A DNA stretch of 61,135 bases from the NCBI GenBank assembly GCA_944358535.1, contig CALVRH010000004.1, forward strand, positions 1 to 61,135, in the 5' to 3' direction. The notes beneath the pieces were generated by a model, which was given only the letters and a program-made list of their open reading frames with translations, was not told where the DNA came from and searched no databases. The position numbers and the translations under genes are program-made. Shown here one piece after another: positions 1 through 61,135 of the stretch. Origin of the DNA: an uncultured Bacilli bacterium (GTDB taxonomy: Bacteria > Bacillota_I > Bacilli_A > RF39 > UBA660). Each line of letters opens with the position of its first letter. Positions within the stretch are counted from its first letter, which is position 1.

Positions 1-63
1 CTATTGATATGCCTATTGATTTAAATATTGCTTATGCTGAATATCATTAATCAGTCATAAAGT

Positions 64-678
64 TTAACACAACTTTTCATTAAATAAATAATATATTCCA
101 AGGAAAATTAGTGGAATAAAGATGAAAACAAAGTTTTCGTTTAATGCATCTCGTGAATACATATCTACGTAAAAATAGCTAGATGATATATAAATAATAG
201 CAGTTAAACATGCATATAATTTATTTTTAAAAAGTTTGCACGCTAATAAATACATAAATATACCGGATATCATAATTGTAATTAATTTAATTAATTTTAA
301 CGCTGCAAATGGTCCAAAACCAAAGTTACTTATTATATTTAAAATTAATCCACCTACTGCATGAGGTAAAATTGGATAAAATATTCCTGTTGCATATCCT
401 AAATTATTTGCTACATTAGGTAATATTTTTGAAAAAACATAAGATAAATCAGAGCCACGAATTAGTACATTCGAATAATGAAATGCGGTGTCATCACCAT
501 AAATATAATAATGTATAAATGGATAAAACATAAATAATGAAAATAAAACTATAGAAATTGTATAAATATTTATAAATCTGCTTTTTTTAAGTTTATTATA
601 AATTTTAGAACATTCAAGATATAATTTGTTTGTGTATTTTAAGATTTGTAATTTACACTTTTTTAATATATTAATCAT
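64..678 (-). CDS. Short (204 aa) polytopic membrane protein. The N-terminal part resembles GT-C/YfhO-type glycan-assembly membrane proteins and may be truncated.
   Basis: ORF track. Several hydrophobic segments, with a GDDTAFH loop after the first TM. It is the last gene of the glycan locus. Comparable proteins are usually over 400 aa. Confidence 0.4.
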   Translation of the reverse strand: MINILKKCKLQILKYTNKLYLECSKIYNKLKKSRFINIYTISIVLFSLFMFYPFIHYYIYGDDTAFHYSNVLIRGSDLSYVFSKILPNVANNLGYATGIFYPILPHAVGGLILNIISNFGFGPFAALKLIKLITIMISGIFMYLLACKLFKNKLYACLTAIIYISSSYFYVDMYSRDALNENFVFIFIPLIFLGIYYLFNEKLC

Positions 679-734
679 AACATTCCCTACTAAATTTAAA
701 TATACAAAAGAAAATATTAATTACAATATTTTCT

Positions 735-2060
735 TTATCTACCAATTGAACTATAAGTTATATCTTTCATATCTTCTAATTTATAACAATTTCTTCCATC
801 ATATACTCTTGGTGTTTTCATTAGTTTTTTATATTGTTTAACATTATAATTTACAACTTCTGGCCATTCAGTCATAATCATAGTTGCATCTGCATCTTTA
901 ATTGTTTCATCTATGTTATCAAAAAATGCAATAGTTCCTTTTACCCCATCATCTGTAAGTTTAAAATTAATTTTTTTCTTAAAGCTTTCTGTAGAAATAG
1001 GATCATAAGCTTTTACGTTTGCTCCATAATCTAATAGCATAGAAATATTATCAATAGATGGTGCATCTCTTAAATCATCAGTTCCAGGTTTAAAAGTAAG
1101 TCCCAAAACAGCAATTGTTTTACCTTCAATACTTCCTCCAAAATCATCAATCAATTCATGTAATAACACCAATTTTTGCTTTTTATTAACACTAATACAG
1201 GCTTGAATAGTTTCTAATTCTACTCCTTCAATTTGTCCAAGCCAATGCAAGGCTTTAGTGTCTTTAGGAAAACATGATCCACCATAACCAATACCAGCTT
1301 TCAAAAATTTATTTCCAATCCTTGAATCATAGCCCATTCCTTTAGTAACCTCTTCTATATTAGCTCCTAATTTTTTACATAAATTAGCTATTTCATTAAT
1401 ATAAGAAATTTTTAAAGCTAAAAAATCATTCGAAGCATATTTAATCATTTCTGCACTTCTTCTTGAAGTGTGTAAATAAGGGACATTATATGGTTCTTTA
1501 GTTAATGGTTCATATAGTTTTTGCATTATATTAGCAGCAAAATCATCTTCTGTTCCAACAACTATTCTAGATGCATATAAAGTATCATGTACGGCTGTCC
1601 CTTGAGCTAAAAATTCTGGGTTGCTAGCTACATAAACTTTAATTCCATCTTTAACTTTATCATTTAAATCTTTTTCAATTTCATCGTTTGTTCCAATTGG
1701 AACTGTAGATTTTAACACAACTACACAGTCTTTTTCTAGTGATTCAGCAATTTGGTCACATACAGAATGTACATAATCTAAATTTGCCGATCCATCTTCT
1801 CTCTCTGGAGTACCTACACCAATAATAATTACATCAGCATCCTTATATGCGTTTTTGTAATCTAATGTATAATCTAATCTATCTTTATTTTTGAGCATAA
1901 GTTCTTCTAAATCTTGTTCATAAATTGGACTTATACCATTTTTCATTTTTTCTACTTTTTCTTTATCAACATCAACACATGTTACATTATGTCCTATGTG
2001 AGCCAATGCAACACCTGTTACTAAACCAACATATCCTGTACCTGCTACAGCTACTTTCAT
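735..2060 (-). CDS. ugd: UDP-glucose 6-dehydrogenase
   Basis: N-terminal Rossmann motif VAGTGYVGLV, catalytic-region motif GGSCFPKD, and about 440 aa, typical of the UDPGDH family. Confidence 0.93.
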   Translation of the reverse strand: MKVAVAGTGYVGLVTGVALAHIGHNVTCVDVDKEKVEKMKNGISPIYEQDLEELMLKNKDRLDYTLDYKNAYKDADVIIIGVGTPEREDGSANLDYVHSVCDQIAESLEKDCVVVLKSTVPIGTNDEIEKDLNDKVKDGIKVYVASNPEFLAQGTAVHDTLYASRIVVGTEDDFAANIMQKLYEPLTKEPYNVPYLHTSRRSAEMIKYASNDFLALKISYINEIANLCKKLGANIEEVTKGMGYDSRIGNKFLKAGIGYGGSCFPKDTKALHWLGQIEGVELETIQACISVNKKQKLVLLHELIDDFGGSIEGKTIAVLGLTFKPGTDDLRDAPSIDNISMLLDYGANVKAYDPISTESFKKKINFKLTDDGVKGTIAFFDNIDETIKDADATMIMTEWPEVVNYNVKQYKKLMKTPRVYDGRNCYKLEDMKDITYSSIGR

Positions 2061-2133
2061 TTATATACCTCTTCTCTATTTGTAAATACATCACCATTTT
2101 ATCATTTTTTAATAAAAATAACAAATATTGACA

Positions 2134-2610
2134 TTATTTTTCTATTTCTTCTTCTAATTTCTTTATAAAGTTTTTAGTGTTGCTTTTATAAGGAATTGGT
2201 TTAAATTTTTTTGATTTTTCATATATTTTTTGTAAATCATCACCATCATTAAATGCTAAAATGTGTTTTTCATCACTAAATACATTTACTATTTCTTTTT
2301 GATGGTCATTAATGTGTTCTCCGTATTTTTCGAGTCGTGGTGCAGCTATTACCTTTTTGCCTTTTTGAAGTGGCATAATGATTGAACCTGTACCCCCGTG
2401 AGTGATTATTAAATCAGCTTCATCAATATATTTTCCCATTTCATCATAACTAATAAAATCAAATATTTTCATTTTATCACTTTTATAATCTGAAGAACCT
2501 CCAGCTTGAACGATAATTTCTTCATCGGTTTTTAAATTATCTACTGCTTCTAGTAATCTATAAAATTTTTGTTTTTGAGTACCTAATGTAACTAATATCA
2601 TTTGACACAC
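2134..2610 (-). CDS. PssE/Cps14G-like (Alg13-like) glycosyltransferase C-terminal subunit
   Basis: 158 aa. It starts ILVTLGTQ and contains HGGTGSI, as in the GT28 C-terminal domain. It is paired with the adjacent Alg14-like ORF. Confidence 0.75.
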   Translation of the reverse strand: MCQMILVTLGTQKQKFYRLLEAVDNLKTDEEIIVQAGGSSDYKSDKMKIFDFISYDEMGKYIDEADLIITHGGTGSIIMPLQKGKKVIAAPRLEKYGEHINDHQKEIVNVFSDEKHILAFNDGDDLQKIYEKSKKFKPIPYKSNTKNFIKKLEEEIEK

Positions 2611-2613
2611 TCC

Positions 2614-3111
2614 TTAATATATTCCACCAAAGTAAACTGCTTTTGGATAATATTCTAGCATAGACTTCCATTGCACCACAAATGTTGTAGCAATTGGATA
2701 AACAAGTTTTCCAGATAATGTTTTACCTTTGTTTTTTGCAAAACTTTCAATAAAAATTACTTTTTTACCAAATAATCTTCCCAAATAACACATTGGAACT
2801 GATGTGTTTGCTCCAGTACTAACAATTACATCTGGTCTAAATTTAAAAAAAGTGTAAATTGAATTAAATGCATTTAATACGTTAATGAAAAAATATTTGA
2901 TAAAGTTTTGGCCATTACAATACTTAAAAAATTTCATATTATATTTTTCTTTTAATCCAATTGTTACTTCTGTTTTTTCTGTTACAAATAAATAATTATA
3001 TTTTTCAAAAAGAGATTTTAACTGAAGCATTTGTGTCAAATGTCCGCCAACACTACAAATAAATAATACTTTTTTTTGTTTTTTTTGTTTTTTTTGTTTT
3101 TTTTGTTTCAT
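2614..3111 (-). CDS. PssD/Cps14F-like (Alg14-like) glycosyltransferase membrane-anchoring subunit
   Basis: 165 aa with SVGGHLTQM, typical of the Alg14/PssD family. It lies immediately upstream of the Alg13-like partner. The N-terminus carries a (KKQ)4 repeat. Confidence 0.75.
   Translation of the reverse strand: MKQKKQKKQKKQKKVLFICSVGGHLTQMLQLKSLFEKYNYLFVTEKTEVTIGLKEKYNMKFFKYCNGQNFIKYFFINVLNAFNSIYTFFKFRPDVIVSTGANTSVPMCYLGRLFGKKVIFIESFAKNKGKTLSGKLVYPIATTFVVQWKSMLEYYPKAVYFGGIY
3070..3105 (-). repeat. Four tandem 9-bp units (CAAAAAAAA on the coding strand) in codons 3-14 of the Alg14-like gene
   Basis: Direct reading: four consecutive g+t8 units on the plus strand just inside the start codon at 3111. 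Confidence 0.9.
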
Positions 3112-3118
3112 AATATCA

Positions 3119-4198
3119 CTATTCCTCGAAAAAATTTTCTAATTTATTATTTATATCACTATTAAACTTTTGATAATCAAATTTCTTTTGAACAATATAT
3201 CCTTTATCTAGAAATTGTTTCATACCTGTATAAACGCCTTCTTCAGAATTGTTACAAATAATTCCATAGCCCTGATTTAAAATTTCTTTAGCATCTGCAA
3301 CATCTGTTGAAATAACTGGAATGTTTAAAATTCTAGCTTCATCAATTACTATTCCATAACCTTCATAAGCTGATGATAAAACTAATGCGGATGAATTTTT
3401 AATGTAAGGATATGGATTGATTTTTTTACCTAGCAAAAATACAGTGTCTTGTAAGTTTAATTCTGTTATTAGATTTTTATACATTTGATAGTCTTCACCA
3501 TCACCAACCATAACAACAGAAAAAGTATAACCTTGTTTTTTTAACTCATTACTGGCGTTTATTATTCTAGATAATTTTTTAGATTTTTCTTCACATCTAG
3601 CAACTACAATAAAAACTGGTTTTTTATAATTAAACTCAATTTCTTCTAATGATTTTTTTTCAATGCTTTCTCCATCTAGCATATTATTAATCACAGTAAT
3701 TTTTCCATTATAATTAGGATATAATTCATTAAAAGCTTTCAATGCATCATTACTAACACAAATAACTTTATTAAATTTTTCAAATTTCATTTTTCTTAAT
3801 CTTTTTGATTTACTACTATATTTTAGTTTTAAATTATTGTGAACGAATATAATATTGTTTTTTGAACTGTTTCTAGCTAATTTGGCTAAAATCGGATGTT
3901 GATAGGCATATGAAATTGCAATGTCATATTTATCAATGTTTAATAAATTTTTAAGAAGTTTGAATTGCATTTTGAAATATGTGCTAATTTTTCCAAATAA
4001 ATCCCATTTACCTTTACAACATAATTTAATTTTAACTTCTTTAGGTACCATATCTAAATATTCTTTTTGAACAACATATCCTAAAAAAAGTTCAATTTGA
4101 TAATGATTGGTTAAAGTACTAAAATTTAATAAATTTATTAAAGCTTTCTCCATGCCACCAACAGATAATTTGGGCATATAAATAATCATTTTTTTCAT
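3119..4198 (-). CDS. Glycosyltransferase family 4 (GT-B, retaining type)
   Basis: N-terminal GGMEKALINL plus a C-terminal EGYGIVIDEA (E-x7-E-like) motif. About 360 aa. Confidence 0.8.
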   Translation of the reverse strand: MKKMIIYMPKLSVGGMEKALINLLNFSTLTNHYQIELFLGYVVQKEYLDMVPKEVKIKLCCKGKWDLFGKISTYFKMQFKLLKNLLNIDKYDIAISYAYQHPILAKLARNSSKNNIIFVHNNLKLKYSSKSKRLRKMKFEKFNKVICVSNDALKAFNELYPNYNGKITVINNMLDGESIEKKSLEEIEFNYKKPVFIVVARCEEKSKKLSRIINASNELKKQGYTFSVVMVGDGEDYQMYKNLITELNLQDTVFLLGKKINPYPYIKNSSALVLSSAYEGYGIVIDEARILNIPVISTDVADAKEILNQGYGIICNNSEEGVYTGMKQFLDKGYIVQKKFDYQKFNSDINNKLENFFEE

Positions 4199-6592
4199 TT
4201 ACTCACCTATTAACTTATAAAATTTTTCCATATTTTTTAAATTATAACTATTTAAATCAAATTTAAATTTTTTATTTACTGTTTTACTGTTATTACAAAC
4301 TTTATTAATAATTTTAACAATAGATGAAACATTGTTTTTACATAGAATCATACTTCCTTTAGGGGCAATATATTTAAATATATCACTATTACCACAAACA
4401 TCAGTGGCAACAATAGGGATACCACATAGTAATGATTCTAATAAAACGGTTGGCAAACCTTCAAAATCAGATGTAGATAAAAATAGGTCTGCTTGCTTTA
4501 AAATAGATCTGATGTTGAGCTGTTCACCTAACAAAATAACTTTTTCATTTAATTGATTGGTTTTTATTAATGAATCTAATGCACTATATAATTCACCATT
4601 TCCAATTATATATATTTTTATATCTTCTGGTAATTGTTTTGCAGCATCTATAATTTTATCAAAACGTTTTTGTGTGCAAAGTCTACCAATAGAAACTATT
4701 TTAAATTTTCCTTCTAGTTTTATGTCAGTTGTTTCATCTTGATTTTTAAAATCAATAATATTCCATAGAAAAGTTGTTTTATCTTTATATTCCGGTAAGA
4801 TTTTATCAAAACTTTTTTTAACCCCTTCGCTGACTCCAACTATAGTATCGAACCTCTCATATTTATATTTTGTTCTATCAAACTTTTTCTTGTATTTTTC
4901 AAAATGGTTATAATTATACTCAACATCAGTGTGTACCCAAATTAATTTTTTTTCTGCTTCACTATATCCAATGTAATTATCTACGAAAGGATAATATCCA
5001 GAATAAGAAATTGCAACATTATATTTTTTATTGGTTGTAAACCATGAAGCAGTATAATAATTAAACATTAAATGTTTTAACATCTTACATATCACATTAT
5101 TACTTAATACTATTTTACGTGTAATTTGGCTATCATATGGAGTAATTATATTAATGTTTTCTGGTAATTCATTTAAAAATTTACCTTCTGGTTTTAATAA
5201 CATTAAATCAACATCATATTTTTTATAATTAATTTTTTTAAGTAAATTTATTAAAGTTTTTTCAATACCCCCTACTTCCATATGAACAGAACCTATTAAC
5301 ATTTTTTCTTTGTTTTCTTCTTCAAAAGGTTGATGACATTTAATATAAAATGCGATTAAAATGATAATCATAAATGTACTAACGGATGGTGCAAGTAAGG
5401 TGTGTCCTGACATTGTTGCAACACCTAATGCCAAAACAATACTTAATAAGCACATAGCAGATTCAATATCAAAAAACCTTGTTTTAATTTCTTTAAACCA
5501 TGTTTTTAAAGAGCTAAATATAACATATAATAAAGGTATAAACATAATTATAGTACCTAAAATTCCAAACAAGAAATATATATCAAAAGGATCTTGTTCT
5601 GTTATAAATAAAGTTTTGTCTTCACGTTCATAGAATTTTCCAAAAATTCTTTCGCCTACAGATATATCCTTACGTAACATTACCATTCTAGCAATATATC
5701 CATTTCGACCACTATAAATTAGAAAATTTATTCGTTCTGTTCTTTCTTCTTCAGTAATTTCCTCATTATCAATGTCTAGACTTTCATATCTTATTGATGT
5801 GTTGTAAACAGCCGGAATATGGCTCCAAAATAATAATGGAATAATTAGACAAGCTAAAACAAAAACAAATTTTTTATCTAATTTTATTTTTATTATAGAT
5901 ATAAGTCTATATATTAGATAGCCTACTATTGTTATAAAATATCCTAGTAAGCCTACTTTTGTTCCTAATCCTAAAAGAGCTATTCCGATGATGATGGTTA
6001 AAATAATTTCCCATTTATGACTACTCGGATTATGTAGTGAATTATATAAAACAATAGGAAATATAATACTTAATAAAGCTCCTATTTCATTTCCAGAAAA
6101 AAACCAACCAGATGATCCATACTTGCCACTGCCTGGCAAATATGTGTCAAAAGCTGTACCTGTAACCCATGAAAGAATAAATGTTATGGATATAATTATA
6201 AAAGGTAATCGTAGTTCATTTAATTTTATATAATTTCCATTTTTATACCATTTAAGAAAATAAAATAACGCAACTGTAAAGTATACATATTTCATTAAGT
6301 ATCCTGCATATTCAGAAAAATGTGATTTTAAAATATCAATATTATAATACACGTTGCCTAAACAAAGAATAATTATAATACCTAAATAAATGAAATTATA
6401 TTTGCGCTTATATTTATCTATAAATACTAAATATATACCCATTAAAAATAAAATTAACATTTTAACTATAATACCTACAGTAACATTAATTCCTATGGAT
6501 GTCATAAAAGAAGTTATAACATCAAATAATGGTTGTATAAGAATAAATATTGGTAACCATTTGTTAAAAATTTTGTTTTGCATAAATCTCAC
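4199..6592 (-). CDS. Fusion protein: N-terminal Wzy/O-antigen-ligase-like polytopic membrane domain plus a C-terminal GT4 glycosyltransferase domain
   Basis: The first ~430 aa hold many TM segments with a WFFSGNEIGALL motif (Wzy_C-like). The remainder has GGIEKTLINL and FEGLPTVLLESL GT4 motifs. Confidence 0.65.
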   Translation of the reverse strand: MRFMQNKIFNKWLPIFILIQPLFDVITSFMTSIGINVTVGIIVKMLILFLMGIYLVFIDKYKRKYNFIYLGIIIILCLGNVYYNIDILKSHFSEYAGYLMKYVYFTVALFYFLKWYKNGNYIKLNELRLPFIIISITFILSWVTGTAFDTYLPGSGKYGSSGWFFSGNEIGALLSIIFPIVLYNSLHNPSSHKWEIILTIIIGIALLGLGTKVGLLGYFITIVGYLIYRLISIIKIKLDKKFVFVLACLIIPLLFWSHIPAVYNTSIRYESLDIDNEEITEEERTERINFLIYSGRNGYIARMVMLRKDISVGERIFGKFYEREDKTLFITEQDPFDIYFLFGILGTIIMFIPLLYVIFSSLKTWFKEIKTRFFDIESAMCLLSIVLALGVATMSGHTLLAPSVSTFMIIILIAFYIKCHQPFEEENKEKMLIGSVHMEVGGIEKTLINLLKKINYKKYDVDLMLLKPEGKFLNELPENINIITPYDSQITRKIVLSNNVICKMLKHLMFNYYTASWFTTNKKYNVAISYSGYYPFVDNYIGYSEAEKKLIWVHTDVEYNYNHFEKYKKKFDRTKYKYERFDTIVGVSEGVKKSFDKILPEYKDKTTFLWNIIDFKNQDETTDIKLEGKFKIVSIGRLCTQKRFDKIIDAAKQLPEDIKIYIIGNGELYSALDSLIKTNQLNEKVILLGEQLNIRSILKQADLFLSTSDFEGLPTVLLESLLCGIPIVATDVCGNSDIFKYIAPKGSMILCKNNVSSIVKIINKVCNNSKTVNKKFKFDLNSYNLKNMEKFYKLIGE

Positions 6593-7558
6593 CTATATCT
6601 TTCTCAATATTTTTATTATTGTATAATGTTCCTTATATATTAATTTACACATTAATTTTCGTTTAAAACCATATTTTTTAAAATATTTGTTTTCTTTAAA
6701 TTTTGGGAAATTTTCTTTTATTATTTTTCTAATTTTATCTACCATGTCGTATTTATTATAATCAAGAAATCTAATGCTAGCAGCCCTTAATAAATGATGA
6801 ATATAAATGTATTCAATTTCTTCTTTATATTCGTTATATAAGTTTTCTTTTTTAAATATTGCACTTACTCTATCGGTTACTAAAAAAATGTCCTCGATTT
6901 TAGAATTATATTTTATTTTGTTCATAGTTGAGTTTTCACGTTTTAAATAGTGATATAAATAATGCTTTGTAAATTTTATTTTATTTGTATACATTGCGAG
7001 TAATGGTATTGAACCCAAATCCTCATAATATACACCTTCTATAAATTCAAAATTGTTTTTTTCTAATAATTCTTTTTTAAACATTTTATCACAGGCTGAT
7101 GGATTATATAATAATAAACGTTTTGAAGCAGGGATATTTTTGTCAAAAATAAATTCTTCCATTTCCATTTTTTGCTTTGTTATTTTATTATTTTCATCTA
7201 TATACATTTGGAATGTAATTATGTCATCACCGTTTTGAGCTTCTTTTTTTAAAGTTTCAATTGTATTTAATTCATAATAATCATCACTATCTAAAAATAA
7301 TATATAATCACCTGTTGCTTTTTTAAGGCCATAGTTTCTAGCAGACGAAAGGCCACCATTTTCCTTGATATAAGAGTGCATATTGGCATTTTCTGATACA
7401 TATTTATCGATTATTTTTTGACTATCGTCAGTTGAACCATCATTTACAATTATAACTTCAAAATTTGTATCTGTTTGATTAGTCAAAGATGATAAACATT
7501 TATCTAAATAATCATAGACATTATATACTGGTATAATTACACTAATTTTCATTATCAA
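6593..7558 (-). CDS. Glycosyltransferase family 2
   Basis: ISVIIPVYN...NDGSTDDS...LDSDD motifs. Confidence 0.85.
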   Translation of the reverse strand: MIMKISVIIPVYNVYDYLDKCLSSLTNQTDTNFEVIIVNDGSTDDSQKIIDKYVSENANMHSYIKENGGLSSARNYGLKKATGDYILFLDSDDYYELNTIETLKKEAQNGDDIITFQMYIDENNKITKQKMEMEEFIFDKNIPASKRLLLYNPSACDKMFKKELLEKNNFEFIEGVYYEDLGSIPLLAMYTNKIKFTKHYLYHYLKRENSTMNKIKYNSKIEDIFLVTDRVSAIFKKENLYNEYKEEIEYIYIHHLLRAASIRFLDYNKYDMVDKIRKIIKENFPKFKENKYFKKYGFKRKLMCKLIYKEHYTIIKILRKI

Positions 7559-8675
7559 TCAATCCTTCTAAAATCTCTATACTTTCTTCATTAAATTTTT
7601 TATAATCAAATGGTTTTTTTATTTTGAAACCATTATCTAGAAATTGTTTCATACCTTTATATATTCCATCATCATCGTTAGAAACAACATAGCCAAATTT
7701 ATCTTTAATAATTATATTTGCATCAGAAACATCAGTTGTGATAAGTGGCAAATTCATAATCATCGATTCCAAAAAAACGACAGGAAATCCTTCAAATTTG
7801 GAAGATAAGACAAAAGCATCAGCTATTTTATAATAAGGAAATGGATTAGTTTTTAATCCTAAAAACTTTACTTTATTTTCTAAATGTTTTTCTTTTACAA
7901 TATTAATGTATCGTTCATGCTCTTCTCCATCACCTACTAATAATAATAAAAAATCATACTCGGAATTTAATTTGTCACATGCATTAATTATTCTCGTTAT
8001 TCTTTTATCATATTCTGTGTGACGACTAACATTTAAAAAAATTGTTTTATTTTTTGGAACCTGTATATCTATAGTTTCTTTTGATTTTTCCAATATATCA
8101 TTATAGTCTATTAAATTATGACAAACTATAGTTTTATCCTCATCATTTGGAAACATACTCAAATAGGCCTTTCTTCCATCTTCTGATACAAAGATGTTTT
8201 TTTTGAATTTTCTAAAAAACATATGGTTCAAAAATTTTTTTACTTTTTTTTCTGTTGAATAACCTTTGTCCTTTTTATCCATTATATTTGAGTTCGCCAT
8301 ATAATTTATTATATTTGTGTGCATCCAAGCCGCATTGTTTTTTGAAGCAATTCGAGCTACTAAAGCACTATAGAAATATCCAGGAGAATAGCATGCAGCA
8401 AAGTCATATTTATGAAAATTTTTTATTAATATTTTGATAAATATAAACAAGTTAGCAATTTTTTTTAAAATTTTATTTTTTATTTTAGATAGGCCATAAT
8501 CTTCTAAATTCACATTTGGATTTAATTTGTCTAAAAAATCTCCTTGTCTAATTTGCAATAATAGTGTTACATCATACTTTTCATAATCAAATTGATTAAG
8601 TAAATTAATTAATGCAGAACTTACTCCTCCAACTCCTAAATTAAATGCTGTAAATAATACTTTTTTCTTTTTCAT
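7542..8675 (-). CDS. Glycosyltransferase family 4
   Basis: GVGGVSSALINL N-terminus and FEGFPVVFLES near the C-terminus. It is a paralog of 3119-4198. Confidence 0.8.
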   Translation of the reverse strand: MKKKKVLFTAFNLGVGGVSSALINLLNQFDYEKYDVTLLLQIRQGDFLDKLNPNVNLEDYGLSKIKNKILKKIANLFIFIKILIKNFHKYDFAACYSPGYFYSALVARIASKNNAAWMHTNIINYMANSNIMDKKDKGYSTEKKVKKFLNHMFFRKFKKNIFVSEDGRKAYLSMFPNDEDKTIVCHNLIDYNDILEKSKETIDIQVPKNKTIFLNVSRHTEYDKRITRIINACDKLNSEYDFLLLLVGDGEEHERYINIVKEKHLENKVKFLGLKTNPFPYYKIADAFVLSSKFEGFPVVFLESMIMNLPLITTDVSDANIIIKDKFGYVVSNDDDGIYKGMKQFLDNGFKIKKPFDYKKFNEESIEILEGLIDNEN

Positions 8676-8678
8676 AAT

Positions 8679-10118
8679 TTAACCGCCTTTTTTCAAAGAT
8701 TTTAACATATTAATTAATTTGAATGCTGTTTTATCCTTACTTACTAAAATTAAAACTAAATAAATTAATACACCAACGCCAAATTGAACTATATTAGTAA
8801 TAAATGAAATTCCCATTTTTTTTCCAATAAGCATCATAATTCCAAACATAATACAAGAAAATATTATATATTTAAATGCTGGCAAAATTTTACTTTTAAA
8901 ATTAATGTATTCTTTTGTGTATCCAATTTGGATTATCAAAACCAAATATTCTGCAATAATCGTTGAAAATGCTGCGCCATAACTATTGAAATATCTAATT
9001 AAAAATAAATTTAATATAAAATTTACTACTGCACTAGCAACTACTGATTTTGTATATTGCTTGGTCTTTTCCATCGGGATAAGTAATTGTATTCCTAATA
9101 CATTAGTTAGTGAAGATGCTATAATCATTGGACATAGAATCATCATCAGATTTGATGTTTTAGCAAATTCAGGTGTTAGAAACCAGTTAATGAAATATGG
9201 AGCAATGGCAGCTAAGCCAAACGCCATTGGAATAGATAATAGCATAACTAAATCAAAGGCATTATTAACATAACGCAGTCCTTCATCCTTTTGATTATTG
9301 GCAGTTAAATTAACTATTCTAGGCATCATTACTGTTCCTATGGATGTAATTACAAATAAAAACATATTTACAAATTGTTGAGCTTTGGAATAAAAGCCTA
9401 CTTCTGCAACATCACTCACTAACATTCCCAACATTGTTTTATCAAGAGTTGAATAAATACTAACAGCTATCTGTGGAACAAAAAGCAAAGCTGATGGTTT
9501 AAAATGAGACAAAGCATCTCTAAAATGTATTTTTTTAAATGAAATGTAATGTCTTAAATCTATCCATAATATAATTTGTCCTAAAATGGAAAATGCACAT
9601 GATAAGAAAACATATAATGATAAATCACTTGGCTGTTTTATGAAAATAAATATACTAATAACATTTAAAATTTTTATAATTATATTTCTAATAGTGACAC
9701 GTTTAATGTTTTCCATACCATAGTAAAACCACGATATATCAAACATAACTGACAAGATTGATAATCCTTGAATTAATAGTATTGTTTTATAATCAACACT
9801 TGCAAAGCCAAATATTATATAAAAGGTAACTAAAGATATAAAGTTAGTTAAAAATTGTAATGCAAAGATTTCCCAAAATTTTTGTGATAATTTATCTTTA
9901 TTATCTCTAACTTTTGCAACTTCTTTATTACCATATAAAGTTATACCAAGCATTCCTGCTAAAGTAAACCAATATACAATTGAGCTTGTATAATTGTTGA
10001 TTCCGTTAGCCGTTGCTTGTAATGTTCTAGCTAAATAGGGAGCTGTTACAATCGGAATAAGTAATGTTAAAACTTGATAAATAACATTGTAAAAATAATT
10101 AATTGTTAATTTTTTCAC
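8679..10118 (-). CDS. wzx: Wzx-type polysaccharide flippase (MOP superfamily)
   Basis: 479 aa with about 12-14 TM segments, in a glycan-locus context, with a typical Polysacc_synt N-terminus. Confidence 0.8.
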   Translation of the reverse strand: MKKLTINYFYNVIYQVLTLLIPIVTAPYLARTLQATANGINNYTSSIVYWFTLAGMLGITLYGNKEVAKVRDNKDKLSQKFWEIFALQFLTNFISLVTFYIIFGFASVDYKTILLIQGLSILSVMFDISWFYYGMENIKRVTIRNIIIKILNVISIFIFIKQPSDLSLYVFLSCAFSILGQIILWIDLRHYISFKKIHFRDALSHFKPSALLFVPQIAVSIYSTLDKTMLGMLVSDVAEVGFYSKAQQFVNMFLFVITSIGTVMMPRIVNLTANNQKDEGLRYVNNAFDLVMLLSIPMAFGLAAIAPYFINWFLTPEFAKTSNLMMILCPMIIASSLTNVLGIQLLIPMEKTKQYTKSVVASAVVNFILNLFLIRYFNSYGAAFSTIIAEYLVLIIQIGYTKEYINFKSKILPAFKYIIFSCIMFGIMMLIGKKMGISFITNIVQFGVGVLIYLVLILVSKDKTAFKLINMLKSLKKGG

Positions 10119-11099
10119 TTACAACACCACTCTATCAAAAAAATGTTTTCTTGTAATTTTATTAAAAATTAATCTGCAAAACAATTTATCTTTAAAAGAT
10201 CCATAGAACATTCCTTTGCATACCCTTTTCCTTTGATCATAAATTAAATTTAAGAGGTTCATTATTTTATTATAGTATTGTCTTTTTATATCTACATCAC
10301 TTACATTTTTATATAATCTACATATGCTTCTGAATTGATAATACATTCTTGTATATAATAAATCAGATGTGTTTTTCTTTTGATTTAATTGAGTAACAAT
10401 AGAATTAAAAACTGTAATATGATAGTCAAAAATTCTTGGCTTAACATCAGTCATAGAATTACCCGGCCTATCTACTAAATAATATGATAATGCTTGATCA
10501 GTGTATAAGGCTTTTTTAACGTTAGTAAGTGCTAAAATATAAAGCAATAAATCTGTAAAACTAACCTTTTTAGGAAAAGAAATATCTTTTGCAACAGAAG
10601 TTTTATATAATTTAGAATGAGGAGATACATGTAAAAATGCAAATTCTCCTATATTATCAACATAAACTTTGTTTGGAATAACTTGGCAAAATGGTTCCAT
10701 ACTTTTATCATATACTTCTTCGTTATCATCATTGTAAACCAAATATTTAGATCCTACTACTAAATCCAAATCATCATTAATTGCTAAATTATATAAAGTT
10801 TCAATAGCATTTTCAGCTAACCAATCATCTGGATCACAAATTAAAAAATATTCAGTTGTAATATTTTGAATGGCATATTCTAAAACAGAACCATATCCAC
10901 CATTTTCTTTTTCAATGCATTTTACTCTACTATCTTTTTTTGCATATTCTTTAATAATAGAAACACTATTATCTGGTGAACCATCACTAATAGCCCAAAT
11001 TTCTATATCTTTAAATGTTTGATTAATTAAACTATCTAAACATTTTGATAAATATTTTTCAACATTATATATCGGAACAATAATAGATACTTTAGCCAT
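10119..11099 (-). CDS. Glycosyltransferase family 2
   Basis: VSIIVPIYN...SDGSPDNS...CDPDD motifs. Confidence 0.85.
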   Translation of the reverse strand: MAKVSIIVPIYNVEKYLSKCLDSLINQTFKDIEIWAISDGSPDNSVSIIKEYAKKDSRVKCIEKENGGYGSVLEYAIQNITTEYFLICDPDDWLAENAIETLYNLAINDDLDLVVGSKYLVYNDDNEEVYDKSMEPFCQVIPNKVYVDNIGEFAFLHVSPHSKLYKTSVAKDISFPKKVSFTDLLLYILALTNVKKALYTDQALSYYLVDRPGNSMTDVKPRIFDYHITVFNSIVTQLNQKKNTSDLLYTRMYYQFRSICRLYKNVSDVDIKRQYYNKIMNLLNLIYDQRKRVCKGMFYGSFKDKLFCRLIFNKITRKHFFDRVVL

Positions 11100-12267
11100 T
11101 GTTTTCCTCCTTCAGTTGTTCAAATAATTTCAATGCTTCATTAATAACTAAATCCATATTGAAATACTTATATTGAGCAAGTCTTCCAATTAAATAAAAA
11201 TTAGGAATTTTAGAAGCTTTCTCTAAATATTTATTATATAAATTCATATTATCATCATTTACAATTGGATAATAAGGAATGTTTGCTTTATCATTATTTC
11301 TATCATAAGCGCAAGGATATTCACGCATAATTGTAGTTTTAGGTGTTTTAGCATTTTCCATTGTCATATGTTTAAACTCAGTAATTCTTGTAAATTTATC
11401 TTCTTTAGTCGGATAATTAACTGTACCAACTTCTTGGAAATATTCTTTATTAATTGTTTCAAATTCAAACTCCAATGATCTATAAGGTAAAGATCCATAT
11501 TCATAATCAAAAAATTCATCAATTGCGCCTGTATAAATAACAGTACCTTTAAATTCTTTACCTTCAAAATAAATCTTATTATCTTTAACAGTTAAAACTT
11601 CTTTAGCATCTACACCTAATCTTACTTCAATATTTTTACTATCCAACATTTTTTCAAATACTTTAGTGTATCCACCTTTTGGTATAAATTGATATTTATC
11701 TTGAAAATAACGATCATCTTTTGAAACAAATACTGGAACTCTATTTGTTACATTAGGATCTATTTCATCTGGAGTTTGTCCCCATTGTTTCATTGTATAA
11801 TATAAGAAAACGTTCTCATAAATATATTCTGCGAGTTCATTAATGTCTTTATCTGGATATTTACGAAGTTCTAAAATTGGAATTTTCTTTTCTGTACCAA
11901 ATTCTTTTTTTAAAATTCCAATTAGTTTATCAGCTTTTTCATTATCGAAGCTTTTTTCTATTGAAGTAATGTTGAATGGAATTGGTACAATTTTACCATT
12001 AACTTTACCTAGAACTCTATGTTCATAGAAAAACCATTCACCAAATCCTTTTAAATAATTGTAAACATTTTCTAAATTTGTATGAAACAAATGTGGTCCA
12101 TACTTATGTATTAATATACCATTTTCATCAATATAATCATACATATTACCACCAATATTGTCTCTTTTATCAATTACTAATACTTTTTTATTTAATTCAT
12201 TAGCAACCCTTTCTGCGATAGTTGCACCAGCGAAACCAGCACCTACAACAATATAATCAAAATTCAT
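11092..12267 (-). CDS. glf: UDP-galactopyranose mutase
   Basis: FAD-binding N-terminus DYIVVGAGFAGA. About 390 aa with typical Glf blocks (YGPHLFHT, RxAxYKY-like RLAQYKYFNMD). Confidence 0.92.
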   Translation of the reverse strand: MNFDYIVVGAGFAGATIAERVANELNKKVLVIDKRDNIGGNMYDYIDENGILIHKYGPHLFHTNLENVYNYLKGFGEWFFYEHRVLGKVNGKIVPIPFNITSIEKSFDNEKADKLIGILKKEFGTEKKIPILELRKYPDKDINELAEYIYENVFLYYTMKQWGQTPDEIDPNVTNRVPVFVSKDDRYFQDKYQFIPKGGYTKVFEKMLDSKNIEVRLGVDAKEVLTVKDNKIYFEGKEFKGTVIYTGAIDEFFDYEYGSLPYRSLEFEFETINKEYFQEVGTVNYPTKEDKFTRITEFKHMTMENAKTPKTTIMREYPCAYDRNNDKANIPYYPIVNDDNMNLYNKYLEKASKIPNFYLIGRLAQYKYFNMDLVINEALKLFEQLKEENNG

Positions 12268-12321
12268 TATTATCCACCTTTCAAAAATTGTAATATTATG
12301 TCTTATTCATTATAACATATA

Positions 12322-12361
12322 TACAAAAATAAAAGCAAATAAACCAAGAAGACTTATTTAC
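12322..12361 (-). terminator. Probable intrinsic terminator separating the gtrB/GT-C unit from glf
   Basis: Minus-strand hairpin GTAAATAAGTC-TTCTT-GGTTTATTTGC (with G-U pairs) followed by TTTTATTTTT. Confidence 0.45.
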
Positions 12362-12377
12362 TTTTATCACGATTTTT

Positions 12378-13751
12378 TTACTTTCTTTTTTGATAGCAAT
12401 TCAATAAATATTCAACCGTATACATACTCATTAAAAACAGAAAAATTTGTGCGGTATATGCATATCGTGGCGTGCTTTCAATCAATAAATATACTCCAAA
12501 ATAAACTAGTAAAATAATTAAAAAGAATAATTGTGTTCTTGACATATTTTTGCGTTTAAGAATAATTGCAATAATCGCAAAAATAAATATAATATAAATT
12601 ATTAACTGATTAAATGAATAAAATAAAGCAATAAGACTATCAGCTTTTATTTTTTGATTCAAAACATTTATTGATTTTCCAGACAGATAAAACAAAGACC
12701 ATCCCAAATCACTTTCAATCCAAAAATGTTGAGCTTTATACATAAATAATGATGGCAATTTATCTAATGATCCAATTGTATAATTGTATAATCTTTTTAA
12801 ATGTTCTTCATTACTTTCTTCGTTAAACTTTTCAGATAATTGCGCGTTATAATCACCTTTTGTTTCTGGATTTAAACCAACAGTAAATTTCCATAAAGGC
12901 TCAGTATTTTTAAAACCACTTGGGCTAATACCGGTTTTCGTTACAATAAAAGAAGAAGTTGTTGTTATTATTAAATAAACTAAAATTAAAATTCCAAAGT
13001 TTTTGCCCATTTTTACCACATCTTCTTTTTTTGTTGTTAAAATCAGAAATAATAAAATGGACATGATAAATATAATTGCTTCTGGGCGAATAATATTACC
13101 TACAGCTAAACATACTCCAATAAGCAAATATCTTAAATTAATATTTATTTGTTTAAATTTTTTGGAAATAAAAATATAAATAGCTAATAAAAAGAAAAAT
13201 GATGAAATGTGCTGGTTACTTAAAACTGTGTTAAATAAAAGTGGAAATGGAAAAACCATATATATTAAGCTGATTATTCTTGCTACTTTCTTATTTGTAA
13301 TTTCCTTTGTTATTAAATATATTAATAAAACAATTAACGAAGTAAAAATACAATTAACAATTTTTATAAACAAAACATTGTTACAAATAAATAATAACAA
13401 GGACATAAATAAAGTATAGCCCATTTGATAACCCCAACGTAACATATATTCTGAATTTGCGGCTGCAGTTAAATTGCCGGAAACAATTTCTTTTGCGGTA
13501 TTAAACATCACTGAATAATCACTAATAATTGGGGTGTCAAATAATATAACTACAGCAATTCTTAAGATTAATGCCATTAAAAATATAAAAATTCCAAATT
13601 TGGATATCTCAAACTTATATCCAAACCATATTATAAAACTTAAACAAGCTATTGATATTATTGGATATGTAATTAAAGATCTAACAAAAGTTAATCCGAA
13701 TAAAAATAATAGAAAATATATAAAAAAGTGTTTTAATTTTTGCATAATCAT
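12378..13751 (-). CDS. GT-C fold (ArnT/PMT-like) polytopic membrane glycosyltransferase, paralog 2
   Basis: 457 aa with more than 10 TM segments and an acidic residue in the first extracytoplasmic loop. It lies downstream of the gtrB-like gene. Confidence 0.55.
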   Translation of the reverse strand: MIMQKLKHFFIYFLLFLFGLTFVRSLITYPIISIACLSFIIWFGYKFEISKFGIFIFLMALILRIAVVILFDTPIISDYSVMFNTAKEIVSGNLTAAANSEYMLRWGYQMGYTLFMSLLLFICNNVLFIKIVNCIFTSLIVLLIYLITKEITNKKVARIISLIYMVFPFPLLFNTVLSNQHISSFFFLLAIYIFISKKFKQININLRYLLIGVCLAVGNIIRPEAIIFIMSILLFLILTTKKEDVVKMGKNFGILILVYLIITTTSSFIVTKTGISPSGFKNTEPLWKFTVGLNPETKGDYNAQLSEKFNEESNEEHLKRLYNYTIGSLDKLPSLFMYKAQHFWIESDLGWSLFYLSGKSINVLNQKIKADSLIALFYSFNQLIIYIIFIFAIIAIILKRKNMSRTQLFFLIILLVYFGVYLLIESTPRYAYTAQIFLFLMSMYTVEYLLNCYQKRK

Positions 13752-13752
13752 T

Positions 13753-15237
13753 TCACTCCTTGTTTGTTAATTTGTTTTTTTCAAAATTAACAATACTATA
13801 TAAAGACAAAACCGTTAAAACTATCATTATGGGTACAAAATCAACTAAATATCTAGATCTGGTTTCCCATATTAATAAGAATAACCATATTCCTAATAAT
13901 ACACATCTTAATAAAGTCTTATTATCAAGTAAATTTGTTTTATTTTTTAAGTCAACGACACAACTAATAAGCATAAAAACATACATAGCCAAAACAATTC
14001 CTGTATAAAAGTTAAAACAAACATCAAAATATTTTCCATTAGGTAAAACTATGGCATGCAATGGCGAATTATTGATTGGTTTTCTATTTAGTTTTTCTGA
14101 AGCAAAGTAATTTCCATCAGCCCAAGTATCCAATGTCTTTATTGCATAAAATTTAATATTTCCCCAGATTTTCCTTTTTGAAATACGTTCTTTTATAACT
14201 TCTAAATTATACGCCACTTTATCTTTTGAATGGCTTGTGTTAGTGAAATCAGTTTGACTAAAGCCACCATATATAAGTCCCTCATCATTAAGACCCATCA
14301 TTAGGTAATGCGTTATTGGTAAGTTATGATCTTCATACTTTTCGAGGTTTGGAAGCGCTATGTTTAAAACTATGTTATAGCTTATCATGAGAATAATTAC
14401 AATAAAAGTTGGAATTAAAATTTTAAATATCTTTTCTTTAATTGATGAATTTTGAAAAAGCCAAATAATAAACATTGCAATAATTGTAACAAATGTACTT
14501 CCTTTTAATTTGTAGCCAATAAAAGTAACAACTCCCAAACAGATAAGCAATAATATATTTTTCTTTTTTGAATTATTTTCATTAATGTTAATAAAAATAT
14601 AAAACATAAGGACTGGAACAAACATAGATAATGTATCCGTGTAAAAAATTGGAGTATAAAGCAAAAATGGTGATATAAATAAACACATAAATGTTGCGAA
14701 TAATGCATAGTTTGTTCCAATTAATTTTTTAGCAATTAAATAGATTAAAAAAATGGACAAATCAATAAAAATTATATTAATAATAATAGATAATGTTTCA
14801 AAATCAAAATATCCAAAAATACTAGAAATTTTATAAACAATGGCTAAACAAAATGTAAGAAAATAATTATTTGGATAAACATAGTTTAAATATAAATCAC
14901 CATTTGTAACAAAACTTTTAGCGGCCTGATAGTTATTGCCAAAATCCCAAGAAGGAATAACTTGTAATTGTTTTGCAACAATCAACTGAATGATAAAAAA
15001 TATAATAAAAAAGCAGGCTAAAATGATATTCTTCTTTTTATTTGATATTTCTTTTGTCTTACTGATTTTCTTAAATAAAACAAATAGTAAAACACCCCAT
15101 AGTAATGTTGATGCAATTATTATTAATTGGTTACTAGAGCCATATAATCTATTTTTTAAAAATAATCCACCTAAAATGATAAAACCAAAAACAAGTACAA
15201 AAACAATATTAATAATACGATTCATTATTTTTCCCAT
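13753..15237 (-). CDS. GT-C fold (ArnT/PMT-like) polytopic membrane glycosyltransferase, paralog 1
   Basis: 494 aa, polytopic, with a large C-terminal extracytoplasmic segment. AGGGGA RBS 6 nt before the ATG at 15237. Confidence 0.55.
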   Translation of the reverse strand: MGKIMNRIINIVFVLVFGFIILGGLFLKNRLYGSSNQLIIIASTLLWGVLLFVLFKKISKTKEISNKKKNIILACFFIIFFIIQLIVAKQLQVIPSWDFGNNYQAAKSFVTNGDLYLNYVYPNNYFLTFCLAIVYKISSIFGYFDFETLSIIINIIFIDLSIFLIYLIAKKLIGTNYALFATFMCLFISPFLLYTPIFYTDTLSMFVPVLMFYIFININENNSKKKNILLLICLGVVTFIGYKLKGSTFVTIIAMFIIWLFQNSSIKEKIFKILIPTFIVIILMISYNIVLNIALPNLEKYEDHNLPITHYLMMGLNDEGLIYGGFSQTDFTNTSHSKDKVAYNLEVIKERISKRKIWGNIKFYAIKTLDTWADGNYFASEKLNRKPINNSPLHAIVLPNGKYFDVCFNFYTGIVLAMYVFMLISCVVDLKNKTNLLDNKTLLRCVLLGIWLFLLIWETRSRYLVDFVPIMIVLTVLSLYSIVNFEKNKLTNKE

Positions 15238-15262
15238 AATACATCCCCTACAATATTCTTAT

Positions 15263-16198
15263 TTATTTCCTATCCTTTTCTGTTTCCTGAACAATATAAA
15301 TTGGTCTTTTCTTTACTTCTAAATATGTTTTAGATAAGTATTGACCCATGATTCCAAGACAGAGTAATTGAACTCCACCTATGAAAAACATAATACAAAC
15401 CATGCTTGGCCATCCGCTTGTTGGATCACCATACATAAGTGTTCTTACAATTACAAAAATTATTATAATAAAAGCTACAAAACAAAATAATATTCCCATA
15501 ACAGAAGCAATAGAAAGTGGTACTGTAGAAAAAGCTACAATACTTTCTAAAGAGTACAAAAATAATTTCCAAAAAGACCATTTAGTCTCTCCTGCTGCTC
15601 TTTCAACATTTTCATATTCAAGCCATTTTGTTCTATACCCTACCCAAGAAAAAATACCTTTAGAAAATCTATTATATTCTTTTAATGATAAAACAGAATT
15701 AACCATTTGTCTTGTCATTAATCTAAAGTCTCTTGCACCATCAACTATTTCTGTTTTAGAAATTTTATTTATTAATTTATAGTATAATCTTGCAAAAAAG
15801 CTACGGATTACTGGCTCACCCTTACGAGTTACTCTTCTTGTAGCAACACTATCATATTCGCCAGATTCTAATATTTCATACATTTCTTTTAAAAGTGCTG
15901 GGGGATCTTGCAGGTCAGCATCCATAATAGCAATATAATCTCCTGTTGATGCTTCAAGCCCAGCATACATTGCTGCTTCTTTGCCAAAGTTTCTTGAAAA
16001 AGAAACATATCTTACATCATCATTTTTAGATAATTCTCTCATTAGTTCTAGTGTTTTATCTTTAGAACCATCATTAACAAAAATAATTTCGAATGTTACG
16101 TTTTTAAAATCCTTTTTAATTTTCTGAATTTCTGCATAAAATATTTTAATTACTTCCTCTTCATTATAACAAGGAACAACTAACGAAATTTTCTTCAT
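15263..16198 (-). CDS. Polyprenyl-phosphate glycosyltransferase (GtrB/CsbB/ArnC-like GT2)
   Basis: GT2 motifs (VVPCYNEE, NDGSKD, MDADLQDPP) plus two C-terminal TM helices, the classic GtrB architecture. Confidence 0.85.
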   Translation of the reverse strand: MKKISLVVPCYNEEEVIKIFYAEIQKIKKDFKNVTFEIIFVNDGSKDKTLELMRELSKNDDVRYVSFSRNFGKEAAMYAGLEASTGDYIAIMDADLQDPPALLKEMYEILESGEYDSVATRRVTRKGEPVIRSFFARLYYKLINKISKTEIVDGARDFRLMTRQMVNSVLSLKEYNRFSKGIFSWVGYRTKWLEYENVERAAGETKWSFWKLFLYSLESIVAFSTVPLSIASVMGILFCFVAFIIIIFVIVRTLMYGDPTSGWPSMVCIMFFIGGVQLLCLGIMGQYLSKTYLEVKKRPIYIVQETEKDRK

Positions 16199-16221
16199 AA
16201 ACTTACACCTCTACCAGATTA

Positions 16222-16250
16222 AGTATAGCAAAAACAATTTATTTTATCAA
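16222..16250 (-). promoter_or_regulatory. Sigma-A type promoter of the gtrB-like unit (TTGATA-17-TATACT)
   Basis: Hexamers read on the minus strand, with 17-nt spacing, about 25 nt upstream of the start codon. Confidence 0.5.
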
Positions 16251-16305
16251 CAAACGCAGTATATTTTTTGAAAGATTACTGTATTAACGATTTTTATTAC
16301 AAAAA

Positions 16306-16331
16306 AGAACAAATAAATATTTATTTGTTCT
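16306..16331 (-). terminator. Intrinsic terminator of the GH25 gene
   Basis: Perfect 26-bp palindrome AGAACAAATAAATATTTATTTGTTCT overlapping the stop codon, followed on the minus strand by TTTTTT. Confidence 0.75.
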
Positions 16332-18864
16332 AATCAAAAATATCATAACCCAAATCAAAATCAACATTTCCGTTTATTCCGTTTAAATGTCCATCTGAAG
16401 CAAATTGCCAATATTTATAAGGTGTTAAATTATAAGTTGGTTTTTGATTTTTTGCATATCCAAAACTTGGACTAGGTACTGGTAGCCATTCAGCAAGCCA
16501 AATATCATATTTTTTAACTAATTCTTGAGCATTTAAATGATTAGTAAGCCATGTTTTATTGGCATAAATACCACAACTATAACCGTTTGCCTCGATTTGT
16601 GAACAGAAAGTATCAGAGACATTTGTTAATTGTTCTTTTCCTGCATTAACAACACTATTATCTTCCATGTCAATAAATACTTTTGTACCTAGATTTGGTG
16701 AATAATTATATTGTTCTATTTGATCAATTAAACGTAGCATATGCCTAGCTTCATTTTGAGCACTAGAATCATCATTATCAATTTCACTAGCATAAGAATA
16801 TAAGTATAAACCATATGGGATATTATATTCTTCACAAGATTTAACATTATTTAAAAACTCCCTATCATCTTGGTCAGTCCAATTTCCACCATAGCCCGCT
16901 CTAATTATAACGAAACCAATATCTGATTTTGCCACTGTAGCCCAGTCTATAGTGTTTTGGTGATGTGAAACATCAATACCAGTATAAACCTTCTGACCTT
17001 CGTACTTTTTTAATTGGAAAAACTGAGAATCAGATAAAGTGTTTTGATAAAGTTGAATATTAGTTCCATTTGTAGTATTTCCGTTTAATACATCAATGTT
17101 CAAACCATTGGCTTTTGAAACAATAACATTATAGCCTTTTCCATCATTTTTAATAGCCCATTTTTGTGTATCTAAATCAGCATATTTTGATATTTGAACA
17201 TTTACACCATTTGTTCTATCTCCACTTGCAGCTGTTAAAGCAACTTCTGGATTCATTGAACTTAAGATTGCATAATATCCATTATCTAATTTCTTTAAAT
17301 ACCATATTTGAGCAACTGAATTATTACTCTGATAAAGTTGTACATTAGTTCCGTTTGCTTTTTTAGCATTGTCAACATCTAAAACTTTATTGTTTGCTAA
17401 TTTAGAATTAATTGTATAATAGCCATCTTCGTATATGTGCGTAGGTGCTTCATTTTCATTAACGGTTGTAGGAGTCAATTTAAATTTTTGAGCGTTTGTC
17501 TTATTACCAGTATAAATTTGAATGCTTGTTCCATTCGCTGACTTTCCATCAGCAATATCTAAATATTTATAACTATTTTTAGCAATTATATAATAATATC
17601 CATCACCAGCATCTTTTATGTACCACTTTTGCGCTTCACTACCATTAGAAGAATAAATTTGCACCTTTGTTCCATTAACTTTGTCACCATTTTTAACATC
17701 TAAAACAAAATTATTATTAAGTGCTGATTTAATAGAATAATATCCATCTGCTATGTATTCAATATACCACTTTTGAGAATTGAGATTATTATTTTCATTT
17801 AAAATTGTTTGAATGTTATTGGTTGCAATCATAGCATTTACATCAATAACTTTATTATTATCCAAAGCACTATTAAAAGTATAATAGCCATTTGCTATTT
17901 TAGGTTCTTCCATTTTAGTAAAAATAAATTTTTGGGCATTTGAACCATTTGTTTGGTATATTTGAATACTTGTGCCACTTTTAATATTACCATCTTCAAT
18001 GTCGACATACATGTGATCTAAAGCAGAAATTAGACTATAATATCCATCTTCTTCTCTAATTATCCACTTTTGAGCATTTGAACCGTTGCTTTGATATAGC
18101 TGAGTATCTGTTCCATTTGCACTGCTGCCATTCTTAACATCAAGCACCATCCATTCATTAGCATATGAAGTTATAGTGTAATATCCATTTCCTAAATATT
18201 TAATTCTCCACATTTGTTCAATTGAACTATCACTATCGGCTAATACAACCTTAGAATTTTGCGTAGCATTCCCATTAACACTTAATGATTTTGTAGAATC
18301 AGCAAAACTAGAAATTTTATAAATTCCATCCTCTAAACTTTGCTGACCAACTAAATCTTCAACAAATCTAAATTTTTGAGCATTTGTTCCATTACCATTC
18401 CACATCTGAATATTAGTTTTATTACGTATTCCAGCATTATCTACATCAATATATAAACCATTACATTTTGAAATAATGTTATAGTATCCACCACCAGCAT
18501 CCTTTATGTACCATCTTTGGGCATTAGTGTTATTTTTAGTATATATTTGTACATTGGTTTTGTTGGATTTACCAGCATTATCTACATCTAAAGATAAATT
18601 ATTATCAAGCATAGTCATAATTTCATAATAACCATCCCCAACCGGTTTCACATACCATTTTTGAGCATTTGTTCCATTACTAGAATAAAGTTGCACGTTG
18701 GTTTTATTATGTGTTCCGGCATTATCTACATCAATTACCATATTAGTACCTAAAGCACTTTTGATTGTATAAATTCCTTCCTTTAAAGTGGCAGCATCTA
18801 CATCAAAAGTAAATGCTAAAAAAGCCATAACAAAAAATAAGCAATATAAAATTTTCTTGTTCAT
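16330..18864 (-). CDS. Secreted GH25 muramidase (lysozyme) with four N-terminal ricin-type beta-trefoil lectin domains
   Basis: Signal peptide. Twelve Q-x-W/F subrepeats (NAQKWY, NAQRWY, NAQKFRF and others) make up four trefoils. The C-terminal ~210 aa carry GIDVSHHQ and other GH25 blocks. The start was trimmed to the ATG at 18864, preceded by GGAGGGG. Confidence 0.85.
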   Translation of the reverse strand: MNKKILYCLFFVMAFLAFTFDVDAATLKEGIYTIKSALGTNMVIDVDNAGTHNKTNVQLYSSNGTNAQKWYVKPVGDGYYEIMTMLDNNLSLDVDNAGKSNKTNVQIYTKNNTNAQRWYIKDAGGGYYNIISKCNGLYIDVDNAGIRNKTNIQMWNGNGTNAQKFRFVEDLVGQQSLEDGIYKISSFADSTKSLSVNGNATQNSKVVLADSDSSIEQMWRIKYLGNGYYTITSYANEWMVLDVKNGSSANGTDTQLYQSNGSNAQKWIIREEDGYYSLISALDHMYVDIEDGNIKSGTSIQIYQTNGSNAQKFIFTKMEEPKIANGYYTFNSALDNNKVIDVNAMIATNNIQTILNENNNLNSQKWYIEYIADGYYSIKSALNNNFVLDVKNGDKVNGTKVQIYSSNGSEAQKWYIKDAGDGYYYIIAKNSYKYLDIADGKSANGTSIQIYTGNKTNAQKFKLTPTTVNENEAPTHIYEDGYYTINSKLANNKVLDVDNAKKANGTNVQLYQSNNSVAQIWYLKKLDNGYYAILSSMNPEVALTAASGDRTNGVNVQISKYADLDTQKWAIKNDGKGYNVIVSKANGLNIDVLNGNTTNGTNIQLYQNTLSDSQFFQLKKYEGQKVYTGIDVSHHQNTIDWATVAKSDIGFVIIRAGYGGNWTDQDDREFLNNVKSCEEYNIPYGLYLYSYASEIDNDDSSAQNEARHMLRLIDQIEQYNYSPNLGTKVFIDMEDNSVVNAGKEQLTNVSDTFCSQIEANGYSCGIYANKTWLTNHLNAQELVKKYDIWLAEWLPVPSPSFGYAKNQKPTYNLTPYKYWQFASDGHLNGINGNVDFDLGYDIFD

Positions 18865-19132
18865 TAAATACCCCTCCATGTTTTCAAAAATATTATATCA
18901 GATTTTTGCATAAAATCATAGGCATCTAAAAAAATGTATTTTGGATTTTTAAATTTTAATACTTATTACTCAGCTCCACTAAATTATCATAAGTTATTTA
19001 ATTGTATTTCTAATCTTGTTCTTTACTTTTAAAATTTTATACTTTAGAAATCAAAAACACACGCTTTTTTTACCTTATAAATTGGTTTTTTATGTTTTCT
19101 ATGTTATACTTTTTATATCAGGAGGGTTAAAA

Positions 19133-20194
19133 ATGAACAACACGATAAAAAAGCAAAGGAGAGATTATAATTTAGATTTAATTAGAATTTTGGCATCATT
19201 TATGGTAATTGTCATTCATGTATCAGCATATTTGTGGTATTCAGTCCCCAGTAATACATTTGAATTTAATGTTTATAATTTTTATGATAGTATGGCTAGA
19301 AGTGCTGTTCCAATTTTCATAATGATTAGTGGTGTCTTCTTTTTGAATAGTACAAAAGAAAAAGATATTGTTACTATATTTAAAAAATATATACTTAAGT
19401 TAGTTTTCATTTTTATATTATGGTCTATTGTTTATTACATTTATGATATTTTGATTAATAGAATAGATTTTAATTTTAAAAATTTAATTTTATCAATTAT
19501 TAATGGCCCTTATCATTTTTGGTATATTCCAACAATAATTGGATTATATATTATTTCACCTATTTTAATTAAAATTACTCAAAACTCTAGCAAAAAAATT
19601 TTTAAATATTTCTTTGGATTACTAATAATTGGATGTTTGATAAAAACCATTTCGTATTGTTCTTTTATACCTTATATAAATATATTAAATAAAATATTTA
19701 ATAAACTTCCTATAGCCTTAATTTGTCAATATTATAGTTATTTCTTGTTAGGATATTTTCTATATAATTTTGATATTTCTCCAAAGAAAAGAAAAATTAT
19801 TTATATAATGGGAATTTTAAGCGTAATTACTTGTGCGTTATTAACCTTCCTTGTATCTCAATATGAAAAGACAAATATTGGCAATTTTTATGACAATTTT
19901 AGTATATTTACATTTTTCGAAGCATGTGCACTATTCTTATGTTTTAAAAATACATATTTTAAATCTGAAAAAATATATAGAAAACAAATTACAACTATAT
20001 CAAATTGTACTTTAGGAATATACATCATCCATATTTTAATTATGAATTTATTATTTGATTTTAATATAATACAAATTACTGACTTCAACCCAATTCTTTC
20101 AATACCACTAATATCTATTTTAATTTTTGTGTTTTCTTTGATTATTACATACCTAATAAAAAAAATTAAGTTTAAAGAAAAAACAATTTTTTAA
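19133..20194 (+). CDS. Acyltransferase family 3 (putative glycan/peptidoglycan O-acetyltransferase)
   Basis: DLIRILASFMVIVIHV N-terminus and about 10 TM segments. The start was moved to the ATG at 19133, behind the GGAGGG RBS. Confidence 0.8.
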   Translation: MNNTIKKQRRDYNLDLIRILASFMVIVIHVSAYLWYSVPSNTFEFNVYNFYDSMARSAVPIFIMISGVFFLNSTKEKDIVTIFKKYILKLVFIFILWSIVYYIYDILINRIDFNFKNLILSIINGPYHFWYIPTIIGLYIISPILIKITQNSSKKIFKYFFGLLIIGCLIKTISYCSFIPYINILNKIFNKLPIALICQYYSYFLLGYFLYNFDISPKKRKIIYIMGILSVITCALLTFLVSQYEKTNIGNFYDNFSIFTFFEACALFLCFKNTYFKSEKIYRKQITTISNCTLGIYIIHILIMNLLFDFNIIQITDFNPILSIPLISILIFVFSLIITYLIKKIKFKEKTIF

Positions 20195-20260
20195 ATATTT
20201 TCTTCATAATATCATATATGTGTTATAATGGAATAACTTAATAGGAAAGGATATGATAAA

Positions 20261-20908
20261 ATGAATAATTTATATTTCAAAGGATTATCTACTGATAATC
20301 AAGAATTAGAAAAAATTAGAAGTATGTTTAAGGAAAATGATTTAAGATTTACAAATGTTTTTTATAGTTATGAAGGCCTACCTCTTTTTTCAAAAGAAAA
20401 ATTAAATGCAGCCATTGATGATGAAGTTAGAAGAAGCAACCCTATAGGACAAGACGTAAACATTATTTGTCATTCTATGGGATGTAATTTAGGAATATTA
20501 AATGCCGAAAAATCCTCTAAAGTAAAAAAAATGATTTTAATTTCACCAGAGTTTGGAGAATATTCTAAAAAAGAAAAAAGAATAATTGAAGAAGCAAAAA
20601 CTCATCCTTCTATTCAAAGACCTTTTGGAGAAAAAAGTAAAAAAATTAGCGGAGAAACTGCCAAATCAATCATTTTATTTAATAGAACCAAACCATGGGC
20701 CACTTTAGCTCTTGAAAGAGTTAATGTTCCAATTTTAATTATATATTCTAAAGATGATATTTTTATACCAAAAGAATATCTACACCGCTTAGCCAATAGA
20801 AAAGATAACGTAGAGATTGAAATTATTAATTCAAAATTACATAATCCATTAACAAGTATTGATCATGGAAGTAAAACTATGAGTTTAATTAAAAATCATT
20901 TAAGATGA
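20261..20908 (+). CDS. Alpha/beta-hydrolase fold protein (putative esterase)
   Basis: Nucleophile-elbow motif HSMGC, downstream D and H candidates, and about 215 aa. Confidence 0.6.
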   Translation: MNNLYFKGLSTDNQELEKIRSMFKENDLRFTNVFYSYEGLPLFSKEKLNAAIDDEVRRSNPIGQDVNIICHSMGCNLGILNAEKSSKVKKMILISPEFGEYSKKEKRIIEEAKTHPSIQRPFGEKSKKISGETAKSIILFNRTKPWATLALERVNVPILIIYSKDDIFIPKEYLHRLANRKDNVEIEIINSKLHNPLTSIDHGSKTMSLIKNHLR

Positions 20909-20931
20909 GAATGCCTTTTGCATTCTTTTTC
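20908..20931 (+). terminator. Intrinsic terminator
   Basis: AGAATGC-CTTTT-GCATTCT followed by TTTT. Confidence 0.7.
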
Positions 20932-21023
20932 CTTTTGTAAAGTATAAGTAAAATAACAGTTAAAAACACTTTACAATATATTATTTATTCACCTTTTAAG
21001 GTATAATTATTATAGGTGATAAT

Positions 21024-23063
21024 ATGGAAAATAAAGATTTTAATAATACATCATATACATCTAGAACTGAAAGAAAAAAGTTTGAAGAAGAACTTAAAAA
21101 TAAACAAACTCAAAAGGAAAAAGAGTTAGAAGAAAAAAGAGCTGAACTTAAAAATATTATCTTTGATGATGGAAAGAAAAATGTTTATAAAAATCCTAAA
21201 AAACAAAGAAGACAAGAATTTGATGATACCAAAGAAGAAATAAAAAAGCCAAAAGCCGCTAACATGTTTCTTTCATTAACCTATGTTATTACGATTACTG
21301 TTTTCATTTATTTAATTGTTGATTCAGCAAATCAAATAAATCAAATTTATCAAATCATCAATGCCTTTTTCCTTCTAATAATTATGACATGCTTTTTAAT
21401 TAGTTTTAAAAAATCATTTTTCAAAAATAAATCTGCTCCAACTATTGTTACAGCACTAATTGTTCTTGGAGCTATAGCTTTTAATGGTCTATATATGACA
21501 GATATAATTAGTTTACCAACCCAAAGCTATTTACCAAATTTTGAAAGTGAAAATTTAACTAAAGCAATTAACTGGACTGAAGAAAACAATGTTAAAACAG
21601 ATCAAAACTTTGAATATAGTGATACAACTCAAAAATATAGTGTAATAAGTCAAAGTAAAAAACCAGAAACTTTAACTAAAAATATAGACAATGTTGAATT
21701 TGTTGTTTCTAATGGCCCAGACTATAATAAAGATGTAATTCTAGCCGATATGACAGGATGGAATGTTGATGATGTTTTAGATTTTATTAATGAAAATTTC
21801 TTAAATAGTGTTACTATTAACTTTGAAGAAAATACAAGTGTTAAAAAAGATACAGTAATATCACAAAATAAAACAGGAACAATAAAAAGAAATGATCCAA
21901 TTATATTTACAGTATCTTTAGGAGATAAAGCTGCTCTATCCCCTATTAAATTAAAAGACTTAAAAAACGAAAGTTTATTAAATGCCGAAGTTTATTTAGG
22001 CCGTAATGGGATTTTATATGAATTAAAATATGAATTTTCAGACAATATAGAAAAAGATCATGTAATAAGCAGTAATCCTAAAAAAGGAACAACTGTAAAT
22101 CCAGATGACTCAGTTACTTTAACTATTTCTAAAGGTAAAGAAATAAAAGTTCCTAATTTAAAAAATAAAACAATGGCTTATGTTACAAAATGGATGGTTG
22201 AAAATAATTTACAAATCAATTATTCAGATAAATATGATAATGAAATTAAATCTGGCCGTGTAATTGAAAGTAATTATAAAGAAGGAGATATAATTGAAGA
22301 AGGGACAACTGTTGATATAACCTTCTCTAAAGGTCCACTTGTTATGAAAAAATTCGATAATATAAATGACTTTAAGAGTTGGGCTGATACAAATGGTATT
22401 AAATATGAAATAAAAGAAGAATTTAATGATGAAATTGAAAAAGATAAAATTATTAAAACTTCTATCGAAGAAGGAGCAAATATTAATTTAGAAGAAACCA
22501 TTACAGTATACGTTTCTAAAGGAACTGCTGTGACTGTTCCAAACTTTAATGGAATGACTAAATCTGAAGCTAAAAAAGAATGTGATAATTTAGGTATTAA
22601 TTGTACGTTCAAAGAAGAATATTCTACAAAATCATCAGGAAAAGTTATTAATCAAAGCATTGCAGAAGGAACACAAATTTCAAAAGGAGATACAATTACT
22701 ATAACTATTGCTACTGATAAAAAGACAGCTAGCAATTCAAATAAAACATCAAGCTCTAGTTCATCTTCTAACTCATCAAGCAATAGTTCATCAAACAATT
22801 CTGGTTCATCAGGTGGAAATTCAAATGGCGGAACAACTGCTCCAACTTGTGAAACTATAGAATTAAATATAGCTCCAAGTTGGGTCAAAATTGGTGATCC
22901 AAATGCAACATGTAATAACTTAGAATCAAAATATGGTAAATTTATTACATGTAAAATAATTGCTGCTAATAATGGCACAAGTGGTCAAATATTAAACATG
23001 AGTGAAATACAAGGAACTATAGCAAACTCTTGTAAAAAAACTATTATAAATGTTAAAGAATAA
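21024..23063 (+). CDS. Membrane protein with six extracellular PASTA domains, lacking both kinase and PBP domains
   Basis: K/E-rich cytoplasmic N-terminus, three TM segments, six ~65-aa repeats ending in S(K/N)G, a Ser-rich linker, and a 4-Cys C-terminal module. Confidence 0.75.
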   Translation: MENKDFNNTSYTSRTERKKFEEELKNKQTQKEKELEEKRAELKNIIFDDGKKNVYKNPKKQRRQEFDDTKEEIKKPKAANMFLSLTYVITITVFIYLIVDSANQINQIYQIINAFFLLIIMTCFLISFKKSFFKNKSAPTIVTALIVLGAIAFNGLYMTDIISLPTQSYLPNFESENLTKAINWTEENNVKTDQNFEYSDTTQKYSVISQSKKPETLTKNIDNVEFVVSNGPDYNKDVILADMTGWNVDDVLDFINENFLNSVTINFEENTSVKKDTVISQNKTGTIKRNDPIIFTVSLGDKAALSPIKLKDLKNESLLNAEVYLGRNGILYELKYEFSDNIEKDHVISSNPKKGTTVNPDDSVTLTISKGKEIKVPNLKNKTMAYVTKWMVENNLQINYSDKYDNEIKSGRVIESNYKEGDIIEEGTTVDITFSKGPLVMKKFDNINDFKSWADTNGIKYEIKEEFNDEIEKDKIIKTSIEEGANINLEETITVYVSKGTAVTVPNFNGMTKSEAKKECDNLGINCTFKEEYSTKSSGKVINQSIAEGTQISKGDTITITIATDKKTASNSNKTSSSSSSSNSSSNSSSNNSGSSGGNSNGGTTAPTCETIELNIAPSWVKIGDPNATCNNLESKYGKFITCKIIAANNGTSGQILNMSEIQGTIANSCKKTIINVKE

Positions 23064-23090
23064 TCAAAATTTTATGATTATTCTTTTTTT
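23058..23090 (+). terminator. Intrinsic terminator
   Basis: GAATAATCA-loop-TGATTATTC followed by TTTTTTT. Confidence 0.75.
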
Positions 23091-23099
23091 ATAAGTAAT

Positions 23100-23121
23100 G
23101 TTTGCAAAAAGTTATTTACAA
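23100..23121 (+). repeat. 22-nt element GTTTGCAAAAAGTTATTTACAA, copy 1 (the identical copy 2 is at 61100-61121)
   Basis: Exact identity read at both positions. Copy 1 contains the -35 hexamer of the promoter at 23115-23143. Confidence 0.9.
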
Positions 23122-23143
23122 TGTTAACAATGTGTGATATTAT
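23115..23143 (+). promoter_or_regulatory. Strong sigma-A promoter with extended -10 (TTTACA-17-TGaTATTAT)
   Basis: Hexamers and spacing read directly. It lies 25 nt upstream of the ORF at 23169. Confidence 0.55.
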
Positions 23144-23168
23144 ATGCTTATAAAAATGGAGTGATGAT

Positions 23169-23792
23169 ATGAAAATAAGAAATAAAAACATAAATATTAA
23201 TGATAAAATTCCTTTTATATATGTAGAAAATTATATTAATGCAAGAACATATGGTGATATGAATTTATTAAAAGAAAAAGTTAAAAATAAATTATATAAT
23301 TGTAAAGGAGTAATTATAAATTACCCTACAGGATTTAGCGCTAAAATTACTAATATCACTATTAATAAAATTATTTATCCAACATCTCATTTTAAGGCTT
23401 TTAATACAAAATACATAGATAATCTAAATGCTTCATATTATTTAAAGTACTTATTTAAAAATGCAATTTATATCGACACTTTAAAACCAATGAAACAAAA
23501 AACAAACAACCAAAATGAAATAGGTTATCACCATTTTGTTGCCCCTATTAAAATGAACGGAAAATGCTACAAAGCATTGATTACTGTTAAAGAAAGAATA
23601 AATTCTAAAATTTTGTATGTTGTTTCTGTCAATTTATTTAAATTTAATTATAAAAAAAATGATATTTCAGTAAAAACATTAATTAATAATATTGATATAT
23701 GGAATTACGATTTAAAAAATTATAATCATTATACCTATAATGACTTTGTTGCTGAAAATATTGATGGTGATTATATCTGGCTAATCGCATAA
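23169..23792 (+). CDS. Hypothetical cytoplasmic protein (orphan)
   Basis: ORF with a GGAG RBS and its own promoter and terminator. No signal peptide or TM. A weak resemblance to small modules of mobile-element polyvalent proteins is unverified. Confidence 0.5.
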   Translation: MKIRNKNININDKIPFIYVENYINARTYGDMNLLKEKVKNKLYNCKGVIINYPTGFSAKITNITINKIIYPTSHFKAFNTKYIDNLNASYYLKYLFKNAIYIDTLKPMKQKTNNQNEIGYHHFVAPIKMNGKCYKALITVKERINSKILYVVSVNLFKFNYKKNDISVKTLINNIDIWNYDLKNYNHYTYNDFVAENIDGDYIWLIA

Positions 23793-23858
23793 GAAAAAGA
23801 GAGCCCAGGCACAAGCAATAGCTTCTGCATCTTATGGAATCTCTCTTTTTCATTTTTT
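23793..23858. terminator. Bidirectional terminator between convergent genes
   Basis: GAAAAAGAGAG ... CTCTCTTTTTC outer stem with an inner GCA/AGC-GCT/TGC stem, and T-rich flanks. Confidence 0.5.
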
Positions 23859-23894
23859 ATATTATCACAATAAGTTAATTATGTCAACTATATT

Positions 23895-26800
23895 TTACTC
23901 AACTTCTAATTCTACTCTATAACGAACTTTATCATTCAAATATAATTTATATTTTTTTCCATTTATTGAACCATGTGCTTTATCAAAACTTGTAAATAAT
24001 AGAACGTCACTCAATTCACCATAATCAGAGATATTCGACTTATTAGTTATATATATTGCGTATTTTCCTTTTGGTAATTCTGAAATATCAATGTTGCTAT
24101 CATACCAAGCTAAAGGTTTTTCAACACCAAACTTATCTGGAGCAACTAGTTCAATAGTAAAACTGCCTTTATTTATATAACCTAAATCAAACGTAAATTT
24201 TTCAAAAGTATCAACATTTTCAAAAATAATTTGTCTTGATATTTTCGCATCATTATTCATATTCACATCAACAGAATATGATGCACCTTTTAAATGTAAA
24301 TACTTATCATTTAATTCTACTTCTTCAATATAACTATATTGATTTGTATCAGCTGAAGTTTCTTTTTTTGCAAGTTCACTATCTCTTATCGTAAAATTAA
24401 CTGGTATATCAACGCTCATATAATCATTAGTAATTGTTACATATTTATTTTTTGTATTGTATTGTGACTCTTGTTCATTTAGAAAAATATTTTTAACTAA
24501 TGATTTTGAATAGTAATCACTATTAGTAGATTTTAAATATAATGTATAATCACCTTTTGGAATGCTATCAAAATTAATGTTACCAATAAACCAAGAATAA
24601 GTATAATCATAATTATCTTCTGATATAACAGGTATTGTCATTTGACTTTTATCGGTAATTCTTTCAAGTTGTTGTGAATACTCTTTTTTTGTGTTTTGAT
24701 TAACTAAAATAAGTTCGTATATTATATCAGCACTTAAATTATTATCAACACCTTTAATGGTATTATATCCCTTAATTTGTAAGTTACCATCTATTTCTTT
24801 TAAATAATCTAAATAAAATTCTCCATCTTTTTCTTCTAATACTTTTTCACTAACAGTAACTGTGATTGTTTTAGTGACTGTTTGTTCATATGAATCAGTT
24901 ACTGAATAAGTTACTTTATATTTACCTAAAGTATCAGTTTTTACTTCATTTAAATCAACATTAATTTTTGTAATAGTTCCATCTTCAGGATCATAAGCTG
25001 TAACACCATCCAACGGATCAAAATCACTATTCAAATAAACTGTTTTATCATATGCATTAATAACTGGAAGCTGATTTACAATAACTTTAACAGTTATAGT
25101 TTTTTCGGTCTTTTGACCATTTTTATCAGTAACTATATAAGTAACCTTATAATCCCCTACTGTATCAGTTTTAACTTCACCTTTATATTCAATTTTTTCA
25201 ATAGGTCCATCCTCAGCATCACTAGCCGTAACACCTTCTAAAGGATCAAAATCACTATTTAAATAAATTTCTTTATCTGATGCATTAATAACTGGCTTTT
25301 CATTAGGAATAACTGTTACATTAATAGTTTTACTTGCTTCTTTACCTTTAGCATCTTTTACTTTATAAGTAACCTCATAAGTATCAGCAATATCTGTATT
25401 AACTGTCTCTTCATAAGTAATATCATCAGTTAAATCTGTCCCATCATGTGCCTTAGCACTTACACCATCCATGTAATCAAACTCTTCGAATTGTTTAACT
25501 TCCTTATCTTCAGCAGTAATTATAGGAAGCTCAGCAGATATAACCTTAACAGTAATTGTTTTACTAGCATGGAAATTACTATTATCTACTACTGTATAAG
25601 TAACATGATATGTGCCTTCTTTTTCAGGTTTAACATCACTTTCATATGTGATTCTACTTGTTAAATTACCATTTTCTACATCACTTGCACTAACGCCTTC
25701 TAAAGGATTAAATACATCTCCTTCTTTAATTGTTTTATCAGAAGCAGTAATTACTGGTTGATTATTGGAAACATTAACTTCATTAGCTAAAACATAACCA
25801 TAAAGTAGATTTTCACTTGTAGGTAAATCAGTATATACTTTATAAAACCATTCATTGTTAGCACCTAACACCTTATCTACTACATTTACAGAAACATCAT
25901 AAACCAAAGCATTTGTATTTGGATTTTTCAAACTATATCTATGAGCCGCATCACTTCTTTCAGGCTTATCAAAAACCCATACATTAGCAAAACTTTTATT
26001 TGTAACTCCAATAGTACTTGAATTAAAGTCTTTTCCGCCATAATCTAAATCACTTAAGAACGAATTACTAGCCTGTTTTTCTCCCCAATAAGGATCTGAT
26101 GCGTATTTAACATTTCTACCACTTGATTTATTACCATAATGACCACCGTAGTAATAAGCACCAGTAACTAACGAATAATTTGAACCTGTTCTTTTTGCAT
26201 AATCCATAATTGAATCCCTTGGACTATCATACGAATATGCCCCATCATAAGGATTGCTATCAGAAGCACCATAACCAAATAAGTTATTCTTATCCATTGC
26301 TATTTTACTAGTACCATTCGCACTTTCATTCATGGCTGTACTAAACATCATCAAAGCATTTTGTCCATAAGTTGCTTCAGCTTCTTTGAAATACTGCCCT
26401 GTTCCATACATTTTAGAAGTTGATGCATTATAACCTTTACTTGCAATTATATTATCCAAATCACTTGCAGTATAACCTGTTACTGAATGGCTTGGTAAAT
26501 AAACATAATAAGCATAATAAGGACTATTATAATTAACACTGCCTGAATATTTACCAGCTCTATAATCATCAAGCATAGATGTTACACTTGAATAAAAATA
26601 TATTCCATCAAAACTATAATATCTTACATCTTTTGTCAAAAACGAAGGAGCAGTTCCTAAATTAGTAAAAGTATCACCATATCCAGAACCATTATAATAA
26701 GTAAAATGATGGATTAAATTACCCGTAGGTCCATAATGATTATAATAAGTTCCAAGAGTGTTTGAACCAGTCAAAACAGTAACACTATCTGTTTTAGCAA

Positions 26801-27431
26801 TCCAAGCTTCTGATCCATTATAACTAATTTTATACCATGTATAACCATCAGCTTGTCTAGTTTCTGTATAACTAAAATTAGAAGTAGTTCCAACCTGAGT
26901 TATAACAGAACCTTTTAATGATGGAGTTTTTCTAATTCTTATACCTAAACCTCCAGGAACATTTATCATATTACCATTAATTCCCATTAAAGAAATCGGA
27001 GTAACAACACCATTACTTATTTCAGTCCAACCTGTATATCCACTTATCATCACTTTAACTCTTCCATTATCACTATATCCAAGTAAAGCCGCATCAGTAC
27101 CATATGAACCATGAATATAAGTATAAGCAGATCCAGTGGCAGAAGTATATAAATTATATGTTTTACCCGGTTTAAATTTAAAAATCGCATATTTACTATC
27201 TACAGGAACACCATCTCTATAAATAGTTGCTACACTACTAGATGTCGAATTTTGGGCATTCATCGCATTCAAAGCCGCGCTATAGCTATTATAACTTCCA
27301 ACAACCTTATTACCAGTTTGATTCGAAACCATCTCTACAGTATATGTAGATGCTGCTTCTACTCTATGAAAAGGTATGAAACCAAGCATAAAAAACATTA
27401 TAACAAATATAGCTTTATATCTTTTTTTCAT
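23895..27431 (-). CDS. Large secreted modular autolysin: SH3b-like domain, GH73 N-acetylglucosaminidase, four Ig-like (DUF5011-type) repeats and two C-terminal repeat modules
   Basis: Signal peptide. GH73 block FSTAMNESANGTSK...NLFGYGA...YASDPYWG. Four ~75-aa repeats starting P(V/I)I(T/N)A.DK. The start was set to the ATG at 27431, 9 nt after GGAGG (the track begins at a GTG). Confidence 0.85.
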   Translation of the reverse strand: MKKRYKAIFVIMFFMLGFIPFHRVEAASTYTVEMVSNQTGNKVVGSYNSYSAALNAMNAQNSTSSSVATIYRDGVPVDSKYAIFKFKPGKTYNLYTSATGSAYTYIHGSYGTDAALLGYSDNGRVKVMISGYTGWTEISNGVVTPISLMGINGNMINVPGGLGIRIRKTPSLKGSVITQVGTTSNFSYTETRQADGYTWYKISYNGSEAWIAKTDSVTVLTGSNTLGTYYNHYGPTGNLIHHFTYYNGSGYGDTFTNLGTAPSFLTKDVRYYSFDGIYFYSSVTSMLDDYRAGKYSGSVNYNSPYYAYYVYLPSHSVTGYTASDLDNIIASKGYNASTSKMYGTGQYFKEAEATYGQNALMMFSTAMNESANGTSKIAMDKNNLFGYGASDSNPYDGAYSYDSPRDSIMDYAKRTGSNYSLVTGAYYYGGHYGNKSSGRNVKYASDPYWGEKQASNSFLSDLDYGGKDFNSSTIGVTNKSFANVWVFDKPERSDAAHRYSLKNPNTNALVYDVSVNVVDKVLGANNEWFYKVYTDLPTSENLLYGYVLANEVNVSNNQPVITASDKTIKEGDVFNPLEGVSASDVENGNLTSRITYESDVKPEKEGTYHVTYTVVDNSNFHASKTITVKVISAELPIITAEDKEVKQFEEFDYMDGVSAKAHDGTDLTDDITYEETVNTDIADTYEVTYKVKDAKGKEASKTINVTVIPNEKPVINASDKEIYLNSDFDPLEGVTASDAEDGPIEKIEYKGEVKTDTVGDYKVTYIVTDKNGQKTEKTITVKVIVNQLPVINAYDKTVYLNSDFDPLDGVTAYDPEDGTITKINVDLNEVKTDTLGKYKVTYSVTDSYEQTVTKTITVTVSEKVLEEKDGEFYLDYLKEIDGNLQIKGYNTIKGVDNNLSADIIYELILVNQNTKKEYSQQLERITDKSQMTIPVISEDNYDYTYSWFIGNINFDSIPKGDYTLYLKSTNSDYYSKSLVKNIFLNEQESQYNTKNKYVTITNDYMSVDIPVNFTIRDSELAKKETSADTNQYSYIEEVELNDKYLHLKGASYSVDVNMNNDAKISRQIIFENVDTFEKFTFDLGYINKGSFTIELVAPDKFGVEKPLAWYDSNIDISELPKGKYAIYITNKSNISDYGELSDVLLFTSFDKAHGSINGKKYKLYLNDKVRYRVELEVE

Positions 27432-27461
27432 ATGCACTGCCCTCCTAATTATTCTATAAAT

Positions 27462-27490
27462 ATTATATCAAATAATAGGTATATTGTATA
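27462..27490 (-). promoter_or_regulatory. Promoter of the autolysin gene (TATACA-17-TGaTATAAT, extended -10)
   Basis: Read on the minus strand. Confidence 0.45.
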
Positions 27491-27520
27491 TGGACATCTA
27501 ACCATAATTAGACACTATTT

Positions 27521-27553
27521 GACAAAAAAAATCATAATTTTAAAATTATGATT
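27521..27553 (-). terminator. Intrinsic terminator with no upstream ORF
   Basis: Perfect 26-bp palindrome AAATCATAATTTTAAAATTATGATTT followed on the minus strand by T7. Confidence 0.6.
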
Positions 27554-27573
27554 TAAAACAATAAATTTAACAA

Positions 27574-27617
27574 GAAAAAAAGAGTTACCCCAAATCATAG
27601 AAAACTTAATTGGGTAA
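27574..27617 (-). terminator. Intrinsic terminator with no upstream ORF
   Basis: Minus strand TTACCCAA-loop-TTGGGGTAA followed by CTCTTTTTTT. Confidence 0.55.
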
Positions 27618-27653
27618 AAAAACAAGCGACCATATAACGCAAAATTTCTTTTG
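27574..27653 (-). ncRNA. Candidate ~80-nt small RNA (or attenuated leader) between the promoter at 27661-27689 and the terminator
   Basis: Promoter plus 5' hairpin GCAAAAGAAATTTTGC plus terminator, with no ORF of plausible size. Confidence 0.25.
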
Positions 27654-27660
27654 CACTCCT

Positions 27661-27689
27661 ATCATAAAAAAAACCTTAAAAAAAATCAA
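27661..27689 (-). promoter_or_regulatory. Candidate promoter TTGATT-17-TATGAT
   Basis: Hexamers and 17-nt spacing read on the minus strand. Confidence 0.4.
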
Positions 27690-27713
27690 CACTTATAAAA
27701 ATAAAACATAAAA

Positions 27714-27735
27714 TTGTGTAAAATATTTTACACAA
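27714..27735. promoter_or_regulatory. Perfect 22-bp palindrome TTGTGTAAAATATTTTACACAA (candidate operator)
   Basis: Read directly. The right half contains the -35 TTTACA of the downstream promoter. Confidence 0.5.
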
Positions 27736-27756
27736 AAGCTTCTTTTATGATAAAAT
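27727..27756 (+). promoter_or_regulatory. Promoter of the CDP-alcohol phosphatidyltransferase gene (TTTACA-18-TGaTAAAAT)
   Basis: Hexamers read directly, about 25 nt upstream of the GGAGG RBS. Confidence 0.5.
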
Positions 27757-27779
27757 ATTAAGCAAATTGGAGGAATTAA

Positions 27780-28595
27780 ATGAATACAATTAAAAGCACT
27801 GCAAAAAAATTTACCAAAGGACTATTTAATCCTGATAATAAATTATCATTAATACCAAATTGGCTTTCTTTTTCTAGGGTTATTGGTGGAATAGCAATTC
27901 CAATTATGGCTTATACTGGTACATCTTTGCCTATTTTATTCGGAACCATAAGTTTTTTAGCAATATCCGATTTTTTAGATGGTAAAGCCGCTAGAATTAT
28001 TGCTAAAGAAGAAACAAATGAAGGAGCAATGTTAGATGCCGTTTCTGATAAAATATTTTCACTCGCATTAATCATTGGTATATTACCAGTAATGCCCGTA
28101 TTTGCTATAAACGGTATTTTAGAAGGTGTAATCTCATTAGTTAATGCAAAATTATTATCTAAAGGTGGCAATCCTAAAAGTAACTTGTTTGGAAAAATAA
28201 AAATATGGCCTCTTTCCATTGCTTTAATTTTAAGTTATACATCACTTGTTATTCAAAACTTAAATATTGCTAATATCTCAAACGAAATATTATTAGCTAT
28301 AAGTACCGCTTTAAGCCTAGGAACCATTCCACTTCAAGCCATTAATATCAAACAATATTTAGAAGAATACAAAAACCAAACGCAAGAAAACCAAGAAGAA
28401 ACTTTAAAAGAAAATAAAAACGTTTCAGAAAACGAATTAAATAAAGAAAAAACAAACGATAAAGAAAAAACTTCACAATTTACCCTTTCAAGAGAAAACC
28501 ATCAAGCAATGGTTTATGAATTAGAAAAGCAAGAAGAAATGAATGAAATAATAGATAAAAAACAAAAAACTTACACAAAAAAAGACAAGCACTAA
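27780..28595 (+). CDS. CDP-alcohol phosphatidyltransferase family protein with a long charged C-terminal tail
   Basis: Signature DGKAAR-x8-G-x3-D-x3-D (DFLDGKAARIIAKEETNEGAMLDAVSDK). Multiple TM segments. The last ~75 aa are rich in E/K/N/Q. Confidence 0.85.
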   Translation: MNTIKSTAKKFTKGLFNPDNKLSLIPNWLSFSRVIGGIAIPIMAYTGTSLPILFGTISFLAISDFLDGKAARIIAKEETNEGAMLDAVSDKIFSLALIIGILPVMPVFAINGILEGVISLVNAKLLSKGGNPKSNLFGKIKIWPLSIALILSYTSLVIQNLNIANISNEILLAISTALSLGTIPLQAINIKQYLEEYKNQTQENQEETLKENKNVSENELNKEKTNDKEKTSQFTLSRENHQAMVYELEKQEEMNEIIDKKQKTYTKKDKH

Positions 28596-28604
28596 AGCTT
28601 GTTT

Positions 28605-29747
28605 TTATATACCTCTAACAAAAACCATATATCCTAAAAATCCAATAAATATCAAATACATTATAACTCCATTTATCATCTCAAATTTAGTTGATTTATA
28701 CTTAACACCAACTGCCATAGTTGCCAAAATACCACTAACAAGACCACCAATATGAGCCCAATTATCAACTCCTGAAATCGTAAATCCTAAAATCAAATTT
28801 AAAACAATCAAAGGAATAATTTGTGATTTAACAACACTATCTAAATAAACACGGTAATGATATCCAAAATAAAGTAATGCCCCCATTAAACCAAATATTG
28901 CCCCTGAAGCTCCAACACTAAAACTATTACTAAAGAAAATAGATAACATCGAAGCACCAATTCCAGAAAGTAAATAAACAATTAAATATTTAGCCTTTCC
29001 AAGAAAACTCTCAAGCTGCATACCAATTATATATAAAGCATACATATTGAAAAGCAAATGCAAAATACCAGCATGTAAAAACATTCCTGTAAATAATCGA
29101 TAATATTGATTAAAATTAACAATAAGTTCCCTGTTAACAGCAAACATAGGCAATATTGCATCATTAAAAACTGATAAAATAAACACAACCACATTAATTG
29201 CAATTAAAGCATATGTAATAATAGGTTTTTTAGGCCTAAAAACATCCTCATTCATTTTCGCATCATCCTCATTTTTCTTATTTATATCACTTGTTATCTT
29301 CATAAATAACTCCAAACCTTTTTCTCTAAAATCCATATCCTCAGTAATATCTGGAAAAGCAGAAGTAACAAACCTATATTTGTCCAAATCAGAAGCTTCA
29401 TGAATATTCGCAAACTTAATATTTGGAGTATCCTCAAACTTAGTTATATCAACATTATCCCCCAAATTAACAAATATACTTAAAGCATTAATTTTAAAAG
29501 ACAAAGTTTTTTTCTTAATTGTCTTAAGTAAATTTTTAGTTTTAAATAAATCAAACTTAAACTGTTCGTTATTATGAATATAACCTGATACGATCCTAAC
29601 AATCTTATAATCATCTTCTAAATTTTCAAGCCATATTTCATCTTTTACTCCCCTAATTATTACTGGATTATATCCTCTTTCAGTAATAAAATAGTGTAAA
29701 AGTTTCATAACAAGTTCTTCTTTTTTATCAATCACTAACTCGTTCAT
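28605..29747 (-). CDS. Rhomboid-family intramembrane serine protease (GluP/YqgP-like, with a cytoplasmic N-domain)
   Basis: GASGAIFGLMG catalytic Ser motif, the HxxxN motif HLLFN, a downstream AHIGG motif (catalytic His), and 6-7 TM segments. Confidence 0.85.
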   Translation of the reverse strand: MNELVIDKKEELVMKLLHYFITERGYNPVIIRGVKDEIWLENLEDDYKIVRIVSGYIHNNEQFKFDLFKTKNLLKTIKKKTLSFKINALSIFVNLGDNVDITKFEDTPNIKFANIHEASDLDKYRFVTSAFPDITEDMDFREKGLELFMKITSDINKKNEDDAKMNEDVFRPKKPIITYALIAINVVVFILSVFNDAILPMFAVNRELIVNFNQYYRLFTGMFLHAGILHLLFNMYALYIIGMQLESFLGKAKYLIVYLLSGIGASMLSIFFSNSFSVGASGAIFGLMGALLYFGYHYRVYLDSVVKSQIIPLIVLNLILGFTISGVDNWAHIGGLVSGILATMAVGVKYKSTKFEMINGVIMYLIFIGFLGYMVFVRGI

Positions 29748-29755
29748 ATTATCAC

Positions 29756-30640
29756 CTACTCAAAATTCTTTAAAATATTTGTGAAACATTCTGGAAGTTC
29801 ACTATCAAACTGCATATATTCTCCAGTTCTAGGATGTACAAACCCTAATTCTTTCGCATGCAAACATTGACCACTATCATCAAATAACTTCCTATTTCCA
29901 TAAACTGGATCATTAACCACTGGATGACCTATATAATCCATATGTACCCTAATTTGATGTGTCCTTCCAGTTTCTAACCTAAGTTCAATCAAAGTTGCCT
30001 TATCAAATCTTTTCAAAACATTAAAATGAGTAATTGCCTCTTTACCATCTGCTCGCACAGCCATCTTCTTACGATCATTCTTACTTCGGCCAATTGGAGC
30101 ATCTACCTCTCCAGAATCACTAGTAATAACGCCCCAAACTAAAGCAATATATTTTCTATAAGTTTTTTTCAAAGCAAGTTCCTCTGCCAAAATCTCATGA
30201 GCCTTATTATTTTTAGCCACCATAAGTAAACCTGTTGTATAAGCATCGATTCTATGTACAATACCAGGTCTTTCATCACCATTCACATCACTTAATTTAG
30301 TATGATATAAAAGGCCATTAACAAGCGTTCCACTACGATTACCAGCCCCAGGATGTACAACTACTCCATTCGCCTTATTAACCACAATAACATCATCATC
30401 CTCATAGACAATATCCAAATCCATTTTTTCAGGAACTAAACCATCTACCTCAGTATGATTAACAATAACTTCGTCACCAGTTTTAAGCATAAATCCCGCC
30501 TTAACCAATTTACCATTAACTAAAACTTCCTTAGCTTTAATCATCTTAGTAACTTGACTTCGGCTAACCTCCATAACACCAGCTAAAAAATTATCTAATC
30601 TAATATCATTTTCCTTTACTTGATACTTCATTTTTATCAC
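29756..30640 (-). CDS. rluD: RluA-family 23S rRNA pseudouridine synthase (RluD-like)
   Basis: S4 domain plus the HRIDAYTTGLL catalytic Asp motif. It is conserved downstream of lspA. Confidence 0.9.
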   Translation of the reverse strand: MIKMKYQVKENDIRLDNFLAGVMEVSRSQVTKMIKAKEVLVNGKLVKAGFMLKTGDEVIVNHTEVDGLVPEKMDLDIVYEDDDVIVVNKANGVVVHPGAGNRSGTLVNGLLYHTKLSDVNGDERPGIVHRIDAYTTGLLMVAKNNKAHEILAEELALKKTYRKYIALVWGVITSDSGEVDAPIGRSKNDRKKMAVRADGKEAITHFNVLKRFDKATLIELRLETGRTHQIRVHMDYIGHPVVNDPVYGNRKLFDDSGQCLHAKELGFVHPRTGEYMQFDSELPECFTNILKNFE

Positions 30641-31079
30641 CTTTTATCACTTGAATTCCAATAAAAACCATTGAAATTACAATCGCAATATCTGCTAAAT
30701 TAAACACCGGAAAATTATAACCAAAAAATGTAAAATCCAAATAATCTATCACCTGCATATGCAAAGCCCTATCAATTAAATTGCCTATAATTCCTCCAAT
30801 CAATAAACCATATGAAATTTGTTCAAAATCATTTAACTTTTTTCCTTTAATTAAAAAGAAATAAATTAAATTTAAAACAACAACTGAAATAACTATAAGC
30901 AAAAGCGTATTAGAACTTAAAATACTAAAAGCTGCTCCTGTATTTCCAATTAAAGTAATACTGAAAAAATTAGGAATTACAGTAATAGATTGACCAAAAC
31001 TCATAAAAAATAACAGTCCATTTTTAATAAGTTGATCAAACAATATAGTAATTAATGCAAAATCATATAACTTTCTCAT
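30606..31079 (-). CDS. lspA: Lipoprotein signal peptidase II
   Basis: 157 aa with 4 TM segments and the motifs NTGAAFS and FNLADIAI. Confidence 0.9.
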   Translation of the reverse strand: MRKLYDFALITILFDQLIKNGLLFFMSFGQSITVIPNFFSITLIGNTGAAFSILSSNTLLLIVISVVVLNLIYFFLIKGKKLNDFEQISYGLLIGGIIGNLIDRALHMQVIDYLDFTFFGYNFPVFNLADIAIVISMVFIGIQVIKGDKNEVSSKGK

Positions 31080-31163
31080 AATATCACCAACAAATATTAT
31101 ATCAGAAAAACAATATTATTCAAAATATTAAAAATATGATAAAATAAAGTCAGAGGTGAAAAT

Positions 31164-31664
31164 ATGAATTCAAAAAAAAGAACAGATTATCTAACATGGG
31201 ATGAATATTTCATAGCCATAACCGAACTAAGTGCCCTAAGAAGTAAAGACCCATCAACTAGAGTCGGTGCTTGCATAGTAAGCGATGATAATAGAATTTT
31301 ATCAATTGGATATAATGGTGCACCAAATGGCTTTGATGATAATGAATTTCCATGGAACCGTGAAGGTGAAAATTTAAACACTAAATATCCTTATGTATGT
31401 CATGCTGAACTAAATGCCATATTAAACTATCGCGGCAATAAAAAAGATTTAGAAAATGCTAAAATATATGTTGATTTATTCCCATGTAATGAATGTGCTA
31501 AATTAATCATTCAATCTGGCATCAAAGAAGTTATTTATCTAAATGATAAATACGCAAATTCAGATAACAATATTGCATCACGTACCCTATTTGATAAATG
31601 CCATGTAAAATATCACAAACTAATCATGAACAAAGAAATTAATCTCACGATTAAAAATAACTAA
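31164..31664 (+). CDS. comEB: dCMP deaminase (ComEB-type)
   Basis: Zinc motifs HAELNA and PCNECAK. Confidence 0.9.
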
Positions 31665-31697
31665 AAACTATTAGAAAGCAAAAATTCTAATAGTTTT
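31664..31697. terminator. Bidirectional terminator shared by the convergent comEB and trxA genes
   Basis: AAAACTATTAGAA-loop-TTCTAATAGTTTT overlapping both stop codons. Confidence 0.75.
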
Positions 31698-31992
31698 ATC
31701 TTCCAATAAATTTAAGTATTTCATCGCTTGTCATATAACCAATATTCATAATATAACTACCATCTTTTTTAAAATAGATAAGCGTTGGAACACTCATAAC
31801 TCCAAACCTTTTACAAAGTTCTAAGTTCTCATCAATGTCCACCTTCATAATTTGAACTTTATCTTTAATTTCTTCAAGTTCTGGCGAAAGCATCTTACAA
31901 GGACCGCACCATGTCGCAAAAAAATCTACAAGTACATCTCCTTTACTAGTAACACTATCAAAATTATCCAAATTTCCCTTAATTATTTCCAT
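31696..31992 (-). CDS. trxA: Thioredoxin
   Basis: WCGPCK active site, 98 aa. Confidence 0.92.
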   Translation of the reverse strand: MEIIKGNLDNFDSVTSKGDVLVDFFATWCGPCKMLSPELEEIKDKVQIMKVDIDENLELCKRFGVMSVPTLIYFKKDGSYIMNIGYMTSDEILKFIGR

Positions 31993-31994
31993 AA

Positions 31995-32714
31995 TTATTC
32001 CTCCTCATACTTACTCAAAACGGTTTCAATTCCGTCAATCTCTATTTTACCACTTTCATCAAGTTTTTTCACTGTATCTACAGTAACAATTTTATATTTT
32101 AAAAACACATCCAAAGTTTCTAAATTATAAGAATTTGTATCTGTACTATCTGTGTATTTATCTGCCAAACCCTTAAATTCATCAAGTGCCTCAAGTGCCG
32201 TACCAGCCACATTTGAAAGAAGTGGAGTGTTTGAAAGAATTGGCTCACGAAAACTTGAATTCTTAACAAAATCAACATCGACAAAATTTGGCATTGAAAG
32301 AATATATAACACGAAAAATGCAATAACATAATTTTTAATAGCACCAATAATCGCACCAAATATAGCCGATGGCATACCTAAAACAATCGTAAACTTTAAA
32401 ATTTTTTCAAAAATACCAGTTGCAAAAAGAAGTGCATTTAAAATTGCCATCAAAATAAAATATACAGCAGTAAAAGCAATAACCTCATATACCGCAATAT
32501 TTAAAACAGTGACTCCTTTAATAATTCCACCAAAACTAAAAAAAGGACAAAAACTCATTAAAAATTCACTAACTGGATTTTTCAAAAAATAAGCAAGCAC
32601 TACTACTATAATTGTACCCAAAAAACTAACTAATGCTTTCGTAAAACCTTGCTTAGCGCCAACAAAAGCCCCAAGCACAATAAAAATAATAATTAAAAAA
32701 TCTGTAATATTCAT
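31995..32714 (-). CDS. cvpA: CvpA-family membrane protein
   Basis: Four N-terminal TM helices with an ITDFLIIIFIVLGA start, and a soluble C-terminal extension. Confidence 0.65.
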   Translation of the reverse strand: MNITDFLIIIFIVLGAFVGAKQGFTKALVSFLGTIIVVVLAYFLKNPVSEFLMSFCPFFSFGGIIKGVTVLNIAVYEVIAFTAVYFILMAILNALLFATGIFEKILKFTIVLGMPSAIFGAIIGAIKNYVIAFFVLYILSMPNFVDVDFVKNSSFREPILSNTPLLSNVAGTALEALDEFKGLADKYTDSTDTNSYNLETLDVFLKYKIVTVDTVKKLDESGKIEIDGIETVLSKYEEE

Positions 32715-32815
32715 ATCTATTCTCCTTTACCATAATTATATTACATTTAAATTCAAAATGTAAAGCTTTATTGTTATGATAAAAGAAATATGATAAAATG
32801 TTTACAGGTGATTAG

Positions 32816-33769
32816 ATGAAAAAAGAACCAGTTAAAACAATAACTTTAAAAGTTAGTGAAAATACCATGAATAAAATGAACGAATATTTCGAAGATAAAA
32901 AACGTTTAAAAACTCCACCATATGCTGTTTTTCAAGCCGATGAAGCAGACACAGTTGTCACTTTATATCAATCAGGTAAAGTCGTCTTTCAAGGTATAAG
33001 TGCCGATATTGATGCAAATCTATGGTCACAAATGGAAAAAAACTTAAATCCTAATAAAAAAATCGACATGAAAATAGCCGGAGAAAAAAAGAAAGAAACC
33101 AAAAAAAATTCTAAAGTCTACTATGCAAACACCATTGGTTCAGACGAAGTTGGAACTGGTGACTTCTTTGGACCAATCGTTGTTACCGCTTCTTATGTAA
33201 CAAAAGACAATATACTATTCTTAGAAAATTTAGGAGTCAAAGATTCTAAAAAATTAACTGATGAACAAATTTTAAAAATAACTCCACAAATTATAAAAAA
33301 AATACCTTATTACACCATGACCTTATCAAATAAAGAATATAATGAAAAAAGAGAAAATTATAATATGAATGCTATGAAAGCCATATTACATAATAAAGCA
33401 CTATTAGAAATGACTAAAAAATATCCAAACTACGATTATATTGTTGTCGACCAATTTGCTGAAAAATATGTATATTATAATTATTTAAAACAAACCCCAA
33501 ACATTCAAAGAAACATTACATTTATTACTAAAGCTGAAGATCAATGTCTATCAGTTGCTTGTTCAGCCATCATCAGTAGATATATTTTCATCAAAGAATT
33601 CGATAAACTATCTAAAAAATATAATCAAACATTACCAAAAGGTGCTGGACCTATAGTGGATGAAATTGGAGCTAAACTAGTCAAAAAATATAGTGAAAAC
33701 ATATTAAATGACATCGCCAAAACTAACTTTAAAAATACCGAAAGAATAAAGGAATTAGCCAAAAACTAA
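32816..33769 (+). CDS. rnhC: Ribonuclease HIII
   Basis: About 315 aa. N-terminal TBP-like domain and a GSDEVGTGDFFGP catalytic block. Confidence 0.9.
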   Translation: MKKEPVKTITLKVSENTMNKMNEYFEDKKRLKTPPYAVFQADEADTVVTLYQSGKVVFQGISADIDANLWSQMEKNLNPNKKIDMKIAGEKKKETKKNSKVYYANTIGSDEVGTGDFFGPIVVTASYVTKDNILFLENLGVKDSKKLTDEQILKITPQIIKKIPYYTMTLSNKEYNEKRENYNMNAMKAILHNKALLEMTKKYPNYDYIVVDQFAEKYVYYNYLKQTPNIQRNITFITKAEDQCLSVACSAIISRYIFIKEFDKLSKKYNQTLPKGAGPIVDEIGAKLVKKYSENILNDIAKTNFKNTERIKELAKN

Positions 33770-33776
33770 TTCCTTT

Positions 33777-34454
33777 TTAATTTAAAACTTTACCAATAAC
33801 TATTAATCTAGACTTCCATGAACCATTACTGCATGTACATAAAGTAATTAAACTATCATCATAACCAATACTTTCATTACTATTTATTAGACTATTTTTC
33901 AAAGCCATATTCATATAACTTTCAAAATCATCTAAAGATTCGAAATTAATTGGTAACTCTTCCTTAGTCGCATCCGCTATATAAACAGCTACAATCGACA
34001 CTTCAATCACTTTATCACTAGTATAAATTTTATAATTTGAATGATTCTTATAAAATTCAAAAGACTTATAATTAAGTAAATCACTAAACATTGTACCGTT
34101 ATTAAAATTATGGCCATATATAATCGTATTCTTATCATTAAACCCATTGTTTCGGTAATCTAAAAATATAGATCCCATTTTATTTCTATCACCATTTGGT
34201 AAATGTTTTAAATAATATGAATTATCCTCACCTTGCATAATTGGATAACTAATACTTGTATCAGGAATCTCAATATAACCAGTAGCTCCTTCATACTCAT
34301 TTTCTAATTTATTTATATCCTTTATATTAGTTGAGGGGAGCACATTTCTATAAAATGTCTCCCCTTCTTTCTTGTCTAAAGACTCCCAAGTAAATAAACT
34401 TAAAAATATTAGACAAATAACTAAACATAATATTACAGGTACTTTTCTAAGCAT
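33777..34454 (-). CDS. srtB: Class B sortase
   Basis: N-terminal TM anchor, NTIIYGHN, and the catalytic TLCTC motif. It overlaps the 3' end of the adhesin gene by 8 nt. Confidence 0.85.
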   Translation of the reverse strand: MLRKVPVILCLVICLIFLSLFTWESLDKKEGETFYRNVLPSTNIKDINKLENEYEGATGYIEIPDTSISYPIMQGEDNSYYLKHLPNGDRNKMGSIFLDYRNNGFNDKNTIIYGHNFNNGTMFSDLLNYKSFEFYKNHSNYKIYTSDKVIEVSIVAVYIADATKEELPINFESLDDFESYMNMALKNSLINSNESIGYDDSLITLCTCSNGSWKSRLIVIGKVLN

Positions 34455-37400
34455 GTTTTCTTTTTAATAAATAAACACTGAGCATTCCAAAAGCTATAGT
34501 TAAAATTCCATAAAGTGACGTATTATCACTACCACCAGTTTGTGGAATATTAGCTTTCTGATATGGTTTTTCAAACACATCTTTGTAATTCATAAATGAA
34601 CTAACATTTCCTTCTAAGCCAATAACTCCACCATCATTAGTAACTGATGTCTTATAACCATCACTATCTGCTTCAAGTTCGGTAACTTTATAGCTTGCTC
34701 CTACTGGTAAACCAATAATCGTAATAGACTCACCATGTTTTAATTTAATTATATCACCAGATTTAATAGTGCCAGTTTTACTTCCAATGTATTTATATTC
34801 ACCTTCTAAAACTTCACCATTTTCATCGTATAATATAACTTTAAAATTAAAGTATCTATCAGTCTCACCACTATTACCACCAACAGTTTTATCGATAGTT
34901 AAACTTCCTTCATTTTTCGTATTCGTAAATACTACCTTGTTTTCGTCAAAAGTAATTTTTCCTTTATCATTAGTAGCTGTAGTTTCATATCTGTCACTAT
35001 TAGCCTCTAACTCTGTAACTTCATATAAAGTTCCGTAAGGAAGTCCATTAATCGTAATCGATTCACCATGTTTTAACTTAATAGTATCACCAGATTTTAT
35101 AAAGCCCTCTTTAGAACCAGTATAATGGAAAGACTCTTCTAAAGGATTGCCATTTTTATCTGTTAAAATAACTTTAAAAGTAAAGTATCTATCAGTCTCA
35201 CCAGCATTACCAGCTACAACCTTACTAATAGTCAAATTACTATCTTCAAGGGTATTAGTAATAGTGTAGTTTTTATCATCAACTGTACTTTCACTACTAT
35301 ACTCTTCATTATAATGTTCTGGTACCGCTTCCTCTATAGTATAATCATAACGATTATGATTTTCATCATATTTAGCTAATCTTTCAAAAGAAGCTTGCCA
35401 ATTATTACTACTACTCAAAGTAACTGATTTCTTTTGACCATTTTCATAAACATAATCATTATTGCGTTTTAAATAAACTGTAATTGAATCAGGTCTATTT
35501 TCATAGTCATTATCATTCCAAACCTTAGTAACATTTATATTAATCATTGAATATTCATTACCAACCTCAAAAGTTTTTACTTGATAATATTGTTCAATAC
35601 TATCTGGATATTCAATTCCATCATTTCCTGGATATACAAAGTAATATACCGTCGTATCTAAAATATAACCATCTACAGTTTTAGACTCAACTAATTTATA
35701 TACACTATCATAATTAATACCACTATAACTAGCATATCCATCATCTTTAGTTTTTAATGTAGAAACTAAATTTTCTTCACCAGTTAACTCAAAAGTATTA
35801 CCACTACCAGTAAAGCCTAATTCATATAAATTAAACTCAACATCAGCAAGTGGTGTATTCTTATCACCATCTTTATATTTATATACATAAATCATTTGTG
35901 AATTTCCTGAAGAAGTAGCTGAGCTTTCTAAAACTTCACCTTTCAAAATCAATTCACTTTCAGCGGAATTTTCATCATAACCAGATAAATTAACTCTATT
36001 AAAAGCATTATCTTCGTTTAACTCTTCGCCAGCACTTAATGTAACTCTAGCCTTATATGTGATTATTAATGATTCACTGTCAGGAACATGAAGCGTTAAC
36101 ATATGAGTCTCTTGATTCCATTCATAACTATCAGGATCTGCAGCTTCACCATTAATCTTTAAACTTCCTCTAATAAATTCTAAAGCTGAACCCATTTCAT
36201 CATCCAAAACTAAAGTGTCAGAATCTTTATCAATATCAGCCTTACCCTCATTAACCTTTATAGTATATTCTACTTCTGGTGCCGTATAAGTATTATAGAC
36301 TGCTGTTTTATCAAGTAACTGAGTAACTTTACCTGTAATAGATTCTTCTACATCTGGATATGTATAACCATTAATTGTAATATTAGCCTTGTTAGTATAA
36401 GTCTTTTGATCAGCAAAAATATCAGTTAACCTGCTATCGTATAAAATAGATGCTCCAGCACTATTCGCACTAAGCTCATCAATATAATCATCTAAATCAA
36501 ATATTAACTTACCATCTTCAAGTTTTGGTTCAAGTTTATAAGGTGTATAAGGATTATAATTTAACACTAATTTTGCAGAGCCTTCCACATATTCCATACC
36601 ATCAGGAATAGTATCTGTTACATAAGTATCCTTAACATCTTTAGGTAACCTATCAATTTTAATCTCCCATCTAGCAATACCTGTTTTACTAAAGTTATCG
36701 CTAAAATTATTCAAATACTTTTGAATATAATTGTCTTTCTTATTATACTCATATTTACCTGTAGATGATTTTCCTTCACCATCTACAGTAACAGTAGATG
36801 TATTATAAAATGTTTTTGATTCACTGTTATCAAATGTCGTATCATAAGAAATATTTAACTCTTTACCTAGTTCAATATTACCAAAATCAATTGTAAATTC
36901 TGTCTTACTTGCATTATATTCTAGCTTAGGATTTGTAGTTTCATTAATAGAAGTATCATTAACTTTTACAGTAGTTACATCTAATGTTAAGCCATCACCT
37001 AAAACATCTTTAAAGGAAACCTTTTTTTGTTTTCCATCGATATTAGGTATTGTTACCTTTGTATTCCAGTGAATAACTCCTTCCCTGTCATCTGCACTTT
37101 TAACATATTTAGAAATAGTTACTCCAGGAACAAGACCAACAGTCGCATCATCAGATACACTATGATTTTCCCCAACATAAATTGTAGCTTCGTTATATAA
37201 CTCAGTTTGTTCACCAGTTGCTTTTGTTTTAAATGTAATTTTGTATACTTTTTGTCCTGTCGCATCTTCTGCAAAAGTATAACCTTTTTGTAACTTATCA
37301 GCTGTAATAGTTAATTCAGAATCATGATAACTAGAACCATTATCATCACTTTCGGTAACTGTTATATCACCTGTAATTTCTTGACCATCAGCAATAACGT

Positions 37401-38562
37401 CTTTTAACGTTACACCTTTTTCTCCCGGTTTTACTGTAATAGTCCAAACTGCAGTATGATCACTAAGATTATCTCTACCATCTTTAGATACATCTGCTTT
37501 ATAAGTACTAACTAACGCAGTAGCTGTAATTTCATTTGGAAGTTCATCACTTTTAACTCTTGCTGTATTTCTTAAATCATTATCAGTAGAGCTACTAATA
37601 AATCCACCATCTAAAACATTGGCTCTATAAGTTATGGTTACGACATCACCTTTATTTAACTTATCAATTGTATAAACAAAGCCAGTTGTTCCATTAATAG
37701 TAGGTTTAATTTTATCAGTCATATCTTGAACATTTTGATTACTATCAGCCTTTGTAATCTTAAATGAATCAGTGATAAGCTCTAAATACTGACCCATTGA
37801 ATCAGTAATGACCACATTGGTATTATCAGTTATCGCAGTTACTTCAACTTTAAACTCATAAGTATCAGTATCAATCTTTTCAACTGATTTATGAATTCTT
37901 AAAGCACTAGTTGGTTTAACATTGATTATAACTGTTCCAACACCAGGAATTTCTAAATCAATCCTACCTCCATCGCCACCACCTATAGCACTTTCAGTAA
38001 TCTCACCTGATACATTTAAAGTACCAGTAATATTACTTAATTTTAAAAACTCTTCATCAGTATACCTAATAGTTACTTGATTTCCAGAAATAGTATAAAC
38101 ACCGACAGCCTCGGCCCCATTTCTTATCACTCCATTTTGGACATTAGTAAATGTAAATCCAGCTGGAAGTTCATAACTAAAAGTATTTTCTGTGGTCCAA
38201 TCTGTTGTATTTGGCAAAGACCACTCTAAATGAATGTCAATAACATCTCCATATTCGACAGTATCCTTAAAGTCTTCATCAACTTTTGTGCCGTCAATAG
38301 TAAAATAACTATTTTCATTCAAATAATCTGCCAAATTATAGTTTCCTACTTCACGAACAAAATGTGAAGTACTTAACTTCTGTATGCCATTCTGGTTAGA
38401 ATTAAATATTGTGTTAATCTGGTTGCCATTAAGAGCTATATTGCTCTCATTTGAAGCCATTTTTAAACTAGGATTATCATGGTTAACTCCAAAATTTAAA
38501 AATAGGCTGACACAAAGTGCTAGTAGTAAACATGCCACCCCTAGACAGTTTTTTACTTTCAT
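34447..38562 (-). CDS. Cell-wall-anchored adhesin with a Cna-type collagen-binding-like A region, CnaB/prealbumin-like B domains and a duplicated C-terminal pilin-like domain
   Basis: Signal peptide. CnaB block VTKVWNDNDYENRPDSITVYL. Two ~110-aa tandem repeats (GETDRYF.FKVIL...KLKHGESITI.GLP). Sorting signal IPQTG (34534-34548) plus a TM segment plus KRKHA. Confidence 0.85.
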   Translation of the reverse strand: MKVKNCLGVACLLLALCVSLFLNFGVNHDNPSLKMASNESNIALNGNQINTIFNSNQNGIQKLSTSHFVREVGNYNLADYLNENSYFTIDGTKVDEDFKDTVEYGDVIDIHLEWSLPNTTDWTTENTFSYELPAGFTFTNVQNGVIRNGAEAVGVYTISGNQVTIRYTDEEFLKLSNITGTLNVSGEITESAIGGGDGGRIDLEIPGVGTVIINVKPTSALRIHKSVEKIDTDTYEFKVEVTAITDNTNVVITDSMGQYLELITDSFKITKADSNQNVQDMTDKIKPTINGTTGFVYTIDKLNKGDVVTITYRANVLDGGFISSSTDNDLRNTARVKSDELPNEITATALVSTYKADVSKDGRDNLSDHTAVWTITVKPGEKGVTLKDVIADGQEITGDITVTESDDNGSSYHDSELTITADKLQKGYTFAEDATGQKVYKITFKTKATGEQTELYNEATIYVGENHSVSDDATVGLVPGVTISKYVKSADDREGVIHWNTKVTIPNIDGKQKKVSFKDVLGDGLTLDVTTVKVNDTSINETTNPKLEYNASKTEFTIDFGNIELGKELNISYDTTFDNSESKTFYNTSTVTVDGEGKSSTGKYEYNKKDNYIQKYLNNFSDNFSKTGIARWEIKIDRLPKDVKDTYVTDTIPDGMEYVEGSAKLVLNYNPYTPYKLEPKLEDGKLIFDLDDYIDELSANSAGASILYDSRLTDIFADQKTYTNKANITINGYTYPDVEESITGKVTQLLDKTAVYNTYTAPEVEYTIKVNEGKADIDKDSDTLVLDDEMGSALEFIRGSLKINGEAADPDSYEWNQETHMLTLHVPDSESLIITYKARVTLSAGEELNEDNAFNRVNLSGYDENSAESELILKGEVLESSATSSGNSQMIYVYKYKDGDKNTPLADVEFNLYELGFTGSGNTFELTGEENLVSTLKTKDDGYASYSGINYDSVYKLVESKTVDGYILDTTVYYFVYPGNDGIEYPDSIEQYYQVKTFEVGNEYSMININVTKVWNDNDYENRPDSITVYLKRNNDYVYENGQKKSVTLSSSNNWQASFERLAKYDENHNRYDYTIEEAVPEHYNEEYSSESTVDDKNYTITNTLEDSNLTISKVVAGNAGETDRYFTFKVILTDKNGNPLEESFHYTGSKEGFIKSGDTIKLKHGESITINGLPYGTLYEVTELEANSDRYETTATNDKGKITFDENKVVFTNTKNEGSLTIDKTVGGNSGETDRYFNFKVILYDENGEVLEGEYKYIGSKTGTIKSGDIIKLKHGESITIIGLPVGASYKVTELEADSDGYKTSVTNDGGVIGLEGNVSSFMNYKDVFEKPYQKANIPQTGGSDNTSLYGILTIAFGMLSVYLLKRKHA

Positions 38563-38590
38563 ACACTCCTCACTTTCTGTCGTGCTACTT

Positions 38591-38618
38591 ATTATAACAA
38601 ATAATATTCAAAATTCAA
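38591..38618 (-). promoter_or_regulatory. Promoter of the adhesin-sortase operon (TTGAAT-16-TGtTATAAT)
   Basis: Read on the minus strand, about 30 nt upstream of the GAGGAG RBS. Confidence 0.5.
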
Positions 38619-38730
38619 TAAAAATGTACAAAAAAGTATAAAAAATCGAAAAAAAATTGTATAAAGTAGCCCGCCAAAAATAATTTATGCATTAAGTGAG
38701 TATTATTGCACAAAAAAATATTCCCACAAA

Positions 38731-38778
38731 AAAAGCCATAAAGAAAACCCTTTGAAAATCAAAGAAATTCAAAGGGTT
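38731..38778 (-). terminator. Intrinsic terminator
   Basis: Minus strand AACCCTTTGAA-11 nt loop-TTCAAAGGGTT followed by TTCTTTATGGCTTTTTTT. Confidence 0.7.
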
Positions 38779-38874
38779 ATAAATAAGCAAAGTCCAAAAG
38801 AGAAACCTTAACGAATTAAAAACCTGATCTCCCAGGTGGGCATCACATCACCAGCTTTAGGATCCTTTAATAAA

Positions 38875-38937
38875 TTAAAGTATTCTACACCACCAGTGAA
38901 TTAGATTCCCAATCGTTATACTTAGTAGGTTTTTCAT
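38875..38937 (-). CDS. Candidate 20-aa hydrophobic peptide MKNLLSITIGNLIHWWCRIL (below the ORF-track threshold)
   Basis: Translated by hand. It lies between an extended -10 promoter and the terminator at 38731-38778. The SD is weak (AAGAAGAA). Confidence 0.2.
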   Translation of the reverse strand: MKNLLSITIGNLIHWWCRIL

Positions 38938-38964
38938 AGCGGTATTCTTCTTTTAGACAATTAA

Positions 38965-38973
38965 ATTATATCA
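38965..38973 (-). promoter_or_regulatory. Extended -10 element TGATATAAT just downstream of the CYTH gene stop
   Basis: Read on the minus strand. There is no clear -35. Confidence 0.35.
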
Positions 38974-39021
38974 TATATATATCTTTTTTTCTAGCATCTT
39001 TACAAAACTTCACATTATTTT

Positions 39022-39597
39022 TCATAATATATTTTTTAAAGCATCATAGGCTTTTCTAACAAAATAATCACTTGCATCAATTTTTAAATCATATTCCTTT
39101 AAAATATTTTTCATCTCATCAATCGTATCTCCATTATTATTTTCTAAAAGTAAATTCTTTTGTTCCATCTCTACATAAGTTCCAATACCTTTAACATCTT
39201 GAATATAAATTTCATTTTTTCCATTACTCATTAAAACATTATGATCACTTATTTCAAATAATTTTTTATAGCCGATAGCTTTCATAAAATCATAAGCTTT
39301 ATGAATATCAGTAATTGGGCATTTAACTGACTCTTGTTTTATTATTTCTCCATTTCCATTTACTTCTTTATGTTTTAAAACAAGCATTTTTCTTTTACCA
39401 ACCGTTTCTCTAATTAAAACATAATTAGAAAAAATAACTTCTTCATTTTCTAAAGACACTTCCACATCATCCTTAACCAAATAAATATCATTTAAAATAA
39501 AATTTTCTTGTTCGTGAAAGCCTTTTTTAATCATATCATCATAAAGTTCATTAAAAGATACCAAAGACCTTACACAAATTTCTAATTCTTCTTTCAT
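39022..39597 (-). CDS. CYTH-domain protein (triphosphate tunnel metalloenzyme / class IV cyclase-like), copy 2
   Basis: 191 aa. N-terminal ELEIC in place of ExExK, an LIRE block in place of the RxR strand, and a C-terminal GTYVEMEQ strand typical of CYTH/CyaB. Confidence 0.65.
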   Translation of the reverse strand: MKEELEICVRSLVSFNELYDDMIKKGFHEQENFILNDIYLVKDDVEVSLENEEVIFSNYVLIRETVGKRKMLVLKHKEVNGNGEIIKQESVKCPITDIHKAYDFMKAIGYKKLFEISDHNVLMSNGKNEIYIQDVKGIGTYVEMEQKNLLLENNNGDTIDEMKNILKEYDLKIDASDYFVRKAYDALKNIL

Positions 39598-39599
39598 AA

Positions 39600-40319
39600 T
39601 TACCTCACACTTTCAAATCCTAATTTTTTAATTTCTAAAACATCAACATTATCACCCATATGCATACAAAAAATTCTCTTCCTATCTTCAAAAGCAATTA
39701 ATTTAGCCAAATCATCTAATTGCATATGTGATTTGTAACCATCTGTTGCCACTTCGTGATACATAACTTTAATTTTCTTATCTTTAAACTTCTCTAATAT
39801 TATATCACTTATGGTGCACGTATCGCCACTGTAAAAGAAATTATCATTATCATTAATCACATGATACCCATAACTTGGCATTGGTATAATTTCACCATTA
39901 TCTCCAACATCACCATGCAATTGTTCGTATTCTTTAATATAATATCCTTCAATTTCCTTAGGCGTTTTTACATTATAAAGTTTTTCATCAATACCATATA
40001 TATCTAATAACATATAAGGAAGCCTCTTAATTGGAAATATTATATTCACTTCCCTTACTTTTTTAAATCTTAAATAAAAAACCAAACTGCCCAAACTCCC
40101 AACATGATCACTGTGAAAATGAGTAATAACAATATCAACCCTTTTAATCTTTTCAGTTATAATATTTAACTTTAAAATTTCATGAAAAACGGTTTCTCCA
40201 GAGTCAAACAAAAGTATTTCATCATTTTTTAAATAATAGTAAGCCGAATTATTTACATATTTTGTAGAAAAAGCTCCACCCGTTCCAATAAACTTAAGTA
40301 TCTGTCTCATTCTAACCAC
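39600..40319 (-). CDS. MBL-fold metallo-hydrolase (RNase Z/PhnP/cyclic-nucleotide phosphodiesterase-like)
   Basis: HFHSDHVG (HxHxDH) motif plus downstream His/Asp ligands. 239 aa. It overlaps the upstream gene by 8 nt. Confidence 0.8.
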   Translation of the reverse strand: MVRMRQILKFIGTGGAFSTKYVNNSAYYYLKNDEILLFDSGETVFHEILKLNIITEKIKRVDIVITHFHSDHVGSLGSLVFYLRFKKVREVNIIFPIKRLPYMLLDIYGIDEKLYNVKTPKEIEGYYIKEYEQLHGDVGDNGEIIPMPSYGYHVINDNDNFFYSGDTCTISDIILEKFKDKKIKVMYHEVATDGYKSHMQLDDLAKLIAFEDRKRIFCMHMGDNVDVLEIKKLGFESVR

Positions 40320-41787
40320 CTAGCTTCCTTCTAAGCACTTTAGCCCAACTTATTTCATTCTTATAATTTTGAAGCTTTCCATCATTTATTACATAATCAA
40401 AATCATAATCTCCGCTTGTTTTATAAAGAATTTTTCTATCATCTGATTGATAAATACCGTCTTTTAAAGTTAAACCAAGTTCTAAAATAACCTTTTGAAT
40501 AGCATCTTCATCAAGTGAATGCTCTTTAACCCATTTTGCCTGCCTTGTTGTATCATCATCTCCAACTAATAACTTCTTTAATCTAACTTTTTTAATTGAT
40601 GGGTTGTTTTTTAAAAAATCATTTAACTGTAATGACAGATCAAAACATTCTAAATAATCCGTCAAAGCAATATCGCATTTTATATTTCCATTTCTAAATA
40701 ATAAACTCTTTAAATAATCATCACTATATCCAAGTACCTTCATATCAACATCAGAATTTAATGCTACTCTGAGAATTTCAAACTCTAGCGGTAAATCAGT
40801 AAGATTAAAAAGGCTAAATTTGTCTTCATCACTAAATATATTACCTGAAGAATGTACCCTAACTATTTCAAACAAATTTCTATATTTGATTAAACATTCT
40901 TTTATTAATTTTAAATCATCTAAAGAATAAAACGATGGTTCTCCATTTCCACTGAGAACAAACCTTTTAAATTTTATATCATTTTCCAAAAGCTCCTTTA
41001 AAATTTCATCCAAAGATTCTAAATTATCGCAGGTAGAAAACTTTTGATTATTTTTAGCAATACAATATGGACAGTTTTTATTGCACATATAGGAACCTAA
41101 AATTAATGTCAAATTATTAAAATATACAAAGTCATTATTTAAAATTCCAACTACTTTATCTAAGACCTCATTCTTAGATAAATTTGTAGTATCGATAGTT
41201 TGGGTAAAATCATATTTTTCCCAAAAACCACTATCTTTTTCTTTTTGATCACGTTCCTTTAATTTTTTAAAAGTAACTTCATAATTCTCGCCATTCATCA
41301 ACATTTTTCTTTTAACTCTCTCGTCAAAATCAGTTTCTAAAAAAATATGATAATCTACTTCTGGATAAGCCACAACTGGTCTTCTCGCATTAAGCAAAAC
41401 ATTACTTTCACATTTTAAATCATCCACTATACCTCTTAAAGCTTCATTTAAAGAATCACCGACAATTGATCCAACCATCACTGTATCCATATTCATTTTT
41501 GGAGTATTTAAAACCTCAGAACTATAAAAATTACCATTAATCCCTACTTCTACTTTATTACAGATAATTTTATAAGTAAGATCAATCTGTTGCAGTTTTC
41601 CACTTAAAATGAACTTTCTAATACCATCTTCATCTAAAGATAGTTCGTTTATTAAATAATAAGTAAGTGGTCTAAATAAAAAACCAAAATCAAAATAGAT
41701 TAACTCATTACCCCTTTTTAATAGCTCTTCACTTATAGTAGTTTTCCCACTTCCAGAATAACCACTAATTGCAATCACCTTATACAT
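40312..41787 (-). CDS. Fusion protein: N-terminal cytidylate-kinase-like domain (~aa 1-215) plus a C-terminal radical SAM domain (~aa 225-491)
   Basis: P-loop GYSGSGKTT, FDFGFLFR (compare Cmk LDTGAMYR), NARRP...IFLETDFDERVKRK and KERD blocks aligning with Cmk. CNKNCPYC (CxxxCxxC, about nt 41062-41085), SGNGEPS, and a C-terminal YVINDGKL motif. Confidence 0.8.
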   Translation of the reverse strand: MYKVIAISGYSGSGKTTISEELLKRGNELIYFDFGFLFRPLTYYLINELSLDEDGIRKFILSGKLQQIDLTYKIICNKVEVGINGNFYSSEVLNTPKMNMDTVMVGSIVGDSLNEALRGIVDDLKCESNVLLNARRPVVAYPEVDYHIFLETDFDERVKRKMLMNGENYEVTFKKLKERDQKEKDSGFWEKYDFTQTIDTTNLSKNEVLDKVVGILNNDFVYFNNLTLILGSYMCNKNCPYCIAKNNQKFSTCDNLESLDEILKELLENDIKFKRFVLSGNGEPSFYSLDDLKLIKECLIKYRNLFEIVRVHSSGNIFSDEDKFSLFNLTDLPLEFEILRVALNSDVDMKVLGYSDDYLKSLLFRNGNIKCDIALTDYLECFDLSLQLNDFLKNNPSIKKVRLKKLLVGDDDTTRQAKWVKEHSLDEDAIQKVILELGLTLKDGIYQSDDRKILYKTSGDYDFDYVINDGKLQNYKNEISWAKVLRRKLGG

Positions 41788-41951
41788 ATTTCCTCCTCCA
41801 ATTTAAATGTATCACAAATTAAACTGCCAGAAAAATACCAATAATTTATACAAATATAACTAATAATCATTCATATAAAAAGTTTTTAAAACAATATACT
41901 TTCTAGTAATTGCCATTAAAAAAAGTAATAAAAAAATAACATTTTTTCATG

Positions 41952-42845
41952 TTATTTCAAATATTCATCTATAAAACGTCTAGGTGCTTCAGTTAAATTT
42001 CTTTCTTTACATATTAAATTCAAAGATATTTCAGGGAGTTCCTCGTATATTTTTATCTCTTTTAAATTACCGCATTCAATATCACTCTTAACCATATCCC
42101 TCAAAATATAACCTATTCCAAGGCCTTTTTTTACCATACTATAAATAAGCTCACTTGTTTCTATCGAAAGAACATTATTGAAAATAGTATTGTTTTCTTT
42201 AGCCAAATTATTTAAATATTGTCTATGTGAGCTATGAGAAACCGGCAATATTAATGGTAGTGATTCTAAATCTTTTAAATGATATTTTTCTCCTTTAGGT
42301 AAAATATTTAAATCAGGCAAAACTATAAAAGTATGCGTAAAAGTATCTAAAGGTTTTACATCAAAACCATCTAATTCATCTTTTGCCGAAACAGAATCCA
42401 AAACAAAATCAAGTTCATTATTAGAAAGCATTCTAAGTAACTCACTACTAGGCCTATCAATAATAACAATATCAATCTTATTATATTTTTCGTGAAAAGT
42501 CGCAATCTTATCAAGTAAATAAAATGAAGCCACATTAGATCTTACACCAATAGATAAAGAACCCTTTTCTAAATTCTTATTTTCCATCATCTTCTTCTCT
42601 GCTTGTCTAAAATTTCCTAAAGCTTCTTCTACTAACCCATATAGTTCCTTACCTTTATCAGTTAAAATAATACCATTTAAGGTTCTATAAAACAGCATTG
42701 CATTAAGTTCGCTTTCTAAATTTTTAAGTGCTTTACTTATTGCCGGCTGTGACAAATACATATTTTTTGCAGCATCTGAAATACTATGATATTGTGCAAC
42801 TTCATAAAAAATTCGATATAAATTTAAATTGATATTCTTATACAT
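41952..42845 (-). CDS. LysR-family transcriptional regulator
   Basis: N-terminal wHTH (SISDAAKNMYLSQPAISKALKNLE) plus a LysR substrate-binding domain. 297 aa. Confidence 0.9.
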   Translation of the reverse strand: MYKNINLNLYRIFYEVAQYHSISDAAKNMYLSQPAISKALKNLESELNAMLFYRTLNGIILTDKGKELYGLVEEALGNFRQAEKKMMENKNLEKGSLSIGVRSNVASFYLLDKIATFHEKYNKIDIVIIDRPSSELLRMLSNNELDFVLDSVSAKDELDGFDVKPLDTFTHTFIVLPDLNILPKGEKYHLKDLESLPLILPVSHSSHRQYLNNLAKENNTIFNNVLSIETSELIYSMVKKGLGIGYILRDMVKSDIECGNLKEIKIYEELPEISLNLICKERNLTEAPRRFIDEYLK

Positions 42846-42860
42846 TTTTACATCCTTTCT

Positions 42861-43613
42861 TTAAATTAAAGACTTAATTTCCTCATCCTTACCATTTTCA
42901 CTATAAATAAGTTTACCTGAGCTTAAAACAATAATATGTTTTCTCTCCATTTCTTTTAAACCGTGAATAATAATCTTAAAATTCTGTTTTCTGTTTTTAA
43001 AATTTTTAGTAAATTCATTAAATTGTTCATCAGTTATTGATAAACTATCTTTTTCTTTATAAGCCTTCCCCCTAATCGGTAAAAACCTAATTATCTTCCA
43101 ATAATCTATATCATACTTACAAATTTCATCATAAAATTCATCCATAAAGTCAATATTGCCATTAAATAGAACTGTATTTAATTGTAATATTATATTAGGA
43201 TTAATCTGCTTGAATTTCTTTAAAAGTTTTGAAACATGAGCATAATAATCTTTTCCTATACCATATTTTTCGTTCAAATCCTCAGAAATAAAGTCTAAAG
43301 AAATAATTAGCTGGTCAACATTTTGAATCTTTTCTTCCAAATTATCCTCATCAACGGTTGTTAAATTGGTATTAACAGAATTAATAATTCCATACTCTTT
43401 ACTTTTCTTTAATAAATGAGGCAAATCTTTATATAAAAAAGGTTCGCCACCAGTCCATGAAATCTTTTTCACACCTAGTTTAAATAAATTATCTAAAACC
43501 TTTTCATTTTCCTCTAAAGTCAAATCTTCCCTATTAAACTTAAAACAATATCTGCAATTTCTATTACATTTGCTTGTTATATTGTAGCATACTTTCATGA
43601 TTACTCCCTTCAA
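42861..43613 (-). CDS. Radical SAM protein, viperin-like
   Basis: YNITSKCNRNCRYCF...LTLEE...KISWTGGEPFL parallels the viperin N(Y/W)H(F/I)T..CN..C.FCF...L.LEE...KI.F.GGEPFL core. 250 aa. An alternative start is at 43598. Confidence 0.7.
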   Translation of the reverse strand: MKGVIMKVCYNITSKCNRNCRYCFKFNREDLTLEENEKVLDNLFKLGVKKISWTGGEPFLYKDLPHLLKKSKEYGIINSVNTNLTTVDEDNLEEKIQNVDQLIISLDFISEDLNEKYGIGKDYYAHVSKLLKKFKQINPNIILQLNTVLFNGNIDFMDEFYDEICKYDIDYWKIIRFLPIRGKAYKEKDSLSITDEQFNEFTKNFKNRKQNFKIIIHGLKEMERKHIIVLSSGKLIYSENGKDEEIKSLI

Positions 43614-44145
43614 ACTTTAATTCTTTTATTTTAAGTAAATCAATACCATATATTTCATTATAAATAGATGTCACATCTAAAGTAGTTGCATCATCTAAAG
43701 TATATCCAAGCATTTCTAAAGCCATAACAACATCTTCATTTGTTTTACCCTCTATTTCGGCGTATGTTGGTATCAAAGGCCAAGAATCAATAGAAATTTC
43801 TACATTGTCCAGAGAATAAATAATTCGGTAATTTTCTTGATAATTACGATATCTATATCCAAGTTCCTTTAAAATATCATTCATAACATCAAAATCACCA
43901 ACAACCGTTTCTAATTCCATAGTTCCATCTATAGCTGTTTTATCTTTGATTTCCTTAATTGTCAAAGTCGTTTTTTTACCATTTGTCCTAAGCCTAATCC
44001 ATTTATTAGGCAATATCGGATTAAAGTCATATGTATATCTTCTTTGCAAAAATTCATCTTTTTTTACTGCTCCATGTTTAAGTAAATTTTTAGTAAATTT
44101 CTTTATATCAATATTAAGAATAGTAGCCTCTCTTTCTTTAGTCAT
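43564..44145 (-). CDS. CYTH-domain protein (class IV adenylate cyclase CyaB-like), copy 1
   Basis: EREAT at the N-terminus (ExExK with K replaced), WIRLRT, MELET and YAEIEG strands. The start was set to the ATG at 44145, behind GGAGGG (the track starts 4 codons earlier). Confidence 0.72.
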   Translation of the reverse strand: MTKEREATILNIDIKKFTKNLLKHGAVKKDEFLQRRYTYDFNPILPNKWIRLRTNGKKTTLTIKEIKDKTAIDGTMELETVVGDFDVMNDILKELGYRYRNYQENYRIIYSLDNVEISIDSWPLIPTYAEIEGKTNEDVVMALEMLGYTLDDATTLDVTSIYNEIYGIDLLKIKELKFEGSNHESMLQYNKQM

Positions 44146-44166
44146 AATACCCTCCATTTCTTCTAT

Positions 44167-44195
44167 ATTATACCTTACTATTTGTTTTTTTTAAA
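44167..44195 (-). promoter_or_regulatory. Candidate promoter of the CYTH/radical-SAM cluster (TTTAAA-17-TATAAT)
   Basis: Read on the minus strand immediately upstream of the RBS. Confidence 0.45.
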
Positions 44196-44504
44196 GTATA
44201 ATAATATAATTAAAAATCATAGATATATAATTTTTTCATATAGAAAGTAAAGGAGAGAAAATTAATCAGTTTAGTCTACCTATTGTTTCATCTTATTCAC
44301 CTATTTATGACTGGTAATGCTTATCATGACACCCTCCACAATAGCAGTTCCAAAGTAATTTATAAAATCTCTTATTACATAATTAAATTGTTTCATTCTT
44401 ATAACTTATGAAATATTGTAATTTATTTTAACTTCCTCTTGAAATTTTATATTGATTTTATATTCTATGTTGGTTGACCGTGTGAATATTTTCAAAACTA
44501 GTAT

Positions 44505-44535
44505 ACAAAAAAACTATAACTAAATCGTCATAGTT
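44505..44535 (-). terminator. Probable terminator after ttcA
   Basis: AACTAT-12 nt-ATAGTT followed by TTTTTTT on the minus strand. The stem is short and AT-rich. Confidence 0.4.
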
Positions 44536-45331
44536 AATATTTATCCAAAAAATTATGTTTTATATCATCTTCAAAATACGTTATCACTTTATCAAGTTTC
44601 ACATTACTTAAAGAATTAAAAACATTCCTATCTGCATCATCATAATATTTTTTTAATACTTTTATGAGATTTTTCATCTCTTTTCGCTTGCCAGTATTTT
44701 TCAAAGTCACACTACACGCACAATCGATAAACGATAAATCATTATATTTTACCCAATTTAAAATACTCTCTTCACGAACTAAATAAAGTGGCCTAATAAG
44801 TTCCATACCATCAAAATTATCACTCTTAAGTTTTGGCATCATTCCAGCATACATTCCATTATAAATTAAATTCATCAAAATAGTTTCCAATGCATCATCA
44901 AAATGATGACCCAAAGCAATTTTATTACATCCAAGTTTTTGCGCATAACTATATAAATAACCTCTGCGCATTTTCGCACATAAATAACAAGGATTTTTCT
45001 CATTACTAACCACTTTAAAAATTGAACTATCAAATATATGAGCCTTTATATTTAAAATATTTAAATTAACCCTTATCTTATTCAAAACCTCATCAGTATA
45101 ACCTGGGTTCATAATAATATATTCTAAAGAAAATTTAATTTTTCCATGCCTCTGCAACTCTTCTAAACATTTAGCCATTAAAAACGAATCTTTACCACCA
45201 CTAATACAAACAGCTATTTTATCATTTTCGTTAATTAATTTATAATCGGTTATCGCTTTAACAAACTCATGCCAAATAGAAGGTCTAAATTTTTTTATAA
45301 TGCTTCTTTCAATTTCTTTGTATTTTTCCAA
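44534..45331 (-). CDS. ttcA: PP-loop ATPase, TtcA-like tRNA 2-thiocytidine biosynthesis protein
   Basis: SGGKDS PP-loop, CYLCAKMRRG, and Cys motifs. 265 aa. Confidence 0.8.
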   Translation of the reverse strand: MEKYKEIERSIIKKFRPSIWHEFVKAITDYKLINENDKIAVCISGGKDSFLMAKCLEELQRHGKIKFSLEYIIMNPGYTDEVLNKIRVNLNILNIKAHIFDSSIFKVVSNEKNPCYLCAKMRRGYLYSYAQKLGCNKIALGHHFDDALETILMNLIYNGMYAGMMPKLKSDNFDGMELIRPLYLVREESILNWVKYNDLSFIDCACSVTLKNTGKRKEMKNLIKVLKKYYDDADRNVFNSLSNVKLDKVITYFEDDIKHNFLDKY

Positions 45332-45332
45332 T

Positions 45333-46259
45333 TTAATGCCTCATTAAAGAATTTTCTTTATAAACTTTTATTTTCTTTTTACTATCAAAACGTGCTATAT
45401 CTTGAACCGCATCATCAAGATCATGAAGTCCAACTAAACTCTCACTAATATGACTAGCAACAGAATCAATAAAATGTGATGAAGAAATATATTCCTCACA
45501 CAAATCATCACTATAAGTTTGTAATTCAGAAACAGGAGACTTTAAAGCTTTTTTAATTTCTTCAAAATCAATACTATCCATAAATATTTTCTTATTAAAA
45601 GCTTTACTACACTCTGGCGATAAAAAAGTTTTTCTAATTGCCTCTCTATATTGATCAATATATTTATCTTCATCATCAGTCTCACCAAATATATCAATCA
45701 ATTCAGCAATCACCTCTCTTACGCAATCGCCACTATATTCAGATGGATAAATTGCTTCATCTATCTCATCAATCGTATATATAGGTTTTTTTATAAAACA
45801 GTCTTCTAACCCATTATTATCTATCTCACCAATAAACATGGTATTAGTAATATCACAAAGGTGATTATCATAAGTAAAAGTTTTAGAAGAAATTATTGAA
45901 TTTAAAGTAGCAAAACCCCCATAAAGAAAAACATCTCTCATATCATGTACTAAAATAATCCCTCTATAGCCCTGACGATTATTTTCAATAAATAATCTCG
46001 AAAAAGCATTATAAAGTACAAACGGTTCTACCCCCTGTGGTGTGAATAATCCAGAAATTCCAACCAATGGTATATTCATCTTATGAGCAGTTTGCTCCAC
46101 CATTGTTGTTTTACCACTACCAAGTTCTCCAACCAATAAAATATTTTTAGGATGAGATAATTTCTTATTACGATCTATCGTCCAAACCAATTCTTTCAAA
46201 GCTTTATCTTGATTACAAAGCAAATCACATAAATCATTATATACATCTTTTACTTCCAT
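45333..46259 (-). CDS. ClpX-like AAA+ protein, paralog B (degenerate Walker B and sensor 2)
   Basis: NQDKALKELVW...KNILLVGELGSGKTT aligns with ClpX (GQE.AK..L...KSNILLIGPTGSGKT). GIILVHDMRD stands in place of hhhhDEID. There is no zinc-binding N-domain. Confidence 0.6.
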   Translation of the reverse strand: MEVKDVYNDLCDLLCNQDKALKELVWTIDRNKKLSHPKNILLVGELGSGKTTMVEQTAHKMNIPLVGISGLFTPQGVEPFVLYNAFSRLFIENNRQGYRGIILVHDMRDVFLYGGFATLNSIISSKTFTYDNHLCDITNTMFIGEIDNNGLEDCFIKKPIYTIDEIDEAIYPSEYSGDCVREVIAELIDIFGETDDEDKYIDQYREAIRKTFLSPECSKAFNKKIFMDSIDFEEIKKALKSPVSELQTYSDDLCEEYISSSHFIDSVASHISESLVGLHDLDDAVQDIARFDSKKKIKVYKENSLMRH

Positions 46260-46277
46260 AATTATCCTCCAAACTAA

Positions 46278-47225
46278 TTAATTCTTATGTGAAACTAACA
46301 AAGAACCCTTTTTTAACACTTTTTCATTATTTTGATAATCGCGAGAAACAACTTCTTCAATCACCCTTGATGCTGAATGTAAACCTTCCCCACTTTCCAA
46401 AACATAATAAGCAATCTTTTTAATAAAGCTATCGGAATTAATATACTCCTCTGTCAAATCATTTCTATATAAATTTAAAACTGACAAAGGAGAATTAATA
46501 GCTTTTATTATATTATCAGTATCCATATCATCCATATAAATTTTGGTTTTAAAAACTTCTTCACAAGTAGATGATAAAAATCTATATTTAATTTGATCAG
46601 CCATATACTTTTCAAATCTCACATTAACACTTTTATTACCACTTGAATCTATATGTACCTCATTAGCCTTAGTCAAATATTTTTTTACCATATTTAATGT
46701 AGGAGAAACAAAATTATCACTATCTAAATCTGACAAATCATCCATACTAGACATAAAAATATCTCTAACATTATTAATATCTATCTCACCAACAAAAGTT
46801 ATACTAGAAATATCATAATATCCTTCATCTCCAAGATCTATTATTCCAGAAGCCAGCATACTATTAAACCACATACTATGTCCATATAAAAAGCAATCTT
46901 GAAAATCATGTAATAATAAAACGCCTCTATCAGTTCCGTCACCATTCATCATCATTTTGTAAATTCCACTTAAAAATAAACGTGAATTTATACCATTAGG
47001 AGAAAATAAATTATAAATCTCTCCTAATGGTATATCCATTAATTCAGTAATTTCTTTTAGCATCGTAGTTTTACCTGAACCACGCTCGCCAATCAGTAAA
47101 ATATTTTGTTTAAAATTCATTTTCAAATCAAAATTTTTATAAAGTACCCAAACTAATTTTCTAAGTGCTTCATCCTGTATACCTATATTATCTTTTAAAA
47201 GTTCATAAAATAATATCTCATTCAT
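46278..47225 (-). CDS. ClpX-like AAA+ protein, paralog A (degenerate Walker B and sensor 2)
   Basis: GIQDEALRKLVW...QNILLIGERGSGKTT, GVLLLHDFQD, and C-terminal SGEGLHSASRVIEEVV (compare ClpX TGARGLRSIVE). Confidence 0.6.
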   Translation of the reverse strand: MNEILFYELLKDNIGIQDEALRKLVWVLYKNFDLKMNFKQNILLIGERGSGKTTMLKEITELMDIPLGEIYNLFSPNGINSRLFLSGIYKMMMNGDGTDRGVLLLHDFQDCFLYGHSMWFNSMLASGIIDLGDEGYYDISSITFVGEIDINNVRDIFMSSMDDLSDLDSDNFVSPTLNMVKKYLTKANEVHIDSSGNKSVNVRFEKYMADQIKYRFLSSTCEEVFKTKIYMDDMDTDNIIKAINSPLSVLNLYRNDLTEEYINSDSFIKKIAYYVLESGEGLHSASRVIEEVVSRDYQNNEKVLKKGSLLVSHKN

Positions 47226-47252
47226 ATAATCATCCTATCATTAGGCCACTTT

Positions 47253-48998
47253 TTATTCACTAAGCTTAATATGTAAATCTTCTAATTGTTTTTCTGTAAC
47301 CTCACTAGGCGCATCTGTCATCAAGCAAGATGCACTTGTTGTTTTAGGAAAAGCAATAACATCGCGAATATTTTCCGTACCACACAATATCATAGTTAAT
47401 CGTTCTAATCCTAAAGCAAGTCCTCCGTGTGGTGGACAACCATAATTTAAAGCTTTAAGCAAAAATCCAAACTTAGCTTCAGCTTCTTCTTTAGTAAATC
47501 CAAGCTCATTTAAAACCTTCTCTTGATCATCAGGATTATATATTCTAAGGCTTCCTCCACCAGCTTCATAACCATTTATTACTATATCATAAGCATATGC
47601 TTTCGCATCCTCTTTATCACTTAAATTATCAATATTTTGTGGTAAAGTAAATGGATGATGACAAGAAATATATCTTTCTTCCTCTTCACTATATTCAAAC
47701 ATTGGAAAATCAGTTACCCAAGTTAAAGCATACTTATTTTTATCTATTAAACCTAAATCCCGGGCCATTTTACATCTTAAAGCACCTAGTGATGTCTTAA
47801 CCATTTTTTTCTCACCAGCAATAATTAAAACCAAATCATTTTCCTTTAAATCTAATGTTTTAACTAAACCATATCCAATTTCAGAAGTAACAAACTTTGC
47901 AATACTGCCAGTAAATTCACCATTATATTTAAGAAAAGCTAAAGCCTTAGCTCCATAAGTTTTAACATATTCAGTTAATTTATCAATATCTTTCCTAGAA
48001 TACTTTAAAGCCGCATTAAATACTATAGCATTAATAATTCCACCATTCTCAATAATACTTTTAAATAAACTAAACTCACTTTCCCTAAAAATATCTGAAA
48101 TATCATAAATTGGATTTTCAAACCTTAAATCCGGTTTATCAGAACCATATAAATCTATTGCCTCATCATAAGTCATCCTATCAATAGGTAATTTAATTTC
48201 TACACCTTTAACATCTTTAAAAATATTATAAAGTAATCCTTCAGTAATATTCATAATTTCATCTTGAGATAAAAAACTTGTTTCCATATCAATTTGTGTA
48301 AATTCTGGTTGCCTATCAGCACGTAAATCTTCATCTCTAAAACATCTTGCAATTTGATAATACTTTTCCATACCACTCATCATAAGTATTTGCTTAAAAA
48401 GTTGTGGTGATTGTGGCAAAGCATAAAAACATCCCTTATTAACTCTAGAAGGAACTAAATAATCTCTAGCTCCCTCAGGAGTAGACTTGCACAAAATAGG
48501 TGTTTCAATCTCCATAAAATCTAAAGAATTCAAATAACTTCTCGCACTTTGCATCACTTTATGTTTAGTCATTAAATTATTCTTAAGTTCTTCCCTTCGC
48601 AAATCTAAATAACGATATTTTAATCTAGTATCTTCTAAAGCTGTTGTATTATTTAAATCAAAAGGAAGTTCTATAGACTTATTTAATACCTCTATACTTT
48701 GAACATTAATTTCAATTTCACCTGTTTTTAAATGCGTATTAGCTTCTTTTCTTAAAACAACTTCACCAATAGCTTTAATAACATATTCATTTTTTAAACT
48801 ACTAGCAAGTTCATATACATCACTTTCAGGATTAACCACTAATTGAATAAGACCACTTCTATCTCTTAAATCAATAAAAACAAGGCCTCCTAAATCTCTT
48901 TTTTTATTAACCCAGCCATATAAAGTAACAACTTCACCAACATTTTTCTTACTTATACTAGTATTATCTATCTTCATCATCATCACCCAATTTTTCAT
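47253..48998 (-). CDS. aspS: Aspartate--tRNA ligase
   Basis: Class II aaRS motifs (FRDEDLRADRQPEFTQID, GGGSLRI, GLALGLERL). The true start is probably one of the ATGs at 48977-48983, overlapping the hisS 3' end. Confidence 0.95.
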   Translation of the reverse strand: MKNWVMMMKIDNTSISKKNVGEVVTLYGWVNKKRDLGGLVFIDLRDRSGLIQLVVNPESDVYELASSLKNEYVIKAIGEVVLRKEANTHLKTGEIEINVQSIEVLNKSIELPFDLNNTTALEDTRLKYRYLDLRREELKNNLMTKHKVMQSARSYLNSLDFMEIETPILCKSTPEGARDYLVPSRVNKGCFYALPQSPQLFKQILMMSGMEKYYQIARCFRDEDLRADRQPEFTQIDMETSFLSQDEIMNITEGLLYNIFKDVKGVEIKLPIDRMTYDEAIDLYGSDKPDLRFENPIYDISDIFRESEFSLFKSIIENGGIINAIVFNAALKYSRKDIDKLTEYVKTYGAKALAFLKYNGEFTGSIAKFVTSEIGYGLVKTLDLKENDLVLIIAGEKKMVKTSLGALRCKMARDLGLIDKNKYALTWVTDFPMFEYSEEEERYISCHHPFTLPQNIDNLSDKEDAKAYAYDIVINGYEAGGGSLRIYNPDDQEKVLNELGFTKEEAEAKFGFLLKALNYGCPPHGGLALGLERLTMILCGTENIRDVIAFPKTTSASCLMTDAPSEVTEKQLEDLHIKLSE

Positions 48999-50247
48999 CT
49001 AAAAATTCTATTAATTTATCTAATTTAACCTTATATTCTTCTTTTGTTTCATTATTCTTAACTGTTAAAATTTTACTATTAACTTCTTCTTCACCAACTA
49101 TAATAATGTATTTAGCCATCACTTTATCAGCTTGTTTAAAATTACTTTTAAAATTATGGCCATCATAATCAATCTCTATATTAAATCCAGCCATTCTTAA
49201 ATCATTAGCCAAACTTAAAACATAAGGTTTTTGTTCATCTGATGCACTAAAAATATAAACATCTGGACATACCATCTCTTTAATATCAATACCTTCTGCC
49301 TGTAGTGCTAAAAAGAGTCTCTCAAGCCCAAGCGCAAAACCGACACCAGGAACACTAGGTCCACCAATAAATTCAACTAAATGATCATATCTACCACCAG
49401 CCGCTAAAGTGTTTTGAGAACCAAATCCCTCTATATCAGCTTGAACCTCAAACACTGTATGAGTATAGTAATCTAAACCTCTAACAATATTTGGATTAAC
49501 CTTATAACTAATTCCCATCGTATCCAAATATTCTTTAACCTTTTCAAAATGCTTACGACTTTCATCATTCAAATAATCTGTCATTTTTGGAGCATTTTTC
49601 ATAATCTCATTACTACTATCAACTTTGCAATCTAAAATACGAAGTGGATTCTTCTCGTATCTTCTCCTGCAATCATCACATAAATCATTCAAATACGGTT
49701 TAAAATAATCAAGTAACGCTTTCCTATAATTTTCTCTAGACTCACTATCACCTAAAGTATTAATATTAACACTTACACCTTTTAAACCTAAAATATTAAA
49801 TAAATTAACCACAATACTAATCATATCCGCATCCATCATTGGATCATTAGAGCCAAAAGCTTCTACCCCAAATTGATAAAATTCTCTATGTCTTCCAGCT
49901 TGTGGCCTTTCATATCTAAACATTGGGCCCATATACCATGCTTTTAAAGGTAAATTTTCTGCATATAATTTATTTTCAATAAAACACCTAACAACACCAG
50001 CAGTTCCTTCTGGACGAAGTGTTAAATCTCTATTTCCTCTATCTTTAAAATCATATGTTTCCTTACTTACTATATCAGTTGTCTCACCAACTCCTCTATG
50101 AAAAAGCTCACTCGCTTCAAAAATTGGAGTTTCAATATATTTCGCATTATATTTATCCATCAAAGCTTCCACTAACTTCCTAAAATAAAGTTGCGTCAAA
50201 GCTCTATCACCATATATATCATAAGTCCCTTTAGGTTTTTGTAACAT
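48964..50247 (-). CDS. hisS: Histidine--tRNA ligase
   Basis: MLQKPKGTYD start, LRPEGTAGVVR, YYMGPMFRYERPQAGRHREFYQFG-type blocks, and GGGRYD-like AAGGRYD. Confidence 0.95.
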   Translation of the reverse strand: MLQKPKGTYDIYGDRALTQLYFRKLVEALMDKYNAKYIETPIFEASELFHRGVGETTDIVSKETYDFKDRGNRDLTLRPEGTAGVVRCFIENKLYAENLPLKAWYMGPMFRYERPQAGRHREFYQFGVEAFGSNDPMMDADMISIVVNLFNILGLKGVSVNINTLGDSESRENYRKALLDYFKPYLNDLCDDCRRRYEKNPLRILDCKVDSSNEIMKNAPKMTDYLNDESRKHFEKVKEYLDTMGISYKVNPNIVRGLDYYTHTVFEVQADIEGFGSQNTLAAGGRYDHLVEFIGGPSVPGVGFALGLERLFLALQAEGIDIKEMVCPDVYIFSASDEQKPYVLSLANDLRMAGFNIEIDYDGHNFKSNFKQADKVMAKYIIIVGEEEVNSKILTVKNNETKEEYKVKLDKLIEFLDEKLGDDDEDR

Positions 50248-50274
50248 AATAAAAACATCCTTTCACTATTTAAA

Positions 50275-50303
50275 ATTATATTGGTTTTTCATATAAAAGT
50301 CAA
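50275..50303 (-). promoter_or_regulatory. hisS promoter (TTGACT-17-TATAAT)
   Basis: Near-consensus hexamers read on the minus strand, with the -10 element 27 nt upstream of the start codon. Confidence 0.6.
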
Positions 50304-50507
50304 TGAAATACCCAATATTAAAAGCACTTGTAATTAATTTACAAGCACTTAATATCATATATAACTTATTGGTACATAATAATTATTTTCATTATAATCA
50401 ATATTATTATCCTTATGACTTTCAAGTCCACTTTAATTTTTTATATAATATATCATTTTCGTATTTTTTGAAAACGACTAAATATAAATTTAAAGTACCA
50501 TTTTTTC

Positions 50508-50876
50508 TTAAAACATCCCAAATGCATCAGCAATCAAATTTACAATTTGTAGATTAATTAAAATCGTTGAAAGAACAGAAAATATAGCAAAAGAAATTTT
50601 AACAACTAAATCACGCTTAGAATCTAAAATACCTGCAAAATAAAATAAATTAGTTATATAAATAGCAATATTATTGGTCCAAACAATTGTCATAAACCAT
50701 CCACTATTTATAACACTTCTTATAGCTGTAGTATTATAAATTATCTCATCATTATATACCATTCCAGTATAAGCTAAAAAATCAATAATTAAACTAATAA
50801 CCGTTAAAATAACTAAAATAATTGTCACATTTCTCTCGTAATTTTTTACTTCTTTCTTTAACCCCTCTTTTTTCAT
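50508..50876 (-). CDS. Small membrane protein (122 aa, about 4 TM), function unknown
   Basis: ORF track and hydrophobicity pattern. GGAGGG RBS-like sequence upstream. Confidence 0.5.
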   Translation of the reverse strand: MKKEGLKKEVKNYERNVTIILVILTVISLIIDFLAYTGMVYNDEIIYNTTAIRSVINSGWFMTIVWTNNIAIYITNLFYFAGILDSKRDLVVKISFAIFSVLSTILINLQIVNLIADAFGMF

Positions 50877-50945
50877 TTAAAACCCTCCTATTATTAGGAT
50901 ACAACATTAATAATTAAATAACAAGCAATACTTTTCAAAAGTTGT

Positions 50946-50971
50946 AAATAAAAAGCCAGAGAATAAATCTC
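50946..50971 (-). terminator. Distal remnant of the tuf intrinsic terminator (loop, 3' arm and U-tail), separated from its 5' arm (52470-52478) by the IS
   Basis: Joining the flanks with one TSD copy removed gives AGTCAGAGA-TTTAT-TCTCTGGCT-TTTTATTT on the minus strand. Confidence 0.7.
50964..50971. repeat. Target-site duplication TAAATCTC (left)
   Basis: Identical 8-mer directly abutting both IS ends. Confidence 0.9.
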
Positions 50972-52465
50972 GGTTCTATAATAAATAGTGTTGGTGAGTA
51001 AAATTTCACCGACACTGTTTTTATATAAAAAACGAGTCACTAACCAGAAACTCATGATAAAATATTAATTGGATAAATATCGAAAGGATCTGATTAAATG
51101 ACTCATACTGATTATATCAAATTAATGTTAAATATTAAAGATGATAATGTTTATTTTTATGAAAACTGTTTAGAAATTGTTAATATTAATGGTAAAAATA
51201 CTAAAGTTTTTAATGCTTTTCTTACTTATATTCCAAAATGTTGTCCTAAATGTGGATGTATTAATGAAGGACATGATGACATTATTAATTGGGGTTTCAA
51301 AAGAAATTGTCATATTAAATTAACTAAAGTTTGTGGTTATGATACTATTCTTAGTCTTGATAAACAAAGATTTAAATGTAAGCATTGTAATAGAACTTTT
51401 ATTGCTTCTACTTCTATTGTTGATTTCCATAAACAAATATCTAATGATACTAATTTAAATATTAAATTAGAATTAATGCAGAAAGGTACTGAAAAGGATA
51501 TTGCTAGAAGAAACAACGTTTCTACTAATCATGTTAATAGAGTTTTAGATAGTATTTCAGAAGATAAACTTGTTAAAAATAATGGCTTTTTACCTGAAGT
51601 TTTAGGTATAGATGAGTTCAAAGCCACCAAAGATACTAAATCTAAAATGGCTCTTATTATTGTAGACCAAGTACGTGCCAATATATTTGATATTAATAAT
51701 TCTAGATTATCTAAAGATATTGAATCTTACTTTAATATGTATCCAAAAAAAGAAAGAGACAAAGTTAAATTTATTACTATTGATTTATACAAACCATATT
51801 ATAAATTACTTAAAAGAATATTTAAAAATGCTATTTTAATTCCTGATAGATTTCATATTGACCTGCAAGTTAGAGATGCTTTAGATAATACTAGAAAAAA
51901 ACTATGTATTAAATCTAATCCTAATTATAGAAAACTTAAAAAATACTGGAAATTAATACTTAAAAATGAAGATGAATTATCTGAAAAAAAACAATATTCC
52001 AAATGTTTTAAAAAAGAAGTTTCACAAATTGATATTGTAACTTATTTGATTAATACAGATGAAGAATTTTATAATACTTATCAAGTTTATCAAGGTATTA
52101 TAAAAGCTATTGATACTAGAGATAAAGACAAGTTTTTAAACATTATTCATCACCACGACAAAAACATTTCTAAATACATGAAAAAAGCCTTAAAAACTTT
52201 TAGAAATATGGAAAAATATATTGTCAACGCTTTTGACTATGAATATTCAAATGGAAGAACTGAAGGCATGAATAACCTTATCAAGCAAATTAAACACACT
52301 GCTTGTGGTTATAGAAAATTTAAACATTTAAAAGCTAGAGTTATGCTTATTAAAGGTTTACTTAATCCAATTAAAGCATATTAAAAGAAGACCAATTTTT
52401 GGTCCTCTTAACAAGTTCATTTATCATTAGTTTTTTGTTCCACCAACACTACTTGACATTGAACC
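50972..52465 (+). mobile_element. ISL3-family insertion sequence, 1494 bp, apparently intact
   Basis: Terminal inverted repeats GGTTCtATaataaaTAGTGTTGGTG / GGTTCaATgtcaagTAGTGTTGGTG (20/25 match), a single transposase ORF, and an 8-bp TSD. Confidence 0.88.
51098..52384 (+). CDS. ISL3-family transposase
   Basis: 428 aa. N-terminal zinc-finger Cys pairs (CPKCG...CKHC), HTH, a DDE region with GIDEF...ITIDLYKPY, and a C-terminal SNGRTEGMNNLIK motif. Confidence 0.9.
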   Translation: MTHTDYIKLMLNIKDDNVYFYENCLEIVNINGKNTKVFNAFLTYIPKCCPKCGCINEGHDDIINWGFKRNCHIKLTKVCGYDTILSLDKQRFKCKHCNRTFIASTSIVDFHKQISNDTNLNIKLELMQKGTEKDIARRNNVSTNHVNRVLDSISEDKLVKNNGFLPEVLGIDEFKATKDTKSKMALIIVDQVRANIFDINNSRLSKDIESYFNMYPKKERDKVKFITIDLYKPYYKLLKRIFKNAILIPDRFHIDLQVRDALDNTRKKLCIKSNPNYRKLKKYWKLILKNEDELSEKKQYSKCFKKEVSQIDIVTYLINTDEEFYNTYQVYQGIIKAIDTRDKDKFLNIIHHHDKNISKYMKKALKTFRNMEKYIVNAFDYEYSNGRTEGMNNLIKQIKHTACGYRKFKHLKARVMLIKGLLNPIKAY

Positions 52466-52473
52466 TAAATCTC
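52466..52473. repeat. Target-site duplication TAAATCTC (right)
   Basis: Identical to 50964-50971. Confidence 0.9.
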
Positions 52474-52491
52474 TGACTAAATTAAACAATA

Positions 52492-53682
52492 TTATTCGAT
52501 AACTTCTGAAACGTTACCAGCACCAACTGTTCTACCACCCTCACGGATAGAGAATTTAGTACCATTTTCAATAGCGATTGGTGCGATTAATTCTACTGTC
52601 ATTTCAACATTGTCACCAGGCATTACCATTTCAACACCTTCAGGAAGTTCAATAACACCAGTTACATCAGTTGTACGGAAGTAGAATTGTGGACGATAGT
52701 TACTGAAGAATGGAGTATGTCTTCCACCTTCTTCTTTACTAAGTACATAAACTTGAGCTTTAAACTTAGTATGTGGAGTAACTGATCCTGGTTTAGCAAT
52801 AACTTGTCCTCTTTCAACTTCATCACGTGAAACACCACGAAGTAATAAACCTGTGTTATCTCCTGCTTCAGTAAAGTCAAGTTGTTTTCTGAACATTTCA
52901 ATACCAGTAACAACTGTTTTCTTAGTAGGTTTTAAACCAACAATTTCAACTTCTTCATTTAATTTTAATTCACCACGTTCAACACGTCCAGTAACAACTG
53001 TACCACGACCTGTAATAGTGAATACATCTTCAATTGGCATTAAGAATGGTTTTTCATTATCACGAGCTGGAGTTTCAATCCATGAATCAACAGCATCCAT
53101 TAATTCACCAATTTTAGCTTCGTAATTAGCGTCTCCTTCAAGAGCTTTTAAAGCAGAACCTCTGATGATTGGAGTATTGTCACCATCATAACCATATTCA
53201 GTTAATAATTCGCGAACTTCCATTTCAACTAGGTCTAATAATTCTTCATCATCTACCATATCACATTTGTTTAAGAATACAACCATACGAGGTACTCCAA
53301 CTTGACGTGAAAGTAAGATGTGTTCACGAGTTTGTGCCATAGGTCCATCTGTAGCAGCAATAACTAAGATAGCACCATCCATTTGCGCAGCACCAGTAAT
53401 CATGTTTTTAACATAGTCAGCATGGCCTGGGCAGTCAACGTGTGCATAGTGTCTATTAGCTGTCTCATATTCGATATGAGCAGTATTAATAGTAATACCA
53501 CGTTCTCTTTCTTCTGGGGCTTTATCGATATCAGCATAAGCTTCGAATTTAGCCCATTTTGGATTTTGATCTGATAAATATTTTGTAATAGCCGCAGTTA
53601 ATGTTGTTTTACCATGGTCAACGTGTCCAATAGTACCAATATTAACATGTGGTTTTGAACGGTCAAATTTTTCTTTTGCCAT
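52492..53682 (-). CDS. tuf: Elongation factor Tu
   Basis: [27 protein letters not shown]. The start was trimmed to the ATG at 53682, behind the GGAGG RBS (the track adds 11 spurious residues). Confidence 0.98.
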
Positions 53683-53752
53683 TATTATTCCTCCTTTTTC
53701 TTTTTCAATAAACATTTTAACATGACTAAACTAAAATTTCAACTGTTTTAAT

Positions 53753-55825
53753 TTAGTTTCCGCCATTTTTTTTGATAATATCTTCAGCGATATTTTTAGG
53801 TACTTCTTCGTAGTGATCAAACTTCATTGAGAAGTTACCTCTACCTTGAGTATTAGAACGTAAACTTGTTACATATCCAAACATCTCAGAAAGCGGTACC
53901 ATAGCATCTATACTTAGTGCATTACCACGTGATCTTTGACCCATAGGTCTTCCTCTTCTCGCAGTAATATCACCCATAACTGTTCCTAAAAATTCATCAG
54001 GTACAGTTACTTCAACGCTCATAATAGGTTCCAAAATAACTGGATCACAATTCTTCTTAGCTTCTTTTAAAGCTAGTGAAGCAGCAACCTTGAATGCCAT
54101 TTCAGATGAATCAACATCGTGATATGAACCGTCGTGTAAAGTAGCTTTTACATCGATTACTGGATATCCAGCTAAAATACCAGATTCCATAGCCTCTTGT
54201 AAGCCTTTATCTACTACTGGAATGTATTCTCTTGGAACAACACCACCAACAATAGCATCAACAAATTCATATCCTTTACCAGGATTAGGTTCAAATTCAA
54301 CCCAAACGTGTCCATATTGTCCACGTCCACCTGATTGTTTGATATATTTTCCTTCACAGTCACCTTTTTTCTTAATAGTTTCCCTATAAGCAACTTGTGG
54401 GTTACCAACATTAGCTTCAACGCCAAATTCTCTTTTCATTCTATCAATAATGATGTCTAGATGTAACTCACCAACACCAGCAATAATAGTTTGACCAGTT
54501 TCATGATCTGTTGTAGCTCTAAATGTTGGATCTTCTTCAGATAATTTTTGTAAAGCTAAAGCCATCTTATCTTGGTCATCTTTAGATTTTGGTTCAACAG
54601 CAAGCTCGATAACTGGTTCAGGGAATTCCATAGGAGCTAATATACAAGCATGTTTTTCATCACATAAAGTATCACCAGTAGTTGTAGATTTTAATCCAAC
54701 AACAGCTGCAATATCTCCAGTATAAACATCTGTAATTTCTTGCCTATGATTAGCATGCATTTGTAAGATACGACCTATTCTTTCTTTTTTATCTTTATTA
54801 GAGTTAAGTACATATGAGCCATTAGATAAATGACCAGAATAAACTCTGATAAAAGTTAAACGTCCAACAAATGGATCAGTCATAACTTTAAACGCTAAAG
54901 CTGAAAATGGTTCTTTATCATCAGGATGTCTTTTAATTTCATTACCATTCATATCAACACCTTCAATAGCTTCAACATCTGTAGGTGCTGGTAAATAATC
55001 AACAACAGCATCAAGTAATAATTTGATACCTTTGTTTCCAAGTGCAGTACCGCACATAACCGGGAAGAATTTAACAGCTAAAGTTCCCTTTCTAATAGCC
55101 GCTTTAATTTCATCTACTGAAACTTCTTCTCCCTCTAAATATTTGTTCATTAAATCATCATCGAATTCTGCAACTGCTTCAATTAAGTCATTACGTTTTT
55201 CTTCAACTATATCTACTAAATCTGCTGGAATATCAATGATTTCTGGATTTTCTTCAGGTTTTCCATCGTATTTATAAGCTGTTCTAGTTACTAAATCAAC
55301 AACACCAGTAAAGTCGCTCTCAGCTCCAATTGGCCATTCAATTGGTTTAGCATTAACACCTAAACGCTCATCAATACTCTTTAAACTAAATTCAAAATCT
55401 GCTCCCATTTTATCCATTTTATTGGCAAAAATCATTCTAGGAACATTGTATTCAGTTGCTTGTCTCCAAACTGTTTCAGTTTGTGGTTCAACACCAGCTT
55501 GCGCATCGATTAAAGCAACCGCACCATCTAATACACGTAAACTTCTTTGAACTTCAACAGTAAAGTCAACGTGACCTGGTGTATCAATAATATTTAATCT
55601 ATAACCCTTCCAATATGCAGTTGTTGCTGCAGAAGTAATAGTAATACCACGTTCTTGTTCTTGTTCCATCCAGTCCATTTGAGATTCACCATCGTGAGTT
55701 TCGCCGATTTTATGAATCTTGTGAGTATGGAATAAAATTCTTTCAGTGCATGTAGTTTTACCTGCATCAATGTGGGCCATGATACCAATATTACGAGTTT
55801 TATCTAAACTATATTCACGAGCCAT
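53753..55825 (-). CDS. fusA: Elongation factor G
   Basis: [14 protein letters not shown] and DTPGHVDF. 690 aa, in the str operon position. Confidence 0.98.
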
Positions 55826-55846
55826 ATTTTATTTCCTTTCTTAAAA

Positions 55847-56314
55847 TTACCATCTATAATGAGCAAATGCTTTATTAGCTTCTGCCATTCTGTGAGTTTC
55901 CTCACGTTTTTTAACCGCAGCTCCAACACCGTTAGAAGCATCGATTATTTCATTAGCTAAATTTTCAGCCATAGAATGTCCGCCTCTTAAACGAGCATAT
56001 TGAACAAGCCAACGTAGTCCTAAAGCTTGAGCTCTATCAGGACGTACTTCAATAGGTACTGGATAGTTAGCTCCACCTACACGTCTTGTTTTAACCTCTA
56101 AAGCTGGTTTGATATTTTCTAAAGCTTTGTTAAATACTTCAGTTGGCTCTTCGCCAGTTTTTTCTTTAACCATATCAAACGCATCATAAAGAATTGTTTG
56201 TGCAGTTCCTTTTTTACCATCTAACATCATTGTATTAATTAACTTAGTAACAACTTTAGATTTGTAAATTGGATCTGGTAAAACATCTCTTTTTTCAGCT
56301 CTTCTTTTACGCAT
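55847..56314 (-). CDS. rpsG: 30S ribosomal protein S7
   Basis: 155 aa with conserved S7 sequence, in the str operon position. Confidence 0.98.
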
Positions 56315-56345
56315 AATAATCCTCCTTCCAAATTTATTTTAAAAA

Positions 56346-56765
56346 TTATTTATTTCCTTTTGGTTTTTTAGCACCGTATTTAGAACGGCCTTGTCTTCTT
56401 GCGTCAACTCCAGCAGTATCCATAGTACCACGAATAATGTGATAACGAACACCGATTAAGTCTTTAACACGTCCACCACGAACAAGTACAACACTGTGTT
56501 CTTGTAAGTTGTGTCCTTCTCCTGGAATATAAGTATCTACTTCTCTTCCATTTGAAAGTCTAACACGCGCATATTTTCTTAAAGCTGAGTTCGGTTTCTT
56601 TGGTGTTTTAGTTCCAACACGAGTACATACACCACGTTTTTGTGGAGAATTACTTATTGTCTCTTTTTTATCTTTACTGTTGTATCCAATATTTAAAACT
56701 GGTGATTTACTTTTTCTAATTTTAGAACCTCTTTTTTTTCTAACAAGTTGATTAATAGTTGGCAT
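56346..56765 (-). CDS. rpsL: 30S ribosomal protein S12
   Basis: [10 protein letters not shown] start and [10 protein letters not shown] block. Confidence 0.98.
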
Positions 56766-56862
56766 AATTTAACCTCCTCTCATTACACATACCCAGGTGT
56801 TTCATTTTTCTTCTTAATTAAAGATTTACCCAAAGGTAAACCTAAAATTAAAATGCATAAAT

Positions 56863-56891
56863 AATATACCATTTCATTATATGTTTGTCAA
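56863..56891 (-). promoter_or_regulatory. str operon promoter (TTGACA-17-TATATT)
   Basis: Read on the minus strand. An ~95-nt leader with a TTTACC-TTTG-GGTAAA hairpin follows. Confidence 0.55.
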
Positions 56892-56918
56892 TAATTTTAT
56901 TTCTTTTTTAATCAAAAA

Positions 56919-57257
56919 TTAATAGCCATTTAAATCTATTGGATTACTCATAATTTTGATAATCAAATCCATATTATCATCTTTAGCCATCTTATTTCTT
57001 TTAATAGTCCCACATTTTTTACAAACATAAACTATTTTATATCCACCTTTTTTTCCTTTTTCAATCGCCACAGGTTCCAATATTCCATGGCATTCACATT
57101 CCCTATCTCCCGGATTAATATCAACATGTTTAGAACACAAACATTTTGGACAGTGGTCTCTTGCCGTATATCCAAGCGGACTAACGTTTTCCCCACAAAC
57201 ATCGCATATAAAATTTTCATCTATCATAGTAAACCTTGCTTTTTCTTCGTTCATCAA
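56919..57257 (-). CDS. RNHCP-domain zinc-ribbon protein
   Basis: ARDHCPKCLCSKH motif plus CDVCG and CKKCG Cys pairs. 112 aa. Confidence 0.7.
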   Translation of the reverse strand: MMNEEKARFTMIDENFICDVCGENVSPLGYTARDHCPKCLCSKHVDINPGDRECECHGILEPVAIEKGKKGGYKIVYVCKKCGTIKRNKMAKDDNMDLIIKIMSNPIDLNGY

Positions 57258-57494
57258 TATACTAACTCCCTTTATTTATAGGATATTTTACCATAAATAC
57301 AGTCATAATTCAATTTCTAACTTTTTCAAAAAGCTAAAAAACATGTGCCACAGCACACTGTTCTTAATAAATAATTTCAATAGTCTTTTTACTATCACAC
57401 TATTAATAACTACACATATTTTATCTTTTGGCAAAACCTTGCCTTATATTCTTATATTAATATAATGTATAATACAATTATTTAAAAGTGCCCT

Positions 57495-58451
57495 CTATTC
57501 TATTGTGTAAGGATCTAATTCAGTACCACTACCTTTTAAGGTAATATTTGGTGAAAGATAGACAACAGGATGAACATTTGCTGTCATACTATATGTTCCC
57601 CAATAATCAGGTGAAAAAGATCCATCACTTTGAAGAAAAAATGAAGACTTATTACTCTCACTAGCTACCATTCTCGATAATGTCCATATAGCACTATTAT
57701 TAAATATCCAATTTGTAGCTCTACATGTACTATAATTATCTTCATTTAGAGAAAAACTATTACACTTCGCTTGATTACTACTTGCCCGCAAATATTCTGA
57801 AACTGTAGGTAATGCTACTTTTCCATACCATTTGACATTATTTTCACCATTTATCTGAGTAGACAAAACTTTACTATTATATGAAACTGCCCCTATGCTA
57901 AAATTATGCGCAACTATTTGACTTTTAGCCTGTTCAGTCAAATCATTATAGTAAGTTTTATTTAAATATGTATTTAATACTGCTGGACGCGCCCAATCAT
58001 TAGACGCTGTATCATAAGAATTTGTATCCCAATACCTTTCTCCAATACTTACAGTCCTCATTATTTTTATTGTTTTATCTTTTTCAACAGACATAATACG
58101 CCAACCAGCAAATTCATTATTAAATGTTATATAATTATTTGGATTTCTTCCTTTATAAAAATATCTGCCTTTTTCATATTTATCCTCATACAAACCAACT
58201 CCAGTAGTTACAATTGGTTCTTTTTCAAGTATTTCATCGCCCCCTTCTATTGGTGTTTTACACACATTATATAATTCATCTATTGCTCCTTGAACATCTG
58301 TACTTGAAAGCCCGCTTTCTTTATTATCATATGTCACACCTTCACTTGGAAAATATGTTACTGCATACACACTTATACCGCTAAAAAGTAATCCGCCTAA
58401 TATAAAAATAAATATTCTATTTTTCAATACTTTCTTTACTTTTTCTTTCAT
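57495..58451 (-). CDS. Membrane-anchored extracellular protein of unknown function
   Basis: N-terminal TM anchor, a VQGAIDELY motif after the anchor, and an aromatic-rich extracellular domain. Confidence 0.5.
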   Translation of the reverse strand: MKEKVKKVLKNRIFIFILGGLLFSGISVYAVTYFPSEGVTYDNKESGLSSTDVQGAIDELYNVCKTPIEGGDEILEKEPIVTTGVGLYEDKYEKGRYFYKGRNPNNYITFNNEFAGWRIMSVEKDKTIKIMRTVSIGERYWDTNSYDTASNDWARPAVLNTYLNKTYYNDLTEQAKSQIVAHNFSIGAVSYNSKVLSTQINGENNVKWYGKVALPTVSEYLRASSNQAKCNSFSLNEDNYSTCRATNWIFNNSAIWTLSRMVASESNKSSFFLQSDGSFSPDYWGTYSMTANVHPVVYLSPNITLKGSGTELDPYTIE

Positions 58452-58513
58452 CTCTTATTCTCCTCTATCTTAACCTTACATAACTAATTATATATTTTAT
58501 CTAAAAAAAACAC

Positions 58514-58531
58514 TTAACCCTATATGGTTAA
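58514..58531. promoter_or_regulatory. Palindromic operator candidate TTAACC-N6-GGTTAA (site 1)
   Basis: Read directly. It lies between the XRE gene and the downstream 318-aa gene. Confidence 0.5.
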
Positions 58532-58554
58532 ATTATAGTGAGCATGTCAATTAT

Positions 58555-58803
58555 TCAATCTTCTCTATCTATATTAGAAAATAGTTCATCGGAAAAAAAT
58601 TCTTCTAAAGTCATATTAAGTCCATCGCATATTCTAACAATTGTAAGTAATTTTGGATTAACAGAATTACATTCAATAATATTTTGAACCGTGCTTTGTG
58701 TTAAACAGCAAATATTCGCAAGTTTATTAACGGATATCCCTCTCTCATCACAAATTTTCAGTAATTTTTTTGACATTGCTTCACATATTTTCACAAGACT
58801 CAC
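58555..58803 (-). CDS. XRE-family helix-turn-helix transcriptional regulator
   Basis: 82 aa with an HTH_3-like SVNKLANICCLTQSTVQNIE block. Confidence 0.85.
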   Translation of the reverse strand: MSLVKICEAMSKKLLKICDERGISVNKLANICCLTQSTVQNIIECNSVNPKLLTIVRICDGLNMTLEEFFSDELFSNIDRED

Positions 58804-58839
58804 CTTATGCTAATTTTAACAATACTAACCGCATATCGT

Positions 58840-58857
58840 TTAACCACATAAGGTTAA
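58840..58857. promoter_or_regulatory. Palindromic operator candidate TTAACC-N6-GGTTAA (site 2)
   Basis: Same half-sites as site 1, located upstream of the XRE gene. Confidence 0.5.
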
Positions 58858-58908
58858 ATAAAAAACAATTATACTAAAAATTTTCCCCATTAGTATAATT
58901 GTTTAATT

Positions 58909-60231
58909 TTAAAAATCTTTTTCAATACAAAATACTGCATAAAGTGGAATTGATTTAATTTGTTTTTCTTTATCGAATCCAAAATTCCTCGCACTAATTC
59001 TAATCATATATTTTGGTTTATACTTTTCGAAATAAACATTTAAACTCTTAGAACGTACTGTATCACCAGCCTTAACCTCTACCGGAATAATACCATCCTT
59101 TAAATAAAGTAAAAAATCAACTTCAGAAGTATTATTTTGCCAGTAAAACAAATCATGTTTATTACATGTTAATTGATTAGCTACATAATTTTCTGCAATA
59201 ATCCCTTTATAAAGTGAAATATTATCAGATAAAATATCATTCATTGAAATTTTTAATATATTATTTAAAATACCTACATCACTCAAATATAATTTAAATG
59301 TATTATTATCTACAAATCCCATTAAAGGAACCTCTGGCACTTTCACGATATTAGAAACAAGCACCATATTACTAGCTTCTAACCAATCTAAAGAAGTTTC
59401 ATATTCTCTAGCACGCGCACCTTTATCAACCTTTGAAAATTGAAACTTATTAGATAAATTAGAAAGTTGTGATGGAAGCGAATTATAAACCCTAGAAATC
59501 TTTAAAGCCTCAGATTCACTTGTGACATATTTATCCATATCTTTAAAATAAGAACTTATAATATCAGTCAAAATTGAAGTATCATACTTAATGTAATCAC
59601 CATTAGCTCTAACCATACTTTTCACACTTTCAGGCATACCACCAGTAATCAAATAAATTCTATAAAGTCGCAAGGCCTTTTCATGAAGTGGTTCTGAAAT
59701 AGGTTTATTATTTAAATAACTATCCTTAATTAAATTAATAAGTAAATTCTCACCCATGGCCATTAAAAATTCTTCAAAATCCATTGGGTATAAATTAATC
59801 ATTTTAACTTTACCAACAGGAAAAGAAAATTTTGCTCTTTTTAATTTTACCCCAAGTAAAGAACCAGCACATACAATTCTTACATTATTATGTTTCTCAC
59901 AAAAATATTTTAATTCTGAAATTAATTTTTCTGATTCCTGAATCTCATCAATAAATAAAATAGAATTTTCTTTTTCAAAATCAAAATTTAATAAAACCTT
60001 AAGCTGAGCAAACTTCTCATCAGAAGTTAATTTTGAATTATAAAGTTCTATAACACTATCATTTTCAAATAAATTTACATAAGCATAATTTTCATATTCC
60101 TTTTTGCAAAACTCATCCAAAATATAAGTTTTTCCAGACTGCCTAACACCAAGTACCATAAGTGGTTTAATATTAGCACTATCATTTTTCCAATTTAAAA
60201 GTTCATCATATATTTTTCTTTTCAAAGTCAA
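58909..60231 (-). CDS. AAA_14/DUF4143-type ATP-binding protein
   Basis: Walker A GVRQSGKTY and Walker B ILFIDEIQ. About 440 aa with a C-terminal restriction-endonuclease-like EVDF...PVEVK block. TTG start behind GGTGG. Confidence 0.78.
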   Translation of the reverse strand: MTLKRKIYDELLNWKNDSANIKPLMVLGVRQSGKTYILDEFCKKEYENYAYVNLFENDSVIELYNSKLTSDEKFAQLKVLLNFDFEKENSILFIDEIQESEKLISELKYFCEKHNNVRIVCAGSLLGVKLKRAKFSFPVGKVKMINLYPMDFEEFLMAMGENLLINLIKDSYLNNKPISEPLHEKALRLYRIYLITGGMPESVKSMVRANGDYIKYDTSILTDIISSYFKDMDKYVTSESEALKISRVYNSLPSQLSNLSNKFQFSKVDKGARAREYETSLDWLEASNMVLVSNIVKVPEVPLMGFVDNNTFKLYLSDVGILNNILKISMNDILSDNISLYKGIIAENYVANQLTCNKHDLFYWQNNTSEVDFLLYLKDGIIPVEVKAGDTVRSKSLNVYFEKYKPKYMIRISARNFGFDKEKQIKSIPLYAVFCIEKDF

Positions 60232-60279
60232 TCACCCACCACAATATTATCATATTTTTTATATAAAATCAAATGACAC

Positions 60280-60363
60280 ATCACATTTTTCATAGATAAA
60301 TTTTGATGTTTCATCACGTTTTTCATAGATGAAATTTGAAAATATATCACATTTTTCATACAT
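60280..60363. repeat. Three direct repeats ATCAC(A/G)TTTTTCATA(G/C)AT with an exact 33-bp period
   Basis: Copies start at 60280, 60313 and 60346, immediately upstream of the ATPase gene promoter region. Confidence 0.85.
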
Positions 60364-60449
60364 AACACAATCAAACATCAAATTATTTAAAATAAATCTA
60401 TTTCATTAATTATAATTATTAAACCATCATAATCTATATTGGTGATATA

Positions 60450-61097
60450 ATGAAAATCTTTTCTATTAATCATTTAATACTCATTTTTTTATTAATATTA
60501 TTTTCAGTATTAATTGGACTCAAGATTAAAAAAAGTAAAAACATTTTATCATATATTTTAATTTTCCTACTATCTTTAGAAATATCAAAATTTTTATTTT
60601 TAATATTAACAAATGATTTTAAAATAAATAATGACTTGCCTTTGCAACTATGTTACCTATATCCATTCATTGGACTAATCTACTTAAAAACAAAAAAAGA
60701 ATTCCTATTAAACTACTTAGGCGCTTTCGGTATTTTCTTTAGTTTTTTTGCCATCATCTTTACAAATCCAACCAATCTATATGATTTTCGCATTTTATAT
60801 TGTTATATTTATCATTTTTTCTTATTAATATCAGGTATTTATATAACTAAAAATTTTAAAACCAAATTTTCTTTCAAAAACATATTAATTATGTTTGTAC
60901 AAATAGCTATCGCTTTTATAGCCAATTCTATAATAAAAAATGGAGCTAATTACATTTTTTTAAATACCTTTTTAGATCCGTTTCATTATACAAAATATGT
61001 TGATAATGTATCTGCTTTCAACATAAAATTATTTGGAATTTCAATCAATGACATTCTAATTTTTTTATTTACTAGGAATTTGCTTTGTAAAAGGTAA
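60450..61097 (+). CDS. Polytopic membrane protein (YwaF/TIGR02206-like guess)
   Basis: 215 aa with about 7 TM segments. No catalytic motif recognised. Confidence 0.45.
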   Translation: MKIFSINHLILIFLLILFSVLIGLKIKKSKNILSYILIFLLSLEISKFLFLILTNDFKINNDLPLQLCYLYPFIGLIYLKTKKEFLLNYLGAFGIFFSFFAIIFTNPTNLYDFRILYCYIYHFFLLISGIYITKNFKTKFSFKNILIMFVQIAIAFIANSIIKNGANYIFLNTFLDPFHYTKYVDNVSAFNIKLFGISINDILIFLFTRNLLCKR

Positions 61098-61099
61098 AA

Positions 61100-61121
61100 G
61101 TTTGCAAAAAGTTATTTACAA
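61100..61121 (+). repeat. 22-nt element GTTTGCAAAAAGTTATTTACAA, copy 2
   Basis: Identical to 23100-23121. It lies 3 nt after the stop codon, with the window ending 14 nt later. Confidence 0.9.
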
Positions 61122-61135
61122 ATATAACTATTCGT

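Follow-up and report, generated by a model that had tools for sequence, protein, structure and literature searches.

A Conserved, Accessory Gene Cluster of Gut Bacilli Joins Two Radical SAM Enzymes to Nucleotide and Phosphate Enzymes and May Tailor a Nucleotide

Six genes within a 61,135-nucleotide stretch of an uncultured Bacilli bacterium (the window, contig CALVRH010000004.1) form a conserved unit that may encode an accessory, LysR-controlled, two-module pathway for tailoring a nucleotide, an explanation we consider the best of those compared and to which we give about an even chance. The first module comprises a triphosphate-tunnel protein (CYTH1), a viperin-fold radical SAM enzyme (rSAM-A), and a LysR-family regulator, and the second comprises a Cmk-like kinase fused to another radical SAM domain (Cmk::rSAM-B), an MBL-fold hydrolase, and a divergent CYTH-fold protein (CYTH2). 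Because the partners are all enzymes of nucleotides or phosphates, the nucleotide-modification pathway under a dedicated LysR proposed in the first-pass annotation is a reasonable reading; canonical pVip defence through ddhNTP synthesis is not supported as stated.

Comparative data support the cluster as a genuine conserved functional unit. All six open reading frames lie on the minus strand, those of CYTH1 and rSAM-A, and of the fusion, MBL, and CYTH2, overlap or nearly abut, and profile searches with Pfam, NCBIfam, and PADLOC agree with the domains assigned. Housekeeping genes surround the cluster: upstream lie HisRS, AspRS, and a PP-loop ATPase, and on the downstream side is 6S RNA. In these respects the first-pass description was accurate, and co-occurrence of the six genes elsewhere, on which it had been made to depend, was also found. 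The intact unit is present in at least 8 species-level gut Bacilli metagenome-assembled genomes (MAGs) at 53 to 93% identity, a co-occurrence far above chance; it is colinear in loci L001, L002, L003, L005, L008, L009, L014, and L124, is rearranged in L013, and keeps its order also in genomes with different flanks. Module 1 occurs without module 2 in L081 to L083, and module 2 without module 1 in L004, L007, and L125. A literature search found no paper on this gene combination, as had been claimed, and the association of a viperin with a CYTH-type enzyme is only partly unprecedented because four eukaryotic viperin fusions to a triphosphatase or cyclase domain are on record.

The cluster is accessory and dispensable, because at this site a congeneric genome (L127) is missing all cluster genes but one. 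Comparison with the window set the indel boundary at 44494/44495 and the absent stretch at 39607 to 44494, with CYTH2 the sole cluster gene kept; the five genes were gained or lost as a single block. All contexts examined had housekeeping flanks and no adjoining defence genes, the divergence of the cluster parallels that of its flanking housekeeping genes, and inheritance has been largely vertical. Together, this context and mode of inheritance weaken a classical defence-island reading.

Of central interest is the relationship of rSAM-A (42861 to 43613; Pfam Radical_SAM, 77.9 bits) to viperins. Its start is most likely the ATG at 43598, giving 245 residues, the length of all its homologues. 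Both radical SAM domains carry the cysteine and glycine-rich motifs reported for them earlier, CNRNCRYC and GGEPF in rSAM-A and CNKNCPYC and SGNGEPS in rSAM-B, the latter pair being invariant among homologues. The best specific NCBIfam match of rSAM-A was viperin_w_prok (128 bits against a cutoff of 180; MoaA, 66 bits), the PADLOC pVip models scored 126 to 133 bits, and the top Foldseek matches to its AF2 model (pLDDT 95) were the viperins 5vsl, 6q2p, and 9dfn (TMq 0.83 to 0.88). Viperins were also nearest among PDB sequences, and by profile, sequence, and fold alike they were better matches than MoaA, QueE, NrdG, or SPASM maturases.

This profile and fold similarity is one argument for a canonical pVip anti-phage system, in which the kinase would supply CTP or another NTP, rSAM-A and perhaps rSAM-B would convert it to a chain-terminating ddhNTP, and the CYTH and MBL enzymes would modulate or detoxify that product. 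Viperins linked to kinases are on record (a kinase lies near 12% of those from bacteria), the congener does without the cluster, and the MBL enzyme is related to a family from the phage-host arms race. However, rSAM-A falls below the viperin_w_prok cutoff and lacks the viperin C-terminal ~30 to 40 residues, including the Arg346/Tyr350 clamp for the NTP and its gamma-phosphate, mutation of which abolishes ddhNTP synthesis in viperin. The beta8 base-binding loop is shorter than in viperin, and R194, K220, and R245, which we take to be triphosphate ligands in viperin, are replaced by Ile, Gln, and Tyr, respectively. Because the score is below cutoff, the clamp tail is absent, and these three residues are replaced, ddhNTP synthesis from NTPs by rSAM-A cannot be assumed. 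The kinase is fused to rSAM-B, which is no viperin, rather than to rSAM-A, a metabolite-type LysR is atypical of pVip systems, and neither the housekeeping flanks nor the divergence pattern favors defence. A canonical ddhNTP-producing system is not supported as stated, and we regard it as unlikely.

The fusion gene (40312 to 41787) encodes a Cmk-like NMP kinase (residues 1 to 220; Pfam Cytidylate_kin, 48.9 bits) followed by rSAM-B (residues 221 to 491; Radical_SAM, 29.2 bits). In its AF2 model (pLDDT 89) the N-terminal domain fits CMP kinases (TMt 0.7 to 0.82), and the rSAM-B C-terminal domain had no close match among PDB folds. With 17.9 bits on the viperin model and only generic N-half homology to rSAM-A, rSAM-B was rejected as a viperin, so that of the two viperin-like enzymes first proposed only rSAM-A is retained. 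When E. coli Cmk active-site residues were used as a presumed reference, invariant Phe and Arg appeared to stand in place of the cytosine-contacting Ser and Asp, and because of this apparent replacement the kinase substrate is probably something other than plain CMP.

rSAM-B belongs to an orphan family without a characterised homologue. The family is tiny, with 54 representatives among 1.84 billion at E ≤ 1e-30, and ~47 full-length homologues of the fusion were found. Relatives of rSAM-B recur as fusions with NDT/SLOG-like, PRA-PH/MazG-like, or Cmk domains, many of the NDT-like and PRA-PH matches lying below Pfam thresholds yet recurring. Their neighbors include PnuC, an NMNAT-like enzyme, an AAA_18 kinase-like protein, Ham1, Metallophos, DHH, NUDIX, and PHP. 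For example, Clostridia encode a CYTH1::Cmk fusion together with rSAM-B, CYTH2, and a PHP phosphoesterase, in one further Clostridium a NUDIX hydrolase gene comes after Cmk::rSAM-B, and phage homologues adjoin a MazG-like gene. Guilt by association of this kind suggests a nucleotide as the rSAM-B substrate.

In ~60 gut MAGs, stand-alone rSAM-B homologues (30 to 38% identity) share operons with genes for a riboside transporter of the PnuC family (70 bits; cutoff, 42) and for NMNAT-like, NDT-like, kinase-like, Ham1, Metallophos, and DHH proteins. These operons raise the possibility of salvage or catabolism. A nucleoside or riboside that is exogenous or damaged (modified) would first receive a phosphate, then have its modification removed or be converted by radical chemistry, and finally return, dephosphorylated, to usable pools; for these gut bacteria with reduced genomes the function would be metabolic rather than antiviral. 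Sensing of metabolites is typical of LysR regulators, the host genomes are ~1.5 Mb, and the housekeeping context and vertical descent would also fit. However, neither the window cluster nor its close relatives have a transporter gene, and the homologues linked to a transporter are distantly related, with a possibly different function. The viperin-like rSAM-A is not known to take part in salvage; a riboswitch or other metabolite-specific signal was looked for and none was found, and the congener lives without five of the six genes. Such a function seems rather improbable. One specific form of it, a queuine lyase or queuosine salvage, was searched for without support.

The hydrolytic partners bear on a third possibility, cyclic-nucleotide signalling. 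The MBL-fold protein (39600 to 40319; Pfam Lactamase_B and Lactamase_B_2, the latter passing, with an HFHSDH motif) is homologous over its full length to the Apyc1 family of cyclic-NMP phosphodiesterases. A phmmer search of the PDB gave 99 bits for 7fct and 66 bits for Apyc1 7u2r (residues 8 to 226), phrog_392 gave 82 bits, and Pfam Apyc1 gave 41.7 against a cutoff of 50. Apyc1-like proteins of bacteria cleave cNMPs, and a regulatory role of host Apyc1-like enzymes in cNMP signalling was put forward as a possibility by Hobbs et al. (PMC9117128).

CYTH1 (43564 to 44157; Pfam CYTH, 26.9 bits, cutoff 23.2) most likely starts at 44145, giving 193 residues, and overlaps the rSAM-A start by ~35 nt. 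Its neighbor is always rSAM-A, except where it is fused to Cmk in Clostridia. PDB sequence matches were weak (archaeal TTMs 1yem and 7ns8), and the family alignment contains ExEx(T/K/R), an invariant KWIRLR (WxRxR), and ExE. The HF motif, exclusive to class IV cyclases (PMC8233210), was absent from this alignment and from CYTH2. Because ExEx and WxRxR are present and HF is absent, the same criteria place CYTH1 in the hydrolase (triphosphatase) class, so for CYTH1 the earlier description as class IV cyclase-like was not upheld. CYTH2 (39022 to 39597; NCBIfam cyaB, E = 8.5e-10, 38.7 bits against a cutoff of 57.95) had no Pfam match and aligned to the CYTH1 family with 90.5% hhalign probability. 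It is the final gene of module 2, 60 nt upstream of 6S RNA, and accompanies rSAM-B in Bacilli and Clostridia.

Signalling would require a CYTH protein, as a class IV-type cyclase, to make a (possibly modified) cNMP that the Apyc1-like MBL enzyme degrades, with LysR or another factor reading the signal and the radical SAM enzymes creating or altering it. The cyaB model matches both CYTH proteins, and in CYTH2 the central Arg of WxRxR seems to be exchanged for a neutral residue, a feature of cyclases. However, both matches are below cutoff, CYTH1 retains the hydrolase-typical central Arg, and the cluster has no recognisable cNMP receptor or effector. In other lineages the place of MBL is taken by PHP, NUDIX, or MazG-like hydrolases, which are not cNMP-specific, and we consider signalling of this kind very unlikely.

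The LysR gene (41952 to 42845; Pfam HTH_1 and LysR_substrate) encodes the most conserved protein of the cluster and adjoins rSAM-A in every locus examined; related LysR genes (E ~1e-45) also flank rSAM-B-like operons of other Bacilli. Between LysR and the fusion lies a 164-nt spacer (41788 to 41951, minus strand) with a hairpin and T-run after LysR, a −10-like TGTGATACAT, blocks conserved across eight species, and a TTATAT-N13-TTATAT box (41854 to 41878) that in seven loci precedes the fusion start by ~91 to 100 nt. The hairpin, T-run, and conserved blocks of the spacer indicate two transcription units, and module 2 may have its own regulated internal promoter here. The noncoding region upstream of CYTH1 (44158 to 44494, minus strand), within the L127 indel, has a TTATAT-N15-TTATAT box at 44204 to 44230. 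Box positions upstream of both modules are conserved; this AT-rich box occurs 4 times window-wide against 1.7 expected, which is not significant alone, and in L125 it is present with no LysR nearby. A dedicated promoter had been assigned to the −35/−10-like site at 44167 to 44195 (10/12 consensus match), a claim we do not retain, since 34 such matches were found against 45 expected. Chance adjacency of unrelated housekeeping genes with no shared pathway, which that background-level promoter and the housekeeping flanks might suggest, is effectively refuted by conserved order in at least eight species even where flanks differ, fusions joining Cmk to rSAM-B and CYTH1 to Cmk, overlapping reading frames, and gain or loss of five genes en bloc.

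In the nucleotide-tailoring pathway that we prefer, module 2 (kinase, rSAM-B, and CYTH) would be the evolutionary core. The Cmk-like domain would phosphorylate a nucleoside monophosphate and pass the nucleotide to the fused rSAM-B, whose 5'-deoxyadenosyl radical would modify the sugar or base of a nucleoside polyphosphate, after which CYTH2 and the Apyc1-like MBL enzyme may shorten the chain of phosphates, or close it into a ring and open it again. A point against this scheme is that a CYTH cyclase whose product went to an MBL cNMP phosphodiesterase would run a futile cycle, except where the cyclic species served as a signal. From module 1 would come a second radical step, with rSAM-A, which has a viperin-fold core, probably carrying out ribose H-abstraction or dehydration chemistry. 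Its translationally coupled partner CYTH1, a putative hydrolase-type triphosphate-tunnel enzyme with a base-stacking Trp, may shorten a triphosphate, making or clearing the substrate or product of rSAM-A, or alternatively may give rSAM-A a triphosphate grip in trans. LysR would sense a precursor or product and control both promoters through the shared TTATAT-N13-15-TTATAT boxes. We consider an antimetabolite or antiviral nucleotide a more likely role than core metabolism, and the combination of enzymes suggests a pathway, so far undescribed, for making or processing a modified nucleotide.

Six minus-strand open reading frames occupied positions 39022 to 44157, exactly the coordinates claimed by the first-pass annotation, in the order CYTH1, rSAM-A (a viperin-fold radical SAM protein), LysR, a Cmk-like kinase fused to a radical SAM domain (rSAM-B), MBL, and CYTH2. 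The domain calls made from the sequence alone were borne out by profile searches (Pfam, NCBIfam, and PADLOC). The observation of the cluster thus stood as made, and its interpretation as a nucleotide-modification or antiviral system stood in part. We would best describe the locus as a new, accessory cluster for nucleotide tailoring that is linked to LysR and holds a clamp-less viperin sister family coupled to a CYTH hydrolase plus an orphan radical SAM domain fused to a nucleoside monophosphate (NMP) kinase. The source lineage consists of uncultured gut Bacilli whose genome spans about 1.5 Mb, and the window has a G+C content of about 27%. All homologs of rSAM-A were 244 to 250 amino acids long, which makes the ATG at 43598 its likely start. 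The homologs also place the probable start of CYTH1 at 44145.

Viperin provides a well-studied antiviral mechanism common to bacteria and humans, and the family is regarded as having a single function, the synthesis of chain-terminating ddhNTPs. The closest specific profile to rSAM-A was the prokaryotic viperin (pVip) model, at 128 bits versus 66 for MoaA, and the PADLOC pVip model scored 133. Neither a housekeeping enzyme nor a peptide maturase was its best match, since the top matches by fold and by PDB sequence were viperins. An AF2 model of rSAM-A (pLDDT 95) matched viperins 5vsl, 6q2p, and 9dfn with a TMq of 0.83 to 0.88 and an E value of about 1e-15 in Foldseek. The best 18 PDB fold matches were all viperins or viperin-like proteins (TMq 0.80 to 0.88, 22 to 28% identity), viperins outranked SuiB, SkfB, DesII, BlsE, and MoaA, and a PDB sequence search agreed with the fold search in placing viperins closest. 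The protein carries the motifs CNRNCRYC and GGEPF, and its family is discrete, with about 80 clusters scoring at least 275 bits and the next match only at 85 bits.

Despite this core fold, the defining features of viperins fail in rSAM-A, and the protein is predicted to lie outside the viperin family proper, because its scores fall below cutoff, the tail and clamp are missing, and basic residues are replaced. It scored 128.4 versus 180 bits for NF038283 and 63.4 versus 450 for TIGR04278. Matches to viperin models ended at positions 250 of 281, 233 of 262, and 310 of 347, which is 29 to 37 positions short, at the point where the rSAM-A protein itself ends. For residue comparisons, the mouse viperin sequence was taken from a PDB alignment, the query of which was a human viperin sequence, and was aligned to 31 rSAM-A family members. 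The last ~40 residues of mouse viperin were missing in 31 of 31. Five mouse residues (K120, R194, K220, R245, and K247) are ones we take to line or contact the triphosphate. In the rSAM-A family an invariant Ile stood in place of R194, 29 of 31 members had Gln instead of K220, and Tyr, Cys, or Ser occupied the position of R245; K247 was invariant and K120 mostly retained. All 31 members had a fourth invariant Cys (C4 of rSAM-A) immediately ahead of CxxxCxxC, where viperin has N77. The β8 loop, which supplies a nucleobase-binding residue that is Asn in most prokaryotic viperins and C314/K319 in mouse, was nine residues shorter, and the C314 column was a gap in the sequence alignment. A 2026 preprint describes a disordered C-terminal tail of 20 to 30 residues in viperins of all kingdoms, in which a conserved Arg/Tyr clamp (human R346/Y350) holds the terminal phosphate of the nucleoside triphosphate (NTP), and alanine substitutions at R346/Y350 abolish activity (bioRxiv 10.64898/2026.09.10.750538). 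The region of this clamp was missing from rSAM-A and from all 31 aligned family members. These features suggest viperin-like radical chemistry on a substrate that would be held otherwise than the NTP in viperin, and that may bear fewer phosphates or be held by a partner.

A canonical pVip defense system producing ddhNTPs is possible and disfavored, and we consider it unlikely. The cluster does share the genetic linkage, known from pVips with kinases and from vertebrate viperin/CMPK2, of a viperin-fold radical SAM enzyme (CxxxCxxC, GGEP) to an NMP kinase. However, compared with pVips, rSAM-A is about 40 to 50 residues shorter, is without the C-terminal NTP clamp, and has lost R194, K220, and R245. 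The kinase of the cluster belongs to the Cmk type, a relative of CMPK1, rather than being CMPK2/thymidylate-kinase-like, and is fused to a separate, non-viperin radical SAM domain. The cluster here lies in housekeeping surroundings and includes a LysR regulator. PADLOC returned no match besides pVip on rSAM-A, no defense genes were found in any neighborhood examined, and neighbors across these contexts were aminoacyl-tRNA synthetase (aaRS) genes, 6S RNA, PPDK, and dcw genes. A defense-island context was not seen by PADLOC or neighborhood annotation, and sequence identity followed that of the housekeeping flanks; however, the five-gene block is missing from a congener at the same site. Automated defense annotators that use pVip HMMs would probably label rSAM-A a viperin and so overstate the sequence support.

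The class IV cyclase identity raised for the two CYTH proteins did not hold up. Compared with CyaB, both fell below the equivalog cutoff (TIGR00318, 41.8 for CYTH1 and 38.7 for CYTH2 versus 57.95), both lacked the HF motif, as each begins right at ExEx, and CYTH1 retained the central Arg of WxRxR. In true class IV cyclases, the HF motif lies four residues ahead of ExExK and that Arg is exchanged for a small neutral residue, and thiamine triphosphatases use WxRxR, in which the Trp stacks against the heterocycle (Vogt et al., PMC8233210). CYTH1 scored 26.9 versus 23.2 with Pfam CYTH (PF01928), and its family alignment contained ExEx(T/K/R), an invariant KWIRLR, and ExE. In this it resembles triphosphate tunnel metalloenzymes (TTMs) such as SaTTM, CthTTM, ThTPase, and CyaB, having the ExEx, WxRxR, and ExE tunnel motifs, and CYTH2 is a divergent homolog. 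The Lys of ExExK is Thr in CYTH1 of the window and Cys in CYTH2. CYTH2 had no Pfam match, reached cyaB at an E value of 8.5e-10, and aligned to the CYTH1 family profile with 90.5% probability in hhalign; its motifs are degenerate (ExExC and YxLxR) and its type is ambiguous. Given its start at ExEx, the invariant KWIRLR, and ExE, CYTH1 is predicted to be a TTM of the hydrolase type rather than a cyclase, with a Trp that stacks on the ring. Thiamine triphosphatase, considered for CYTH1 on the strength of WxRxR, was set aside, the surroundings containing neither TPP riboswitches nor thiamine genes. Four eukaryotic viperin fusions likewise associate a viperin-type enzyme with a phosphate-chain-processing domain, but they carry full-length viperins, whereas CYTH1 is a separate, translationally coupled bacterial protein beside a tail-less homolog. 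Literature searches found no CYTH protein described as a dedicated radical SAM partner.

The 491-amino-acid fusion comprises an N-terminal cytidylate kinase domain and the C-terminal rSAM-B domain. In its AF2 model (pLDDT 89), the N terminus adopted a CMP kinase fold (2cmk and 4die, TMt 0.76 to 0.82). The kinase domain scored 48.9 against a cutoff of 26 with Pfam Cytidylate_kin (PF02224) and 46.5 against 135.55 with TIGR00017. Residues F34 and R136 are invariant in the fusion-protein family, at positions that presumably correspond to the cytosine contacts S36 and D132 of E. coli Cmk; with these replaced by Phe and Arg, plain CMP is unlikely to be the substrate of the kinase, and its CMP specificity is doubtful. 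The proposal that rSAM-B is a second viperin was rejected, as the domain scored 17.9 bits on the viperin model, its hhalign homology to rSAM-A covered the generic cluster- and SAM-binding N-terminal half, and a Foldseek search of the fusion model against the PDB found no close solved relative of the domain, with weak matches to EpeE and NosL. No named family fit rSAM-B, as NCBIfam and Pfam yielded generic sub-threshold matches. An exhaustive HMM search of 1.84 billion representative sequences with rSAM-B returned only 54 proteins within E ≤ 1e-30, rising to 273 within E ≤ 1e-3, and the next tier was a similarly nameless MoaA/viperin-like group. Fusion partners within the family included Cmk, NDT/SLOG-like domains at either end, and PRA-PH/MazG-like domains of about 80 residues at either end; the Pfam matches to the latter two were each sub-threshold, yet recurred in independent proteins.

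Homologs of rSAM-B were also present on four viral contigs, two of which were annotated (L086 and L087, from IMG/VR). In both (L086, 5702 to 7459; L087, 5757 to 7468), the rSAM-B-like gene was followed by a class II aaRS-core-like gene of about 220 amino acids. A MazG/PRA-PH-like open reading frame of about 80 amino acids preceded the homolog in L087, its counterpart in L086 was a 93-amino-acid open reading frame, and the phage MazG-like domain belonged to phrog_6408. Stand-alone homologs with 30 to 38% identity occurred in about 60 metagenome-assembled genomes (MAGs) of gut Alphaproteobacteria, Bacilli, Gastranaerophilales, and Tenericutes. Their operons, represented by L020 (4534 to 8813) among about 60 loci (L019 to L080), encode in order an NMNAT-like protein, a CofE-like protein, a protein of unknown function, PnuC, an NDT-like protein, and the rSAM-B-like enzyme, with a porin, a kinase-like gene, Ham1, Metallophos, or DHH downstream. 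The PnuC-family transporter scored above its curated cutoff, and in Bacilli a related LysR often adjoined the operon. By gene content, the L020-type operon is a putative uncharacterized riboside uptake and processing pathway containing a radical SAM enzyme. Taken with the fusions, the associations of the rSAM-B family point to a nucleotide or riboside substrate, the phosphate state of which would first be set and later reset.

Modified-riboside salvage, as suggested by these transporter-containing operons, is a quite unlikely function. The succession of transporter, glycosidase-like, and radical SAM genes led to consideration of the queuosine salvage enzyme QueL, compared by description. Assignment of rSAM-B or its stand-alone relatives to QueL was not supported: QueL acts on the free base, no link of PnuC or NDT to queuosine was found in the literature, and no preQ1 riboswitch was found in the window region or related loci.

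The 239-amino-acid MBL protein has an intact HFHSDH site and matched Apyc1 structures 7u2r (66 bits, residues 8 to 226) and 7t28 (64 bits) at E values of 1e-16 to 1e-17 in phmmer. Its nearest solved relative was the uncharacterized "metal beta-lactamase" 7fct (99 bits), Pfam Apyc1 (PF23023) reached 41.7 versus 50 over the N-terminal 90 residues only, and the phage family phrog_392 matched at 82 bits. The likeness to Apyc1/YhfI-type enzymes includes full-length homology, the HxHxDH metal site, and comparable size; in contrast to phage Apyc1, MBL is host encoded and lies within a biosynthetic-looking operon rather than a phage anti-defense locus. Bacterial Apyc1-like proteins cleave cyclic mononucleotides (cNMPs), and it has been suggested that host copies might regulate cNMP signaling (Hobbs et al. 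2022, PMC9117128). On the basis of this homology and that activity, a cyclic phosphodiester could plausibly occur as an intermediate or signal. Signaling by cNMPs as the function of the whole cluster is very unlikely, the Apyc1 homology of MBL standing beside two CYTH proteins that lack the class IV HF motif.

A pattern scan with one genome per species yielded 80 loci, which were then surveyed by open reading frame calling and phmmer. The intact, colinear six-gene unit was present in seven of these (L001, L002, L003, L005, L008, L009, and L014; 53 to 93% identity), as well as on a metagenome contig (L124), and was rearranged in L013. The nearest genome locus was L001 (OZ007022.1), at 93% identity, and relatives included "Candidatus Coprosoma" and "Ventrenecus" MAGs. 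Flanking genes were common only to L001, L002, and L005, so the six genes stay linked even where the neighborhood differs. The cluster also separates into two modules. Cmk::rSAM-B, MBL, and CYTH2 occurred without CYTH1, rSAM-A, and LysR in L004, L007, and L125, and the reverse was found in L081 to L083. In L082 (8095 to 9159), three small unannotated open reading frames (101, 67, and 192 amino acids) follow LysR, and these and a CitMHS transporter take the place of the kinase-fusion module. Some Clostridia encoded a CYTH1::Cmk fusion with separate rSAM-B, CYTH2, and a PHP phosphoesterase, and another Clostridia variant had Cmk::rSAM-B followed by a NUDIX hydrolase within the dcw cluster. A CYTH gene adjoined close rSAM-B homologs in 17 of 19 loci, the other two being cut by contig ends, which argues that kinase, rSAM-B, and CYTH form the evolutionary core. 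This core appears to carry an interchangeable extra phosphohydrolase.

Upstream of the cluster were genes for HisRS, AspRS, two AAA-like paralogs, and a PP-loop ATPase, all housekeeping in character. Cluster proteins of the window shared 60 to 87% identity with those of L002 or L005, and the AspRS, HisRS, and PP-loop flanks 73 to 87%, which fits vertical descent at one chromosomal site. A metagenome scan for the upstream PP-loop gene recovered one congeneric contig (L127), with flanks 79 to 80% identical to the window at the nucleotide level. At the same site, L127 was without window positions 39607 to 44494 (five genes), and the terminator of the PP-loop gene was directly followed by promoter-like sequence, CYTH2, and 6S RNA. 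The cluster is thus dispensable and was gained or lost as a block.

Downstream, a 6S (SsrS) RNA (38787 to 38962, minus strand), which at 53.6 bits exceeds the gathering score, sits 60 nt beyond CYTH2. The CYTH2-6S RNA pair persists in L127, where the other five cluster genes are missing, so the two may be cotranscribed. The segment containing them (L127, 7232 to 8081; window, 38765 to 39606) was 93% identical, with both flanks only 79 to 80%, which suggests recent recombination or unusually strong constraint. A Cna-type LPXTG surface protein (34447 to 38562) and a sortase (33777 to 34454) lie in a block of about 5 kb (33772 to 38764) that was missing from L127 and L002 and represents a variable adhesin/sortase islet directly adjoining the cluster. 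On the other side, the tandem AAA-like paralogs (45333 to 46259 and 46278 to 47225, minus strand) are P-loop proteins of about 310 amino acids with weak Pfam matches, located between AspRS and the PP-loop ATPase and syntenic in L001, L002, L005, and L127. Some 7 kb upstream of the cluster is an ISL3-family transposase (51098 to 52384, plus strand; DDE_Tnp_ISL3, 160 bits).

The LysR protein scored above cutoff for both HTH_1 (63.8 bits) and LysR_substrate (102.5 bits) and reached no specific equivalog. A promoter at 44167 to 44195, put forward earlier as the cluster's own, was rejected as evidence of an independent unit, since consensus matches were not enriched in this AT-rich DNA (34 found versus 45 expected). 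The 164-nt spacer between LysR and the fusion contains a hairpin with a T-run, and several spacer blocks were conserved out to species with only ~55% protein identity. A TTATAT-N13-TTATAT box (41854 to 41878, minus strand) recurred about 91 to 100 nt upstream of the fusion start in seven species, and a TTATAT-N15-TTATAT box (44204 to 44230, minus strand) lies upstream of CYTH1. The 61-kb window contained four such boxes versus 1.7 expected, a count that is not significant alone, and two of the four were on the coding strand within the two promoter regions. The TTATAT-N13/15-TTATAT box is put forward as a candidate operator for LysR. Searches of the window region and of 18 related loci found no riboswitch or other RNA leader.

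Tentatively, rSAM-B may found a new nucleotide-modifying radical SAM family that occurs in gut bacteria as well as some phages and is invariably tied to kinases and phosphohydrolases, with rSAM-A and CYTH as an obligate pair and a joint product, controlled by LysR, that is not a ddhNTP. CYTH would stand in for the C-terminal NTP clamp that rSAM-A lacks, or would reset the phosphate state, and the two modules would jointly make a modified nucleotide or nucleoside representing new antimetabolite or signaling chemistry. A similar logic operates in oxetanocin formation, in which the radical SAM enzyme OxsB and the phosphohydrolase OxsA act on deoxyadenosine phosphates, with the radical SAM enzyme remodeling the nucleotide and the dedicated phosphohydrolase trimming phosphates to leave a nucleoside analog. 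However, OxsB depends on cobalamin and OxsA is an HD-domain protein, and neither is homologous to the cluster proteins. Literature searches found no publication on this gene arrangement, and they retrieved nothing that pairs viperin with CYTH or links PnuC to radical SAM.

For viperins, the locus describes a discrete sister family that kept the core, lost the NTP clamp, and acquired a dedicated CYTH partner and regulator. If true, this would show how the viperin scaffold came to be repurposed and could reveal new radical nucleotide chemistry. For rSAM-B, an unannotated radical SAM family, the fusion partners and variable phosphohydrolases give a hypothesis that can be tested by expression. It occurs in some phages and in abundant, uncultured bacteria with reduced genomes that inhabit the human and animal gut. 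New modified nucleotides are of practical interest both as antivirals and as signals in the conflict between phages and their hosts.

Follow-up and report, generated by a model that had tools for sequence, protein, structure and literature searches.

In a 61,135-nucleotide stretch of DNA from an uncultured Bacilli bacterium (hereafter the window), a single gene encodes a kinase-like half followed by a radical SAM half, which raises the question of whether viperin and its companion kinase have here been fused physically. An earlier note, made from the sequence alone, had proposed just this: the CMPK2-RSAD2 logic in one polypeptide, with a kinase that channels a CTP-like substrate to a viperin-type radical enzyme. 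The features considered here are listed in Table 1. All motifs quoted in that note were found in the 491-residue ORF. The kinase half carries the P-loop GYSGSGKTT (residues 9–17), FDFGFLFR (32–39), NARRP (133–137), DERVKRK (155–161), KERD (177–180) and DTTNLSKNEV (199–208), and the radical SAM half carries CNKNCPYC (235–242). The motif that had been placed at the very C-terminus, DYVINDGKLQNY, is present, but ends 16 residues short of it. The single-chain arrangement of a Cmk-type kinase and a radical SAM domain was borne out by the intact ORF and by the domain calls.

Table 1. Features of the fusion gene and its neighbourhood, with positions in the window.
Feature	Position	Strand	Evidence
CYTH-like protein 2, 191 aa	39022..39597	minus	NCBIfam cyaB 38.7 bits, cut-off 57.95
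MBL-fold phosphodiesterase, Apyc1/RNase Z type	39600..40319	minus	PDB matches 7fct, 7u2r
Fusion gene, Cmk-like kinase and radical SAM domain	40312..41787	minus	single intact ORF, ATG start, 491 aa
Radical SAM domain, residues 225–491, unnamed clade	40315..41115	minus	domain-alone AlphaFold model, MoaA match
DYVINDGKLQNY, residues 464–475, C-terminal beta-hairpin motif	40363..40398	minus	G459, D464 and Y475 invariant
SGNGEPS, residues 279–285	40933..40953	minus	invariant across alignments A1–A4
CX3CX2C cluster-binding motif (C235, C239, C242)	41062..41085	minus	invariant in 40/40 fusions and the wider clade
Cmk-fold NMP-kinase domain, residues 1–218	41134..41787	minus	Pfam PF02224, PDB Cmk matches, Foldseek
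P-loop G9–T16 (GYSGSGKT)	41740..41763	minus	G9, G14 and K15 invariant in 40/40 sequences
Shine-Dalgarno sequence GGAGGAGG	41792..41799	minus	read from sequence, 5 nt upstream of the fusion ATG
LysR-family regulator	41952..42845	minus	Pfam HTH_1 63.8 bits, LysR_substrate 102.5 bits
Viperin-like radical SAM protein, 250 aa, separate neighbour of the fusion	42861..43613	minus	PADLOC pVip 133.5 bits
CYTH protein 1, 197 aa	43564..44157	minus	Pfam CYTH 26.9 bits, cut-off 23.2

We identified 57 homologues of the fusion, about 45 of which are full-length (484–509 aa, 50–93% identity). These orthologues span independent assemblies (NCBI, ENA, JGI and Logan), and they include copies on two long-read MAG chromosomes, OZ007022.1 (hifiasm) and OZ007038.1 (circular, metaFlye). 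The length of the linker between the halves is kept, and a conserved NNLTLILGSY strand follows it. The dN/dS ratio was 0.12–0.30 in the kinase half and the radical SAM half alike; judged from the sequences, both are under purifying selection. That two ORFs were spuriously joined in sequencing (a caution in the earlier note) or in assembly, or that the gene is a decaying pseudogene, could be argued from the separate occurrence of the halves at two loci in Clostridia, but is almost certainly wrong, being refuted by the orthologues from independent assemblies, the long-read chromosomes, the conserved linker and strand, and the dN/dS of each half. The gene is confirmed as real, and it is conserved in gut bacteria that have not been cultured. 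It is also rare, with about a dozen carriers among 185,579 species genomes.

The N-terminal half matched Pfam Cytidylate_kin (PF02224) at 48.9 bits against a cut-off of 26, over residues 5–216 and model positions 1–209 of 211, and a family profile aligned over the whole length of experimental Cmk structures (1q3t, E 5.5e-14; 2h92, E 1.1e-13). The full-length AlphaFold model (pLDDT 86) aligned with Cmk structures at TM 0.70–0.83 (normalised to the target), and Foldseek retrieved 1kdo, 2cmk, 4die and 3akc at TM 0.78–0.83 (normalised to the target), as compared to 0.63 or less for NMP kinases other than Cmk. The Cmk-specific insert of the NMP-binding domain is present, with strands at residues 70–83 of the model. 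The Cmk/Der and PanC/Cmk bifunctional models of NCBIfam also match the fusion protein, weakly. The likeness of this half to Cmk is far beyond chance, and Cmk is the family that it matches best, which answers the caution in the earlier note about an unrelated P-loop family.

Seven residues (K15, R39, R135, R157, R160, R179 and E183) are invariant in all 40 fusions aligned. E. coli Cmk K18, R41, R131, R157 and R181 are kept as K15, R39, R135, R160 and R179, respectively, E183 is the counterpart of D185, and R157 and R160 belong to the lid. Thus, the P-loop, the lid arginines and the phosphate-binding arginines of bacterial Cmk are retained. In contrast to these catalytic residues, the equivalents of S36, R110, D132 and R188, which we take to be the cytosine-recognising residues of E. 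coli Cmk, are all replaced: S36 by an invariant F34, R110 by N, T, S or I at position 114 in the same 40 fusions, D132 by a gap or an invariant R136, and R188 by S, N or G at position 186. The roles of these E. coli residues are reportedly treated by Ofiteru et al. (FEBS J, 2007) and in the R188M entries 2fem and 2feo. Since all four are replaced, CMP or CTP is not implied as the substrate, and the proposed CTP-like substrate loses its footing; given the rebuilt base pocket, the acceptor is probably not plain CMP. We read the N-terminal domain as a putatively active P-loop NMP kinase with the bacterial Cmk fold and a rebuilt base pocket.

Kinase and radical SAM genes of this type also occur unfused and adjacent in other bacteria. 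At three loci, Cmk-like, radical SAM and CYTH-like proteins are encoded by separate neighbouring genes (L035, L110 and L113), and at a fourth (L036) a CYTH-Cmk fusion is followed by the radical SAM gene and a CYTH2-like gene. The fused and split arrangements constitute Rosetta-stone evidence for a functional coupling of the kinase with the radical SAM enzyme. Stand-alone relatives of the kinase domain numbered eight in 5.8 billion proteins, four of them at 40–43% identity. The two of these four whose loci were read (P0232 and P0229) each immediately precede a radical SAM gene of the clade, and a remoter relative (P0234, 33% identity) was not placed beside one. These observations bear on the alternative that the kinase half is a housekeeping Cmk and the radical SAM half an unrelated activase or RNA or protein modifier, in a fusion without pathway meaning. 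The bifunctional NCBIfam models show that Cmk can be fused to unrelated partners, and a second cmk was not seen within the 61-kb window. However, the kinase half scored 46.5 bits against a cut-off of 135.55 for the (d)CMP kinase equivalog TIGR00017, its cytosine pocket is replaced, its closer stand-alone relatives adjoin this radical SAM clade wherever their loci were read, a CYTH gene accompanies independent fused and split arrangements, and carriers are few. We therefore regard a housekeeping role as highly improbable.

The radical SAM half scored 29.2 bits with Pfam PF04055, against a cut-off of 29.5 that four relatives passed (P0052, 33.6; P0055, 35.4; P0095, 32.9; and P0097, 33.8 bits), and no family whose cut-off the domain in the window reached was found in NCBIfam, Pfam or PADLOC. 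The assignment is secured by invariant motifs, a confident barrel model and the Foldseek matches. CX3CX2C and SGNGEPS, the latter presumably a 'GGE'-type SAM-binding motif, are kept unchanged in all 40 family members. The domain modelled alone (pLDDT 92, pTM 0.89) is a partial (beta/alpha)6 TIM barrel of six beta-alpha units, in which the DYVINDGKLQNY region forms strands; the clade-wide form of this motif is xVxYGGxLxDY. The top 26 Foldseek matches in the PDB were all radical SAM enzymes, and the top 50 included MoaA, EpeE, NosL, HydG, HemN and others. The C-terminal domain is predicted to be catalytically active as an AdoMet radical enzyme; it belongs to a small clade that has no name and whose core resembles that of MoaA.

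The nearest structure was MoaA, a GTP 3',8-cyclase (2fb2/1tv7; E 2e-7, TM 0.60–0.62 normalised to the query). MoaA has GTP as its substrate and works at the ribose of this nucleoside triphosphate. It is also the best NCBIfam relative of P0095 and P0097, albeit weakly so (approximately 22 bits against a cut-off of 284). However, its identity to the radical SAM domain of the fusion is only 12–13%, molybdopterin genes were not found nearby, and the clade is without the second (auxiliary) cluster, since further cysteines are not conserved across it. The weak match (TM 0.6, 13% identity) is mostly the shared radical SAM core.

We compared the fusion with the viperin family models NF038283 and TIGR04278 of NCBIfam and with pVip of PADLOC. 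NF038283 (viperin_w_prok), with a cut-off of 180, gave 17.9 bits and aligned solely to residues 234–297, and pVip gave 19.9 and 15.8 bits. The PADLOC model of pVip-kinase fusions, PDLC02905, was not matched by the fusion protein at E ≤0.01; its viperin half was matched instead by the neighbouring viperin-like gene, at 77.8 bits. Viperin chains were absent from the top 50 Foldseek matches, although viperins are present in the PDB sequence set. Aligned with the neighbouring viperin-like protein by hhalign, the radical SAM half reached 82% probability over 126 generic N-terminal columns only, and no HMM or profile alignment to viperin extended beyond residue 157 or so of the domain, which left its C-terminal third unaligned. 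The DYVINDGKLQNY motif, which had been likened to the C-terminal motif of viperin, lies in this unaligned part and is conserved within its own clade instead; the conserved C-terminal extension with which viperins close over the NTP was thus not recognised in the fusion. With viperin HMM scores about ten-fold below cut-off and MoaA as the nearest structure, a viperin identity of this half, as claimed in the earlier note, was rejected.

On the same grounds, to which the loss of all cytosine-recognising residues of Cmk is added, it is highly improbable that the protein unites a genuine viperin-type synthase of ddhCTP (or another ddhNTP, the 3'-deoxy-3',4'-didehydro-NTP that viperins make from NTP) with a CMP kinase that supplies its CTP-like substrate. 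The order of kinase and radical SAM domain, the weak viperin matches on the cluster-binding region and the presence of a viperin-like gene two genes away would fit such an enzyme, as would the viperin-kinase fusions and linkages that are real elsewhere and for which the PADLOC model exists. Direct channelling from kinase to radical enzyme, another element of the proposal, is unsupported. Cmk-type kinases yield a diphosphate and not a triphosphate, so that feeding an NTP-using enzyme needs another kinase, and the pTM of 0.57 for the full-length model, as compared to 0.89 for the domain alone, means that a fixed interdomain interface is not predicted.

The kinases found with viperins are mostly relatives of CMPK2, an NMP kinase of separate phylogeny (Shomar et al., bioRxiv 10.1101/2023.09.13.557418), whereas the kinase studied here is of the bacterial Cmk type (PF02224) and not of the CMPK2 type. 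In both cases a kinase is paired with a radical SAM enzyme, adjacent or fused, and the CYTH genes of this locus have a parallel in some eukaryotic viperins, which bear a fused CYTH-type domain described as 'triphosphatase or cyclase' (Shomar et al., same preprint). However, the radical SAM half fails every viperin HMM cut-off. The resemblance to viperin-kinase systems is convergent and not homologous, and of the CMPK2-RSAD2 logic the combination of a kinase with a nucleotide radical enzyme survives as an analogy. Our best reading is that the fusion is a viperin-analogous nucleotide-modifying enzyme and not a viperin homologue.

The fusion probably opens an operon of three translationally coupled genes, in which the MBL gene and the gene for CYTH-like protein 2 follow. 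The likelier MBL start is the ATG at 40310, 1 nt past the fusion stop codon, and CYTH-like protein 2 starts 2 nt past the MBL stop codon. The MBL gene lies directly 3' of the fusion at 14 loci. In phmmer searches of the PDB, its product matched 7fct (E 2e-27) and the Apyc1 structure 7u2r (E 3e-17, residues 8–226), both over the full length. Pfam gave 38 bits for Lactamase_B_2 and 41.7 bits for Anti-Pycsar_Apyc1 (PF23023), the latter below its cut-off of 50. The protein thus appears nearest to the Apyc1-type, class II (MBL-fold) cyclic-nucleotide phosphodiesterases. According to Hobbs et al. (2022, PMC9117128), the Apyc1 homologues of bacteria have a broad cNMP-cleaving activity. Unlike a phage anti-defence gene, the MBL gene is here chromosomal and operon-linked to the kinase and radical SAM fusion.

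A Pfam search with CYTH-like protein 2 gave no match. Its N-terminal signature reads ELEIC and not ExExK, the lysine being gone, and in the orthologues of split systems it reads NEVTL, with the second glutamate gone too. The incomplete signature suggests that the protein may be non-catalytic, and since it also falls below the CYTH HMM cut-off we call it CYTH-like only. Its orthologues come after the radical SAM gene in both fused and split systems. The viperin-like gene lies two genes upstream of the fusion, together with a CYTH partner of its own, and the LysR gene is found at most loci that bear this viperin-like module. The viperin-like protein scored 128.4 bits with viperin_w_prok, below the cut-off, and its top PDB matches were viperins (9dfu, 6b4c, 7n7i and 5vsl). 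CYTH protein 1, whose gene overlaps the viperin-like gene by 50 nt, matched the TTM proteins 1yem and 7ns8; homologues with 52% identity directly follow radical SAM genes of the fusion's clade at two loci in Clostridia.

Across the wider radical SAM clade, which is rare, genes of nucleotide enzymes recur next to the radical SAM gene or fused with it, CYTH genes among them. The radical SAM domain is fused to a MazG/PRA-PH-like domain in P0052–P0057 and to nucleoside 2-deoxyribosyltransferase-like domains in three other proteins (P0100, P0111 and P0116), and the neighbours include NUDIX, PHP and calcineurin-like phosphoesterase, Ham1 and NMNAT-like proteins. A PnuC-family transporter (Pfam NMN_transporter, 129.6 bits) was present at 54 of the 105 clade loci fetched, side by side with the radical SAM gene and one for a nucleoside-deoxyribosyltransferase-like protein; these loci frequently also carry NMNAT-like, Ham1, CofE-like and metallophosphoesterase genes. 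LysR genes flank two distant radical SAM subclades in addition to the operon in the window. The clade's carriers are MAGs from the gut that belong to Bacilli, Alphaproteobacteria, Clostridia, Gastranaerophilales and Tenericutes. No functional name was found among the 120 best-scoring of the clade's 382 protein clusters, nor did we find a curated family model that covers the clade. The conserved core is a kinase, a radical SAM enzyme and a CYTH-like protein, plus a phosphoesterase whose fold varies by lineage: MBL (of the Apyc1 type in the window), PHP, NUDIX or calcineurin-like. A nucleoside or nucleotide seems to be the substrate to which the clade is adapted, and the combination of a non-viperin clade with nucleotide-handling partners points to an undescribed nucleotide-modifying pathway.

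Based on the domain identities, the conserved catalytic motifs, the history of fusion and fission and the gene linkage, we propose, with a probability of roughly 55%, that the fusion is a bifunctional nucleotide enzyme, an NMP kinase and a nucleotide-directed radical enzyme in one chain, acting within a three-gene operon. The phosphodiesterase and the kinase would set the phosphorylation state of the nucleotide, from NMP to NDP, and a cellular NDP kinase would then take NDP to NTP. The radical SAM domain would perform one radical step on the nucleotide, with the ribose as the most plausible site by analogy to MoaA and viperin, and the CYTH-like (triphosphate-tunnel) protein would bind or process the substrate or product at its triphosphate end. 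Such a scheme would work like the viperin/CMPK2 pair, with an independent origin. The nucleotide substrate, the order of steps and the product are inferred, the first of them through guilt by association. A point against this reading is that one operon would hold both a possible cyclase (CYTH) and a phosphodiesterase for cyclic nucleotides, a combination with no obvious logic.

As to the biological role, anti-phage defence is unlikely. The operon would then be analogous to viperin or similar to Ophion and make a chain-terminating or toxic nucleotide upon infection, and the phosphoesterase and CYTH-like protein would handle self-protection or activation. Ophion is a defence system that combines a non-viperin radical SAM enzyme with a PHP protein and a nucleotide enzyme (bioRxiv 10.1101/2025.09.30.679545). 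Compared by description, both are small operons with a non-viperin radical SAM enzyme, a phosphoesterase and a nucleotide enzyme, but Ophion (OpnA radical SAM, OpnB PHP, OpnC PRTase) is found in Gammaproteobacteria and has a PRTase in place of the kinase or CYTH protein. The split form L110 has a PHP gene, as Ophion does. The viperin-like and CYTH pair is adjacent at approximately half of the loci, the distribution is rare and patchy with differing flanks at five loci, relatives of the radical SAM domain are found on viral contigs, and a SIR2 gene lies near one locus, all consistent with defence. However, PADLOC gave only weak P-loop and cluster-loop matches, and classic defence genes were not seen in the flanks that the window covers. 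The cluster matches the window in GC content (26.6% versus 27.4%), and it is syntenic and vertically conserved in the Coprosoma-like lineage. The LysR regulator and the PnuC transporter of the wider clade are marks of metabolism.

The same two genes speak for a metabolic role, in which gut bacteria with small genomes would, under the control of LysR, salvage or convert a nucleoside or nucleotide micronutrient or a cofactor precursor. An imported or recycled nucleotide would be trapped or activated by the kinase and remodelled by the radical SAM domain. The transporter occurs together with nucleotide-enzyme genes at about half of the clade loci, LysR genes recur at distant subclades, and the carriers are gut MAGs of several lineages. 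On the other hand, the transporter is absent near the Cmk-fused subclade, the LysR genes are only 33–39% identical, which is compatible with chance adjacency in a huge family, and the gene set matches no known pathway. A metabolic role is possible, if somewhat on the unlikely side.

In the widest reading, the radical SAM half would represent a novel family of nucleotide-directed radical enzymes that is independent of viperin and forms a conserved triad with a dedicated, Cmk-derived kinase and a CYTH-like protein, joined by an interchangeable phosphoesterase, to make a new nucleotide or nucleoside. We hold this tentatively, somewhat short of even odds. If true, the product may be an antiviral chain terminator, a signal to which the LysR regulator next to the operon responds, or a precursor of a cofactor that small-genome gut bacteria salvage. 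The fusion protein is small and soluble, and a defined panel of substrates is feasible. Its rebuilt base pocket would show how the specificity of Cmk can be re-engineered. Viperin is the classic example of radical SAM chemistry on a free nucleotide in the service of immunity, and linkage to a nucleotide kinase is its hallmark. Here, a second, unrelated radical SAM lineage has independently gained viperin-type partners, a kinase and a CYTH-type protein, and also a phosphoesterase, with the kinase acquired through fusion in some bacteria and through adjacency in others. This pattern is strong comparative evidence for new nucleotide chemistry in abundant uncultured gut bacteria and in some of their phages.

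The kinase-radical SAM fusion gene starts with an ATG preceded by GGAGGAGG, and all of the motifs cited in the earlier note were found in the encoded protein. The segment DYVINDGKLQNY, which that note had placed at the very C-terminus, is also present, at residues 464-475 and thus 16 residues short of the end. A search of 5.8 billion proteins identified 57 relatives of the fusion protein, none of which carries a functional name. About 45 of these are full-length (484-509 aa, 50-93% identity). The relatives come from independent assemblies, including the hifiasm chromosome OZ007022.1 and the circular metaFlye chromosome OZ007038.1, both from uncultured Bacilli/Candidatus Coprosoma. In an alignment of 40 fusion sequences, the junction is short and conserved and the catalytic motifs are invariant in both halves, and pairwise dN/dS values are 0.12-0.30 in each half. 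The conservation, the long-read assemblies and the dN/dS values rule out an artefactual fusion, and the proposed single-chain arrangement is real. Loci L035, L110 and L113, from Clostridia MAGs and metagenome contigs, encode the kinase and the radical SAM domain in separate, adjoining genes, and in locus L036 the kinase is joined to a CYTH domain instead. Together, the fused and split arrangements form a natural fusion/fission series and speak for a functional coupling of the kinase and the radical SAM domain.

Features of the window with coordinates
Feature	Position	Strand	Remarks
Secreted protein	34447-38562	minus	1371 aa; internally repeated modules
Terminator-like site	38822-38837		single site in the scan
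Kinase-radical SAM fusion	40312-41787	minus	uninterrupted 491-codon ORF
AT-rich inverted repeat	41929-41956	minus	AATAACAT, 6-nt loop, ATGTTATT, then T-run; overlaps LysR stop codon
Viperin-like radical SAM gene	42861-43613	minus	250 aa; PADLOC pVip 133 bits; best PDB matches are viperins
Canonical CYTH gene	43564-44157	minus	upstream of viperin-like gene, 50-nt overlap
TtcA-like gene	44534-45331		intact, 265 aa
Tandem ORF	45333-46259	minus	308 aa; weak AAA-type Pfam matches, P-loop only
Tandem ORF	46278-47225	minus	315 aa

Residues 5-216 match the Pfam family Cytidylate_kin end to end (48.9 bits, cut-off 26), and the family profile matched solved Cmk structures over the whole length (1q3t, E 5.5e-14). 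The AlphaFold model (pLDDT 86) aligned with Cmk from E. coli, S. aureus, Mycobacterium and Thermus at TM scores of 0.78-0.83, as compared to at most 0.63 for adenylate, thymidylate, uridine-cytidine and dephospho-CoA kinases. The condition that the earlier note set for rejecting the Cmk assignment of the N-terminal half, a stronger fit to a different P-loop family, therefore does not apply. The matches to AAA_18 (25.3 bits) and to a guanylate-kinase PHROG (residues 1-27 only) were rejected, as they cover only the P-loop. The kinase half is not an ordinary Cmk; the NCBIfam Cmk equivalog model gave 46.5 bits for the fusion protein at a cut-off of 135.55. The HMMER alignment with 1kdo, the E. coli Cmk, shows that the phosphoryl-transfer residues K15, R39 (R41 in E. 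coli), R135 (R131), R179 (R181) and E183 (D185) are kept and invariant in all 40 fusions, as are the lid residues R157 and R160. None of the four cytosine-contacting residues of E. coli Cmk is retained: S36 has given way to an invariant F34 and D132 to a gap or an invariant R136, position 114 has N, T, S or I instead of R110, and position 186 has S, N or G instead of R188. What these four residues do in the E. coli enzyme was reportedly established in the mutational study behind PDB entries 2fem and 2feo. The residue pattern suggests that the kinase half is an active NMP kinase with an altered acceptor specificity. Eight stand-alone relatives of the kinase domain were present in the database, four of them at 40-43% identity. 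Of these four, P0232 and P0229 had their loci read, and both lie directly upstream of a gene from the clade of the fused radical SAM domain. A Mur ligase gene, not a radical SAM gene, adjoins P0234 (33% identity to the kinase domain). The fused kinase is probably a dedicated enzyme rather than the housekeeping Cmk. No second cmk was found within the 61-kb window.

The radical SAM half had been likened to viperin, which the profile and structure comparisons did not bear out. The Pfam Radical_SAM model matches residues 233-311 with 29.2 bits, slightly below the cut-off of 29.5. The viperin models of NCBIfam (17.9 bits, cut-off 180) and PADLOC (19.9 bits) match only the cluster-binding loop, and the PADLOC viperin-kinase fusion model did not match the fusion protein. 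The domain modelled alone from 39 sequences (pLDDT 92, pTM 0.89) showed its best PDB match to MoaA (E 2e-7, TM about 0.6), followed by EpeE, NosL, HydG, HemN and anSME. There were no viperin chains among its 50 best Foldseek matches in a PDB set that includes such chains. An hhalign comparison with the viperin-like protein two genes upstream gave 82% probability, covering only the generic first 126 columns. Thus, NCBIfam, PADLOC, hhalign and Foldseek rule out viperin membership. The supposedly viperin-like C-terminal motif is really a signature of the clade, xVxYGGxLxDY. Naming this half from structure was also rejected, since the PDB and BFVD matches are to generic radical SAM proteins (TM at most 0.62).

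The clade to which the radical SAM domain belongs has no curated family in NCBIfam, Pfam, PADLOC or PHROGs. A profile search among 1.84 billion cluster representatives gave only 272 proteins at E <= 1e-3, and a word-indexed search gave 382 clusters. Among the best 120 of the 382 clusters, the names, if any, were "organic radical activating enzyme", "4Fe-4S cluster-binding domain-containing protein" and "hypothetical protein". Its members come from gut MAGs of Bacilli, Alphaproteobacteria, Clostridia, Gastranaerophilales and Tenericutes, and some are found on viral contigs; a tblastn search of GenBank phage genomes with the domain gave no match. The basic residues K237, K245, R310 and K404, which are candidate phosphate-binding residues, are invariant throughout the clade, and so are D348, Y354 and W419. 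The domain and gene partners share a strikingly uniform theme. The fusion partners are the Cmk-like kinase of the window gene, an 80-residue MazG/PRA-PH-like domain (phrog_6408) at either end, and nucleoside 2-deoxyribosyltransferase-like domains. Neighboring genes encode NUDIX, PHP, calcineurin-like phosphoesterase, Ham1, NMNAT-like, CofE-like and SerRS-core-like proteins, and a PnuC-family transporter adjoins the clade gene in 54 of the 105 fetched loci. Cluster c2, a 296-aa P-loop neighbor of the stand-alone radical SAM genes, had by eye suggested CYTH joined to a kinase; this reading was rejected because hhalign gave the CYTH part a probability of 0.6%. The literature searched described neither a Cmk-radical SAM fusion nor a radical SAM protein with PnuC and a deoxyribosyltransferase.

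Other gene arrangements were observed within the clade. Stand-alone members of about 273 aa are encoded in conserved operons in L039-L087 (e.g. L047:4401-6816; L051; L059), from MAGs of gut Alphaproteobacteria, Bacilli, Clostridia and Gastranaerophilales. The gene order is PnuC-family transporter, nucleoside-2-deoxyribosyltransferase-like and radical SAM, frequently with NMNAT-like, Ham1, CofE-like and calcineurin-like phosphoesterase genes and a divergent LysR; this unannotated cluster is possibly one of nucleoside salvage. A third subclade of about 451-471 aa (L088-L094, L096 and L099; e.g. L091:5977-7332) carries a nucleoside-deoxyribosyltransferase-like domain C-terminal to the radical SAM domain; a PnuC gene precedes it, and a divergent upstream LysR is 33-36% identical to that of the window. 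On viral or phage-like contigs (L012:3707-8724, L016:5748-7474 and L019), the radical SAM gene is accompanied by the MazG/PRA-PH-like domain, either within the same protein or encoded by its own 83-aa gene, and a 223-aa SerRS-core-like protein comes next. L012 has three consecutive radical SAM genes, one of which is 28% identical to the viperin-like gene of the window.

The fusion gene is translationally coupled to genes for a phosphodiesterase and a CYTH-like protein. A single nucleotide separates its stop codon from the ATG of the MBL-fold gene, whose product aligned end to end with Apyc1 cyclic-nucleotide phosphodiesterases (7u2r, E 3e-17; 7fct, E 2e-27), and 2 nt separate the MBL stop codon from the gene for the 191-aa CYTH-like protein. 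This three-gene unit is kept in all loci with the fusion or orthologues of at least 50% identity, regardless of the flanks. More distant forms retain the kinase and the radical SAM domain and swap the phosphoesterase for NUDIX (L008 and L035) or PHP (L110); the CYTH-like gene is retained too, except in L008. The fusion/fission history ties together the kinase, the radical SAM domain and CYTH. The ExExK signature of the 191-aa protein is incomplete, and judged from its sequence the protein may bind rather than cleave. A promoter and terminator scan, uninformative in this DNA of 27% GC, gave fewer promoter-like sites than in shuffled sequences and one terminator-like site.

The LysR, viperin-like and CYTH genes upstream, on the same strand, were observed in the window and in about half of the orthologous loci. 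The viperin-like protein, which lacks about 30 aa at its C-terminal end, scores 128 bits with the NCBIfam viperin model, under the cut-off of 180. This bacterial viperin-like and CYTH pair parallels the eukaryotic fusions of viperin to a "triphosphatase or cyclase" domain described, along with viperin-kinase linkage, by Shomar et al. (bioRxiv 10.1101/2023.09.13.557418). Given this precedent, the window contains a parallel pair of "radical SAM + CYTH (+ kinase)" modules, of which only one is of the viperin type. The inverted repeat at the end of the LysR gene has a single G-C pair in its stem and was not called by the terminator scan; it could end LysR transcription ahead of the fusion operon.

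Several differences among the loci were seen outside these modules. In the 93%-identical orthologous locus L001 of OZ007022.1 (L001 positions 3127-4970), the TtcA-like PP-loop gene is cut to 192 aa and followed by a 402-aa ORF with a by-eye likeness to IS200/IS605 TnpB. The tandem ORFs directly upstream of the TtcA-like gene are shared with L001, L002 and L005, which are Coprosoma-like loci. The secreted protein, which ends in an IPQTGG sorting-signal-like motif and a hydrophobic tail, is present in L001, but L002 and L004 lack it at that position.

One chain thus combines an active-looking NMP-kinase domain with an active-looking AdoMet radical domain. We propose that the substrate would be a nucleotide, whose phosphorylation state would be set by the kinase together with a cellular NDP kinase. 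The radical domain would perform a single step, probably on the sugar, and the CYTH-like protein and the phosphoesterase would work at the phosphate end, either of the substrate or of the product. We give this molecular picture as a whole a probability of roughly 55%. As to its biological purpose, a role in LysR-controlled nucleoside or nucleotide metabolism and, at slightly lower odds, one in anti-phage defence are both supported, each with a probability well below even. The fusion system resembles the recently validated Ophion (radical SAM, PHP and PRTase; bioRxiv 10.1101/2025.09.30.679545), yet is not a member of it. Likewise, the fusion gene would act in a similar way to viperin/CMPK2, yet is not a member of that family. 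It would be a further case of kinase-coupled nucleotide radical SAM chemistry and, at somewhat less than even odds, may mark a new family of enzymes whose product is also new.
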